This document shows, piece after piece, positions 1 through 64,000 of a DNA stretch of 64,000 bases. The notes beneath the pieces are model-generated. The model made no database searches. It was given only the letters and a program-made list of their open reading frames with translations, and had not been told where the DNA came from. Positions within the stretch are counted from its first letter, which is position 1; each line of letters begins with the position of its first letter. Origin of the DNA: Anaeramoeba ignava BMAN (lineage: Eukaryota; Protista; Anaeramoebae); the NCBI GenBank assembly GCA_028826165.1, contig JAPDFW010000079.1:248001-312000 (forward strand), read 5' to 3'. A program made the position numbers and the translations under genes.

Positions 1-3000
1 TGCTGGAGTAGTTGGAAATAAAGGAGCATGTGGTGTTGCATTCCAACTTCATGACTCTTCATTCTGTTTTGTTGGTTCACATCTTGCTGCACGTGAAGAA
101 CGTATTGCAATTCGTGCTGAAAATTATAGAGATATTATTGGTGGATTGCATTTTGGAATACCTGGTGTTGATATTACAGAACAATTCCAATATTTATTTT
201 GGTTTGGTGATTTGAATTATCGTTGTGAATATCCTTTTGATGTTGGTGTTGAATTGGGTATGAAAAAAGATTATCAAAAACTTTTGGAAAAAGACCAATT
301 AAAAAGGGAAATGAGTCAAGGAAAAGTTTTCCAAGGTTTTTCAGAAGGAAAAATTGATTTTCCTCCTTCTTATCGTTATACAAGAGGAGAAGTTAATATT
401 TTTAGTGATCAAGTATATTTGAAAATACATTTAAATAATATAAATAATATAAATATTATAAATAATATAAATAATATAAATAATATAAATATTATAAATA
501 ATATAAATATTATAAATAATATAAATATTATAAATAATATAAATATTATAAATAATATAAATATTATAAATAATATAAATATTATAAATAATATAAATAA
601 TATAAATAATATAAATATTATAAATAATATAAATAATATAAATAATATAAATAATATAAATAATATAAATAATATAAATAATATAAATAATATAAATAAT
701 ATAAAATAATATAAAATAATATAAATAATATAAATAATATAAATAATATAAATAATATTATAAATATAAATATTATAAATAATATAAATAATATAAAATA
801 ATATAAATAATATAAATAATATAAATAATATAAATAATATAAATAATATAAATAATATAAATAATATAAATAATATAAATAATATAAATAATATAAATAA
901 TATAAATAATATAAATATTATAAATAATATAAATATTATAAATAATATAAATAATATAAATAATATAAATATTATAAATAATATAAATAATATAAATATT
1001 ATAAATAATATAAATATTATAAATATGAGTGATTTGAGGCTGATGTGAAAAATTTTTTTTTGTTTATTTTTTTTCCCTTTTTTAATTAAAATTGAACAAG
1101 AAATCTCGATAAAAGCCTCAAATTTTGGTGCTTCCTGAGGCACGATAAAGGTTTATTTCTTTGAGAATTAGAAAAATTGAATCAAAAAAATCAATCAAAA
1201 AAAATCAATCAAAAATCAATCAAAAAAAAAGAAAAATGAATTAGATTCTTGTTAAAGAAAAAAGGAATAGAAAGAGTGATTATTTTTTCTTAATCTTCTC
1301 TTGTAAAAATCATCATTGTAAAAGTATCTTTTGTTCTAAAAGGATTCACGGGAAATATATGAGCATCACTTATTCCAAAAAAATTTGAACTAGTTTCGGT
1401 TTCTAAGATTTCAGTCCAATAATGACCTTCATTGGCATTTCCAATATGGTGTATTGATCCAAGCAATTTCATTTCAGTTTCTTGATTAGGACAACTCTGA
1501 AACATGAAAGATTTGACATTGATCTTTTCTTCACATTGAATTTTGGTTCCAATTCTTGTTGTAGATTGAGTCAAGGAATCATAATAAGTTCTCTTGAAAA
1601 AAATAACCAAATATTTAGGAATAGTCAAAAGAGACAATTTAATGGAGCTTTCTACTTTTTGGTCACAATTTTCACAGTGATAATGTTGAGAGAAATCTAA
1701 ATCCTTTTCAGAGAAATAATTATCGAGCATTGAAGAAATGCTAATTTCTCCGTTCAAAATTGGAAAGCTAATCACAAGACTTGTTTCTTGAGGAAAGGAG
1801 TAAGTAAATCTTTTACATTTCTTACATGTCACTTTTTGCACAATACGAATGCGAAAATCATTTATTATAGCTCGATTGTGAATATCAAATTCTTGATAAA
1901 GAAGATCATATGGAACATTGAAATCTGAAATATTCTCATTTGATATTAAATCCATCAAGGAAACAAAAAATTCATGTATATCTTGTTCATTAGTGTTGGA
2001 AAATTGAGTCACATGTTCTCCTATTACCTTTCTTAGTGGAGTTATATTAATCGATTCTTCTGAAGATTGTAAAATATCGCTCAAAGTTTCAGAAATATCA
2101 CCTAAACCTAATAGTTCAATTACAGAAGTTCTTAAAAGCACTTGAATGATGGAAGCAATATAACATGAATTGTGTGAATTTGGAATCTTTCTTAAATTCT
2201 AATCAAAAATTAAAATGAGAAAATCAAAAAGAAAAAAATAATAAAAGAAGAATTTTCTTACTCCTGTTTTGCAAATGGATATTGATGATGTAAAATTCTT
2301 TTGTTTTGGGAGATTATCTTGAAATTTTGAAATGCGCAAATTTTTGATTTCTTCTTTTTCTTCAAATTCAATTTTTCTCTTGATTTGTTGATGTTTTCTG
2401 GAAGAACTTCGTAGATTTCCATTCATATGATTCATTTCTTTCATCTTCTTTTCTCTTTGCGAATGAAATTTTTGTGTTTCATTTGGAATCACCTTTTCAT
2501 TTTTGGAATTTGTCATTTGAGTATTAAAGAAAGGAATAGAATAATTCTCCTGAATTAATGCTGAATTTTGTTTAATTCCAAATTCTTTCTCTTGGAAAAT
2601 TTGTTCAATTATAGGTATTCTTCTTTTTCGAAAATTGGTGTTTGGCATTCTTGCAGTTTTCAAGTTTCCTTTTAAGAAAATAAAAATGTGTGATTTTTTA
2701 ATTTTTGCAATTGGATTCTTGTAAAGAAATTTGAGTGCTCTATTCACATTTAAAAATAATTGGTGTTGTGTTACTAAGTTGAGATAAATAATCAAAAAGT
2801 GAATTAATAGTTGTAATATCCCCAAAATTTGCCTTATTCCTTGATATGTTACCAAAATGACGATCAGACATATGTTTAGCATGATTTTTAAGAAAGAAAA
2901 TTACCTTAATATCTAAAAATTGCGAACTAAAAGCATCAAAAATCATCCCCAGAACAAAGTTATTTTTAATGTGTCCTCCATTATCAGAAAAAATCCTTAG

Positions 3001-6000
3001 TTTTGATATGTTTAATAGATTTCTTTTATGTTGCCATTCATGGAATTTATATCGAAAATCTTGAAAACTTTGAAGAACAAATTGGGAATCCTATAAGAGA
3101 AATAGAAAATTAATAGAATCAAAAAGGAATTCAATTTTTAAACTTACTTTAGTTTGATCCTCTGAAATATAATCGAAATAGAACAACTGTTTTTCAAACT
3201 GAATAGTAATATTGAAGATCACCCATGATTTTTTATGATAGAATTCTTGTGTTTCCCAATTATCTCGATACTCTTGAAAATTGACTGCAAAGTCCAAGAA
3301 TAAAATAATTTGATCAAGAAGTTGAATTTCCGATTTGTATAAATTTCTCATTTCAAGAACTTTTCTTTGGTGATTCTGCCTTTTTTTCATGATTGGATTA
3401 GAACATTTTGGACACTGGAAAAAAAAAGCTGTTGCAGAATGAATTGAAAAATACTTTTGAAGAAGTGAGCAGAAAGTCCCATATTTAAGATCATTTTCTT
3501 TATCCTGTATTTGATTAAAAAGTCTTTTCTTTGTCAAACTTGTGCGGAAAACAGGTATATCTTTTCTGCTGTAAAAATCAATCGTTGTAAATGTTTCTAA
3601 ATTATCTAAAATTCGAAGGATATTTTTTTCATGATTTGTGAAAACCCATTCTTTTGATTTTGTTTGAGATTTTAGGTAAAATGGAATCTTAAAACGATGA
3701 TGTTCACAATTTAAATGTCTCTTTAGCTTCCATGAATTTAAATTTTTCAATTCCTTATCACAAGAAGAACAAAAAACTTTTTGTGTATCTAAATCATATG
3801 AAAGAAATGGATCCTGATCGATCATTTTTTGAGTATTCATTGGCACTTTCTTTCCACTTTTTGAAATAGAGATTTGAACATTCAAAATAGGAATTTCCTC
3901 TGAAGTTATTAGAAGAACTTGTTCTTTAACACAATTTAGGAAGATTACAAGTTGTGAATTGTTTGAAATACAAACATTTTTATCTTGAAAGAGATAGGTG
4001 AATGCTTGAATCTTTTGTCGAATGTTGAAGTTATCTTTCACATCTTTAATTAAGGTTTTAAAGTTTAGGATCTTTTCAGCATCAAACACACAAAAATTTC
4101 CTTGAAAACGAATAAAAAAAAGCTTCATTTAAAAGAAAAAATGAATTGAGATTTTATCAAAAAATTCCTTTTGAAATCCTCAAAAAAGTGGACATTGATT
4201 TAATTAAAAAAAAGAAAGAAAAGGAAAAAAATCTTCTTGATCTTATTTCAAAAAAAAAAGAAAAAAACTAAAGAAAAAATTGATTCTTCAATCAAAATAC
4301 AAATGTCTAATATGTAAAGATATTTTGTAATTAAATTATCGATAAAAACAAATTGAAAGGGAGAAGAAAAGCAAAATGAAAAATCTGATCTTTTTGATTT
4401 TGATTGATTAAAATATGATTCAAAAAAAGTTATTTTAAAAAAGAAGTCTAAAATTTCTCTTTTATTTTTTTAAGAGATTTAAAAAAGAAGACATATATGA
4501 AATTTAAATTCCTTTTTTAAAAAAATTCCTTTATTAATAAAATCAAAAGTAAATAAATTTGATGAGAATTTTTTGGAACAATATAAAAAAAATCACTCAA
4601 TAAATTGATTATTTGATATTTTAATTTTGAGGCTCAAGAGGCTTTTTTTTTTATTGATTTTTTTTGCAACAGAATCACTCATATTATAAATAATATAAAT
4701 ATTATAAATAATATAAATATTATAAATAATATAAATATTATAAATAATATAAATATTATAAATAATATAAATATTATAAATAATATAAATAATATAAATA
4801 ATATAAATAATATAAATAATATAAATAATATAAATAATATAAATAATATAAATAATATAAATAATATATAAATAATATAAAAATATAAATAATATAAAAT
4901 AATATAAATAATATAAAATTATAAAAATATAAATAATATAAAATAATATAAAATAATATAAATAATATAAAATAATATAAATATTATAAATAATATAAAT
5001 ATTATAAAAATACATAAAAATATTATAAATAATATAAATATTATAAATAATATAAATATTATAAAATAATATAAATATTATAAATAAATAAAAAATATTA
5101 TAAATATTATAAATAATATAAATATTATAAATAATATAAATAATATAAATAATATAAATAATATAAATAATATAAATAATATAAAATTAAATAATATAAA
5201 TAATATAAATAATATAAAATAATATAAAAATAAAACATTATAAATAATATAAAATAATATAAAATATTATAAATAATATAAACAAATATAAATATAAAAA
5301 TATAAATAAATATTAAAATATAATATAAATAAACAATATAAATAATATAAATATATAAATAATATAAAACAACATAAATAAATATAAATATTATAAATAA
5401 TATAAATATTATAAATAATATTATAAATAATATAAATATTATAAATAATATAAATATTATAAATAATATAAATAATATAAATAATATAAATAATATAAAT
5501 AATATAAATAATATAAATAATATAAATAATATAAATAATATAAACAATATAAATATTATAAAATAATATAAATATTATAAATAATATAAATAATATAAAT
5601 AATATAAATATTATAAATATTATAAAAATAATATAAATACATATAAAAATAAAATATAAATAATATAAATAAATATAAATATTACAAAAAATAATATAAA
5701 TAATATAAATAATATAAATAATATAAATAATATAAATAATATAAATATTATAAATATTATAAATAATATAAATAATATAAATAATATAAATATTATAAAT
5801 AATATAAATGTTATAAACAATATAAATAATATATAAATAATATATAAAATATTATAAATAAATAATATAAATAATATAAATATTATAAATATTATAAATA
5901 ATATAAATAATATAAATATTATAAATAATATAAATATTATAAATAATATAAATAATATAAATAATATAAATATTATAAATAATATAAATATTATAAATAA

Positions 6001-6812
6001 TATAAATATTATAAATAATATAAATATTATAAATAATATAAATATTATAAATATTATAAATAATATAAATAATATAAATATTATAAATAATATAAATATT
6101 ATAAATATTATAAATATTATAAATAATTAGAAAAGAAGAGCACCTTCTTATTGTGATAGAATTCTTTGGAGATGCCTTCCTAATTTTGATGTTGAACAAC
6201 TTTCTTATCAACCTCATTTATCTTTTACAACAAGTGATCATAAACCAGTTTCTTCAACATTTACTTTAGAAATACCTCCTTTATTAACTCATGATTCTAT
6301 TGATAAAAATGCATTTTGTGTTATTAATTTTTCTGTTTTATTTGGAAAAAATTTTAGAACTTTAAAATCTTGTTTAGATGAAAAAGAAAAAGAGAAACAA
6401 AAATCAATTAGAATTGATTCACAAATTACTTTTGAAGCTCCTTTTCTTGATTCAGATTCAACAACAGAATTAGTTTTAAATAATCCAAATCCTATTTTTA
6501 ATAAAATTCCAGCTTTATTTCCATTTATTACATCAAAAAATTATTTAGAAAATCATCATATAATTTTAATTGTAAAAGATAAAAGAGGACAAATAATTGG
6601 TAAATAATTTAATTTATTTTAAATTTATTTTAATTTATTTTATTTAAATTTATTTTAATTTAAAAGGTCAAGCTCCTGTTTCTTTAAAAGGTTCTTGTGA
6701 TAAAAATCCAATTCAATTTTTAGCAATTATAAGAAAAAAAGGTTTTTTACTTGGTGAAATTTCTGGTTCAGTTCATATTACTTGGCCTTCTTTAAATTTA
6801 ATTCGATTTTAA
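1..6812 (+). CDS. Inositol polyphosphate 5-phosphatase with C-terminal C2-like domain (SHIP-like architecture); 5'-partial; exons <1-412, 6131-6599, 6667-6812
   Basis: Exon 1 reads GNKGACGV..SHLAA..FWFGDLNYR..DQL..FPPSYRY. After the GT(413)..AG(6130) intron the frame resumes KRRAPSYCDRILW..TSDHKPV, the canonical 5-phosphatase motifs. A second intron 6600-6666 keeps frame to TAA at 6810-6812. Confidence 0.92.
430..1026 (+). repeat. Intronic 9-mer satellite (ATAAATAAT/ATAAATATT)n, left of transposon
   Basis: Tandem array seen directly inside the 413-6130 intron. Confidence 0.95.
1027..4680 (-). mobile_element. Sola-superfamily-like DNA transposon, 3654 bp, 8-bp TIR GAGTGATT/AATCACTC, 4-bp TSD ATAT
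   Basis: Complex sequence interrupts a pure satellite. The ends GAGTGATT (1027) and AATCACTC (4673-4680) are flanked by ATAT on both sides, and removing the element plus one ATAT restores the repeat AAATATTATAAA. It encodes a DDD transposase. GAG..CTC termini with a 4-bp TSD match Sola2/Sola3. Confidence 0.85.
1290..4128 (-). CDS. Transposase-USP fusion: PB1-like domain, C2H2 zinc finger, Sola-type DDD core, linker, C19 ubiquitin-specific protease; exons 4128-3148, 3090-2262 (one frameshift ~2752-2756), 2198-1290
   Basis: Phase-0 GT-AG introns 3091-3147 and 2199-2261 join the ORFs. Transposase motifs: LFLDFAVN, IFSDNGGHIKN, FFLKNHAKHMSDRHFG. USP motifs: Cys box IPNSHNSCYIASIIQVL, EQDIHEFF, His box HHIGNANEGHYW, ISDAH. 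Confidence 0.8.
4681..6127 (+). repeat. Intronic 9-mer satellite (ATAAATAAT/ATAAATATT)n, right of transposon
   Basis: Same unit as 430-1026, continuing to the AG acceptor at 6129-6130. Confidence 0.95.
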
Positions 6813-7033
6813 ATTAAAAAAACAAATTAAAAAATAAAAACTTTTTTTTTTAATTATAATTTTGTAATTAAAAAAATTAAAAAATTAAAAAATTAAAAAT
6901 TAAATTTGTTTTTCTTTTTATTTCAAAATTAAAAAAATGAAAAAAAAGTGGAACAAAAAAAAATTTTTTGAATTAAAAAATTAAAAAAAATAAATTTGAA
7001 TTTGAATTTGAATTTGAATTTGAATTGTTTTAT

Positions 7034-7501
7034 TTATTTAACTGCATTTGAATATCTTGTAACAGCTTTTGTTCCTTCTGAAACTGCATGTCTTGCTAAT
7101 TCACCAGGTAATAATAATCTAGCAGCACCTTGAATATCTCTACTTGTAATTGTTCCTTTTCCTCCTAATCTTGATAATTCAGCTGCTTCTAATGCAAATC
7201 TATCAAAACAATCACTAACAAATGAATTCATAATAATCATTGCTTTATTTGAAATTCCAACATCTGGATGAACTTGTTTTAATACTCGATAAATATATGA
7301 TGAATATGTTTCAACTCTTTTTTTTTGTTGTTTTGTTTCTTCTTCTCCTTCTTTCTTTTCTTTTTTTGGTTTTCCTTTTCCTTTTCCTTTTGTTGTTCTT
7401 CTTCCTTTTCCTTTTCCTTTTCCTTTTTTTGTTGTTTCTTTTGGTTGTTCTTTTTCTGAATCAGTTGTAATTTTTTCTTCTTTTTTTTCTGTTTCTGACA
7501 T
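7034..7501 (-). CDS. H2B: Histone H2B with extended acidic/basic N-terminal tail
   Basis: [45 protein letters not shown] histone-fold signature. Confidence 0.97.
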
Positions 7502-7654
7502 AATTAATTTAATTTAATAAAAAATAAAAAATAAAAAATGAAAAAATGAAAAAAAAAAAATATTTTTTATTTAAATAAAATTAATCAAATATTATCCAAT
7601 AATTTTTGATTTTTTCTCAAAATTTATTGGATAATATTGTTTCGAAAATTTTTT

Positions 7655-8830
7655 AAAAGAAATATTTTAATTAATAAATATCTACATTTCAAACATTAAA
7701 TTAATATTTTAATAATAAAAATATTAATAAAATTATATTTTAAAACAAATTATAAATAAATAATAAATAATTTATTAATTAAATATTGAAATAAATTTAT
7801 TAAAATATTTTAATTAATTAATATCTATAAAATTAATTAATAATAAATAATAAATTAATTTGAAAATGTTAATAAAATTATATTTTAAAAACAAATTATA
7901 AATAAATAATAAATAATTTATTAATTAATTAATGAAATAAATTTATTAAAATATTTTAATTAATAAATATCTATAAAATTAATTAATAATAAATAATATA
8001 TTAATTTGGAAATGTTAATAAAATTATATTTTAAAACAAATTATAAATAAATAATAAATAATTTATTAATTAAATATTAAAATAAATTTATTAAAATATT
8101 TTAATTAATAAATATCTATAAAATTAATTAATAATAAATAATAAATTAATTTTGAAAATATTAATAAAATTGTATTTTAAAATAAATTATAAATAAATAA
8201 TAAATAATTTATTAATTAAATATTAAAATAAATTTATTAAAATATTTTTAATTAATAAATATCTATAAAAATTAAATAATAATAAATAATATATTAATTT
8301 GAAAATATTAATAAAAATTATATTTTAAAATAAATTATAAATAAATAATAAATAATTTATTAATTAAATAATGAAATAAATTTATTAAAATATTTTAATT
8401 AATAAATATCTATATTTCAAACATTAAATTAATATTTTAATAATAAAATTATTAATAAAATTATATTTTAAAATAAATTATAAATAAATAATAAATAATT
8501 TCTTAATTAAATAATGAAATAAATTTATTAAAATATTTTAATTAATAAATATCTATAAAATTAATTAATAATAAATAATATATTAATTTGGAAATGTTAA
8601 TAAAATTATATTTTAAAACAAATTATAAATAAATAATAAATAATTTATTAATTAAATATTAAAATAAATTTATTAAAATATTTTAATTAATAAATATCTA
8701 TAAAATTAATTAATAATAAATAATAAATTAATTTGAAAATATTAATGAAATTGTATTTTTAAAATAAATTATAAATAAATAATAAATAATTTATTAATTA
8801 AATAATGAAATAAATTTATTAAAATATTTT
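7655..8830. repeat. ~145-bp AT-rich tandem satellite, ~8 copies
   Basis: The ATATCTA anchor recurs at ~7677, 7821, 7967, 8112, 8259, 8406, 8549 and 8694. Confidence 0.85.
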
Positions 8831-9620
8831 CATTAATTTATTTCAAAAATGGAATAAAGAATATTAAATAATTAAATTTAGAATTAATTCTATTTTATAT
8901 ATTTTATCAATATTTCTTTTATTTAAAATAATATAAAATAATTCCCAATAATTTAATAAATTTAATAAAATATTTTTATTAATTTATTTCAAAAATGGAA
9001 TAAGGAATATTAAATAATTAAATTTAAAATTAATTATATTTTATATATTTTATTAATATTTCTTTATTTAAATTAATATAAAATTATTATCAATAATTTA
9101 ATAAAATTGAAAAGAAAATTGAAATATTTTAATAAAGATAAATATTTAATTTTAATAAGAATTAATAATAATTTAATTTAGATTTATTTTATTTTTAATT
9201 TCATTTAATATTTTTATTTATTAAATTAATATTTTTAATTATTTATTATTTCAATTTTAATTATAATAAAATATATTAAAAAGTGGAAGAAATATTTTAA
9301 TAAAGATAAATATTTAATTTTAATAATAATTAATAATAATTTAATTTAGATTTATTTTATTTAAATTTAATATAATGTTTTTATTTATTATACTAATATT
9401 TTTGATTATTTATTATTCCAATTTTAATTATAATAAAATATATTAAAAAAAGTGGAATAAATATTTTAATAAATATATATATTTAATTTTAATAATATTT
9501 AATAATAATTTAATTTAGAAATGAATTTATTTTAAATTGAAATAATATTTTTAATTATTAAATTAATATTTTTGATTATTTATTAATCCAATTTTAATTA
9601 TAATAAAATATATTAAAAAT
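8820..9620. repeat. Two short tandem arrays of ~150-170-bp AT-rich units (2 and 3 copies)
   Basis: ATTTATTTCAAAAATGGAATAA occurs twice (~8837, ~8982); AATATTTTAATAAA..TTTAATTTAGA..ATTATAATAAAATATATTAAAA occurs three times (~9123, ~9291, ~9460). Confidence 0.7.
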
Positions 9621-10085
9621 AAAATTAAAAATTAAAAATTTTAAATAAATTGAATTTAACATGATTGAATAAGATAAACTTTCTAAAAAAATAATTTTAA
9701 TAATTATTCTATTTTTGATTTTGATTATAATTTATTAATATTTAAATATTAATTAATAATAAATTTTATTTGATTTTTATTTTAATATTTTAATTAATGA
9801 ATTTAAATTTAATTATTATTAATTTCTATTTTCAATTTTTATTTTTATTTATTATATTAAAAATATTCAATTTTTTAAAATTTATTATTTTTTTTTTTTG
9901 GATTATTTTTATTAATTAAATTTTTAATAAATATTTTAAATTAAAATTAAATTATTTAAAATTAAATTTGTTTCTTATTTATTATTTTAAAGAAATTAAT
10001 TTGATTAAAAGTAAATTAAAATTGAATTAAATTTTGAAATAAAAAATTAAAAAAAAGTCTGATTTTCTTATTATTAATTAATTTT

Positions 10086-11744
10086 TTAAATAAAATAAGT
10101 TTCAAGTTCATCAACAACCCATTTATCATAAGAACCAGCTAAATAACTTTGAGCTTCATTTGTATTATAAGTAATTCCATTAGGTAGATTATAACCCCAA
10201 CCAAAATCTGAATAACCAGGTTGTAAATCAGAATCTAACCAAAAATCATTTCCTTTACCAAAAAATGGACCACGATCTAAACTAGAATAAATTGCACATT
10301 GAGGTAGTTTAATTGTAAACTTTGCAGGTATTCTATCTCCTTTATCATTTCTTAATGAAAAAATAAATGCATTTGAATCATTAATGTTTCCTGTATTTCC
10401 ATTAAATCCAACTTGAGTAAAACCTCCAAAAATAAAATTATCTTTTGTTTTGATAATAACTAATGTTTTTCCTTTCCAATCAACTTTTGAATGCCAATTT
10501 TTAGAATTAAATCCATCTCTTTTTGCTGAAAATCCTTTTTTCATTTTAGAAAAAAAATCATTATCATTTATCCATTCTTGTAATTTCTTAACATATTCAA
10601 TATCTTTAATAATTTCTGAATCTGAAAATTGAGGAAAATTCTTTTTTAATTCTTGCATTTTCTTTTCATATTCATCAAAAGCAGGTTTCATTTTCTCAAC
10701 CTCTTTCTTCCATTTCTCTTCAATTTCTTTGTTTTTATCTTCAATTTCCTTCTTTTTCTTCTTATTTTCAGATTTCAGATTTTGATTTTCTGTTTCGAAT
10801 GATTTAATTTTTTTATCTTTTTCTTTAATTCTTTTATCTCTTCTTTGAATTTTCTTTTCATTTTCTTTAATTTTTGTTTGATTTTCTTGATCTTGAATTT
10901 GAAAAATAGTTCTTTCAAAATGAATTAAAAAAGAATTTGGAAGAAAAATATCAAATTGTTTTAATTTATCAAAATCTTGTTTTGAAATTGAATCTTTATC
11001 AAATAATGAAAAAAAAGAATGAAATAATCTTTTCTTTGCATTCATTTTGTGTTTATATTTCCTTAATTTTAATGATTTAATTCTTTTTTCAATCCAATTA
11101 TTTAAAAATTGAAAAAAATCAAATTGAAAAATTTCTTTTTTTTCTTGTTTAAATTGAATAAATTTGATAATTTCTTCTTTAGTTAAATTGAATAAATTCT
11201 CATTATTCTGAATTTGGGAAAAATTTTGATTTATTAATTCAAAACATTTTATTTCAATTTCATTTGAATTTAAATTTCGATTTTGGAATAAAAATTGGAA
11301 AAAATTTGAATAATTAATTGAATTTGAAATTTTTTTTTGAATAATTTCTTTCAATAAATTTAATTTAAAATAAATTGAAATTTCCAATAATTGAATAAGA
11401 TTTTCTTGATTCTCAAAAGAAATATTTCCATAATAAATATAACTTAAAATTGATTCCATTTCTTTTTTATTAAATTGATTTAAAGAAATAAAAAGAGATT
11501 CTTGCCTTAATGACTCATTAAAAAAAGGAGATCTTGAAGATAAAATTGATTTATGAACTTTAATTTCAAAAGGATTTAATTTATTCTCAACAAAAATTGA
11601 AAAATCTTTAAATGAATTTCCATTTAAAAGGTTTGAATAATCTTTAATTAAATTTTTTGTTACTTTTTTTTCTAAATTTTTCTTTTCATTTGCATTTTGA
11701 TTTCGATTTGCATTTTCAATTTGGTTATTATTATTATTATTCAT
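10086..11744 (-). CDS. BTB/BACK, coiled-coil and TLDc domain protein
   Basis: BTB: FKDFSIFVE..IKVHKSILSSRSPFF..YIYYG. TLDc: SAKRDGFNSKNWHSKVDWKGKTLVIIKTKDNFIFGGFT..FIFSL..GPFFG. Confidence 0.9.
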   Translation of the reverse strand: MNNNNNNQIENANRNQNANEKKNLEKKVTKNLIKDYSNLLNGNSFKDFSIFVENKLNPFEIKVHKSILSSRSPFFNESLRQESLFISLNQFNKKEMESILSYIYYGNISFENQENLIQLLEISIYFKLNLLKEIIQKKISNSINYSNFFQFLFQNRNLNSNEIEIKCFELINQNFSQIQNNENLFNLTKEEIIKFIQFKQEKKEIFQFDFFQFLNNWIEKRIKSLKLRKYKHKMNAKKRLFHSFFSLFDKDSISKQDFDKLKQFDIFLPNSFLIHFERTIFQIQDQENQTKIKENEKKIQRRDKRIKEKDKKIKSFETENQNLKSENKKKKKEIEDKNKEIEEKWKKEVEKMKPAFDEYEKKMQELKKNFPQFSDSEIIKDIEYVKKLQEWINDNDFFSKMKKGFSAKRDGFNSKNWHSKVDWKGKTLVIIKTKDNFIFGGFTQVGFNGNTGNINDSNAFIFSLRNDKGDRIPAKFTIKLPQCAIYSSLDRGPFFGKGNDFWLDSDLQPGYSDFGWGYNLPNGITYNTNEAQSYLAGSYDKWVVDELETYFI

Positions 11745-12149
11745 TTTGTTTTTTTGTTTTTGTTTTTTGTTTTTTTGTGTTTTTTGTTTTTAAAAAAAGG
11801 AAAAAATGAAAAAAAATTTAAAAAAAAAAATGAATAAAAAGTGAATTTTGAAAATAAATAAAAATATAAAAAATAAGAATAAATTTAAATTAATAATTAA
11901 TTTAATTTTCTTTTTAATTTATTATTTTAAATTAATTTATTAATAAATTATTATTATTTTTATTAATTTTTATTATTAAAAAAAAGGAAAAATTATTTTA
12001 ATTTAATTTTTAATTTAATTTTTTTTTGGAATTTAAAAATTATTAATAAATTTAAATTTTAAAACAAATTTCCAAATTAATATTAATTCAATTTAATTCA
12101 AAAAGATAAAATTTTAATTTCAAAAATCAATTTTTAAAATATTTTTAAA

Positions 12150-13850
12150 TAATAAAATATTTAAATCTAAAACATTAAATTATTATTTTAAGCATGAAAT
12201 TAAATATTAAATTATATTTTAAATTAATTTATAAATTAAATATTAAATTAAGCCTATTCTTATTTTTTATATTTATATGTTAAATAATTAAATAATAAAA
12301 TATTTAAATCTAAAACATTAAATTAATATTTTAATAATAAAATTAAATATTAAATTATATTTTTAAATTAATTTATAAATCAAATATTAAATTAAATCTA
12401 TTCTTATTTTTATATTTTTATGTTAAATATTTAAATAATAAAATATTTAAATCTAAAACATTAAATTATTATTTTTAAACATAAAATTAAATATTAAATT
12501 ATATTTTTAAATTAATTTATAAATTAAATATTAAATCTATTCTTATTTTTATATTTATATGTTAAATATTTAAATAATAAAAATATTTAAATCTAAAACA
12601 ATAAATTATTATTTTAAACATAGAATTAAATAATAAATTATATTTTTAAATTAATTTATAAATTAAATATTAAATTAAATATATTCTTATTTTTTATATT
12701 TATATGTTAAATATTTTAATAAGAAAATATTTAAATATAAAACAATAAATTATTATTTTAATAATAAAAATTAAATATTAAATTATATTTTTAGATTAAT
12801 TTATAAATTAAATATTAAATTAAATCTATTCTCATTTTCTGTATTTATATGTTAAATATTTAAATAATAAAATATTTAAATCTAAAAACAATAAATTATT
12901 ATTTTAATAATAAAATTAAATATTAAATTATATTTTTAGATTAATTTATAAATTAAATATTAAATTAAATCTATTCTCATTTTCTATATTTTTTATGTTA
13001 AATATTTAAAATAATAAAATATTTAAATCTAAAACATTAAATTATTATTTTAAACATGAAATTAAATATTAAATTATATTTTTAAATTAATTTATAAATT
13101 GAATATTAAATTAAATCTATTTTCATTTTTATATTTATTTGTTAAATATTTAAATAATAAAATATTTAAATCTAAAACATTAAATTATTATTTTAAACAT
13201 AGAATTAAATATTAAATTATATTTTCAAATTAATTTATAAATTAAATATTAAATTAAATCTATTCTCATTTTCTGTATTTATATGTTAAATATTTAAATA
13301 ATAAAATATTTAAATCTAAAACAATAAATTATTATTTTAATAATAAAATTAAATATTAAATTATATTTTTAGATTAATTTATAAATTAAATATTAAATTA
13401 AATCTATTTTATTTTTTATATTTTTATGTTAAATATTTAAATAATAAAATATTTAAATCTAAAACATTAAATTATTATTTTAATAATAAAATTAAATACT
13501 AAATTATATTTTTAAATTAATTTATAAATTAAATATTAAATTAAATCTATTCTTATTTTTTATATTTATATGTTAAATATTTTAATAATAAAATATTTAA
13601 ATCTAAAACAATAAATTATTATTTTAAACATAAAATTAAATATTAAATTATATTTTTAAATTAATTTATAAATTAAATATTAAATTAAATTTATTCTTAT
13701 TTTTTATATTTATATGTTAAATATTTTAATAAGAAAATATTTAAATCTAAAACATTAAATTATTATTTTAATAATAGAATTAAATATTAAATTATATTTT
13801 TAAATAAATTTATTAATTAAATATTAAATTAAATTTATTCTTATTTTTTA
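12150..13850. repeat. ~143-bp AT-rich tandem satellite, ~12 copies
   Basis: The AAATCTAAAAC anchor recurs at ~12166, 12309, 12452, 12592 ... 13746. Confidence 0.9.
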
Positions 13851-15608
13851 TTAATTTTGATTATTAAATTTATTAATTAATAAATCAAATAAATTTGGAT
13901 TTGTTTGATTTAATTGAAAATAATCAATTCCAATTTGAATTTCATCAATAATTTCTTGTGTAATTTCAATTTCATCTTTAATTTGATTTGAATAAATCCA
14001 ATATTCTAACATTTGAAATGATTTATTACTTAATTCACTATAATCTTTAACTTTATTAGAAGTATCTTCAGTTACAGATAAAAACATTCCTCGATATAAT
14101 TCACTTCTCATTATTAATATTAATTTAGGAAATTTATATTGTTTTTCTTTTCTTTCAATAATAAAATCTTTTTCATTTTCATTTAAATAAATTCTTTTCA
14201 TTGTTTCTTCAATCATTTCATTGGAATTTATAATTTCTTTAATTTCAGAATATAATATTGGATTTATTTTGGAATTATTTGAATAAATCATTTCAAATAT
14301 TTGATTTGATTCTTTAATTGATTTATTTGAAATAATTTCTTGAAGTTTTTCAATTTGATTTTGATTTTGATTTAATCTATATTTCAATATTAATTTATGA
14401 GCTTCAATTATTGAACCATTTTCGGTTTTAAATGAAATATCACAAAATTCTTTTCTTCTAAATAATTTTATCAAATCTTCTTCAAGATTGGAAAAAGAAA
14501 AAGGAGAATAATAAAGAAATGATCTGTAATATCCACAAGAAACATGATAATTGGAAATATTTTCATTAAATCTTAATTTAGGAAGTTCAATTTGAATTGG
14601 AATTGATTGATTTTTTGTATCTCCAGTTCCTAATTTACCATATAAATTTTCACCAAATCCTATTAATTTTGAATTGGAAGTTAAAATTAAATTATGTTTG
14701 TATGTAACAGAAAAATCAATAATATTATCATCATTTTCAAATAAAGATGATTTGATTTCAGTAAATTCATAAGTATCTTCATCTTTTCCAAGTCCATTAT
14801 AACTATATCTTCCACATGAATAAAGTTTTCTTTTTGGATTTTGATTTTGATTTTCATTTTCAACCAACATTATTGAATGAAAATTCCCAGATTGAATATC
14901 AATTATTTTACCTTTTGGAATATTTTGGATTTTGGTTAATTTTTTGATATAATCTTCTTTTCTTCCTAATCCAAGTTCACCGAAATAATTAAAACCACAT
15001 CAAAATAATTCTTGATTTGAATTTAAAAGAAAAACAGAATATGAACAATTTCCTGAAAATATTTTAGAAACATTTTTCATCATTAAAATTGGTTTTTCTG
15101 TTTTTGTAAGTGTTTCATAATCAAAACCAAGTTGACCTTCTTCATTTGAACCAATTCCATAAACATTTTGATTTGAAGTTAATAAGTAAATTGAACTGTA
15201 TCCAGAAACAATATCTTGAATTATTCTATCATTTGTATCTTCGATTAATGATGAAATATTGATAAATTCTTTTGGATTTTTTGGATTGATATTATTTCCT
15301 TTGGCAAATACATTTCCTTCTATTGTTAAAATAGCTTCATTTTCACCACCAGCAGTCACTTTTTGAATATTTTCAATTTGGATTTTTTCAGGATTTTGAT
15401 CTGAATCTCTTAAATATTCTATTGCTTTTCCATTTTCAAAAAGGAAAATTGTTGAAATATGACTTGATGAAATTTGTTTAATTTGTTTTTCATTTTCATT
15501 TTCATTTTCATTTTCAAATTTAAATTGAATTGGTTTAAATATTTTATTTGGTTCATTTTTTAAAAGTTTTGGTTGTAAATTCCAACCAAAAAATATAATT
15601 TCATTCAT
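13851..15608 (-). pseudogene. RCC1-repeat + BTB protein, copy 1, with in-frame TGA at 15000-15002
   Basis: The two ORFs are in the same frame (QELF*CGFNYFGELG), and the intact paralog 18312-20066 reads QELFVCG here. Confidence 0.75.
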
Positions 15609-15703
15609 TTTTGAAAAGAAAAAAATGAAAAATGAAAAAAATATTTTTTATTGTTTTATGATGAAAAAGAAAGAAAGAAAGAAAGAAAGAAAAAGGAATT
15701 TTA

Positions 15704-18072
15704 TTAATCGAAATAATCACCATCAATTTCATCAAAATATGGAGGTATTTTCTTTTTTCTTTTACGAACTAAAATGATGATTAAAATGATAGCAGTAATC
15801 ACCACAACTGGAACAACAACACCAACAACAATTTTAGTAGTTTTTGAATTGGATGATATTTTTTTTTGTGTTTCAAGTTGAATTGAAGAAATAGTTCCAC
15901 AATTATCATTTTCATCACAAGCGGAAACAGTGATTCGATATTCTTGATCAGGATATTGTGCTCTAAAATTGAACGAAGTGTAATTAATTGAAAATGTTGC
16001 GGAATCATTTTTGGAAATTGCTTTATAAGTGAAATTATAATAAGATGAATTGGTTGAATCACTTGGTTTTTTCCAATTACAAAAAATATCTTGAAGATCT
16101 GAAACTGAACAAGAAAAATTGATAACGGATGAAAAAAATGTTTCGATAGAAGATGAAATTGTTTGTCCTTCATCTTCCCCAAAGCATTCATCTTTTCGAC
16201 ATGCGTAAATGGATACCGAATAATTTGTAAGTGATTGTAAATTGTGGATTCGACATGATGTTGATGAATTTACGACCCAAATATTTGTTTTGATTGAATC
16301 ATTTGAGTTTTCCTTTTGATAAGAAAGAACATAGTGATCTAATTTTGGAGTTGAATTGATGATTGGAACATCTGGGAAAGTCCATGAGGTTTGAATTACT
16401 TCTCCCGAAATGGCTTGCAAATGGAAATTTTTGACAGAATCAATTCGTGTTGTTAAATTAACTTCTTTTGAAGCAAATCCACAAATTTGAGTTGTTTTAT
16501 TGCAAGCCCGAATTTGGATTGAATATTCAACATTTCCTGTTATATTTTCATAATTTGAAGAATTGAACATTTGGAATAATACATTTTCATCAAGAATCGG
16601 TGACTCAATTAATTGCCAATTTGGCGAAAGTGTGTAATTGATTTGGTATTCAATTTCATCCGAGCTTGGATTGACTTGATTCCAATAGCATTCAAATGAA
16701 CAAAATAATGAAGAGCAATTTAAAATATCAACTTGTGGAGGTTTAGGAACATATGAGAAAAAAAAAGCTTCTCCTTGGAAGCAATTCTCCCCAATTGTTG
16801 CAAAAGGAGCGCCAATAACAACATCATTTCCATCTGAAGAAATGGAAAGAGTTTGGCCAAAATGACCCCATCCAAGATCATTTCCAATTAAAATTTGTGA
16901 CTCAAGCCATTTCGTCGCATTGTTTTCAAATCCATACACTTTTCCCTGAAACCAATCATCCCCAACATTCGCAGTGGGAGAACCAATTAAAAGATATCCT
17001 GTGTTTTGTGAAATGGAAACATCGTATCCAAAATACCCGTTTGTTGTTCCATCACTTGCAAATAAAATTTGTGATTCAATCCAATTTGTTCCGTTGTTTT
17101 CAAAAATATACGCTTTTCCTTGGTAAGGATTTTCTCCAACGGAAGCATAAGGTGCTCCAATTACAACATATCCTTGATTTTCTGATGTGGATAAACTTAT
17201 TCCAAATTGATCATTATCTTTACCATCACTTCCATTTATCATTTGAAACACATCCCAATTTTTTCCGTTGAATTCATAAACATAAACTTTTCCTTGATTC
17301 GCGTTCTCTCCAATTTTTGCATAAGGAGAACCAATAAAAATATAAGTTCCATTTTGTGTAATTGAAATACTTGATCCAAAATTATCATTTTGATTTCCAT
17401 CATTTGCAATTAAAATTTGAAATAGATTCCAATTTGTTCCGTTGTTTTCAAAAATATAAACTTTTCCTTGAGCAGAATTATTTACAACGGTTGCGCTATA
17501 AGATGCAATCACAATATAAGTTCCATTTTGTGTAATTGAAATACTTGATCCAAAATTATCATTTTGATTTCCATCATTTGCAATTAAAATTTGAAACAGA
17601 TTCCAATTTTTCCGTTGAATTCATAAACATAAACTTTTCCTTGATTCGCGTTCTCTCCAATTTTTGCATAAGGAGAACCGATAAAAATATAAGTTCCATT
17701 TTGTGTAATTGAAATACTTGATCCAAAATTATCATTTTGATTTCCATCATTTGCAATTAAAATTTGAAATAGATTCCAATTTGTTCCGTTGAATTTGTAA
17801 ATATAAACTTTTCCTTGAAAAGAATTATTTCCAATTTTTGCAAAAGGAGAACCAATTACGAGATATTCTTTGTTTTCTGAAACACTTAATCCCCAACTAA
17901 ATTGATCAGTTGTATTTGTTTCATTTTCTTTTAATGTCTGTTTTATTACCCATCCTATTTCTTTTCCTTCTGTTTTTTTTTCATTTATTTTTGCTTCTTT
18001 TAAACTAAGAACCTCAAATATAAAAAACACAAGAAAAATATTTGAAAAGAACAAAACTTTTTTTGAGTTCAT
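15704..18072 (-). CDS. Type I membrane protein: signal peptide, FG-GAP beta-propeller, ~3 FN3 domains, TM helix, short tail (frameshift ~17606)
   Basis: Repeats of ANDG.ND.FG.S.SI....IG.P.A.....QGKVY; FN3-like W/Y patterns; TM IVVGVVVPVVVITAIILIIILV followed by RKRKKK. Confidence 0.85.
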
Positions 18073-18107
18073 TTTTAAAATGAAAAAAATGAAAAAATAA
18101 TTTTGGA

Positions 18108-18312
18108 ATTTTAATTTTAATTTTAATTTTAATTTTAATTTTAATTTTTAATTTTAATTTTAATTTTAATTTTAATTTTAATTTTAATTTTAATTTTAAT
18201 TTTAATTTTAATTTTAATTATAATTTTGGAATTTTAATTTTAATTTTAATTTTAATTTTAATTTTGATTTTAATTTTAATTTTAATTTTAATTTTAAATT
18301 TAATTTTAATTT
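18108..18312. repeat. (TTTTAA)n microsatellite
   Basis: Intergenic hexamer array seen directly. Confidence 0.95.
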
Positions 18313-20066
18313 TAATTTTTAAATTTTTTAATTAATAAATCAAATAAATTTGGATTTGTTTGATTTAATTGAAAATAATCAATTCCAATTTCAATTTCAT
18401 TAATTATTTCTTGTGTAATTTGAATTCCTTCTTTGATTTGATTTGAATAAATCCAATATTCAAATATTTGAAATGATTTATTACTTAATTCACTATAATC
18501 TCTAACTTTATTTGATTTATCTTCTGTTACAGATAAAAACATTCCTCGATATAATTCACTTCTCATTATTAATATTAATTTGGGAAATTTATATTTCTTT
18601 TCTTTTCTTTCAATTATAAAATCTTTTTCATTTTCATTTAAATAAATTCTTTTCATTGTTTCTTCAATTTTTTCATTTGAATTTATAATTTCTTTAATTT
18701 CGGAATATAATATTGGATTTATTATTCTGTTTGAATAAATCATTTCAAATATTTGATTTGATTCTTTAATTGATTTTTTTGAAATAATTTCTTGAAGTTT
18801 TTCAATTTGATTTTGATTTTGATTTAATCTATATTTCAATATTAATTTATGAGCTTCAATTATTGAACCATTTTCTGTTTTAAATGAAATATCACAAAAT
18901 TCTTTTCTTCTAAATAGTTTTATCAAATCTTCTTCAAGATTGGAAAAAGAAGGAGGAGAATAATAAAGGAATGAATTGTGGAATCCACAAGAAATATGAT
19001 AATTGAAAATATCTTCATTAAATCTTAATTTAGGAAGTTCAATTTGAATTGAAATTGAATGATCATTTGTATCTCCAGTTCCTAATTGACCATAATCATT
19101 ATTTCCAAATACTATTAATTTTGAATTGGATGTTAAAATCAAAGTATGATAACCTCCAACAGAAAAATCAAGAATATTATCATCATTTTCAAATAAAGAT
19201 AATTTGATTTCAGTAAATTCATAAGTATTTTCATATTCTTTGCCAAGTCCATTTAGTTCATAATATCCACATGAATAAAGTTTTCTTTTTGGATTTTGAT
19301 TTTCATTTTCAATCAACATTATTGAATGAAAATATCCACATTGAATATCAATTATTTTACCTTTTGGAATATTTTGTATTTTGGTTAATTTTTGGATTTT
19401 TAATTCTTTTCTTGATTCTTCTAATCCAAGTTGACCATATATATTATTTCCACATACAAATAATTCTTGATTTGAATTTAAAAGAAAAATATGATTTGAA
19501 GAATTTCCTGAAAATATTTTAGAAACATTTTTCATCATTAAAATTGGTTTTTCTGTTTCATCAAGTGTTTTAGAATCAAAACCAAGTTGGCCATATTCAT
19601 TTGAACCAATTCCATAAACATTTTGATTTGAAGTTAATAAGTAAATTGAATTGTAACCAGAAACAGTATCTTGAATTATTCTATCATTTGTATCTTCAAT
19701 TAATGATGAAATATTGATAAATTCTTTTCGGTTTTTTCTAATGATATCATTTCCTTTGGCAAATACATTTCCTTCTATTGTTAAAATAGCTTCATTTTCA
19801 CCACCAGTTACTTTTTGAATATTTTCAATTTGGATTTTTTCAGGATTTTGATTTGAATCTCTTAAATATTCTATTGCTTTTCCATTTTCAAAAAGGAAAA
19901 TTATTGCAAAAATATGTGATGAAATTTGTTTAATTTGTTTTTCATTTTCATTTTCATTTTCATTTTCATTTTCAAATTTAAATTGAATTGGTTTTTTTAT
20001 TGAATCTGGTTCATTTTTGAAAAGTTTTGGATTTTCATTTGAACCAAAAAATATAATTTCATTCAT
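18312..20066 (-). CDS. RCC1-repeat + BTB domain protein, copy 2 (intact, 584 aa)
   Basis: RCC1 repeats (GSNEYGQLG, CGNNIYGQLG, GGYHTLIL, GNNDYGQLG) followed by two BTB-like segments (FCDISF..EAHKLIL; LILIMRSELYRGMF..YWIYS). Confidence 0.9.
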   Translation of the reverse strand: MNEIIFFGSNENPKLFKNEPDSIKKPIQFKFENENENENENEKQIKQISSHIFAIIFLFENGKAIEYLRDSNQNPEKIQIENIQKVTGGENEAILTIEGNVFAKGNDIIRKNRKEFINISSLIEDTNDRIIQDTVSGYNSIYLLTSNQNVYGIGSNEYGQLGFDSKTLDETEKPILMMKNVSKIFSGNSSNHIFLLNSNQELFVCGNNIYGQLGLEESRKELKIQKLTKIQNIPKGKIIDIQCGYFHSIMLIENENQNPKRKLYSCGYYELNGLGKEYENTYEFTEIKLSLFENDDNILDFSVGGYHTLILTSNSKLIVFGNNDYGQLGTGDTNDHSISIQIELPKLRFNEDIFNYHISCGFHNSFLYYSPPSFSNLEEDLIKLFRRKEFCDISFKTENGSIIEAHKLILKYRLNQNQNQIEKLQEIISKKSIKESNQIFEMIYSNRIINPILYSEIKEIINSNEKIEETMKRIYLNENEKDFIIERKEKKYKFPKLILIMRSELYRGMFLSVTEDKSNKVRDYSELSNKSFQIFEYWIYSNQIKEGIQITQEIINEIEIGIDYFQLNQTNPNLFDLLIKKFKN

Positions 20067-20094
20067 TTTCTGAAAAGAAAAAAATGAAAAAATG

Positions 20095-20500
20095 ATTTTA
20101 ATTTTAATTCTAATTTTGAATTTAATTTTAATTTTAATTTTAATTTTAATTTTAATTTTAATTTTAATTTTAATTTTAATTTTGATTTTAAATTTAATTT
20201 TGATTTTAATTTTAATTTTAATTTTAATTTTAATTTTAATTTTAATTTTAATTTTGATTTTAATTTTAATTTTAATTTTAATTTTGATTTTAATTTTAAT
20301 TTTAATTTTAATTTTAATTTTAATTTTAATTTTTAATTTTAATTTTAATTTTAATTTTAATTTTAATTTTTAATTTTAATTTTAATTTTAATTTTAATTT
20401 TAATTTTGATTTTAATTTTAATTTTAATTTTAATTTTAATTTTAATTTTAATTTTAATTTTAATTTTAATTTTAATTTTAATTTTAATTTTAATTTTAGT
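20095..20500. repeat. (TTTTAA)n microsatellite
   Basis: Intergenic hexamer array seen directly. Confidence 0.95.
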
Positions 20501-20501
20501 T

Positions 20502-22279
20502 TTAATTTTGATTATTAAATTTATTAATTAATAAATCAAATAAATTTGGATTTGTTTGATTTAATTGAAAATAATCAATTCCTGTTTCTAATTCATCAAT
20601 TATTTCTTGTGTAATTTGAATTCCTTCTTTAATTTGATTTGAATAAATCCAATATTCAAATATTTGAAATGATTTATTACTTAATTCACTATAATCTGTA
20701 ACTTTATTTGATTTATCTTCAGTTACAGATAAAAACATTCCTCGATATAATTCACTTCTCATTATTAATATTAATTTTGGAAATTTATATTGTTTTTCTT
20801 TTCTTTCAATTATAAAATCTTTTTCATTTTCATTTTCATTTTCATTTAAATAAATTCTTTTCATTGTTTCTTCTATTTTTTCATTTGAATTTATAATTTC
20901 TTTAATTTCAGAATATAATTTTGGATTTATTATTCTGTTTGAATAAATCATTTCAAATATTTGATTTGATTCTTTAATTGATTTTTTGAAATAATTTCTT
21001 TAAGTTTTTCAATTTGATTTTCATTTTGATTTAATCTATATTTCAATATTAATTTATGAGCTTCAATTATTGAACCATTTTCTGTTTTAAATGAAATATT
21101 GCAAAATTCTTTTCTTTTAAATAATTTTATCAAATCTTCTTCAAGATTGGAAAAAGAAGGAGGAGAATAATAAAGGAATGAATTGTGGAATCCACAAGAA
21201 ATATGATAATTGGAAATATTTTCATTAAATCTTAATTCAGGAAGTTCAATTTGAATTGGAATTGATTGAAAAAATGTATCTCCAGTTCCTAATTGACCAT
21301 AATCATTATTTCCAAATACTAATCAATTTTGGATTGGAAGTTAAAATCAAAGTATGATAACCTCCAACAGAAAAATCAAGAATATTATCATCATTTTCAA
21401 ATAAAGATGATTTGATTTCAGTAAATTCATAAGTATCTTCAATATACTTGCCAAGTCCATTTAGTTCATAATATCCACATGAATAAAGTTTTCTTTTTGG
21501 ATTTTGATTTTCATTTTCAATCAACATTATTGAATGAAAATATCCACATTGAATATCAATTATTTTACCTTTTTGAATATTTTGGATTTTGGTTAATTTT
21601 TGGATATTTATTTGTTTTCTTGATTCTGCTAATCCAAGTTGACCATGATTATTATATCCACATACAAATAATTCTTGATTTGAATTTAAAAGGAAAATAT
21701 GATTTGAAGAATTTCCTGAAAATATTTTAGAAACATTTTTCATCATTAAAATTGGTTTTTTTGTTTCATCAAGTGTTTTAGAATCAAAACCAAATTGGCC
21801 ATATTCATTTGAACCAATTCCATAAACATTTTGATTTGAAGTTAATAAGTAAATTGAACTAAATCCAGAAACAATATCTTGAATTATTCTATCATTTGTA
21901 TCTTTAATTAATGATGAAATATTGATAAATTCTTTGGATTTTTTGGATTAATATATTTTCCTTTTGCAAATACATTTCCTTCTATTGTTAAAATAGCTTC
22001 ATTTTGATAGCCAACAGTTACTTTTTGAATATTTTCTTCAATTTGGATTTTTTCAGGATTTTGATTTGAATCATTTCTATTTAAATATTCTATTGCTTTT
22101 CCATTTTCAAAAAGGAAAATTATTGCAAAAATATGTGATGAAATTTGTTTAATTTGTTTTTCATTTTCATTTTCATTTTCATTTTCAAATTTAAATTGAA
22201 TTGGTTTTGTTATTGAATCTGGTTTATTTTTGAAAAGTTTTGGATTTTCATTTGAACCAAAAAATAAACAATCATTCAT
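20502..22279 (-). pseudogene. RCC1-repeat + BTB protein, copy 3, with three frameshifts (~21935, ~21320, ~20985); pseudogene or assembly errors
   Basis: Four ORF fragments collinear with and highly similar to copy 2. Confidence 0.7.
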
Positions 22280-22393
22280 TTTTGAAATGAAAAAAATGAA
22301 TTTTCATTTTTTTCATTTTTTTCATTTTTTCATTTTTTTTAATTCCATTTCTATTCCCCATTCATTTTCCTTTTTTCAAAATTTTAATTTTCA

Positions 22394-25300
22394 ATGCAAA
22401 AAAATACACAAATTAACAAAAAAGAAAAACTTGAAACATACTTTCTTGAAAGAAATTTAGATCATTCAAAAGGAATTTTGCCTTTTAAAACAATTCCACG
22501 AGATCAATCCGAGTTTTTTGCAACAACATTTACAACAACAATAAAAGAACCAACAGAAGAATTAAGATTAAATGACAAGCAAAGATATCAGTTATTTTTT
22601 CAGAAAAAATACATTAAAGATGGAGAAAAAGAAGAAGAAAATTATCAAAAAGTATTAAACTCTGCTTTTGGAACCGATGTTCCAAAAATTATCAAACCAA
22701 TCAAAAAAAGAGAGAAATTCTCACGTTTTTTAGTTTCAAGTGGATTTGGTATTTTTATTGATTTGCTCCAAATTTTACTGAGTTTGGCTGACTGCGTTAT
22801 TTACACTTATCAAACTTATTTAGACTCCGAAAAGCCTTCTCATATTATCATTGTGATTGAGGTTGTTTTTGCCTCTTTTTACCTCTTTGATTGGCTGCTT
22901 CATCTTTTTGTTGCTCCTTCTCGTTTAAAATGGATATTGAGTTGGCAATCACTTATTGATGTTGTCACAATAACTCCCGTTTTTGCCTATTTATTTGATC
23001 CCTCAACAAACTCCATTTTGACTGTGAATTTCTTGAGAATTTTGAGAGTATTTCGAATTCTCCGTGTTTTCCGCATTTACAGAGTATTCTCCGTGATGAG
23101 AAAACCCTTATCTCGAGAAATTGTCAAGACCATCTTTATGATTCTTTCTTTTCTTTTTCTTTCCACTGGCATCATCCAATTTTTTGAGAAAATTCAAGGC
23201 GATAATATTGCTTTCCATGAGGCTTTCTTTATCATGTTTCTTCTCTTCACCACAATCGGATTTTTCGAAATGCAAAGTCTTTCTGTTCTCTCCATTTTTG
23301 CGTGTATTATCATCTTCATCTTATTCGTTTCCCTCATGACTTTCCAGATCCGCAAAATGATCCATATCCGCAAATACTACCACAAAGTCTTCAAAACTTT
23401 CCACAAATCCAAATACAACCCCAAATTCATTGTCCTGATTTACGAGTGCGACCACACAACATTATGCAATTTTGTTTCACAGTTTTTTTCAGATATTCGA
23501 AACCAGGATTTCACAATCGTTCTCCTTATGGAAAACCCACCAACAAAAGAATTCGTTTATCATCTTCGAGAATACTTCCTCGTCAACTCAGAAAAAGAAC
23601 GTAAATTAAAATGGATTGTTGGCTCTGCTCTTAAGGAATCAGATCTCCAGAGATGCAAATTAGAATCTTGCGAGGCATGCTTCATTTTGAGCTATCCTTT
23701 TGTGGGAAATCCTGAACAAGAAGATACGAAAACTGTTATGAAGGCTATTTCTGTGAAGAGATTTTCCCCAAATACTCCTCTTTTCGTTAAGCTTATTCTT
23801 GAGTCTTCAAAAGCTCATTTGCAAGATTCAGGTGTTAATGTTCTTATTTCCATTAATGATTTGCAATCATCAATGCTTTCTCAAAATTGTATTTTTCCAG
23901 GACTACTCACCCTTATTTATTGCTTATGGTTTTCTCCCTTTTCTGTTTACGAACAAATCATTCAATTAGAAAATTCTCTTGAATCTTCCCAAAAATCAAA
24001 AACTTCCAAAACCTCAAAAACTCTCAAAATGCTTAAATCTCAACACCAACAACCACAGTCTCCTTTGTTTAACGAACCTTGGCTCCATGAATTCATTACT
24101 GGTTTGGAACAGGAATTATTTTGCGTTTTTACTCCTCAAAACTTCAAAAACCTTTCTTTTGCAAAAGCTGTTTCTTTTGCTTTCCAAAAATATGGAGTAA
24201 CAATTCTTGCTGTTGAGGTTCAATTCCAAAATTCCTCTAAAATTGTTTTGAATCCTGGATCAAGTTATTTCCTCAAAGGAAACGAGGTTCTTTTTCTCAT
24301 TTCTCCTGATCGAGAAACATCTCTTCGTGTTTCTAAACAGCATTTAGGACTTGGTTACGATATACGCAAAAAACCATCAACAAAATTATCTAAAAACCAC
24401 AAAAATCAACAAAAATTAAGCAAGAAACAAAACTTGAGATTCAAAAGGAATTACCCAGAAAAAATCTGATAGATGATGATTCTTTTGAGTTAGTAACTGA
24501 TACAGATCAAGAAAAGATACCAGAAATCAAAGAAAAAAACAATAACAACAACAATAACAATAACAACAACAATAACAAGAAGAAGCAAAGTATGTATTCT
24601 AATCAACTTACAAGAATTCTTTCTGATAAACCCAAAAAATCCACAACTCTTACTCTTTCTTCTGAGTTTGATTCTGATTCTCACAAAGTTGATATTTCCA
24701 CTCTTCAAATTGATGGAAAACAAATTAATTCAGATTCGGATACTCTTTCTCTTTCAGATAATCAATATTCTGAAATATCTCAAATCGAGAATGCAGAGTT
24801 GTTTTACTTAACAGAAAAAACTACTCTTCAAAATGCCACTTTACAAAAATTTTCTTCTGATCTCAGATCCCCAAATCATATTATTGTTTGTCCTAATGAC
24901 TCATCCACTTTTTCTTTTTTCCATTTTGTTTCTCATTTGAGAACAAAATCACTAAACTCAATCATTCCTATTGTTTTTCTTGATACTCATCCTCCTTCTC
25001 AAGAAATTTGGGATAGTATTTGCTTTTTTCCACAAATTTTTTATGTTCAGGGTGATTTCCATAAATTTAAACATCTTCAAAGAGTAGAAATACAATCAGC
25101 AAGCAATATTATTATTTGCACCAATCCAAAACAATCAACTCAATTTATGAATGATAATTTGCTTGTGAATTTACTTTTGAAAAATCAACCAGATATCAAT
25201 GTAAATATTTTTTTCAATTTCAATTTCAATTTCATTTTCAATTTCATTTTCATTTTCATTTTTAATTTCATTTTTAGGTTAAACCAATCTCTGAATTAAT

Positions 25301-26180
25301 TTCTGAAGAAAATATCAAAATTATTGAACCTGGAATTTATCAAAATTACAAAATGGTTTTCTCACCTTCTTTTGCATCAGGAGAAATTTTCTCTTCTTTT
25401 TTCTTTGATTCACTAATTGTCAAAGTAAATTTAATCCAAATCAATCCAAATTAATTATTTAATTTTTAATTTTTAATATTTTGGAAATAGTCTTTTTTAA
25501 ATCCTTTGATAACAAATTTCTTTATGGAACTCATTTCTCCAACTCCAATACCACAAAACTCAAGAATTACTCAAAGTAAACTAATTGCTTTTCCAGTTCC
25601 TGCAGCTTTTGTTGGAAAGAAATATCGAACTCTTTTTCTCACACTTATTAGTAGTAAAATTGTTTCTGTTGGTTTGTTTAGAGGGAAAAAAGCAAAAAAA
25701 TCAGAAAATTGTTATGTTCTTCCAAGTCCAAATCCAGATACAATTCTTTTTCAAGGAGATCATGTTTTTTTGTTATCACCAAATGAATATTCATTAACTT
25801 CAACTCTTGCTCGACAAGTAATTAATCAAAAATTTAATCAAACATAAAAAAAAAATTTTTTTTTTCCTTACATATAAAATTTTTTCTTTTTCTTACATTT
25901 AAAGTTACATCGTGTTCTTCAATCCAAAAAAAGTATTTTTATGAAATCTTCTTTACAAGATGAAGGAAATGATCTTGAACTGGATGATTTGGAGCAATTT
26001 CAACAAATCAAAACAAGTTCTTTTTTTGTTAAATCTAAATTCAATAATAATGAAAATCAAAATCAGAATCAGAATCAGAATAATTTTCAAAAAGAAAAGA
26101 ATGATTTAGATGAAAAATCATCATTTACTGATCAATTTGTCCCGATTGATTCGGAAATTGAATTTGAGGATTTGAAGTGA
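22394..26180 (+). CDS. Slo/BK-family channel (6TM + two RCK domains); frameshift ~24413; introns 25201-25277, 25425-25490, 25818-25904
   Basis: S4 LRILRVFRILRVFRIYRV; RCK1 GSALKESDLQRCKLESCEACFIL..EQEDTKTVM; MLSQNCIFPGL; RCK2 HIIVC..YVQGD..LQRVEI; spliced PSFASGEIF..FDSL. Confidence 0.88.
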
Positions 26181-26353
26181 AATTTGAAGTGAAATTCCAA
26201 GAATAATTAAATTAATTTAATTGAATTTAATTTTTTTTCCGATCTTTTTCTAATCGATAAAACGTTTTTTTCTTCTTATTTTTTTGATTTTTTTGATTTT
26301 TTTGATTTTTTCATTTTTTCATTTTTTTCATTTTCTAATTAATTTCATATAAA

Positions 26354-27526
26354 ATGTCAAAAGATAAAAGATTATTAGAAGCAAATAAACACATGAAACA
26401 AGGAATCAAACTTACCACAAAAGGTACATTTCGATGGAAACTCGACTACGAAGGAGCATGTTCACATTTCATTCAAGCAGCAAGAGGTTTCCGCAATCTA
26501 TTTCTTTTTGAGCAAGCTGTTGAAGCTTTCCAAAAAGCAGCGGAAGCTTACTACAAATCCGACACACCATTTGCAGCCGGACAAGCACTAGAAGACGCAG
26601 GAGGAATCCTCGAAAAAGACCTAAAACAACCAACTGAAGCAGCAAAACTTTTCGAACAAGCTTCAAATTATTTCCGTGAAGCAGGAAAAATTGAACCAGC
26701 TGCAAAAGTTGTTTCTCGAGCCGCTAAATTACTCGAAGAAATCGACTTCCAGAAATCTGCTCAGTTGTACTTGAAATCCATGGAATTCTTCGAATCAGAA
26801 GATAAAGAACATTTCGGAACTGATACTTTCAGAAGAGCTCTTCTTGTCATGCTCAAGAATGAATGCTATGAAGACGCCCTCAAAGTCTTGGATATCAACA
26901 TGCGAATGTTCGAGAAACTCAACCAACGCAACTCCTTGTTTAAATCTTATCTTTCTTATATTGTTATTCTTCTCTATAAAAATGACTACATCGCTGCTGA
27001 TGAAAAACAGCAGAAATTCCTTGCTGCTCCTGGATATGTCCATTCTAATGAGGCCAGAACTGCAAACCAGCTTCTTGATGCCTTCGAAAACTCTGACCAA
27101 GGTGCTTTGGATAAGGTTCTTAAAGACCAAACCTTTTTGTATCTTGAACAACCCGTCGCACGATTATCTAAAAAACTCCGTATTCCTGCTGATGGCGTTG
27201 TTAAAAGAGAAGACCAAAATATCCAGCTTGATGCTCAGGAAATAGGTGTTGATAGTTTACAGCAATTCGAACGTAAAGGGTTGTTTGATTCTTCTTCAGA
27301 TGATGAGAAAAAAGATAATGATAACCAAGAACAAAATGAAGAGATTGATGCTCTTAAATCTGAATTGTTTGCAAAACCAAAATCAACATCACAAGAAAAC
27401 AATAGCAATAATAACAATAATAATAATCAACAAATAAATTCAAACCAAAATAATAATATTCAAGAAGATCTTTTTGAAGTTGATCAAAAAGGTGATGAAT
27501 TTGAAGATGAAAATGATCTTTTATAA
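26354..27526 (+). CDS. NAPG: Gamma-soluble NSF attachment protein (gamma-SNAP)
   Basis: N-terminal KGTFRWKLDYEGACSHFIQAARGFRN, TPR-like helices, acidic C-terminus ending DENDLL. Confidence 0.85.
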   Translation: MSKDKRLLEANKHMKQGIKLTTKGTFRWKLDYEGACSHFIQAARGFRNLFLFEQAVEAFQKAAEAYYKSDTPFAAGQALEDAGGILEKDLKQPTEAAKLFEQASNYFREAGKIEPAAKVVSRAAKLLEEIDFQKSAQLYLKSMEFFESEDKEHFGTDTFRRALLVMLKNECYEDALKVLDINMRMFEKLNQRNSLFKSYLSYIVILLYKNDYIAADEKQQKFLAAPGYVHSNEARTANQLLDAFENSDQGALDKVLKDQTFLYLEQPVARLSKKLRIPADGVVKREDQNIQLDAQEIGVDSLQQFERKGLFDSSSDDEKKDNDNQEQNEEIDALKSELFAKPKSTSQENNSNNNNNNNQQINSNQNNNIQEDLFEVDQKGDEFEDENDLL

Positions 27527-27717
27527 AATCCTTCATTGATTCCTTTTCTTTTCTTTTCTTTTCTTTCAAACAAAATTTTCAAATTCATTTTAAATTCTTT
27601 CTTTTTTTTTTTACTAAATGAAGTTTTTTATGATCCACTTTTTTTCTTTTCTTCTTTTTTCATTTTTCATTCTAAAATTATTCTTTTTTCATTTTTCATT
27701 CTAAAATTATTCTTTTT

Positions 27718-30700
27718 TCATTTTTCTCTCTTCAAACAAACACTTTTTGTTGTTTCTTGATGATGAAATATTCCAATTAAGGTATGGGCTTTTTCATACA
27801 TTTGAGATGAATGAGAAACAACAATAAATTGACTTGAATTTTCATTTTGAGATATTTTAGAAATGAATTTCCCAACTCGATCAATAGTTGAAACATCCAA
27901 AGAAGAATCGAATTCATCCCAAACAAAAATAGGAGAAGAATATTTTTTCTGTAAACTTAAAGTCAATGCTAAAGTTGCAAGTGCTTTTTGTCCTCCTGAA
28001 AGATTTCTAAACATTTTCCATGTTGTATTATCGGGTTTTATATGAAAAGAAACTCCTTCTAAAAAAGTATTTGCTTGTATTTTTGAGTATTGAAGAAAGC
28101 AATCTCCTGATTTTGCATTAATTTCTCGATAAATTTTTGATAATTCTTCATTGATTTCCTTCATGGATGAATCAAAAAGTTCAAATCTATTTGCCTCTAA
28201 TTTATCTCTCAACTCCACATGCTTTTTCCATTCCATTTTCAATTTTCTTCTTTCGCTTTCTAGTTTTTTCTTCTCCTTCTGAAGAGAAAGATCTTTTTCC
28301 AAATTGTTAATTTCAATTCTTTTCTCTTTCTCTTCAAGTGATTTTTCAGTTTCTTCAATTTCAATTTTCACATTATTCAATGCCTTTTTAAATCTTGTTT
28401 TTTTTCTTCACCTCTTTCCCTTCTCTTCTCTTTTTCTTTTCCCATTTCTCCTTGATTAATTTCTTTCTCAATCCTCTCTAGTTCTTTTTCAACTTCTTTC
28501 ATTTCCTCTTCCATCTGTGTTTTGAGCATCCTTTTGTTTTCCATTTCATTTTCAATTTTTGCTTTGTGATTCCCCAAATCTTCTCTTTCTTTTCCTTTCT
28601 TTTCCCATTCTCTCTTCATTTCCCTAATTTCTTTCTCAATCCTCAACACAAATTCTTTCATATCTCTTAAATTCTTTTTTACCTCCTTTTCCTTATTCTT
28701 TAATTCATCAACTAATTCATCTATTTTCTTCTTTTCCTGTTTTTTTTGGTCAAGTTGTTCTTCCTTTTTGTTTTTCAAATTCTGTTTCATTTTCATTTCA
28801 GCTTTTAAGTTTAACAAAATTCCTTCTTTTTTGGATAATTTTTTTCTTTTCGAGTTCAATAGTTCTTTTGTATCCAGACAAGAAACTAATGCTTCCTCTA
28901 ATTTTTCTTTTCTTTCTTTGAGATTTTGATATTCAGTAAAATTGATTCCTTTTTCATCTTTTCCCAAAATTTCATATTTTTCATTCAAACAACTTGAATC
29001 CCTCTGTTTGATCTCCAAATCCAATTCATAATCCCTAATTTTTTGAGAAATTTTTGATAATTTCCCTTTCATGGTTCGTAAATCTGAAGAAATTTCCTTT
29101 ATTATGTTTTGAGTATTCTCTTTTTCTTCCTTCAATCCAAAAATTACTGATTGCAAATCCAAAATTGACTTTCTCATTTCTTGGATCTTGAATTCTATTT
29201 TTTCTGAACGTTCTAAAGGAATTAATGATTCGTTTGACTTGGTTCTTATCTGTTTATCTTTAATTTCAAATCTCTTCATTCGGTTATTTCTTTTCGAAAC
29301 GAGAAATCCTGTTGAAATCTCTCCATCTGAAAAATAAAGATCTCCATTTAATAACACAAAATTTTGGGAGTGATGAGATTGAGGAATATCTTTCCGATCT
29401 TCAACTATATTCCAATTTCTCAAAAATCGATAAAAAAAAGGAGCAAATTTATCTTCACATTCTATATAAGAAAACAAAGGAAATCCTTTTGATTTTAAGT
29501 TGTTTTGAATTGGAGGACTTTGAAGTTCATTTAGAATTTGGCATTTTACGATTCCAATTTTCTTTTTTCGAAACACAGAAATTACTTCACTTGCAGCTTC
29601 TCTTGACTCAACTAAAATTGTTGTGGATAAATTATTTTTCAAAACAGAATTAAGAGCAATCAAATACTTCTTGTTTATTCTCCCTAAATCCTTGAAAAAA
29701 CCATAGATTCCTGGATTACCTCTTTTTAGTTCGTTAATCATTTGTTCTGAAAGTGATTGTTGATGATTTTCTTTCAGTTCCATTTCTTTTCTTTTCTTTT
29801 TCTTTTCTAATTCTGAAAGATCTTCTTCCTTTTTCTGAATTTGTGATTCTAGTTGTGAATTCTTGTTTTCCATCTCTTCTCTCTCTTTTTCTTTTCTATT
29901 TGTTTCTTCCATTTTCTTTTTTTCGATTTCTTTTTGTTTTTGCATTAGTTTGCTTTCCTTTTTGGTCTCATTTTCTAAAATGGCTTTTTCTTCTTCCCAT
30001 TTCTGTTTCTTCTTCAAATGATTTTCTATTTTTTTCTCCATTTCTTGGAATCCATCACGGATATTTAGTTGAAATAATTCCAATTCGATTTGTTTTTTCT
30101 TTTCAATCTGATTTGTTTTGGTTTCTTTTTTCTTTTCTAAAGAGTCAATCTCCTCTTTCATTTTATTTATTCCAATTTTCAATTCTTTTTGTTTCTCTTG
30201 TAAATTTGTCATTTCCCCTTCTAGATCTTGAATATTTCCTTTCTTTTTTTTGATATCATTTTTCAATTTTGAATCTAAAGCTTCTTTCTTTCCAATTTCT
30301 GAAGATATTTGATTTACATTTTTCCAATTCTCAAAAATTTTGGATTCTTCTTCATTTTTGATATTTTCTTCTTCCTTCAATTTCTTCTTGATTTGTTTCA
30401 TCTCTTTGTCTTTATTTTGTGATTTTTTTTCAATTTTCCTTCTTTCTTCCTCAAGATTCTCATTTTCATTATTCAATCCTTGAATTATTGATAAATTTCT
30501 TTTCATTTGGATTGTGAAATAGTTTTTCCTCATAAAAAAAAGATTGGATCTTTCTTTTTGATAATTATTCCAGCTTTCCACTTTAGGTTGCAAAATGGCT
30601 CTATCTTTTTCAATTTGGTTGATTTTTGAAGATAATTCCAGAATATTTCGGTTAATTTCTTGGATTTCTTTATCCTTCTCTTCAATTTCATTTTTCAAAG

Positions 30701-31439
30701 ATTCTGTTCCAATTATCTTTTCTAAAAAAGTACACAACGATTTATTTCCTTTCTCAACAAAATTTGATGTTTTATGCTGGAATACAACAAATCTATCTAA
30801 AAACTTTGGATCAATCCCATATTTTGAATATTTTCTCATCAATTCTTTTTTTTTGATTTCTTTAAATGAAGAAGAATTCCTATTTTCTTTTTTTCTTTTT
30901 TTGCCTGTATTTTCGTTATTTGATTTTGAATTTAAATTTGATTTTTTTATGGAGAATTTGTTTTGGATTTGGATTTGATTTTTTTCAGAATGATTTTTGT
31001 TTTTTGATCTTTTTTTGAGAATAACTTGGAAAATTTTTCTTTTGAAGAAAATCTTCTTCATAATTTTGTTTTCGGAATTAATTAAAGCACAATTTAATAC
31101 GACAGAAGCTGAACATTTTTGATTATTTTTTGAAGAGATTATTTTCTCATTGATCAAATTTTCTTGATTTTTAGTTCTGATATCACTTGGATTGACACCA
31201 AGAACAAAACAAATTGCTATGTGGAATGTTAATTATTATATTTTTTTTAAAAAAATAAATTCAAATTTGATTTAAAAAAAGAAAGTAAAATTACCTTCAA
31301 GAATTGTGGATTTTCCACTTCCATTTGGTCCACAAATAACTGAAAAATTTGGATCAAAAAATTCTATAATTTCTTTTTGATAAAAAGATTTGAATCCTTT
31401 AATTTGAATTGATTGAATTTTGAGTTTTAAATTTTGCAT
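27718..31439 (-). CDS. Divergent SMC ATPase (SMC4/SMC1-like); exon 31439-31295, intron 31217-31294, frameshift ~28390
   Basis: An unlisted first exon gives IKGFKSF..CGPNGSGKSTILE|AICFVLG. Hinge PGIYGFFKDLG; signature LSGGQKAL; Walker B VWDEFDSSLD; QFIVVSH. Confidence 0.88.
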
Positions 31440-31519
31440 TTTATTTTAGAAATTTTTTTTGGAAAAAAAAAAAATAGAAATTGAAAATGACAGAAAAAAA
31501 GATCAAAACAAAACAAAAC

Positions 31520-31529
31520 AAAACAAAAC

Positions 31530-31560
<31 letters not shown>

Positions 31561-31950
31561 AAGAAAAGATCTTCCAGAAAACATTTTTTTCATTTTAATT
31601 TTTTTTATTTTCATTTTTTTCATTTTCATTTTTTTCTTTTCTTTTTACTAAATGAAGTTTTTTATGATCCACTTTTTTTCTTTTCTTCTTTTTTCATTTT
31701 TCATTCTAAAATTCTCTGCAAAATAAAACAAAATAAAGCAAAACAAAAATAAGAAAAGATCTTCCAGAAAACATTTTTTTTGAAATTTTTTATATTTTCA
31801 TTTTTTCTTTTCTTTTTTTGAAGTTTTATGATCCACTTTTTCTTTTTTCTTTTTCATTTTTTTTAAAAACAAAACAAAAAAAAAAAACAAAACAAAAATA
31901 AGAAAAGATCTTCCAGAAACATTTTTTTTTCTTTTTCATTTTTCAAAAAT
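31520..31950. repeat. Local triplication of a ~150-190-bp unit between SMC and SMG9
   Basis: AAAATAAGAAAAGATCTTCCAGAAA at ~31556, ~31746 and ~31895; GAAGTTTT..ATGATCCAC occurs twice. Confidence 0.8.
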
Positions 31951-31978
31951 TTTCATTTTTCATTTTTCTTTTTCGCAA

Positions 31979-33350
31979 ATGGAAAATAAAAAAAAAACAA
32001 CAAAGAAAAAAACAACAAATCGAAAAAGGGATCATCAAAAACAAGAAAAAACAAAAGGAAAACCAACAGAAAACCCAGCAAAACTATTAGAAAACCAAGA
32101 AATTTTCCCACTTATTCATGGATCAATGTATCCAGTAACAAAAATAGTGAACAATCGACTTGAATTCATTCAAAGCAATGCCAAAAAATTATTGCAATCA
32201 ACAACCAAAAATTTTTTAGTGGTTGGAATAATTGGAAAACAAGGAGTAGGCAAAACAACATTAATATCTGAATTGTGTGGAAAATGGATTCCAGAAAATC
32301 AACTTGAATCAAAAGAATCAATTAATGATCTTTTCAATCCAAAATCAACAGGATTTGGTCCGTTACTTTTTACTCAATCAGAAGAAGTCAGACGTTTAAA
32401 TGAAAATCAAACAAGTGGTGTCGATTTATGTATTGACAGGCATGATAAGATTCTTTTTTTGGATCTCGAGCCTGTTTTCTCTGCAAGTATACTCGCAAAT
32501 TTCTTGGAAAATCCAAAGCAAGAAAATATTACTATCGACGATTTGATTCAAAAAAGATCCTTTATTTTTGTTGTTTGGCTTTTTTCTGTTTGCCATCTTC
32601 TTTTGGTTGTTCAAGATTCTCAAATTGATTTGAATTTGTGGAATTTTCTTAAAACTGCTCAAAATTTTCTTCCTAAATTAAAAATGAAAAATTTGTTTTC
32701 TCAACAACTTCAAAACCAAGAATTCCAAAGTAATTTTTAAAATTCTTTTTTTTTTATGAATTTTATGAAATTTTTTTCTTTGATTCTTTTTTTTTCTTTT
32801 AGGTTTTTCAAACATTTATTCAAATTTGAATGAAAATCAAAATCAAATTCAAAATCAAAATCAAAAGCAAAATCAAAATCAAAATCAAAATCAAAACAAA
32901 ATTCAATTAAATTCCCAAAGAATCATATTTATTATAAATAAATGCACAGAACAAATGATGAAACCCTCAAAAAAAGAGCAATTAAACAAAATTTTACTTC
33001 AAAATTTTGGCGAAAACAATGCATATATTGATCACAACATTGATCAAAAATCTTTATTTTTTATACCAAAAAATCCAGATCTTTTTATTAAAACAAAAGA
33101 CTTTACAAATCCTCAATCAATTACTACAAATCTAAGTCGAGGATATTCAAGAATGCTAAATGAATTTACCGAAAGTATTTTATCAATAAATAGACTTGGA
33201 GTTTCAACAGAATTATCAGAAAAAGATTGGATTTCATCTGCAGCTCTTATTTGGCATTCAATTAATGAATCAAGACAAATTTATGATTTATCAAAAAATG
33301 TCACTTCTTTTGAATCAGATTTTATCATTAATAAAGATTCAGTTTTTTAA
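31979..33350 (+). CDS. SMG9: Nonsense-mediated decay factor SMG9; intron 32730-32802
   Basis: LVVGIIGKQGVGKT, QTSGVD..ILFLD..PVFSASIL, LFSVCHLLLVVQD, LSEKDW..AALIW. Confidence 0.88.
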
Positions 33351-33820
33351 TTCTCTATTCAAATCAAATGAAACAAAAATCAAAATTAAATTAAATCACA
33401 TCAAATGAAGAAAAAAAAACAAACTCAACAAAAAATGGAAAGAAGAAATTGAAAGCTAACTTTTGAGAAAGAACAATTCTTTATCAATTTTATCTTCTTC
33501 TTCTTTTTTTTTCCTTTCAAGTCAATTCCAAAAATTTAACAAATTCATTTTTAAAATGAATTCATTTCAATTCAATTTATATTGAAAATTAAATTGAAAA
33601 AAAGAGAGAAAAAAAACAACAAGAAATTATTTTCTTGTTAAGGTTAATTTCTTTTCAATTTAAAACAAAAAATCAAACAAATCCAAACACATCTAATCAA
33701 ATGATACTCAGAAAAAAAGACACAAATATCTTTTTAGTTGATATTTTATTTTAATTTAATTTAAATTAAAAAAAAAACAAAAACAAAAATTTAATTTTCA
33801 TTTTTTTCATTTCAAATTTA

Positions 33821-35220
33821 ATGAAATTTTTCTTTTTTCTTTTTCTTTTTACAATAACTTTTTCTTTACCAATTAGTTTTGATTGGGGAGATATTAATGG
33901 AACTTCTTATTTGACTTCAATTAGACAACAGGTTTTTTATTCAAATTAAAAAACAAAAAAAATTTTTTTTAAAAAATTTTATTAATAAAAAAATTTACTA
34001 ATTAAATAATTATTTTTAACAAAATTCAAAACAAAAAAAAGCATTTACCTCAAGTTTGTGATAAATTTTCTTTGATTAATTATTTAAAAAAAGTTAATTT
34101 GTTTTTGTTTTTTTTTTAGTATGTAATTTTTAAATTTTAATTTTATTTAAATTTTAATTTAAATTTAAATTTTATTATTTTTTTAGTGTGGATCTTGTTG
34201 GGCTTTTTCGTAATTAAAAATTAAAAATAAAATTTAAAATTAAAATTAAAAATAAAATTTAAAAATAAAATTAAAATAATTTAGAACAACAAGTGCATTA
34301 AATGATCGATTAAAAGTAATGAATCTAATATTCAATTTAATATTTAATTTTAATTTAATTTAATATTTAATATAAATTATAGATTGCAAGAAAAAATCAA
34401 AAACCAGATATTTATTTAAGTCCTCAATTTCTTCTTAATTGTGCTTCAGATGTAGGAACTTGTGATGGTGGTTGGGTTATTTCTTTACTGCCTTGGCTAC
34501 AAAAAAATGGAATTGTTGAAGAAACTTGTAATAAATTCAAATTAAATTCAATTAAAAATTCAATTAAAAATTAAATCAAAATATATATTTAAAAATTCAA
34601 ATCAAAATATATATTTAAAAGGTTCTCCTTATGAAGCTATTGATAAAGAATGCACAGATTTAAATATTTGTAAACAATGTTGGGGAACTAATCAATGCGT
34701 TGCAATTTCAAATCCAAAAAAATATTATGTATCAAGTTATGGTTCACTTTCTACTGTTCCAGATATGATGCAAGAAATTTTCAAAAATGGGTAAATAATT
34801 AAATAATAATAAATAATAAATAATAATATAAAATAATAAATAAATAATAATATAAAATAAAATAAAATAAAATAAAAAGTCCAATTATTTGTGGAATAGC
34901 TGTTACTCCAGATTTAGAAGCTTGGACTGGTGGAAATGCTGTTTTTTATGATCAATCAGGAGTTCAATCACTTGATCATTGGATTTCTCTTGTTGGATGG
35001 GGACATAATGATACACAAAATTTGGATTATTGGATTATTAGAAACAGGTAAAAAATAAAAAATAAAAAATTTAAATTTAAATTGTTGTTGATTTTTATTT
35101 TTATTAAAAAAAATTAGTTGGGGAACTGAATGGAATCCTGATTTTGGAGGATTTTTTAATTTAGCAAAAGGAGTTAATAATTTAGGAGTTGAAAATTGGT
35201 GTTATTATGCAAATCCTTAA
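33821..35220 (+). CDS. CTSZ: Cathepsin X/Z-type C1A cysteine protease, 9 exons: 33821-33931, 34042-34053, 34120-34122, 34187-34209, 34285-34315, 34383-34527, 34622-34790, 34880-35047, 35118-35220
   Basis: All introns are GT-AG and preserve frame. Spliced protein: [83 protein letters not shown]. Confidence 0.93.
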
Positions 35221-35418
35221 AAATTAAAATTTCAAATTAAAATTCTAAAAGAAAATTCCAAATTAAAATTCTAAAAAGAAAATTTCAAATTAAAATTCTA
35301 AAAAGAAAATTCCAAATTAAAATTCTAAAAAGAAAATTTCAATTCAAACTCAAATTCAATATTTTGATTTCTTCTTCAATAAAAAGAAATTTTTTTCTTT
35401 TTTCAAAAATTCTTAATC

Positions 35419-38400
35419 TTAATCTTTATCTTTATATTTCTTCAAACATTCAATACATATTTTTGAAGGAGAATATATTCTCATATGTGGTAATACCCTG
35501 TTATTTTGATAACATTTAGAACATACAAATCTTGAACAAACTTGACATTCTCTTTTATGATTTGAATCATTAAAAAAATCACCACAAATTTCACAAGAAT
35601 CACCTTGTTTTTGGATTAAATCATTTTTCTCTTTCTTTGGAAGACTCCAAGCAAATAATTCACCATTTGTGTTTCCTGTATAAATTGTTTGGTTGAATTT
35701 GGAAACAAAAAGTGCTGTTATTGGAACATCTGAACAGTTCATTTCATAAAAAATCCACAAACCATTATTTTCTGAATCATTTTCATATAAATTTTTATAA
35801 ACTTTCCCTTTGTTGTTTTTGATACTCATCCATGATTTCCAGAATCTAACAACACCATTTTCATGTCCAGTCAAATAAACATGATCTTCACAAAATTGAG
35901 ACAAATTACTCATTTCCAAAGAGGTTATTTTGTTGTTTCCTTTTTGATTGAGAAGAATATCAGATTTGGCAATTTGTGTTCCATTCAAGCTCCAAATAAA
36001 AATTTGCAAATCAGAACAAGCAATAATTTCTCCAGAAATTGGGTTCATTTTAATAAAAAAAGGAACAAAATGATGGTTCTTCAATGATCTCATATATCTT
36101 AATTTTTCGAAATCCCAAACAATGCAAGTTGAGTCTCGAGAACCTGAAATGAAAACAGAATAACTTTTGCAAATGCAAATGGAAGTGATTTCTTTTGAAT
36201 GTGCATTTAAACTTGCAAGTAATTCCAAGTTGCTTTCTTGTTGATAAGCATTCCCATATTTTTGCATATTGACTTTCCAAATTTTCAAAACACAATCATC
36301 TCCTCCTGTAATAATAACATCATCTATAATTGATCCACAAACAACTTTTCCTTTATGTTTTTGTTCTGCAACAAATATAGTTGTTTTTTCTTCAACATTG
36401 CTCATTCTGAATGAAAAATCTGAGTAATTCCATGTCAAAACAATATACATATTTGTTGGTGATATTTCTTGATTATAACTTGCAACTGCAATTTTCTCTC
36501 CTTCTTGCTTAATATCACAAATTGGTTTTTCATGATGATGAATTTCCTCTTTTGATAGGAATGATGGGAAGGAATAAAATCCAATCGCACTTGTCCATTT
36601 ATTTCTTTTTTTCGGATGAGAATTGGATGTGTTTTCAATATTTTCTTTCTTGTTATCATTTCCATAATTCATTTCCCATTTTAATTCTTCTTCAATCCAA
36701 TTTAGTATTTGATAAGATCCTATTTTATTTTCTAATGCACTTCTGTGAATCTGTATAAATTTGATAATGCTATTTCCACTCCATTGTGGCATAATAACAT
36801 CATCTATTAATCCTTTCTTTTCTATTCCTGTGCTTAATAATTCTTGGTTATTTTTGAAAAATTCAGGAAAATAATAAAATTCTGGAGGAACTTTATAAAA
36901 ATTCATTTTCTTTAAATTGGATTCTGAAAATTGATTTGGAATTGAATTAAAATTTTCTTTTTGTATTTCTGAATCAAGATGTAAAAGAATTTTGGGATAA
37001 ATACGAACTAAATAGGATAAAATTAAATTAATGCTAAAACAAAAAAAAAATTAAATAATATAATGAGAAAAAGAAAATTTTTATATTTTTGATTTTTGAT
37101 TTACTTTGTTTTGTTTGTTAAAGAGGAAAATTGATTCCGATAATTTTTCTTTTGATTTAAATCAATGCTTTCACTTGAATAATCATTCAGAATTAATGGC
37201 AGAAAAGGATATTGAGAAAGATCATTAAAAGATTTTCCATTAAATCTATTGATTTGAAGTAAATATTCGAAATTGGAAATTGTTCCATTTCTCCATTTTT
37301 CTGTTTGAATTGGAAAAGTAGTTAAATTTTCCTCAATTTTTAATCTTTTTTCTTGTTTTTCTTTGATTTCTTCTTCTTGAATTCTTTTCTTTGATGATAA
37401 TTTTCCTTTAGAAATTTTTAAATTTCCAACATTTTTGCAAATTGCTTTTAATATTTGTTCCCAATTTTCATTGAAAAAAACAATAAAAAGACTTGATCCA
37501 TCGCTACTAAAAATTTCAAAAGCATTTTTTTGACTATTAAATTCACGAGGTAATATTTTTTGAATATCCAAAAGTTGGAATTGTTTATGTCGAATTTTTT
37601 CTGAGATTTTCTCAAGATTCAATAAATATTCTTCGATATTTTGGTTTTGATCCCAATTCTTTATTTGTAATTTGGAATATTCAATTATATGTATAGATTT
37701 TTCTGTTAAAATGAATTTGGAACGATAACAAAATATTCCTGATATTTTCATCGCTTCACATCTAATAAAAATTTCTTCTGAATGAGAAATTTGTTTTTCA
37801 ATTTGTTCAATCCTTTTCTTAGGTTTATACACGATGTTTTGATCATCTTCTTGTGTATGAGTAAATTTTCTCACAAGCTTTGTTCTTATTGATTCTCCAT
37901 GTTCTTTCTTATCGATTTGCCAAAAAGATTGATATTTTTTGGATATTTCTTTGCATTTGGAAAAAATACCCTTTTCATAAAATATCCTTTTTTTTGTTGA
38001 TCTCCAAAAGTGAAGTAAATGAAACATTTCGTTTTGATTCTTTTGCTTTTGTGCCTTTTCTTTTTGTTTTCTTGTGTTGATAATCTGATTCCAAGAATTA
38101 TTCTGAAAAATGATTTTTTGAAAATTTTCTTGATTTTTTTGGTCATTTTTGGAGTTTTCTCGTTTTCGTTTTTCAATTCTTTCATTTGTAAGATTTGCAA
38201 ATGTATTTTTTGTTTTTTCTATTCTTGATTTAATTTGAATAAAAGAATTAGCTTGTTTGGAATTTCTTGAGAAATTAATTTCCTTTTCGGATTCACTCAC
38301 AAAACGACTGAATCCTGGGAAATCATGAACAATTAATAAAAATCCATCATCAATTAAATTTCTCAATTCATTATTGTGATTTATATATTGGAAAAATGGA

Positions 38401-41400
38401 CGAATCAAATCAGGGATTGTGTAAAGAATATTCTTCCAAATTCCGTTTGATTTTTGAATAACATTTTCATCTTGAATGAACAGAAAATCCCACATAATAT
38501 AACAGAAAGCTCCAATAAAATCTGGATTATTATTTTGTTTATTGATGATGGTTTGGGAATTTTCCACTAATCCATTTAAAAATGTGATAATTTCTTCGTT
38601 ATTCTCTTGATTATGTTTTTTAATTGATTGTTTTTTGGATATTAAAACGGATATTATTAACCGATCTAAAGAAGAATAAAGACTATTTTGAAATTCTAAT
38701 AGAGATTGTGGTTCTTTTTGATGTTCTTTAGAAGGATCATTCTTTTTATTCTTTTTATTCTTTTTATTCTTTTTATTCTTTTTATTCTTTTTATTCTTTT
38801 TATTCTTTTTCTTATTATTTTCATTATTATTTTCATTATTATTTTCATTATTATTTTCATTATTAGAAGAAATAATTCCAATCAAAAAAACTAATAAATC
38901 TAAAGTTGGTAATTCAAGGTTTTTGTATTTTTCAGTGAATACAATTTTGGTAAGAAAATCTGATAATTTTATCGTATTTAATAAAAAAAGTTGTGAATTT
39001 TTGGTGATAAATTGTGATTTTTCCTGCAATTTAACTTTGTCAAGTAAATTTAAAAATATTTTTCCCATAAAAATGGATTGTTCTATTGAATTTAAATTGG
39101 AAATGAGAAAATCATAAAATCTTGTGATTATAACAATAGCATCTTTTGATTCTTTCATATTTTGAAGAATAATTTCAGTTAGAAAATGAATAACATTTTG
39201 CGAAATTTCATTATTATAAAGAAAATTTTGTAAAGAATCAAAATTTGAATTTGAATTTGAATTTGAATTTGAATTAGAATTTGAATTATTTTCTTCCATT
39301 TTGAGATAATTCTCATTATGGAAAGAAATTGAATCAAAACAACAAAAAATTGAAAGTAAGGAACTAATAAATTCATATTCTCTACAATATTGTTGGAATT
39401 CTTTGGAATTTTTGAAAACAAATATCAGAAATTTGATGCTTTCATTTACTGATTCAATTTGGATTCCATAATCTATTAATTGATTTTCATCAAGATTTTT
39501 GTTTTCAGTTGATTCTTGCTGTTGTGGATTTTGATTGTCATTGTTTTTTTTCGCAAACAAAATATCAAAACCAAACTGAAGATAGTTATTATAAGTTTGC
39601 TCCAAAAGAGGGAATAAAATCTTCCATGCTTGAGATGAATAAATTTGAATTTCTCCATTTTGATTTTTGATAACGATTTTTTCGATTAAATTTGATTGGA
39701 AATGGAATGTTTGAGGGAAATAAGCAATTTGTACTCCTAGAAACAAGGAAAAAATATAATTGAAGATTGTTAAAATTCCTGAATATTTGCGAAAATAATG
39801 AATCAATAACATTTGGCTGTTTTTCTTGATGAAAATTTTGTAGTAATTCTTATTGAGAAGCAATGTGAAGAAAATATTGAGAATTGAAAGGATAATCTTC
39901 TCAGGAATTTTCTGACTGAGAATAAGAAAGAAATAATCAGGATTTAAAATATCGAAAATAATCTTGTTTTTTTTCGAATTCTTTTCTTGATCCAAATTTA
40001 AAACCAAATCCAGAATTTGGTCAAGAATTAAATAAACAACTTTGTTCTCAAACGAATTAAATGAAGATATTCCATTTTTTAATCCTTGCCTGAACAGTGT
40101 TGTTTTCTTTTGATAAGAGTAATCATACTCGTCTTCATCAATTTCTAGTTTTGTGGTTTGGATTATGAAATCAGTCACTTTTTTCAGTGTGTCATAACTA
40201 ATTTGATCAAAGAAAATGAATCTTTTCAACAAACGAAGAATAATTCGAATGAATTGACTATCAATCGAGTCCTTCCTTATTCTCAATAAATTCAATAGTT
40301 TGGCTGCAATTTTTATTTTTTTCAATTGAAGAACATTAAATTCCATTCGAATATTATTTGCTGCAATATAAGTTGAAATTTTTTCAATAATAAAAGATTG
40401 AATTTCTTGCGGTAGATGCACAAAAATATCCCATTTCAGAAGAAGTTTCAACAACCCAAGATTAATCACAATTGTAGACAGATTATTTTGTTCCAAATTT
40501 AGAGGGTTGACTTCAATTATGTCAAAAAGATATTCAAGTGATTTGATTGAAAATAACTTGATTTGCTTCTTGAAGATGAAGAAAAGTAGATTTAGTGCTT
40601 TTGGTTCATTTTCTGGATTCAAACTAAAAGCATCAGTTTTGAAAATTCGAGTGAAAAATAAAATGTAGTTTTCAAATTCCTCTTTGTTTTTGGCATTTTC
40701 CAAAAGAACCAAAAGTGAGTATAAAGGTTCTGATTTTGAAAATTGCAAAATAAACCCGTTGTTGATATGAACTGAAGTATTTCCATGCAAAGTTGCCTCA
40801 TAATTTGTGTTGAATTCTGAAACATTGATTAATGTTTTTGTTTTTGATTTTTCTGAATTTTTGGAAATGGTTCTTTTGACAACAGATTCTGGATTAAATG
40901 AAAACAGAATTTTGCTATTCCAAAATGGGAAAGTTGATAAACACAAACCAAAACGCGTGAATGAATTGATTGCTTGAGGGAATTTGTCAATTTCATTGAT
41001 GAAAAAATAGTCTAAATTGGGGAAACGTGAAGTGAAAATGAAGAAATTATCCAGAAAATTCCCACGATAATGAATCCCGAAAGTGTAAAGAGCAGCAACA
41101 TTTTTGTGGGTCAAAATCTGGGAAGAAATATAAATCTGGGTAATTCTCCAAGAAATTCCCTGTTTGTTCATTTTGTGCAAAAGGATCAGCAAAAAACAAA
41201 TTAAATTCCGATTTTGTTTTATTTGGGAAACTAATTTTGCGATAATTAATCATACAACTATCCACATACAGCGTCATAACATCTTGTAATACTCGCGAAA
41301 ATGCATGAACTAACACAACATGTTGCCATTTCCCTTTCTGGAAAGTGTGTTCTTGGAAAATTATTTCTGGTTGATTTGTTGCTTTGATATGCAAATGATC

Positions 41401-44400
41401 TTCTGAAATAAATGCAGAAAAAGAAGAAGCATGATCTTGTGACTCAAAAGTGAAAAGATGATAATTGGAAGAGTTATAATTAGAGGAATTAAAAGGATCG
41501 CTTTCATCCTCTAAAAAGATCCAGAATGAAAGCGTATATCCGTTTTGTGGTGGCCATATTTTTTCTTCTATATTTGCCAACGAAATACCTGAAGAATGAT
41601 CTTGTTTGAAATCGAACAACAAATAATTTGATTCTCTCCCAATTTTAAGCATTTCCAATATCATAATCCAAAATGGATTTGGTGGGTTTACTGATAAAGT
41701 GATGAATTTCAAAATGTATTTTAAATCAGATTGTGATGAGTTTGTTGTTTGAATTTTCTGTATAATTTGAAATAAAATATTTTGGAACTCGCTTTTTTCT
41801 CCCAATAACATTTGAGAATATGTTTTGAAGATAAATTTGCATAATTTGACTTCAGATAGTTTTTGCATATTCATTGTATTTTTTGTTGTTGTTGTTAATA
41901 ATAATGAAATTTGTTGGAAAAATTCAATTTGATCTTTTTCTTCGTATTTCTCAATCAATTTAAGAGAGATTTCAAGTGGTTTTGTGTGGAAAATTTTCAA
42001 TTGGTTTCGCAAAGAAAGAATCTGCAATTTGTTTGTTTTTATATCAGGATTATGTATCGAAATTCCAATCAAATATAAGAGTAATTTATTCCAATTTTGT
42101 GATGTAAAAAAATTGGATGAAAATATCTTTTCATCAAATTGATTCATAATATTTTGTTTGAAAAAGCGAGATAAGATTTTGAATTTGCAAAGCGATTGAA
42201 TAACCAAACGAAATGACGCCGAGATCAAAGCATCTATTGAAGGAATTCTTTCTGTTTTTGAATAATCATATGAGAGTAAATCAAGGAAAAAAAGTTGATA
42301 TCCATTATTTTCAATAAAATATTTTGCAAAATCTTCGTTATTCTCCAAAAAAAATGCAAATGCATCAAGCCAAGAAGAGGCAGAAATCAAATATTCAAAT
42401 CTTTTTTCTGTTAATAAAGTGAAGAATCTTTGGAAGATTTCCGAATTTTTAGTTGAGTTCATTTGAATAATTTTTGCCACAATTTTTGTTGCTTGATTTT
42501 GTAATAACGGGAAATTCAAAATATTAATCATAAAATCCTTTTCTTCTTTTTGAAGAAAAATTTCCATTTTTTGCGGGAAATAATCTAATAAAGTATCCAA
42601 AATATTCATTAAATTATAATACAAATTAATATCAATTTTGCTATTTTCTCGATTTTCTGCATCTTCTTCTTTCAATAAAGATAATCCATCTTTTCTTAAT
42701 AAATTCAGCAATTCACTTTCTTTTGTATATTCTGATAAAATTTCTTTGCAATATTTGATTAAATTCTCAATCAACGGAATTTTGGAAATGAGTGTTGCAT
42801 ATTCTCTATTTGTTTCTAATGCGCTGATTAAAATGTTTATAATCTCAATAAAAGTTTTTTTGGATAAATTTTCCAATTGAGTAAATTCAAGTAATTTTGC
42901 CAAATCTTCAAATGAAATTTTTTGTTTAATTTTGATATAATTTGAGAAAATTGAAATGAAGGAAATCTAAAATTTGAGAATTAAAATTAAAATTAAATGA
43001 AAAAAAAAATATTTATTATATATATTGATTACTTGAAAATTTGGATCAAGTTGAGTAAAAATATCATAAAAAGCATTAATTGTTTCTGAATGAACCATTT
43101 CATAATTTTTGGGATTGATGCTAATAATTGAAACTATTCTTTGTAAAACAACCAAAAGATAGGAATTTGGAGAAGAATTAAAATGATTAAGAAAAAGAGT
43201 TTGCAGAATTTTGAAAGGGGTTGAATTTGTAATGATATTTCCATATGAATCATCTTCCAATTCCATTTTTGTTTGAAGATTTGGTTTCAATTCATTGAAT
43301 TCTTTCAAAAATACCAATTCACTAAGAATATTCAACACTTTTGAAATTTGAATTAAACAATCCGATCCATTTTCAAAAAAAATTTCCAAAATATTTAAAA
43401 TGATTTCATATGCATTATTTTCAAGGAAGTTGTTGTGAAAAAGAGTGGAAATTGGATGAGAATATTTCAAAGAGTTCAGAAGTAATTGTATAACTTGAAG
43501 AACTTCAACCCCAAAACCAGATTCTTTGTTATTGATAAAATTATTTAAATAATCAACAATTTCTTGTATAAATTTTAATTGTAATATGTTTTTGATAAAT
43601 TTGATTGAGAAATGATCTTTGTGGAAAATAATGTTGATTAAAGAGATGTATTTTTGAAAAAATTGTAATTTGTTTTGAATATTGTTTGTCTGGAAAGTGA
43701 TTAAAACTTGAATATATTTTTGGATGAGATTGTGTTGAATTAAAATGTTTGTTGCTTCCTTCATTGAAACAAGAGTAGTTTGAATGGAGGTTAATTGAGT
43801 GAATATTTTTGAGGATATTTCTTGAGCTATTTTGTTTTGTTTGGAAGATGAATTAAATCAAATCAAACCAAAAATTATCAAGTTATTAAATTTTTTACAA
43901 TTTAAGTTTGAATATAAAGATTTTTTAAGATCAACTTCATTTTCTATCACATTATCTTTAATTTCTTCTGGAAATATTAAATAATTTGCTAATTTTAGAA
44001 AATCAATGCAAACTTCAAGAAAGTTTTTTGATAAAAAGTGTTTTTTTATATTAAATTCTTTGATTAAAAATTGGATGTTTGTTAAAATTTCAATTAAATT
44101 ATTTTTTTGTTGAGTTTCTAAAATGGATTCTAATAATTTTTCTTGAGAAATGTTTTTTTCTGCAAGTTTTAGAATTGGAAAGATATTTTGAGCAAATTGG
44201 GATGCAAGGATATTTCCAAATTGAGAATGATTTGAAAATCTTTTATAATTTTATAAATAATTTTATAAATAATTTTATATTTAATTTTATATTTAATTTT
44301 ATAAATAATTTTATAAATAATTTTATATTTAATTTTATAATTAATTTTATAAATAATTTAATAAATAATTTTATAAATAATTTTATATTTAATTTAATAA

Positions 44401-45802
44401 TTAATTTTATAAATAATTTTATAAATAATTTTATAAATAATATTATAAATAATTTTATAAATAATTTTATAAAATAATTTAATAATTAATTTTTAATATT
44501 TAATTTAATATTTAATTTTAAATAAATAATTTTATAAATAATTTTACAAATAATTTTTATTTTATAAATAATTTTATAAATAATTTTTATAAATTAATTT
44601 TATAATTAATTTTATAATTAATTTTATAAATAATTTTTATAAATAATTTTATAAATAATTTTATAAATAATTTTATAAATAATTTTATAAATAAATAAAT
44701 TTTATAAATAATTTATAATATTATAAATAATTTAATAAATAATTTAATTTAATAAATAATTTATATAAATGAATTTTATAATTAATTTTATAATTAATTT
44801 TATAATTTAATTTTATAATTTTAATTTTTATAAATAATTTTTAATTTAATAATTAATTTTAATATAAATAATTTTATATTTAATTTTTTAATTTTAAATA
44901 ATTTTTTAATTTTATAAATAAATTTTAATTTTTAAATAATTTTATAATTATTAATTTTATTTAAATAAATTTTATAAATAATTTTATAATTAATTTAATA
45001 ATTAATTTTATAAATAATTTTTAATAAATTAAATTTTTTATAAATAATTTTATAAATAATTTTATAAATAATTTAATAAATAATTTTATAAATAATTTTA
45101 TATAAATAATTTAATAAATAATTTTATAAATAATTTTATAAATAATTTTATATTTAATTTTTATAATTAATTTTATAAATAATTTTATAAATAATTTTAT
45201 AAATAATTTTATAATTAATTTAATAAATAATTTTATAAATAATTTAATAAATAATTTTATAATTAATTTTATAAATAATTTTATAATTAATTTTATATTT
45301 AATTTTATAAATAATTTTATAAATAATTTTATAAATAATTTTATAAATAATTTTATAAATAATTTTATAAATAATTTTATAAATAATTTTATAAATAATT
45401 TTATAAATAATTTTATTAATAATTTAATAAATAATTTTATAAATAATTTTATAAATAATTTTATTAATAATTTAATAAATAATTTTATATATAATTTAAT
45501 AAATAATTTTATAAATAATTTTATAATTAATTTACTCAATATATTTTTCATTTGGTTTTTGAGAAAAACAATAAAAATATATTAAATTAAATTCTTGAAA
45601 TTTGTTCTGTTTTTCAGGTTTATTTTTTAATAAAACTAAATCACTCCAAGCTTTTCTTAATTTCATTGCATTTTGAAGATCATTCCAATTAGAATTTAAA
45701 AGAATTGATTTTGATTTTGTTTTTGATTTACTCACTAAAAAAAATTTTAAAATTTAATTTTATAAAAATGTTTTACTCAATAAAATTTTATTATTTAATA
45801 CT
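35419..45802 (-). CDS. Large BEACH-domain protein (ARM-like, ConA-like, PH-BEACH, WD40, FYVE-like), WDFY3/LvsA-like; introns ~45735-45801, 44240-45535, ~43827-43898, ~42966-43032, 37034-37104; frameshift ~41160
   Basis: WPPQNGYTLSFWI; GKWQHVVLVH; KWRNGTISNFEYLLQINRFNGKSFNDLSQYP; SGSRDSTCIVWD; C-terminal CxxC cluster. Confidence 0.85.
44240..45535 (-). repeat. Intron filled with 12-mer satellite (AAAATTATTTAT on the sense strand)
   Basis: GT at 45535 and AG at 44241-44240; splicing joins KYI-E-FSNHSQFG in frame. Confidence 0.88.
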
Positions 45803-45997
45803 TTTTTTGATTTATTTATTAATTTAAATTTGATGAAAGAAAAAAGGAAAAAAGAAAAATGAAATTATTTTTTTCTCCTTTTTTTTTTAATTTTTAATTT
45901 TTCTTCTTTTTTTTTTTAATAACGTCATTCAAAATTAAATTCATTTTTCATTTTTCATTTTTCATTATTCTTTATTACATTAAAATAGTTAAATTAA
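45803..45997. promoter_or_regulatory. Putative compact bidirectional promoter (BEACH / Kelch-BTB) with TCATTTT Inr-like motifs
   Basis: Head-to-head starts lie ~200 bp apart; TTCATTTT occurs on + (45940-45965) and on - (AAAATGAAA ~45855). Confidence 0.5.
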
Positions 45998-48900
45998 ATG
46001 TGTACATTAAATTCAAAATTAAATTCAAAATTAAATTCAAAATTCAAAATTAAATTCAAAATTAAATTCAAAATTAAATTAAATATTAAATTCAAAATTA
46101 AATTAAATATTAAATTCAAAATTAAATTCAAAATTAAATTCAAAATTAAATTCAAAATTAAATTCAAAATTAAATTCAAAATTAAATTCAAAATTAAATT
46201 CAAAATTAAATTCAAAAATAAAATTCAATATTAAATTCAATATTAAATTCAAAATTAAATTCAAAATTAAATTCAAAATTAAATTCAAAATTAAATTCAA
46301 AATTAAATTCAAAATTAAATTCAAAATAAAATAAAATTCAAAAATTAAATTAAAAATTAAATTCAATATTAAATTCAATATTAAATTCAAAAATTAAATT
46401 CAAAAAAATTAAATTCAAAAATTAAATTCAAAATTAAATTCAAAATTAAAAAATTAAATTTAAAATTAAATTCAAAAAAAATTCAAATTAAAAAAATTAA
46501 AAAAATTAAAAAATTAAATTCAAAATTAAATTCAAAAATTAAATTCAAAATTAAAAAATTAAATTCAAAAAAAATTAAATTAAAAATTAAATTCAAAAAT
46601 TCAAAATTAAATTCAAAATTAAATTCAAAAATTCAAAAATTAAATTCAAAATTAAATTCAAAATTAAATTCAAAATTAAATTCAAAATTAAATTCAAAAT
46701 TAAATTCAATTAAAAATTAAATTCAAAATTAAATTCAAAAAAATTAAATTCAAATTAAATTAAAAATTAAATTCAAAATTAAATTCAAAAAAATTCAAAT
46801 TAAAAATTTAAAATTAAATTCAAAAATTAAATTTAAAAAAAATTAAATTCAAAAAATTCAAAAATTCAAAATTAAATTTAAATAAATTAAAATTAAATTC
46901 AATATTAAATCAAAAAAAATTCAAAATTAAATTCAAAATTAAATTCAAAAAAATTCAAAAATTCAAAATTAAATTAAAAAAATTAAAAAAATTAAATTCA
47001 AAATTAAATTCAAAATTAAATTCAAAATTAAAAAATTAAATTCAAAAAAATTAAATTCAAAAATTAAATTCAAAAATTAAATTCAAAATTAAATTCAAAA
47101 TTAAATTCAAAAAAATTAAATTCAAAAAAATTAAATCTTCAATATTAAATTCAAATATTAAATTCAATATTAAATTCAAAATTAAATTCAAAATTAAATT
47201 AAATATTAAATTCAAAAAAATTAAATTCAAAATTAAATTCAATATTAAATTCAAAATTAAAATTTAAAATTAAATTCAAATATTTAAATTCAAAAAATTA
47301 AATTCAAAAAAATTAAATTCAAAAATTAAATTCAAAATTAAATTCAAAAATAAATTAAAAAATTCATTAAATTCAAAAAAAATTCAAAAAATTAAATTCA
47401 AAATTAAATTCAAAATTAAATTTCTAAAATTAAATTCAAAAATTAAATTCAAAATTAAATTCAAAATTAAATTCAAAAAAATTAAATTCAAAATTAAATT
47501 CAATATTAAATTTTAAAATTAAATTCAAAATTAAATTCAATATTAAATTCAATATTAAATTCAAAATTAAATTCAAAATTAAATTCAAAATTAAATTCAA
47601 AATTAAATTAACAAAATTAAATTCAAAATTAAATTCAAAATTAAATTCAAAATTAAATTTAATATTAAATTCAAAAATAAATTCAAAATTAAATTAAATA
47701 TTAAATTCAATATTAAATTCAAAAATAAATTCAAAATAAAATTTAAAATTCAAAATTAAAAATTAAAATAAAAATTAAGCTCAAGATCTTTATAATTGGA
47801 AAGAAGCCAAAGTTGAAACAGGAAAACCACCACCAAGAGCAAAACCAGCATGTGTAATTTTCAACAACAAATTATATTCATTTGGGGGATTTTACTCCGA
47901 AAATCCACCTAAAATGTATCGAGATTTATGGTCATTTAATTTAGAAACTCAAGAATGGAAAGAAGAAGAACAAAAAGGAACAATACCATTTGCAAGATGG
48001 GGGAATTCAACAAATTTATTCCAAGGAAGAATGTATATTTTTGGAGGATTAAGTAATGAAACAGGATTTTTAAAGGATTCAAATGACATGTTTTATCTTG
48101 ATCTTGAAAATAATCAATGGCATAAAGTTATTTACAAAACAGAATATAAAGAGAAAAAATATCCGCCTCCTTCAGCAAGAAATTATCACACAAGTGTTGT
48201 TTATAAGAATAAATTATATGTGTTTGGAGGTCAACATTATTCGTTTTTTTTTTCAACTCATTTCAATGAAATTTGGAGCTTTGATTTTGCAACAAATATT
48301 TGGGAATTAGTCATTCCAAGAATGAATGACGAGAAAGAATTAAATCAAGAATTAAATCAGAATGAAAAATCTCTTCCTCCAAAAAGAATTAGTCATACAG
48401 CCACTATTTATAAAGATCAAATGCTTATTTTTGGTGGAAAAACTTCCAGTGATAATTTGAATGATCTCTGGTCGTATAATTTTGAAACAAATCAATGGAA
48501 AGAAATTAAAACAACTGGAAACACCCCAAATCCAGTTGAAAGTCATAATTCAGTTATGATCAATAATCTTCATATTGTTTTTGGAGGATTTTCTCGCGCA
48601 ACAAATTTAAACAATAATGATGTTTTTGTGTGCGATATTTCTTCTCAAGTTTGGAGGAAAATCCCTTCAAAAAATCCTCCTTCTTCTCGAGATGATTTTT
48701 TTATGGGCGAATGGAACTCAAATATTGTTGTTTATTCAGGAACAAAAGGAAATAAGGAGTTTTATAATGATGTTCATTTAATGCAATTCGAACCCGAAAT
48801 TTCGTTTGATTTCAAAAACTTTTTCGCTTCAGAACTTGTTCTTGAATTGGCAACATTCCAAGTCACTTCTTCTGATAAGAAAGAAATTTTTGGTGTGGTT

Positions 48901-50374
48901 TGGCCTTTTTTTGATATTAGAATGGAGGAGCCTGATTTATCTTTTTTAAGCCATTCAATGTTTATTGATGAAAAAATTGAAGAAGATGAAAAAATTGAAG
49001 AAGATGAAAAAGAAATCAAAGAAAAAACAAAAACTCCAAAAATTCCAAAAACAAAAAAAATTGTTCCGTTAACCCCAAAACTCCAGCATATCATCAAAAC
49101 TAAACTGGAGCAATATCCATCACCAGTTTTAAAGATTTTCTTCACATTTGTTTATTCGGGAATTTTCGAAGTTCAAACGGAAGAAATATTCAAAAAAACA
49201 AAGAAATTAATTCAAATGTTCAAAGTGAATGGATATCGAAAAATTGAAAAGATAAATTATATTGGGGGAACAATAGCATTTCCAAAAATATTCTCAGAGG
49301 ATATCTCACAACTTTATCACGACGAAGACTCAAAGGATTTCCGAATCCTAATTGAGGATTCTGAGCTGAAAATTCACAAAATAATTTTGGCAGCAAGAAG
49401 TGAACTTTATCGAAGAATGTTTGAATCCGTTAACGACGATTCAAACTCCGCTCCTGATTTAAGCGGAAGAAGTATCGAGTCTTTGCAAGCCATTATTCGC
49501 TATCTTTATACTGATTCTGTTGAGCATATCAACTCAAATTCTTTGGCTCTTGACTTGATTAATGCACCAGATTATTATCAATTTTCAGGCTCAGAAAAAC
49601 TGCAAAAAAAATGCATTTCAATTCTTCTAAATGGTTTGAATCAAGATTCTGCTTTGGAATTATTCGAAGTTGCAGAATTATATGGGATTGTTAAACTTCG
49701 TGATTCTGTTATTAATTTTATTTGGAAAAATAAGGAAATTATTCCCAATTTGGATCAATTTTTATCCACAGATTTGGGTCTTGATTTGGCTGATGATCTT
49801 ATTCAATTAGATCAAGAAGAAACAGAAAGAATTGAGAAAGAAAATCAAGAAAAACTCAGAATTCACGAAGAAGAAGAAAGAAAAAGAAAAATTCAAGAAC
49901 AACGTGAAAAACAAAGAAATATTCTTAATCAAGATGAAGATAATTTGTTGGCAAATGATAATCTTGATTTTGGTTTTGGTGTGCTTGTTTCTAATTCTGG
50001 TTCTGGTTCTGGAATTCAACTTGAAAATGAACTTGAAATATTCGAAAATGAAATTGATAATGAAATTGATAATGAAATTGATAATGAAATTGATAATGAA
50101 CTTGAAAATCGAACTTGATAGAATTGAAAATCAACTTGAAACAATTGGAAACCAATTTGGAGATCTTCCTCTAAATGAACTTGATATTGAATTTGAAAAT
50201 CGACTTGATTCTCAACTTGAAAGTTATTTGAATGAACTTCATCAACAATTTAATTTTCCAAATGAAAATCAAAATTTAGATCAAAATTTAAATGAAGATG
50301 ATAAAGAAGATGATAAAGAAGATTATAAAGAAAACGATAAAGAAAATGATAAAGAAAATGATGATAAAAATTAA
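45998..50374 (+). CDS. Kelch-repeat + double BTB protein (LZTR1-like architecture); 4-nt first coding exon ATGT, intron 46002-47779, frameshift ~50110
   Basis: Spliced start MSQDLYNWKEAK..LYSFGG; about six Kelch repeats (GG..W); BTB KDFRI..KIHKIILAARSELYRRMF..YLYTD. Confidence 0.87.
46002..47779 (+). repeat. Intron filled with 12-mer satellite (AAAATTAAATTC)n
   Basis: GTACAT donor at 46002 and TAAG acceptor at 47779; no internal G seen. Confidence 0.9.
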
Positions 50375-50520
50375 GATCAATTTAATAATCACAATTTATT
50401 TTCTTTTATCATTTTCTTTTAAATCAAATAAAATCAAAAATCAAAATTATTTTTTTTATTTTATTATTTGAATTTCTATTTGATTTTTGATTAGAATTTT
50501 GATTTAAATTTTAATTTGAA

Positions 50521-50850
50521 TTTATTTCTTTTTAAAAGATTTTTGTGAAATATTTCTTTTAATCCTTGAAACTAAAGAATCAATTTGAGAATTTCTATTT
50601 TTAAATTCTTTTTTTTGATTTGAATTTCTATTTGATTTTTGATTAGAATTTAATGAAAGTTTTGTTTTCTTAATTTGAATTTTGATTTGAATTTCTATTT
50701 GATTTGATTTGAATTTCTATTTGATTTGATTTAAATTTATTTCTTTTTAAAAGATTTTTGTGAAATATTTCTTTTAATCCTTGAAACTAAAGAATCAATT
50801 TGAGAATTTCTATTTTTAAATTCTTTTTTTTGATTTGAATTTTGATTTTA
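50521..50850 (-). repeat. Two extra tandem copies of the ESF1 3' coding end
   Basis: TTATTTCTTTTTAAAAGATTTTTGTGAAATATTTC..GAAACTAAAGAATCAATTTGAGAA at ~50522 and ~50737, as well as in the gene at 50946. Confidence 0.85.
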
Positions 50851-50945
50851 ATTTTGATTTGAATTTTGATTTTGATTTCTATTTAAATTTTAATTTCTAT
50901 TTGATTTGTTTTGATTTAAATTTCTATTTTGATTTTAATTTGAAT

Positions 50946-53249
50946 TTATTTCTTTTTAAAAGATTTTTGTGAAATATTTCTTTTAATTCTTGAAACTAAA
51001 GAATCAATTTGAGAATTTCTATTTTTAAATTCTTTTTTTTGATTTGAATTTTGATTTGAATTTTGATTAGAATTTAATGAAAGTTTTGTTTTCTTAATTT
51101 GATCAACATTTTCAAAATCTTCATGTAAATGTTCATGCCTTTTTAATTGTTCTTTTCTAATTTCATTAGTTGCTTGTGAAGATTGATAAAGTGGATTTGT
51201 TGGATCTAAATTATAAAGATGAGAATCATATAAACGATTAAATCTTTCATCTTGTGGATTAAATTGAAAATTTTGATCTTCTTTAATTTCTTTTTTTCTT
51301 TTTTTCTTGTTTTTTTGATTCAAAATTAATTTTTCATTTTCTTGACTTTTTTGTTTGCTTAAATTGTCACCAAATTTCACTTTATCATTAAGCATAAGCA
51401 ATTCAAGTTCAGCCTTTTCTTGATTTTCTTTTTTCATTTCTTCATTCTTTGTTTCTTGATCCATTTGCTTTTTCTTATTGTTTTTCTTTTTGTTTGTTTT
51501 CTTTTTAGATCTGAAAGAATTTCCAAGTTCTGAAATAAAAAATGGATCATCTTCATCAATTTCAATATCATCAGAAAACAAACTTTGATCATCATTTTCA
51601 TCTTGGGAATTTTCGTCTTCATCTTTTGATCTGTTTTTATCTTGTTTTGATTTTTTCTTCAGCTTGTTTTTTTCCTTCAATTTATCTTTGTATTTTTCCC
51701 AACTTGATTTATTTTGAGATTCTTCTTTTTCTTTCTTGCTTTCTAGTATTTCTTGGGCTTTTTCTGATAAACCAGGAATAAAAGTAATTTCGATATCTTC
51801 TTGTTCCTTCTCTTTTTGGTGTATATGCTCTAATAATTCCTTAAACCGATTGCGATATTTTGGTTTCAATTTTTTCACTTCTTCTTCATTCTGAATGTTA
51901 TTTTTTTTTTCATCATTTATTTTTTCATCATTTGTTTCTGTTTTTTCAGAATTGGAATTTGCAGCTTCATTTGGCTCCATTTTTGGTTGCGATTCTGATT
52001 CTGATTCTGATTCTGATTCTGAATCAGAAGCAATAAATTCTTGATAAATATCTTCGTTAATTTCTTGATCCTCTAATTTTGAGTTCAAAATAATTTGTCT
52101 TCTTGCATCAGGTTGATCCCAAGTTAGCTCAACTTTGGAATGCTGAAGAGCCTTTGTATAAAAATTAATGGGATGATATCCAGATGGAACATCTGTGGCA
52201 ACTTCTTTTGGTTTCTGTTCAAATTCCATTTCATCAGGCACAAATGATAAATTTAATAGATTTGAACTTTGTATATATTCCATTCCTTCGCAATTATTAT
52301 ATACTGAAAGTGCTGTTTCTTTTGAATCAAATTCTGCAACTGCAAAATAATATCTCATTTTTTGTTTTTCGTATTTTCGAAGTTTTTCTTGATCAAAACT
52401 TTCATCGTTTGATTCTTGAAAATTTGAAAGTGAATATTCAGTTCCAAAAATATTATCATCATCAATAATATTTTCATCATCATCAATAATATTATTTTCA
52501 TCATCAATAATATTTTTATCATCATTAATATTTTTATCATCATTAATATTTTCATCATCATTAATATTTTTATCATCAATAATATTTTTATCATCTTTAT
52601 TAATATTTTTATCATCTTTATTAATATTGGATTTTTCTTTTTCTTGAATAATATCTCTTGGTGGCCCATATATTTCATCTTTTTCCATCATCTTTAATCC
52701 ATATTGACTTGGATATATTTTAACTGATAAAACCGCTCCTGTTGTCGGCAAAAAGCTTCTAAATAAAGATAAAAGATCAACTGCATGAATAAAATTCCAA
52801 TCAATATTAACAATCGCAATTCTTTTTGTTTCTTCTCCATCAAGATGGTTTTTATCATAATAAAAATTATTATCTTTTTCATCTTCATCATTTTCAGAAG
52901 ATTCAATAGAAACGGATTTAAATTTATTTTTGGATTTGCTTTTGGAATTTGATTTGTGATTTTCTAATTGATTTTCTAATTCAATAAATTTCATTTTTTT
53001 ATTTGCTTTATTCCCTTTTCTTTGTGTTTCTTCTGTTTCAATTTCAAAATAATTATTTGGTTCAAATGTTTTTGTTTTGATTTTTCTTCCATATTTATCA
53101 TATTTTGCTGTTTTTTGAAAATCTTTGTTTTCATTCATTTTTTGAAATCTTGAATCAACTTTAATTTTTAAATTTCTTTTTGAAAATTTTTTAAATTTAG
53201 GATCTGAAAATCTTGCACTAAATCTATCATCATTTTCATTTGGATTCAT
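50946..53249 (-). CDS. ESF1: Pre-rRNA-processing protein ESF1
   Basis: DDRFSARFSDPKF; ETKRIAIVNIDW; VLSVKIYPSQYG; RYYFAVAEFDS; KALQHSKVELTWD; NUC153-like DERFNRLYDSHLYNLDPTNP. Confidence 0.95.
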   Translation of the reverse strand: MNPNENDDRFSARFSDPKFKKFSKRNLKIKVDSRFQKMNENKDFQKTAKYDKYGRKIKTKTFEPNNYFEIETEETQRKGNKANKKMKFIELENQLENHKSNSKSKSKNKFKSVSIESSENDEDEKDNNFYYDKNHLDGEETKRIAIVNIDWNFIHAVDLLSLFRSFLPTTGAVLSVKIYPSQYGLKMMEKDEIYGPPRDIIQEKEKSNINKDDKNINKDDKNIIDDKNINDDENINDDKNINDDKNIIDDENNIIDDDENIIDDDNIFGTEYSLSNFQESNDESFDQEKLRKYEKQKMRYYFAVAEFDSKETALSVYNNCEGMEYIQSSNLLNLSFVPDEMEFEQKPKEVATDVPSGYHPINFYTKALQHSKVELTWDQPDARRQIILNSKLEDQEINEDIYQEFIASDSESESESESESQPKMEPNEAANSNSEKTETNDEKINDEKKNNIQNEEEVKKLKPKYRNRFKELLEHIHQKEKEQEDIEITFIPGLSEKAQEILESKKEKEESQNKSSWEKYKDKLKEKNKLKKKSKQDKNRSKDEDENSQDENDDQSLFSDDIEIDEDDPFFISELGNSFRSKKKTNKKKNNKKKQMDQETKNEEMKKENQEKAELELLMLNDKVKFGDNLSKQKSQENEKLILNQKNKKKRKKEIKEDQNFQFNPQDERFNRLYDSHLYNLDPTNPLYQSSQATNEIRKEQLKRHEHLHEDFENVDQIKKTKLSLNSNQNSNQNSNQKKEFKNRNSQIDSLVSRIKRNISQKSFKKK

Positions 53250-53313
53250 TTTTAATTATTATTATTAAAAAAAAATGAAAAGAAAAAAATGAAAATGAAA
53301 AAAAAATTTTTTT

Positions 53314-56300
53314 TTAATTATTTTCAAAAATTTTCTTGAATGGAAAGGAATTAAAGTTTTGAATCAAAAGTTTATCAAACAAAATAAACTTTTGATAAAA
53401 TAAATCAATTTTATGAACAATTTCCAAAAGAAAATCTTCTTTCAATTTTTTTTGATTGAATGAATTAAAACAATTCAAAGTGCAAAAAAAACCGAATTGA
53501 GAACAAAAAACAAAAATGTCACCAGAATAATCAAGAAGACATATTTGCTTATCCAAAAATTGATAAGAATTTTTTTGCTGAACCAAATCATTCCACCAAA
53601 TACCATTTGCTAAATCAATTGAATTAGGGACAAATTCAACTGTAAATTTTAGTTTTTTACAAAGCATAATAAGTATAAATTTTTTGCTAAAAAAAGATAA
53701 ACAATCAAAATTCAATTCGAGAAATTTTGTGATTAAAAATGGACAATTTTTAACATAATTTGATGGTGTTTGATAAGGGACTTGTACAAGTTTCATCCCG
53801 TTGTTTTGTGCTATTCTTGATGCATCCGAAATGAATTGGGTTATTGTAAAATTTGAAGCAACAATCCATTGAATTTCAATGTGATAATTCTGAGATTCCT
53901 GAAAAAAAGGAGGAATTGTTAAATAGATCCATTCAAACCTTGAATTTTTTGGATTGTTTTGAAATTCCACTTTCATCATTCTTGTTGATTTTTTATTTTT
54001 CTTTTCGATAAATATTATTTTGGATGGTTCTTTTGCTGATTGTTGAACAAATTGTAGAATCCATTCTTGATAAAAAACGGCAAATGATTTTTGGAAAAGC
54101 GTTATGTTATATTCATTTGGAATTAAAGAATACTTGATTTTTCTTGTTTGTGCTGAATTAAATAGCTTTGAATTTCCACATATTAATTCGTCTAATTGAT
54201 TCCAACGGAAATTATTTAAAAAATTATTTGGAAATTGAATTTGTTTTGAATTGAATTCTTTTGTAAATGGTGAATAAAGAAAGAATTGGTAATTTTTTGG
54301 TTTTATGAAGGATTTTGAGTTTAGTTTTTTTTGAATTTTTGCTTTTCCATCTTGTTTATCATCTGTAAGATCGATATTTTCTTTTTTTTCTTTTAAATTT
54401 TCTTTTAAATTTTCATTTGAATTTTCTTTTAAATTTTCTTTTAAATTTTCTTTTAAATTTTCTTTTGAATTCTCATTTGAATTTTCTTTTGAATTTTCTT
54501 TTAAATTTTCATTTGAATTTTCTTTTGAAGACAAAAATGATGTTTGGATTATTCTTCTTAAAAAAGGAGTTTTTTTTTGTTTGTTTGGATCTGTATTGGG
54601 ATATTTTATAGAGTTTTCTAAAGTTTTTTTGTTTTCTTTTTGTTGAGTTTTTGTATGCTTTTCTGTTGGGAGATGAATATATCTAATTTGATGAATATTT
54701 TTCTCAATAGAATTTGGATTCTCAGAAAACAAAACATTTTCTTTTTTTGGATCTTGAGAATTTGGAAAAGAAAGACTTTTTGAAGAAATAAAATAATTGT
54801 TTCGAGAAAATGATTGAACATCAATAATTTGTTCTCGATAATTACAAATGATTTTATGGAAAATATTTTTTTTTGATAAGTAATAAATAGTTTTTTGGAG
54901 ATATTCCGAAATGATTGATAAAGAAATCTGGAAATTTTGGTCGAGTCTTTGAGAAACTAGTTCAATAAGTAAATCATTAATAGAGATACAGTTACTATTT
55001 TCATTGAGAAGTTGATAAAAAGAACAAGTGTATTCAGAATTGAGCTCGTTTTGATCAGGAAAATAGTCAACAGAAAGTGGTAGTAAAAAAGGTTCTGCGA
55101 GTATTTGGTAATTTGTGAGGGTTTTATCGATCGAAAAATTAAAGACATCACCAGAAAGAGCAGAAATTTCATTCCAAAAAATTTGGTGATTTTTGCGATT
55201 AAAATATGTATTAATGGATTCAATTTGAAAAGGATTTAAATCGGAAATCTCAAGTTCTGGTGGCGATTCACGATTGCGAATATCCCAAATTTCGGATAAA
55301 GAATCGGATTTTGCTGTGATTTTGTCTGATTTTCCTTTCATTCCACGAGAAATTTGAGCCACAGAGTTTGCGCTGTTTTTTTTCTAGTGATTCTTGAATA
55401 TCATTGATATCCACAATATTATTAAATGAAAAAGGATGCTCGTTGAATTCCAATGGCGAATAAATTACTTCTCTTTCCATCTCATCCAAACCTGGCGGTC
55501 TTTTGCCTGCATAAGACCGTCTTGTTTGTAAGTAATCTATTGAGTTTTGTCTCGGAACTTGTATTCCTGTTCGAGAAATTCCGATTGATAATTTAGGATC
55601 TGTTTTTTCATTTGGCTTTTTTGCTGATTTGCTTTTTTCTGGAGTGAATTTTTCTTTTTCTAAATTATTTGATTTTTTGGATTGATTTCTTTCCGTTTTT
55701 TGTTTTAAAAAACCGCTTTTATTTTTGGTAACTTGATATGAATGAATTGTTTCCATATTTTGGATTGTGATTTGTCGAGATCGTTGCTCCTTTGATAAAC
55801 GTAAAATATAATCAGGGAAAATTGATTTATAGGGAAGAATCAAAGAGTTTTCTGAAATATTTGCAAATCCTCCAAGCAAAATACGTTCTGAATTTTGAGG
55901 AATATCAAGATCGTTTGCAAACTTGCTCACTTCATTTTTTTGATTTGAATCAGTGGTTCTGTTTCCATAGCCAGTTGATGTATTTGGGAAATCATCTTGG
56001 TTTTCTTGTTTGGAATTTTCGTCTTGATCCGACTCATTTTCGGATTGAATTGCTGTTTTATACAAATTTGGTGTTGACATGAATCTTGGGTGTCTTCTTA
56101 AACCTCCAGAGTTATTCTCATCAAATACTTTGTCATGATCATCGATTCCATCTGAAGAAAATGTTCTTTTGTGATTAATTGCTTTTTTCTTATTTTGAAT
56201 TTGAATCACAAATTCTGGAAATTTACACAATTGAGTAAAAACATTTTCATCATGTTTTTTGCGCCAAAGACTTGTAAAGGCGTCTGTTGATTGCAATCGT

Positions 56301-59300
56301 TTTGGGGTTTTTTGATCCATATTCTCCCCAAATCCAAAAATTTGGAAATATTTTGGGGTTTCGAAATTTTTTTCTAAATTCATTCCTGATAAAGAAGGAT
56401 AGAAATCAGAATCATGATCAAATGAAAAAAAGGTTTTTGATTTATCCACATTTTTCTTGTGAATATTTTCGTTTTGTTCATGTTGTTCATTTCTTGTTTC
56501 GAAGAAATTGATTGCTGGGTCTTGGTCTTGGTCTTTCATAAAAGAGTTTTGGAAATTATTTTTTTGGAATATAGAATTTGAGTTATTATTAGAATTGTTA
56601 TTCATTTTGTTTTCTTGGAATAATTTTTTGGGAGTGTTTTGTTTAGGATTCTTAATTTCACTAAAACTCATATGAATCCAATAAGGAAGTGTTTGTTTCA
56701 ATTTTTGTTGTTGGTTTTCATTATCAAAAGCATTTTCAATAAATAAAGGAACTGCGCTTAAAGATGGTTGATTTACAGAAACAATTTCAATAAAAAATCC
56801 ATTATAATGAATTCTATTTTTAGTTAATTTTCTAAGTTCTTTTTCTACATGAAATACTCCAGATCCTGGAGTTACAATTAGAATCTTTTCTCCACTTCTT
56901 CTTAAATCTTGATTCATTGAAAAATTTTCAAGAATATTTATTGCTATGTTAATTGCTTCTAAAATATTCCCATTTTTTGCTGTTGATAAAATGGGATTTT
57001 GGTTTTTATTTTTTGAATTATTTTTCATTTGAGAAATAATATTTGAAAAATTTTGGAATTGATGTTGGATTTTTTGCATAATTTTATCAAATTCAAGATA
57101 TGGTTGACAAATAATGATTGGAATAAATAGATCCATAAATTCATTTTCATTTTCATTTTGATTTTCATTTAATGATTCAAATCGAGAAAAAAAAAATATA
57201 CTAAGACAATGATTTGAAGAAGATTTTGTCCATTTTTGAAATAAATTTGTGAAAAAACTATATAAAGTTTTCTCAAATAAAAGATCACCATTATAATCAA
57301 AATGCCACATTTCTTGGGAAATTTGGATCATAATTATATAATGAGAAGATCTGCTTGAAAAAATAAATTTTGTTCTTTCATTAATTACACCTGATTTAAC
57401 TCTTTCTTTATTTTTGATAATTTTTGAAATTTTAACTCGAGTTTGATTAAATTTAATAATTTGGCCTTGATATACACAGGATGAGCTTAAATTTCTTTGT
57501 AATTTCCACATTTCACTTCTTGTGAAATGATAATCTTTTGTTGAAATTTCAATCGATTCAACTGACATTGTTTGATGTGGAATAATATTTACTAAAATTA
57601 ATTGTTGTGTTTGAAAATTAAAATTTTTGGCAATATCTTTTCTGATACTAATCTGGAAGTGTCCTTTTAATTTATTTAGAAATTTATTTAGAAATTTATT
57701 TAGAAATTTATTTAGAAATTTATTTATAATTTTATTTATAATTTTATTTATAATTTAATTTATAATTTAATTTATAATTTTATTTATAATTTAATTTATA
57801 ATTTAATTTATAATTTTATTTATAATTTTATTTATAATTTTATTTATAATTTAATTTATAATTTAATTTATAATTTTATTTATAATTTAATTTATAATTT
57901 TATTTATAATTTAATTTTATAATTTTTATTTATAATTTAATTTATTTTATTTATAATTTTATTTATAATTTTATTTATAATTTTATTTATATTTTTAATT
58001 TATAATTTAATTTATAATTTTATTTATAATTTTTATTTATAATTTTATTTATAATTTAATTTATAATTTTATTTATAATTTTATTTATAATTTAATTTAT
58101 AATTTTATTTATAATTTTATTTATATTTTATTTATAATTTAATTTATAATTTAATTTATAATTTTATTTATAATTTTGTTTATAATTTTGTTTATAATTT
58201 TAATTTATAATTTAATTTATAATTTTATTTATAAATTTATTTATAATTTTTATTTATAAATTTATTTATAATTTAATTTATAATTTAATTTATTATTTAT
58301 TTATAATTTTATTTATAATTTTATTTATAATTTAATTTATAATTTTCCATTTATAATTTTATTTATAATTTTTATTTATAATTTAATTTATAATTTAATT
58401 TATAATTTTAATTTATAATTTAATTTATAATTTTAATTTATTATTTTATTTATATTTTAATTTATATATTTAATTTATAATTTTATTTATAATTTAATTT
58501 GTAATTTTAATTTATATTTTTAATTTATAATTTTATTTATAATTTTATTTATAATTTTATTTATAATTTAATTTATAATTTAATTTTAATTTTAATTTAT
58601 AATTTTATTTATAATTTTTATTTATAATTTATTTATAATTTTATTTATAATTTATTTATAATTTATTTATAATTTTTTTTTATAATTTAATTTATAATTT
58701 TATTTATAATTTTATTTTATAATTTATTTTTATAATTTTAATTTATAATTTTATTTATAATTTTATTTATAATTTTATTTTATAATTTTATTTATAATTT
58801 TATTTATAATTTTATTTATAATTATTTATTTATAATTTTTATTTATAATTTTATTTATAATTTTATTTATAATTTAATTTATAATTTTATTTATAATTTT
58901 ATTTATAATTTTATTTATAATTTAATATATAATTTATTTTATAATTTTTATTTATAATTTTTATTTACAATTTAATTTATAATTTTATTTACAATTTTAA
59001 TTTATAATTTTATTTATAATTTAATTTATAATTTTATTTATAATTTTATTTATAATTTAATTTATAATTTAATTTATATTTTTATTTATTATTTTATTTA
59101 TAATTTATTTATAATTTTATTTTATAATTTTATTTTATAATTTTATTTATAATTTAATTTATAATTTAATTTATAATTTAATTTTATATTTTTATTTATA
59201 ATTTAATATATATTTTTATTTATAATTTAATTTATAATTTTATTTATAATTTAATTTATATTTAATTTATTATTTTATTTATAATTTAATTTATATTTAA

Positions 59301-61816
59301 TTTATAATTTTATTTATTATTTTATTTATAATTTTATTTATAATTTAATTTGTAATTTAATTTATAATTTTTATTTATAATTTAATTTATAATTTTATTT
59401 ATAATTTAATTTATATTTTATTTATAATTTAATTTATAATTTTATTTATAATTTTATTTATAATTTTATTTATAATTTTATTTATAATTTTTATTTATAA
59501 TTTTATTTATAATTTTATTTTATTTTTATTTATAATTTAATTTATAATTTTATTTATAATTTTATTTATAATTTTTATTTATAATTTTTATTTATAATTT
59601 TATTTATAATTTAATTTATAATTTAATTTATAATTTAATTTATAATTTAATTTATAATTTAATTTATAATTTTATTTATAATTTAATTTATAATTTTATT
59701 TTATAATTTTATTTATAATTTTATTAATAATTTTATTTATAATTTTATTTTATAATTTTATTTATAATTTAATTTTATAATTTAATTTATTATTTTATTT
59801 ATAATTTTATTTATAATTTTATTTATAATTTAATTTATAATTTAATTTATAATTTTATTTATAATTTTATTTATAATTTTATTTATAATTTTATTTATAA
59901 TTTAATTTATTATTTAATTTATAATTTTAATTTATAATTTTAATTTATAATTTAATTTATTATTTTATTTATAATTTTATTTATAATTTTATTTATAATT
60001 TATAATTTAATTTATAATTTATTTTAATAATTTTATAATTTTATTTATAATTTTAATTTATAATTTAATTTATAATTTATAATTTAATTTTATAATTTTT
60101 ATTTATAATTTAATTTATAATTTAATTTATAATTTTAATTTATAATTTAATTTATAATTTAATTTATAATTTAATTTATAATTTAATTTATAATTTAATT
60201 TATAATTTAATTTATAATTTAATTTATTTTTATAATTTAAATTTTTATTTTTATTTATAATTTAATTTATAATTTAATTTATAATTTTAATTTATAATTT
60301 AATTTATAATTTAATTTATAATTTAATTTATAATTTAATTTATAATTTAATTTATAATTTTAATTTATAATTTAATTTATAATTTTATTTATATAATTTT
60401 TTTAATTTATAATTTAATTTATAATTTTAATTTATAATTTTTATTTATAATTTTAATTTTATAATTTTATTTATAATTTTATTTATAATTTTATTTATAA
60501 TTTTATTTTATAATTTTATTTATAATTTAATTTATAATTTTATTTATAATTTTATTTATAATTTTATTTATAATTTTATTTATAATTTTTATTTATAATT
60601 TTATTTATAATTTTATTTATAATTTTATTTATAATTTTATTTATAATTTTATTTATAATTTTATTTATAATTTTATTTATAATTTTATTTTATAATTTTT
60701 ATTTATTTTTATTTTATAATTTTATTTATAATTTTATTTATAATTTTAATTTATAATTTATTTTATAATTTTTTTTATAATTTTATTTATAATTTTAATA
60801 TATAATTTATTTTTATAATTTTATTTATAATTTTATTTATAATTTAATATATAAATTTTTAATTTATTTTATAATTTTATTTTATAATTTTATTTATAAT
60901 TTTATTTATTATTTTATTTATTATTTAATTTATAATTTAATTTATAATTTAATTTATAATTTTATTTATAATTTTTATTTATTATTTAATTTATAATTTT
61001 TATTTATAATTTTATTTATAAATTTTTATTTATAATTTTATTTATAATTTTTATTTATAATTTTATTTATAATTTTTAATTTTATTTTTAATTTTATTTA
61101 ATTATTTTTATTTATAATTTTATTTATAATTTTATTTATAATTTATTATTTTATTAATAATTTTATTTATAATTTTATTTATAATTTATTTATAATTTTA
61201 TTTATAATTTTTATTTATAATTTAATTTATAATTTATTTATAATTTTAATTTATAATTTATTTATAATTTATTTATAATTTTATTAATAATTTTATTTAT
61301 AATTTAATTTATAATTTAATTTATAATTTAATTTATAATTTAATTTATAATTTAATTTATAATTTTATTTATAATTTAATTTATAATTTTATTTTATAAT
61401 TTTATTTATAATTTTATTTTATAATTTTATTTATAATTTTATTTATAATTTTATTTATAATTTTATTTATAATTTTATTTATATTTTTATTTATAATTTT
61501 ATTTATAATTTTATTTATAATTTTATTTATAATTTAATTTATAATTTAATTTATAATTTTATTTATAATTTTATTTATAATTTTATTTATAATTTTATTT
61601 ATAATTTAATTTGAATTTACCTTTTTTTTTATTAAAACTTTCAATTTTTGTAAATAAATGAGATTTTTCAGGTTGATCTCTTTGATAAATTTCTAAAATA
61701 GAACCAAGTTCAAGTTTATCAGAAAAAGCAGTTTCTTTAACAAGAACTATTTCTTGACTTTCAGAAATATTATGAATTGTAAAAGCAAATGTTTTTGTAT
61801 AAGTTCGAAAAGTCAT
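53314..61816 (-). CDS. DEPDC5: GATOR1 subunit DEPDC5/Iml1; exon 61816-61621, intron 57664-61620, frameshift ~55380
   Basis: KDYHFTRSEMWKL; IQISQEMWHFD; GNILEAINIA; DLRRSGEKILIVTPGSGVFHV; EPFLLPLSVDYFP; ELVSQRLDQNFQI; WNQLDELICG; RFEW..IEIQW. Confidence 0.92.
57664..61620 (-). repeat. 3.96-kb intron filled with 12-mer satellite (TAAAATTATAAA/TTAAATTATAAA on the sense strand)
   Basis: GT at 61620 and AG at 57665-57664; splicing gives KKK-G-HFQISIRKDIA, in frame with the 57568 ORF. Confidence 0.9.
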
Positions 61817-62024
61817 TAAAAAACAAAATTGAAATTGAAAACAATTGAAATTAAAATTGAAATTGAAATTAAAAGAGAAATTGGAATTGAAATTAAAAGA
61901 AAAAATGAAATTAGAATTGAAATTAAAAGAAAAAATGAAAAAAATTTTTGCCAGAATTATTTTTTTTTCATTTTTAATTTTTTCATTTTTTTTTCTTTCA
62001 ATTTCAATTTTTGTTTTTTTGTAA

Positions 62025-62302
62025 ATGAAAAAAGACGAAGAGGAAACTTCAACAAGCGTTTCAAAATTAACTTCACTTTTCGAAAAGAAAACAGCACCTA
62101 CAAGTCCTAAATTTGTACCTTCTTATTTAAGGAAAAAAACCAATAAACCAATAATAAAAGGAAATGAACCAAAAAAAGAAATGAAAGAAATTCCAATTCA
62201 AACAAAAGAAATGAAAGAAATAAAAGAAATAAAAGAAAATCCAATTCAAATAAAAGAAAATCCAATTCAAATAAAAGAAATAAAAGAAATTCCAATTCAA
62301 AC

Positions 62303-62337
<35 letters not shown>

Positions 62338-63839
62338 ATCCAATTCAAATAAAAGAAATTCAACAACAAAAACAACCACAAAGAAACATAGACAAAACAA
62401 AAAGACGATCCTTACAAATCCCAAATATCGTTAATGATTTTAAAAAAGAAAGAAATGATTTGTCAAAAAAATTGGAATTTTTTAGAGAAAAAAACAAAAC
62501 ATATAAAAAGCAAAATGAGGAATTAAAAGAAAAACTTAAACAGAAAGAATTGCAAATCCAGGAATTCAAAGTTTCTTATGAAGACCAAATCAAAGACCAA
62601 ATGGAATCAAGCGCAATTTTGATACAAAAAATGGATCGCAAAAAAAAAAAATTTGAACAGCAACAAAATAAATATGATTTGGAAGTGGAAAATTATTCAA
62701 AAAAGCAAATGGAAATGGAAAAGGAAATTGAGAAATTAAAGTCTCAATTAAGCGAGCAAATCCAAAAAACAAATCAAGAGTCTGAAAGAAATCAGAACTT
62801 GGAAAATTCAATTAGAATATACAAAGAAAAATATCAAAAATCAAAACAAAAACTACAAAATGAGCAATTAAATCAACAGAAAATTTCACAGCAAAATAAT
62901 TCCTTATCAAAACAAATTGAGGACGAAAAAAAAGCAAAAAAAAGTTTTGCTGATTCAAATTTTACTCAAAAATTGGGTTTTTTTGTGAAAGATTTAAAAC
63001 AAGAAATTGATGAACTAAAGAAATTCACACTCGACCATTTCCAACAATATTCTGAAACAATTATACAAATTATTCACGTGATCAATTATTCTCAAGACGA
63101 GAATTTGCAGTTGAAAGAAAGCTTATCCTTTTTTATTGAAAAATGGCAAAAAATGGAGAATAAATACCAGAAATTAAAAGACAAATTTGAAAAAGTAATT
63201 TCCAATGATTTTATTCAAAAATTAATACGAATAATTGATGATTCTGAGAAAAACTGTGTTTCTTTACAAAACGAAAATTTGCCACAAAAAACAATTGAAA
63301 ATCCACAAGTGAACGACAAAATCAAAACAAGATTAGTTATGCTTTATGATCACAACTTTCATCTCCAATCCAAAAATCGTTTTTTCAAGAAAATCACAGC
63401 AAATCAAAAAAGTCGACTATCTAAATATGAATCTGTTCTGAATTCAGCAAATAAATCCAATTTTTCTTCACTTTATAAAAATCATCAACAAGAATCTGAG
63501 TTGATTAACCATTTAGACATGGAACTTGAGCAAAGTCGCAATGAAAATGAACAATTTCTTGACCAAATTAATTCTCTTCAATCTTTGAGAGACCAATTAT
63601 TGTCAAGAGTTAGATCGTTGGAAATTGAAAATAAGAACTTGAAACGTCGTTCTTTGCCTTCAATTAATTTTAAGCAATCTTTATCATCAAAATCTTCCAA
63701 TGCTCAAAAACTTTATCAAGAAGATCAATGGATAAATGTTTCACAATCTGGTAAAAAAGAAAGAAGAGCAAATCAACATCAGAATGAACCAATTGAAAAA
63801 ATTGAAAAAATTGAAAAAATTGAAAAAAAAGAAAATTAA
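62025..63839 (+). CDS. Long coiled-coil protein of unknown function with KEIKENPIQ repeats
   Basis: 604-aa ATG-initiated ORF, heptad-rich in K/E/Q. Confidence 0.7.
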
Positions 63840-64000
63840 GAAAATTTAATTTAATTTAATTTAATTCAAAAAAAAGAAAATAAATTTCCAAAAAGAAAAG
63901 AAAAGAAAAGAATTTTTATTCCGTTTTGTTTTTCTTTTTTGTTATTTAAAGAAAATTAATTGAAAAAAAAAAAAATATTTTTGTTCCACTTTTTTCTTTT

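Follow-up and report, generated by a model that had tools for sequence, protein, structure and literature searches.

Capture of ubiquitin or SUMO proteases by unrelated DNA transposons has been a question since about 2006-2010 and is experimentally unsettled. A stretch of 64,000 nucleotides from the free-living anaerobic amoeba Anaeramoeba ignava (contig JAPDFW010000079.1, positions 248,001 to 312,000; hereafter the window) bears on this question, since an earlier reading made from its letters (the sequence-only reading) proposed a Sola-like transposon whose transposase is fused to a USP deubiquitinase. Is the element a genuine transposon, does one protein carry both functions, to which type does it belong, and what might a USP do there?

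A mobile element inserting into ATAT

The GAG..CTC ends and ATAT duplication proposed earlier were confirmed: a DNA transposon occupies 1027-4680 of the window, and six near-identical copies with differing flanks were found, their coding regions showing 14-25 substitutions between them. This family (family 1) ends in a perfect 8-bp inverted repeat, with ATAT just outside each end:

1023..1026, no strand: target site duplication ATAT, 3′ side, beside the element's right end
1027..1034, plus strand: right terminus, inverted repeat GAGTGATT
4129..4672, minus strand: 5′ non-coding region
4673..4680, minus strand: left terminus, 8-bp inverted repeat GAGTGATT; identical start in copies L032-L035
4681..4684, no strand: target site duplication ATAT, 5′ side, beside the element's left end

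GCCTC/GAGGC words were located subterminally, close to either end, and four copies had an additional ~138 bp tandem duplication in the 5′ non-coding region. ATAT was present at all 23 mapped ends (23/23, three families). In an empty-site test, deleting a sister element together with 4 nt restored a 723-aa ankyrin ORF, while 0, 2 or 8 nt did not; the target site duplication (TSD) is therefore 4 bp, and the same test ruled out ATAT as part of the terminal inverted repeat (TIR) as well as a TA duplication. Genome-wide, the pattern of TSD plus terminus gave 30 matches vs 1 for the control, so that the element pattern is not due to chance. The sequence-only reading had named a lack of further copies and of an empty site as counter-evidence; further copies exist, and an empty site can be reconstructed. 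The element is a recently active, mobile cut-and-paste transposon in A. ignava, with ATAT as its insertion target. In the window, it sits antisense within a satellite intron of a host gene:

413..6130, plus strand: host intron, a 5.7-kb A/T satellite, in an inositol polyphosphate 5-phosphatase gene; PF22669 matches in the flanking exons

The reading frame continues across the junction of the flanking exons, which correspond to consecutive PF22669 positions (110-239, then 244-287).

Transposase and USP in one reading frame

The coding region was arranged as follows:

3148..4128, minus strand: exon 1, aa 1-327; Pfam zf-BED, E 1.5e-4
3091..3147, minus strand: intron 1, predicted, 57 nt, GTAAGT..TAG, phase 0; position common to four families
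2262..3090, minus strand: exon 2, aa 328-603; Asp363 and Asp403 of the DDD core
2752..2756, minus strand: T5 run with one extra T, shifting the frame to a TAG at 2742-2740; only in the window's assembled copy
2199..2261, minus strand: intron 2, predicted, 63 nt, GTAAGA..TAG, phase 0; junction agrees with annotated protein P0010
1290..2198, minus strand: exon 3, aa 604-905, USP/peptidase C19; Pfam UCH, E 2.9e-26; PDB matches to USP21/8/15

Specifically, exon 1 encodes a putative beta-grasp/PB1-like N-terminal domain (aa 1-100), a BED-type zinc finger (aa ~112-143), and a CxxC...H motif (aa 239-253) followed by the first catalytic residue, Asp279, while exon 2 also encodes a C-terminal beta region and a basic low-complexity linker. 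Two phase-0 GT-AG introns, as first proposed, are predicted at 3147-3091 and 2261-2199. The proposed 1-nt correction in the T5 run was likewise right: the T5 at 2756-2752 is private to the window copy, five other copies have T4, the short-read contig sets all lack the extra T, and in copies L032 and L034 the 905-aa fusion frame is uninterrupted and needs no correction. The other copies read through 2740, where, by the earlier reading, a stop in all of them would have spoken against the fusion. Because the T5 is private to the window copy, a programmed frameshift at 2752 was ruled out. That a transposon and a host USP gene merely lie side by side by chance was also ruled out, as the same ends enclose both, in one frame, in 11 complete insertions. 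The element encodes one protein of ~905 aa, assembled through the predicted splicing and presumably expressed, with a beta-grasp-like domain, BED finger, zinc motif, DDD core, linker, and USP, and we consider it very probable that this is a transposon with a USP fusion. The single-sequence fold of P0001 had a pLDDT of 33.6.

The assignment of aa 1-100 to a beta-grasp/PB1-like domain serves as a lead only. The likeness of the N-terminal ~100 residues to ubiquitin-like/PB1 folds (TM 0.5-0.58) would suit a USP that cuts its own polyprotein, for example releasing this domain. Such self-processing appears highly improbable, given that a conserved Gly-Gly after the domain is absent in five families, that the domain is also present in the USP-less family L043, and that plant MuDR transposases have similar domains.

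A Sola2-type transposase core

The catalytic Asp codons are located at 3294-3292 (Asp279), 2985 (Asp363), and 2865 (Asp403), with 39 residues between the last two, bearing out the DDD core with D-x39-D spacing described before; all three were kept in at least 90% of 96 homologues. The core model (pLDDT 89.6) had mariner/Metnase as top structural matches (Z 12.5, rmsd 2.9 Å), alongside matches to integrase cores, and by this model the core is an RNase H-like DDD transposase. Pfam returned a weak match to DUF7869 (E 0.0016). Transposase homology, the absence of which the first reading had named as a refutation, was present.

Motifs of Sola2_DFa-2 and Sola2_PPa-1, including CxxC...H, were present in the protein in a motif-by-motif comparison by eye with the published supplement. 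As Bao et al. reportedly defined it in 2009, Sola2 has 5′-GRG termini and D-x38-41-D spacing, and the GAG termini and 39-residue spacing found here fit both features. Sola3, which targets TTAA, was ruled out, all targets being ATAT. Tc1/mariner elements, which have a 2-bp TA duplication, were also ruled out, in that removal of 2 nt restored neither the interrupted ORF nor the satellite period; the likeness to them is limited to fold. A 4-bp TSD is part of the definition of the Sola superfamily (PMC10741241), and ATAT of this length was found at every mapped end. Perfect TIRs measured 8 bp in family 1 and 6 bp in families 2 and 3, imperfect beyond this with shared subterminal words, against reported Sola TIRs of at least 11 bp, which is a reported range and no strict criterion (PMC10741241). 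Taken together, motifs and fold support a Sola2-type transposon, narrowing the Sola-like transposase with a USP that was first proposed. Sola2 would thereby reach into the metamonads, where its target is strictly ATAT.

Dictyostelid Sola2 elements (DFa-1/2/3 and PPa-1/4/5; Bao and Jurka 2013, PMC3627910) likewise have CxxC...H ahead of the core, share the motifs xxDF..EN..FY, FFWSDG.xHFK, and YHGKS.xDxHF, and have AT-rich 4-bp TSDs including ATAT, short TIRs, introns, and 3′ cargo, with DFa-2 also starting with GAG. However, their TIRs are 12-22 bp, as opposed to 6-8 bp perfect in A. ignava, and their cargo is Fanzor1 as a separate gene, whereas in A. ignava the transposase frame itself includes the cargo, a USP (PMC3627910). 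Unlike them, the A. ignava element has a strictly ATAT target and carries a BED finger and a beta-grasp-like domain before the core.

A conserved USP, probably captured before family divergence

The Pfam UCH match on the spliced protein reached 93 bits in family 1 (cut-off 23.9) and 78-132 bits in families 2-4. The family 1 USP has Asn610, Cys615 (2165), a QD box, His862 (1424), and Ser880-Asp881 (Asp881 at 1367), so that the oxyanion Asn, the catalytic Cys and His, and third and fourth critical residues are all present, together with CxxC pairs at 1826 and 1676. The Cys, His, Asp, and CxxC pairs first listed therefore stand, with one refinement: Ser880 occupies the canonical third position of the triad, and Asp881 corresponds to the conserved "fourth critical" Asp. 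Active USP16/30/45 also have Ser in the third position (PMC10867860); in families 2-4 the third and fourth positions are Asp-Asp or Asn-Asp. In family 1, the Cys box (P-N-S-H-N-S-C) is divergent, with a score below those of host USPs. Judging from the conserved active-site residues, the USP appears to have been kept catalytically intact.

The C-terminal USP occurs in at least four A. ignava families that have diverged to 35-47% core identity, and a fifth persists as a remnant. In four families, whose USPs are 22-41% identical, the Asn, Cys, QD, the zinc Cys (four), His, and Asp are all retained. In family 3, one 570-codon frame within a single exon spans the distal core and the USP, with intron 2 absent. 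In a FastTree reconstruction, the USP-bearing cores formed one clade (support 99); the USP was most probably captured once, ahead of the divergence of at least four or five families. Approximately 77 other Sola2-like proteins, other A. ignava families among them, lacked a USP, so that it is not required for Sola2-like transposases. Word-based searches recovered no outside relative, either for the core or for the USP of family 1, and for the family 3 USP only three distant USPs. The whole protein had no match in Atlas, nor was there one in the metagenome contigs scanned, and with 1-1.5 kb of sequence the contigs of the nearest environmental relatives could not show a USP.

The absence of a USP from most relatives, and the capture of 3′ cargo such as Fanzor by dictyostelid Sola2 elements (PMC3627910), would fit a hitchhiking passenger with no role in transposition, possibly inactive or merely ubiquitin-binding. 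We regard this as quite improbable, because frame and catalytic residues were retained in four families despite changes at ~60-78% of positions, and because the family 1 USP exon has a synonymous excess (10 synonymous vs 8 non-synonymous changes; pN/pS 0.20, P 0.001-0.02). In family 2, USP pN/pS was 0.50, not significantly under neutral.

Possible roles of the USP

Our preferred reading, held tentatively and at somewhat less than an even chance, is that an active USP tethered to the transposase counters ubiquitin-dependent removal. Acting in cis, it would free the transposase, or proteins of the transposition complex, of ubiquitin chains, and host E3 ligases and the proteasome would thus be kept from clearing the complex ahead of integration. 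The same mode of action has been proposed for Helitron-borne VTD DUBs (PMC9741609).

Alternatively, the USP may work on host proteins at donor and target sites and not on the transposase itself. Its substrates would then be chromatin or repair factors, among them ubiquitinated H2A/H2B, PCNA, and proteins of break signalling, and the outcome would be easier access or steered repair. A DNA-binding fusion partner would localise the USP to DNA, the same role has been suggested for Ulp1 and OTU of Ginger1 and Mutator (PMC2836005), and the fold is of the plain zinc-fingers type of USP21, USP8, and USP22/Ubp8. However, no histone-targeting modules were seen in the protein, and the top PDB matches were generic (USP2/8/15/21 group) without singling out histone DUBs, which leaves this alternative rather unlikely.

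Intron 2 could offer a further route. In family 1 it reads in frame up to its terminal TAG, and in families 2 and 4 it holds a stop, so that its retention would yield a transposase without the USP. Splicing might then toggle between transposase-only and fused forms, with the USP damping a ubiquitin-based anti-transposon or silencing pathway in trans. BTB adaptors, which the sequence-only reading had noted as abundant, are indeed frequent, with four in the window, but this is co-occurrence only; no such defence pathway is described in Anaeramoeba, and the fusion is obligatory in family 3, which has no intron 2. We consider this improbable. Hardly more likely is that A. ignava restricts DNA transposons by a ubiquitin-based post-translational defence, for example through cullin-3/BTB adaptors recognising transposases, and that several unrelated superfamilies independently fused deconjugating proteases as counter-defence; if true, the clearest example of this would come from the Sola2-USP lineage.

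Cis-acting protection of the transposase, like its rivals, can be addressed in a compact test system: the element measures 3.7 kb, contains a single gene, and has two copies that appear intact, and its USP belongs to an enzyme class that is well understood and has standard assays. Since the element is small and single-gene, with intact copies and natural USP-less relatives, the role is testable with one point mutation.

Precedents on other transposons

USP-type proteases are already known on other transposons, namely in a Trichomonas transposase_11-C19 protein and as Helitron UCH. In Trichomonas vaginalis, a related (metamonad) lineage, XP_001314237.1 (transposase_11/PF01609 plus peptidase C19) likewise joins a C19/USP and a DDE-type transposase in one protein, but its transposase is IS4/IS5-like rather than Sola, and the source gives no multi-family element with defined ends (PMC2836005). 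The earlier suggestion that a C19 USP on a Sola transposase lacked precedent therefore holds for the Sola pairing, of which we found no report in the literature, and the Trichomonas protein limits the novelty to that pairing. Ginger1 and Mutator (MULE) elements similarly have a C-terminal cysteine deconjugase (Ulp1 or OTU) on a cut-and-paste transposase, and introns, but belong to other transposase superfamilies and carry other proteases (C48, OTU) (PMC2836005). Helitron/Helentron elements with UCH, OTU, or VTD also bear deubiquitinases, with Pfam UCH stably retained in HLE2 subgroups and VTD active on K48 chains; these, in contrast, are rolling-circle elements with UCH in an ORF apart from RepHel (PMC11417382, PMC9741609). 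Finally, KAJ5079105.1, KAJ5069443.1, and KAJ5069497.1, annotated as host "ubiquitin carboxyl-terminal hydrolase", are transposases.

Structure, copies and insertion sites of the element

The element at window 1027-4680 is a minus-strand transposon, and the sequence-only reading of it was borne out at its coordinates, where the inverted ends, the ATAT duplication, both introns, the transposase and USP domains and the catalytic codons were all located. On the minus strand it begins with GAGTGATTCTG at 4680 and ends with CAAATCACTC at 1027. The outermost 8 bases at either end form a perfect inverted repeat, with ATAT just outside both. The coding segments are separated by two predicted phase-0 introns with GT-AG borders, 57 and 63 nt long:

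4128-3148, minus strand: coding segment 1, with a BED zinc finger (Pfam, E 1.5e-4)
3090-2262, minus strand: coding segment 2, with a weak match to DUF7869 (Pfam, E 0.0016)
2198-1290, minus strand: coding segment 3, with UCH (Pfam, E 2.9e-26)

The genome held six copies of this family (family 1) on six contigs at 97-100% identity, five of them complete and one (L031) without its first ~53 bases; ATAT adjoined each intact end, while the flanking sequence varied. Family 2 had five copies of 3.4-3.5 kb and family 3 a single copy of 4.6 kb, both with a GAGAGA start and ATAT at both ends, such that ATAT was present at all 23 mapped ends and in 11 complete insertions of families 1-3. The 1.4-kb 5′ region of the family 3 copy (L041 1033-2430) was far longer than those of families 1 and 2, and no ORF of >100 codons was found in it.

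One family 2 copy (L040) broke an ankyrin-repeat gene within its coding sequence, after codon 38 (2313-2426 and 5941 onward, contig C48). Taking out this copy plus 4 nt regained a 723-aa frame, whereas taking out 0, 2 or 8 nt left 38-50 aa; because the frame was restored only with 4 nt removed, ATAT is a duplication lying outside the element. At the window copy, the satellite period was likewise best regained by 4 nt. Genome-wide, the combined duplication and terminus pattern occurred at 30 places versus one for a control pattern. Further such places (contigs C37, C71, C82, C86, C107 and others) yielded no full copy by BLAST, and are possibly short non-autonomous derivatives or additional families.

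The window copy lies antisense within a gene for inositol polyphosphate 5-phosphatase, inside a 5.7-kb intron (413-6130); the exons on either side of this intron matched consecutive stretches of PF22669. This intron is nearly all 9/18-bp A/T satellite, and pure A/T tracts resembling it were seen at window ~44-48 kb and ~58-62 kb.

A T run at 2756-2752 has five T in the window copy and four in all five other copies, and contigs from four public runs were all one base shorter at 2752. Both introns were retained in those contigs, indicating that the runs are DNA. Two other copies (L032 and L034) gave a stop-free 905-aa translation requiring no correction. Since the published assembly (PMC11550330) was built from Nanopore reads and polished with short reads, and homopolymer indels were also present in three other family 1 copies, the extra T reflects either an error of assembly or a mutation private to this copy, both being compatible with collapsed short-read contigs.

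The transposase core

A profile of four contiguous A. ignava cores recovered 2138 proteins at E <=0.001, and in an alignment of 96 the conservation of the three Asp and an HG motif was 90-100%, CxxC and His lying upstream. Exon 2 of the window family matched this profile at 98.8% probability. Family 1 has HA where HG is usual, ahead of the third Asp, evidently no bar to recent spread. Modelled with AlphaFold (pLDDT 89.6), the family 3 core best matched the catalytic domains of Metnase and Mos1 mariner (Z 12.5 and 12.0, rmsd ~3 A), with retroviral integrases ranking after these, and Foldseek returned IstA and Mos1.

Compared by eye, the core motifs agreed with those of Sola2 transposases described from Dictyostelium fasciculatum and Polysphondylium pallidum (sequences in the PMC3627910 supplement). 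The target duplications of these dictyostelid elements are 4 bp and AT-rich, ATAT among them, and one of the elements, DFa-2, starts with GAG (PMC3627910). We file the element as putatively Sola2-type. The N-terminal ~100 residues were conserved across five families, and their beta-grasp likeness (PB1, TDP-43 N-terminal, SUMO-like and plant MuDR N-termini; TM 0.5-0.58) is a lead only.

Fusion of the core and the USP

Exon-by-exon genome searches placed the core and USP in the same orientation in family 1, family 2 (contigs C48, C90, C93, C96 and C105), family 3 (C40), family 4 (C26) and remnants on C73 and C67. Database searches were run one exon at a time or with database proteins (P0001 and P0010), while translation, mapping, alignment and trees were based on the joined exons of intact copies; the family 4 USP is broken, and was read with an X at the break. 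Between families, identity was 35-47% in the core and 22-41% in the USP. The position of intron 1 was common to all four families; intron 2, directly before the Cys box, was present in families 1, 2 and 4 and missing from family 3, in which a single 570-codon frame covers the last two Asp, the linker and the USP. Three public annotations from A. ignava (KAJ5079105.1, KAJ5069443.1 and KAJ5069497.1) join both domains, labelled as hydrolases only, and these alone among 80 long homologues carried UCH.

In a FastTree reconstruction the USP-bearing cores formed one clade (support 99) that included P0021, from the C67 remnant family. The four transposon USPs also clustered (support 97), in a tree with a poor outgroup. 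By these comparisons the fusion is old and retained, and the USP was probably captured once, which is the simplest reading.

Ginger1 and Mutator elements carry Ulp1 and OTU proteases, and a Trichomonas protein joins transposase_11 to peptidase C19 (PMC2836005). Helitrons encode VTD deubiquitinases (PMC9741609), and HLE2 Helitrons have UCH in separate ORFs (PMC11417382), unlike the USP here, which is in the transposase frame. Transposon-borne deconjugating proteases are thus already known; the pairing of Sola with a USP is a real observation, for which we found no report in literature whose coverage excluded Repbase Reports and most subscription papers.

The USP domain and its possible role

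The oxyanion Asn, Cys, QD, four zinc Cys, His and downstream Asp were kept in the USPs of all four families. The family 1 USP has Ser880 at the canonical third triad position, as do the active USP16, USP30 and USP45, with Asp881 adjoining; in USPs the Asp next to this position is often the required one (PMC10867860). In the USP exon, the copies of family 1 differed by 10 synonymous and 8 non-synonymous changes (pN/pS 0.20, P 0.001-0.02 according to the transition bias), and family 2 gave 0.50, not significant, both from small counts with noise from assembly errors. That the USP is a passenger appears quite improbable.

Transposases of this type bind the ends of their element, cut it out and join it to target DNA broken with a 4-bp stagger. 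The data establish a TIR element that duplicates ATAT and that encodes a DDD core of RNase H type, a BED finger and, in frame with them, a USP whose active-site residues are intact. The predicted USP would be active on a substrate near the transposase, and may take degradative ubiquitin off the transposase or its complex, a role we tentatively favor over its rivals and one put forward for Helitron VTD enzymes (PMC9741609). Chromatin or repair factors as the target, for which PMC2836005 is cited, make an unlikely though credible alternative. Intron 2 retention would yield a transposase without the USP in three families; a general counter-defence combined with such a splicing switch seems improbable, and self-processing by the USP highly so.

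USP-free relatives and neighboring genes

No USP was found in the A. ignava families on C142, C51 and C64. On C142 (L043 3299-6898, minus strand), an intronless 1200-codon frame encodes a related Sola2-like core with long tracts rich in N/Q and, at the C terminus, a CCHC knuckle; element ends were not found at this locus, and the gene is possibly domesticated. The loci on C51 and C64 (L049 and L050) represent a second Sola2-like lineage, which lacks a USP, has an HTH region and is nearest to an A. flamelloides protein, and L049 stands back to back with a MULE transposase. In A. flamelloides (locus L052), a Sola2-like transposase gene (5838-7963) lies between ~28-bp inverted repeats, and a separate convergent UCH gene (8876-10042), 0.9 kb beyond the right repeat, falls outside the group of A. 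ignava transposon USPs. The same locus held a MITE-like inverted pair (~4524-4610/4840-4910).

In the window, 2.4 kb from the element, lies a histone H2B-like gene (7034-7501, minus strand) whose N-terminal extension is long and acidic/basic. An SMC-hinge gene (28377-31157) stands between two identical direct repeats (27608 and 31642), each at least 40 bp long. Regions 10086-20066 and 47914-50118 encode BTB proteins with TLDc, RCC1 (two) and Kelch domains, alongside BK-type channel, BEACH, DEPDC5/Iml1 and ESF1 genes split across adjacent frames.
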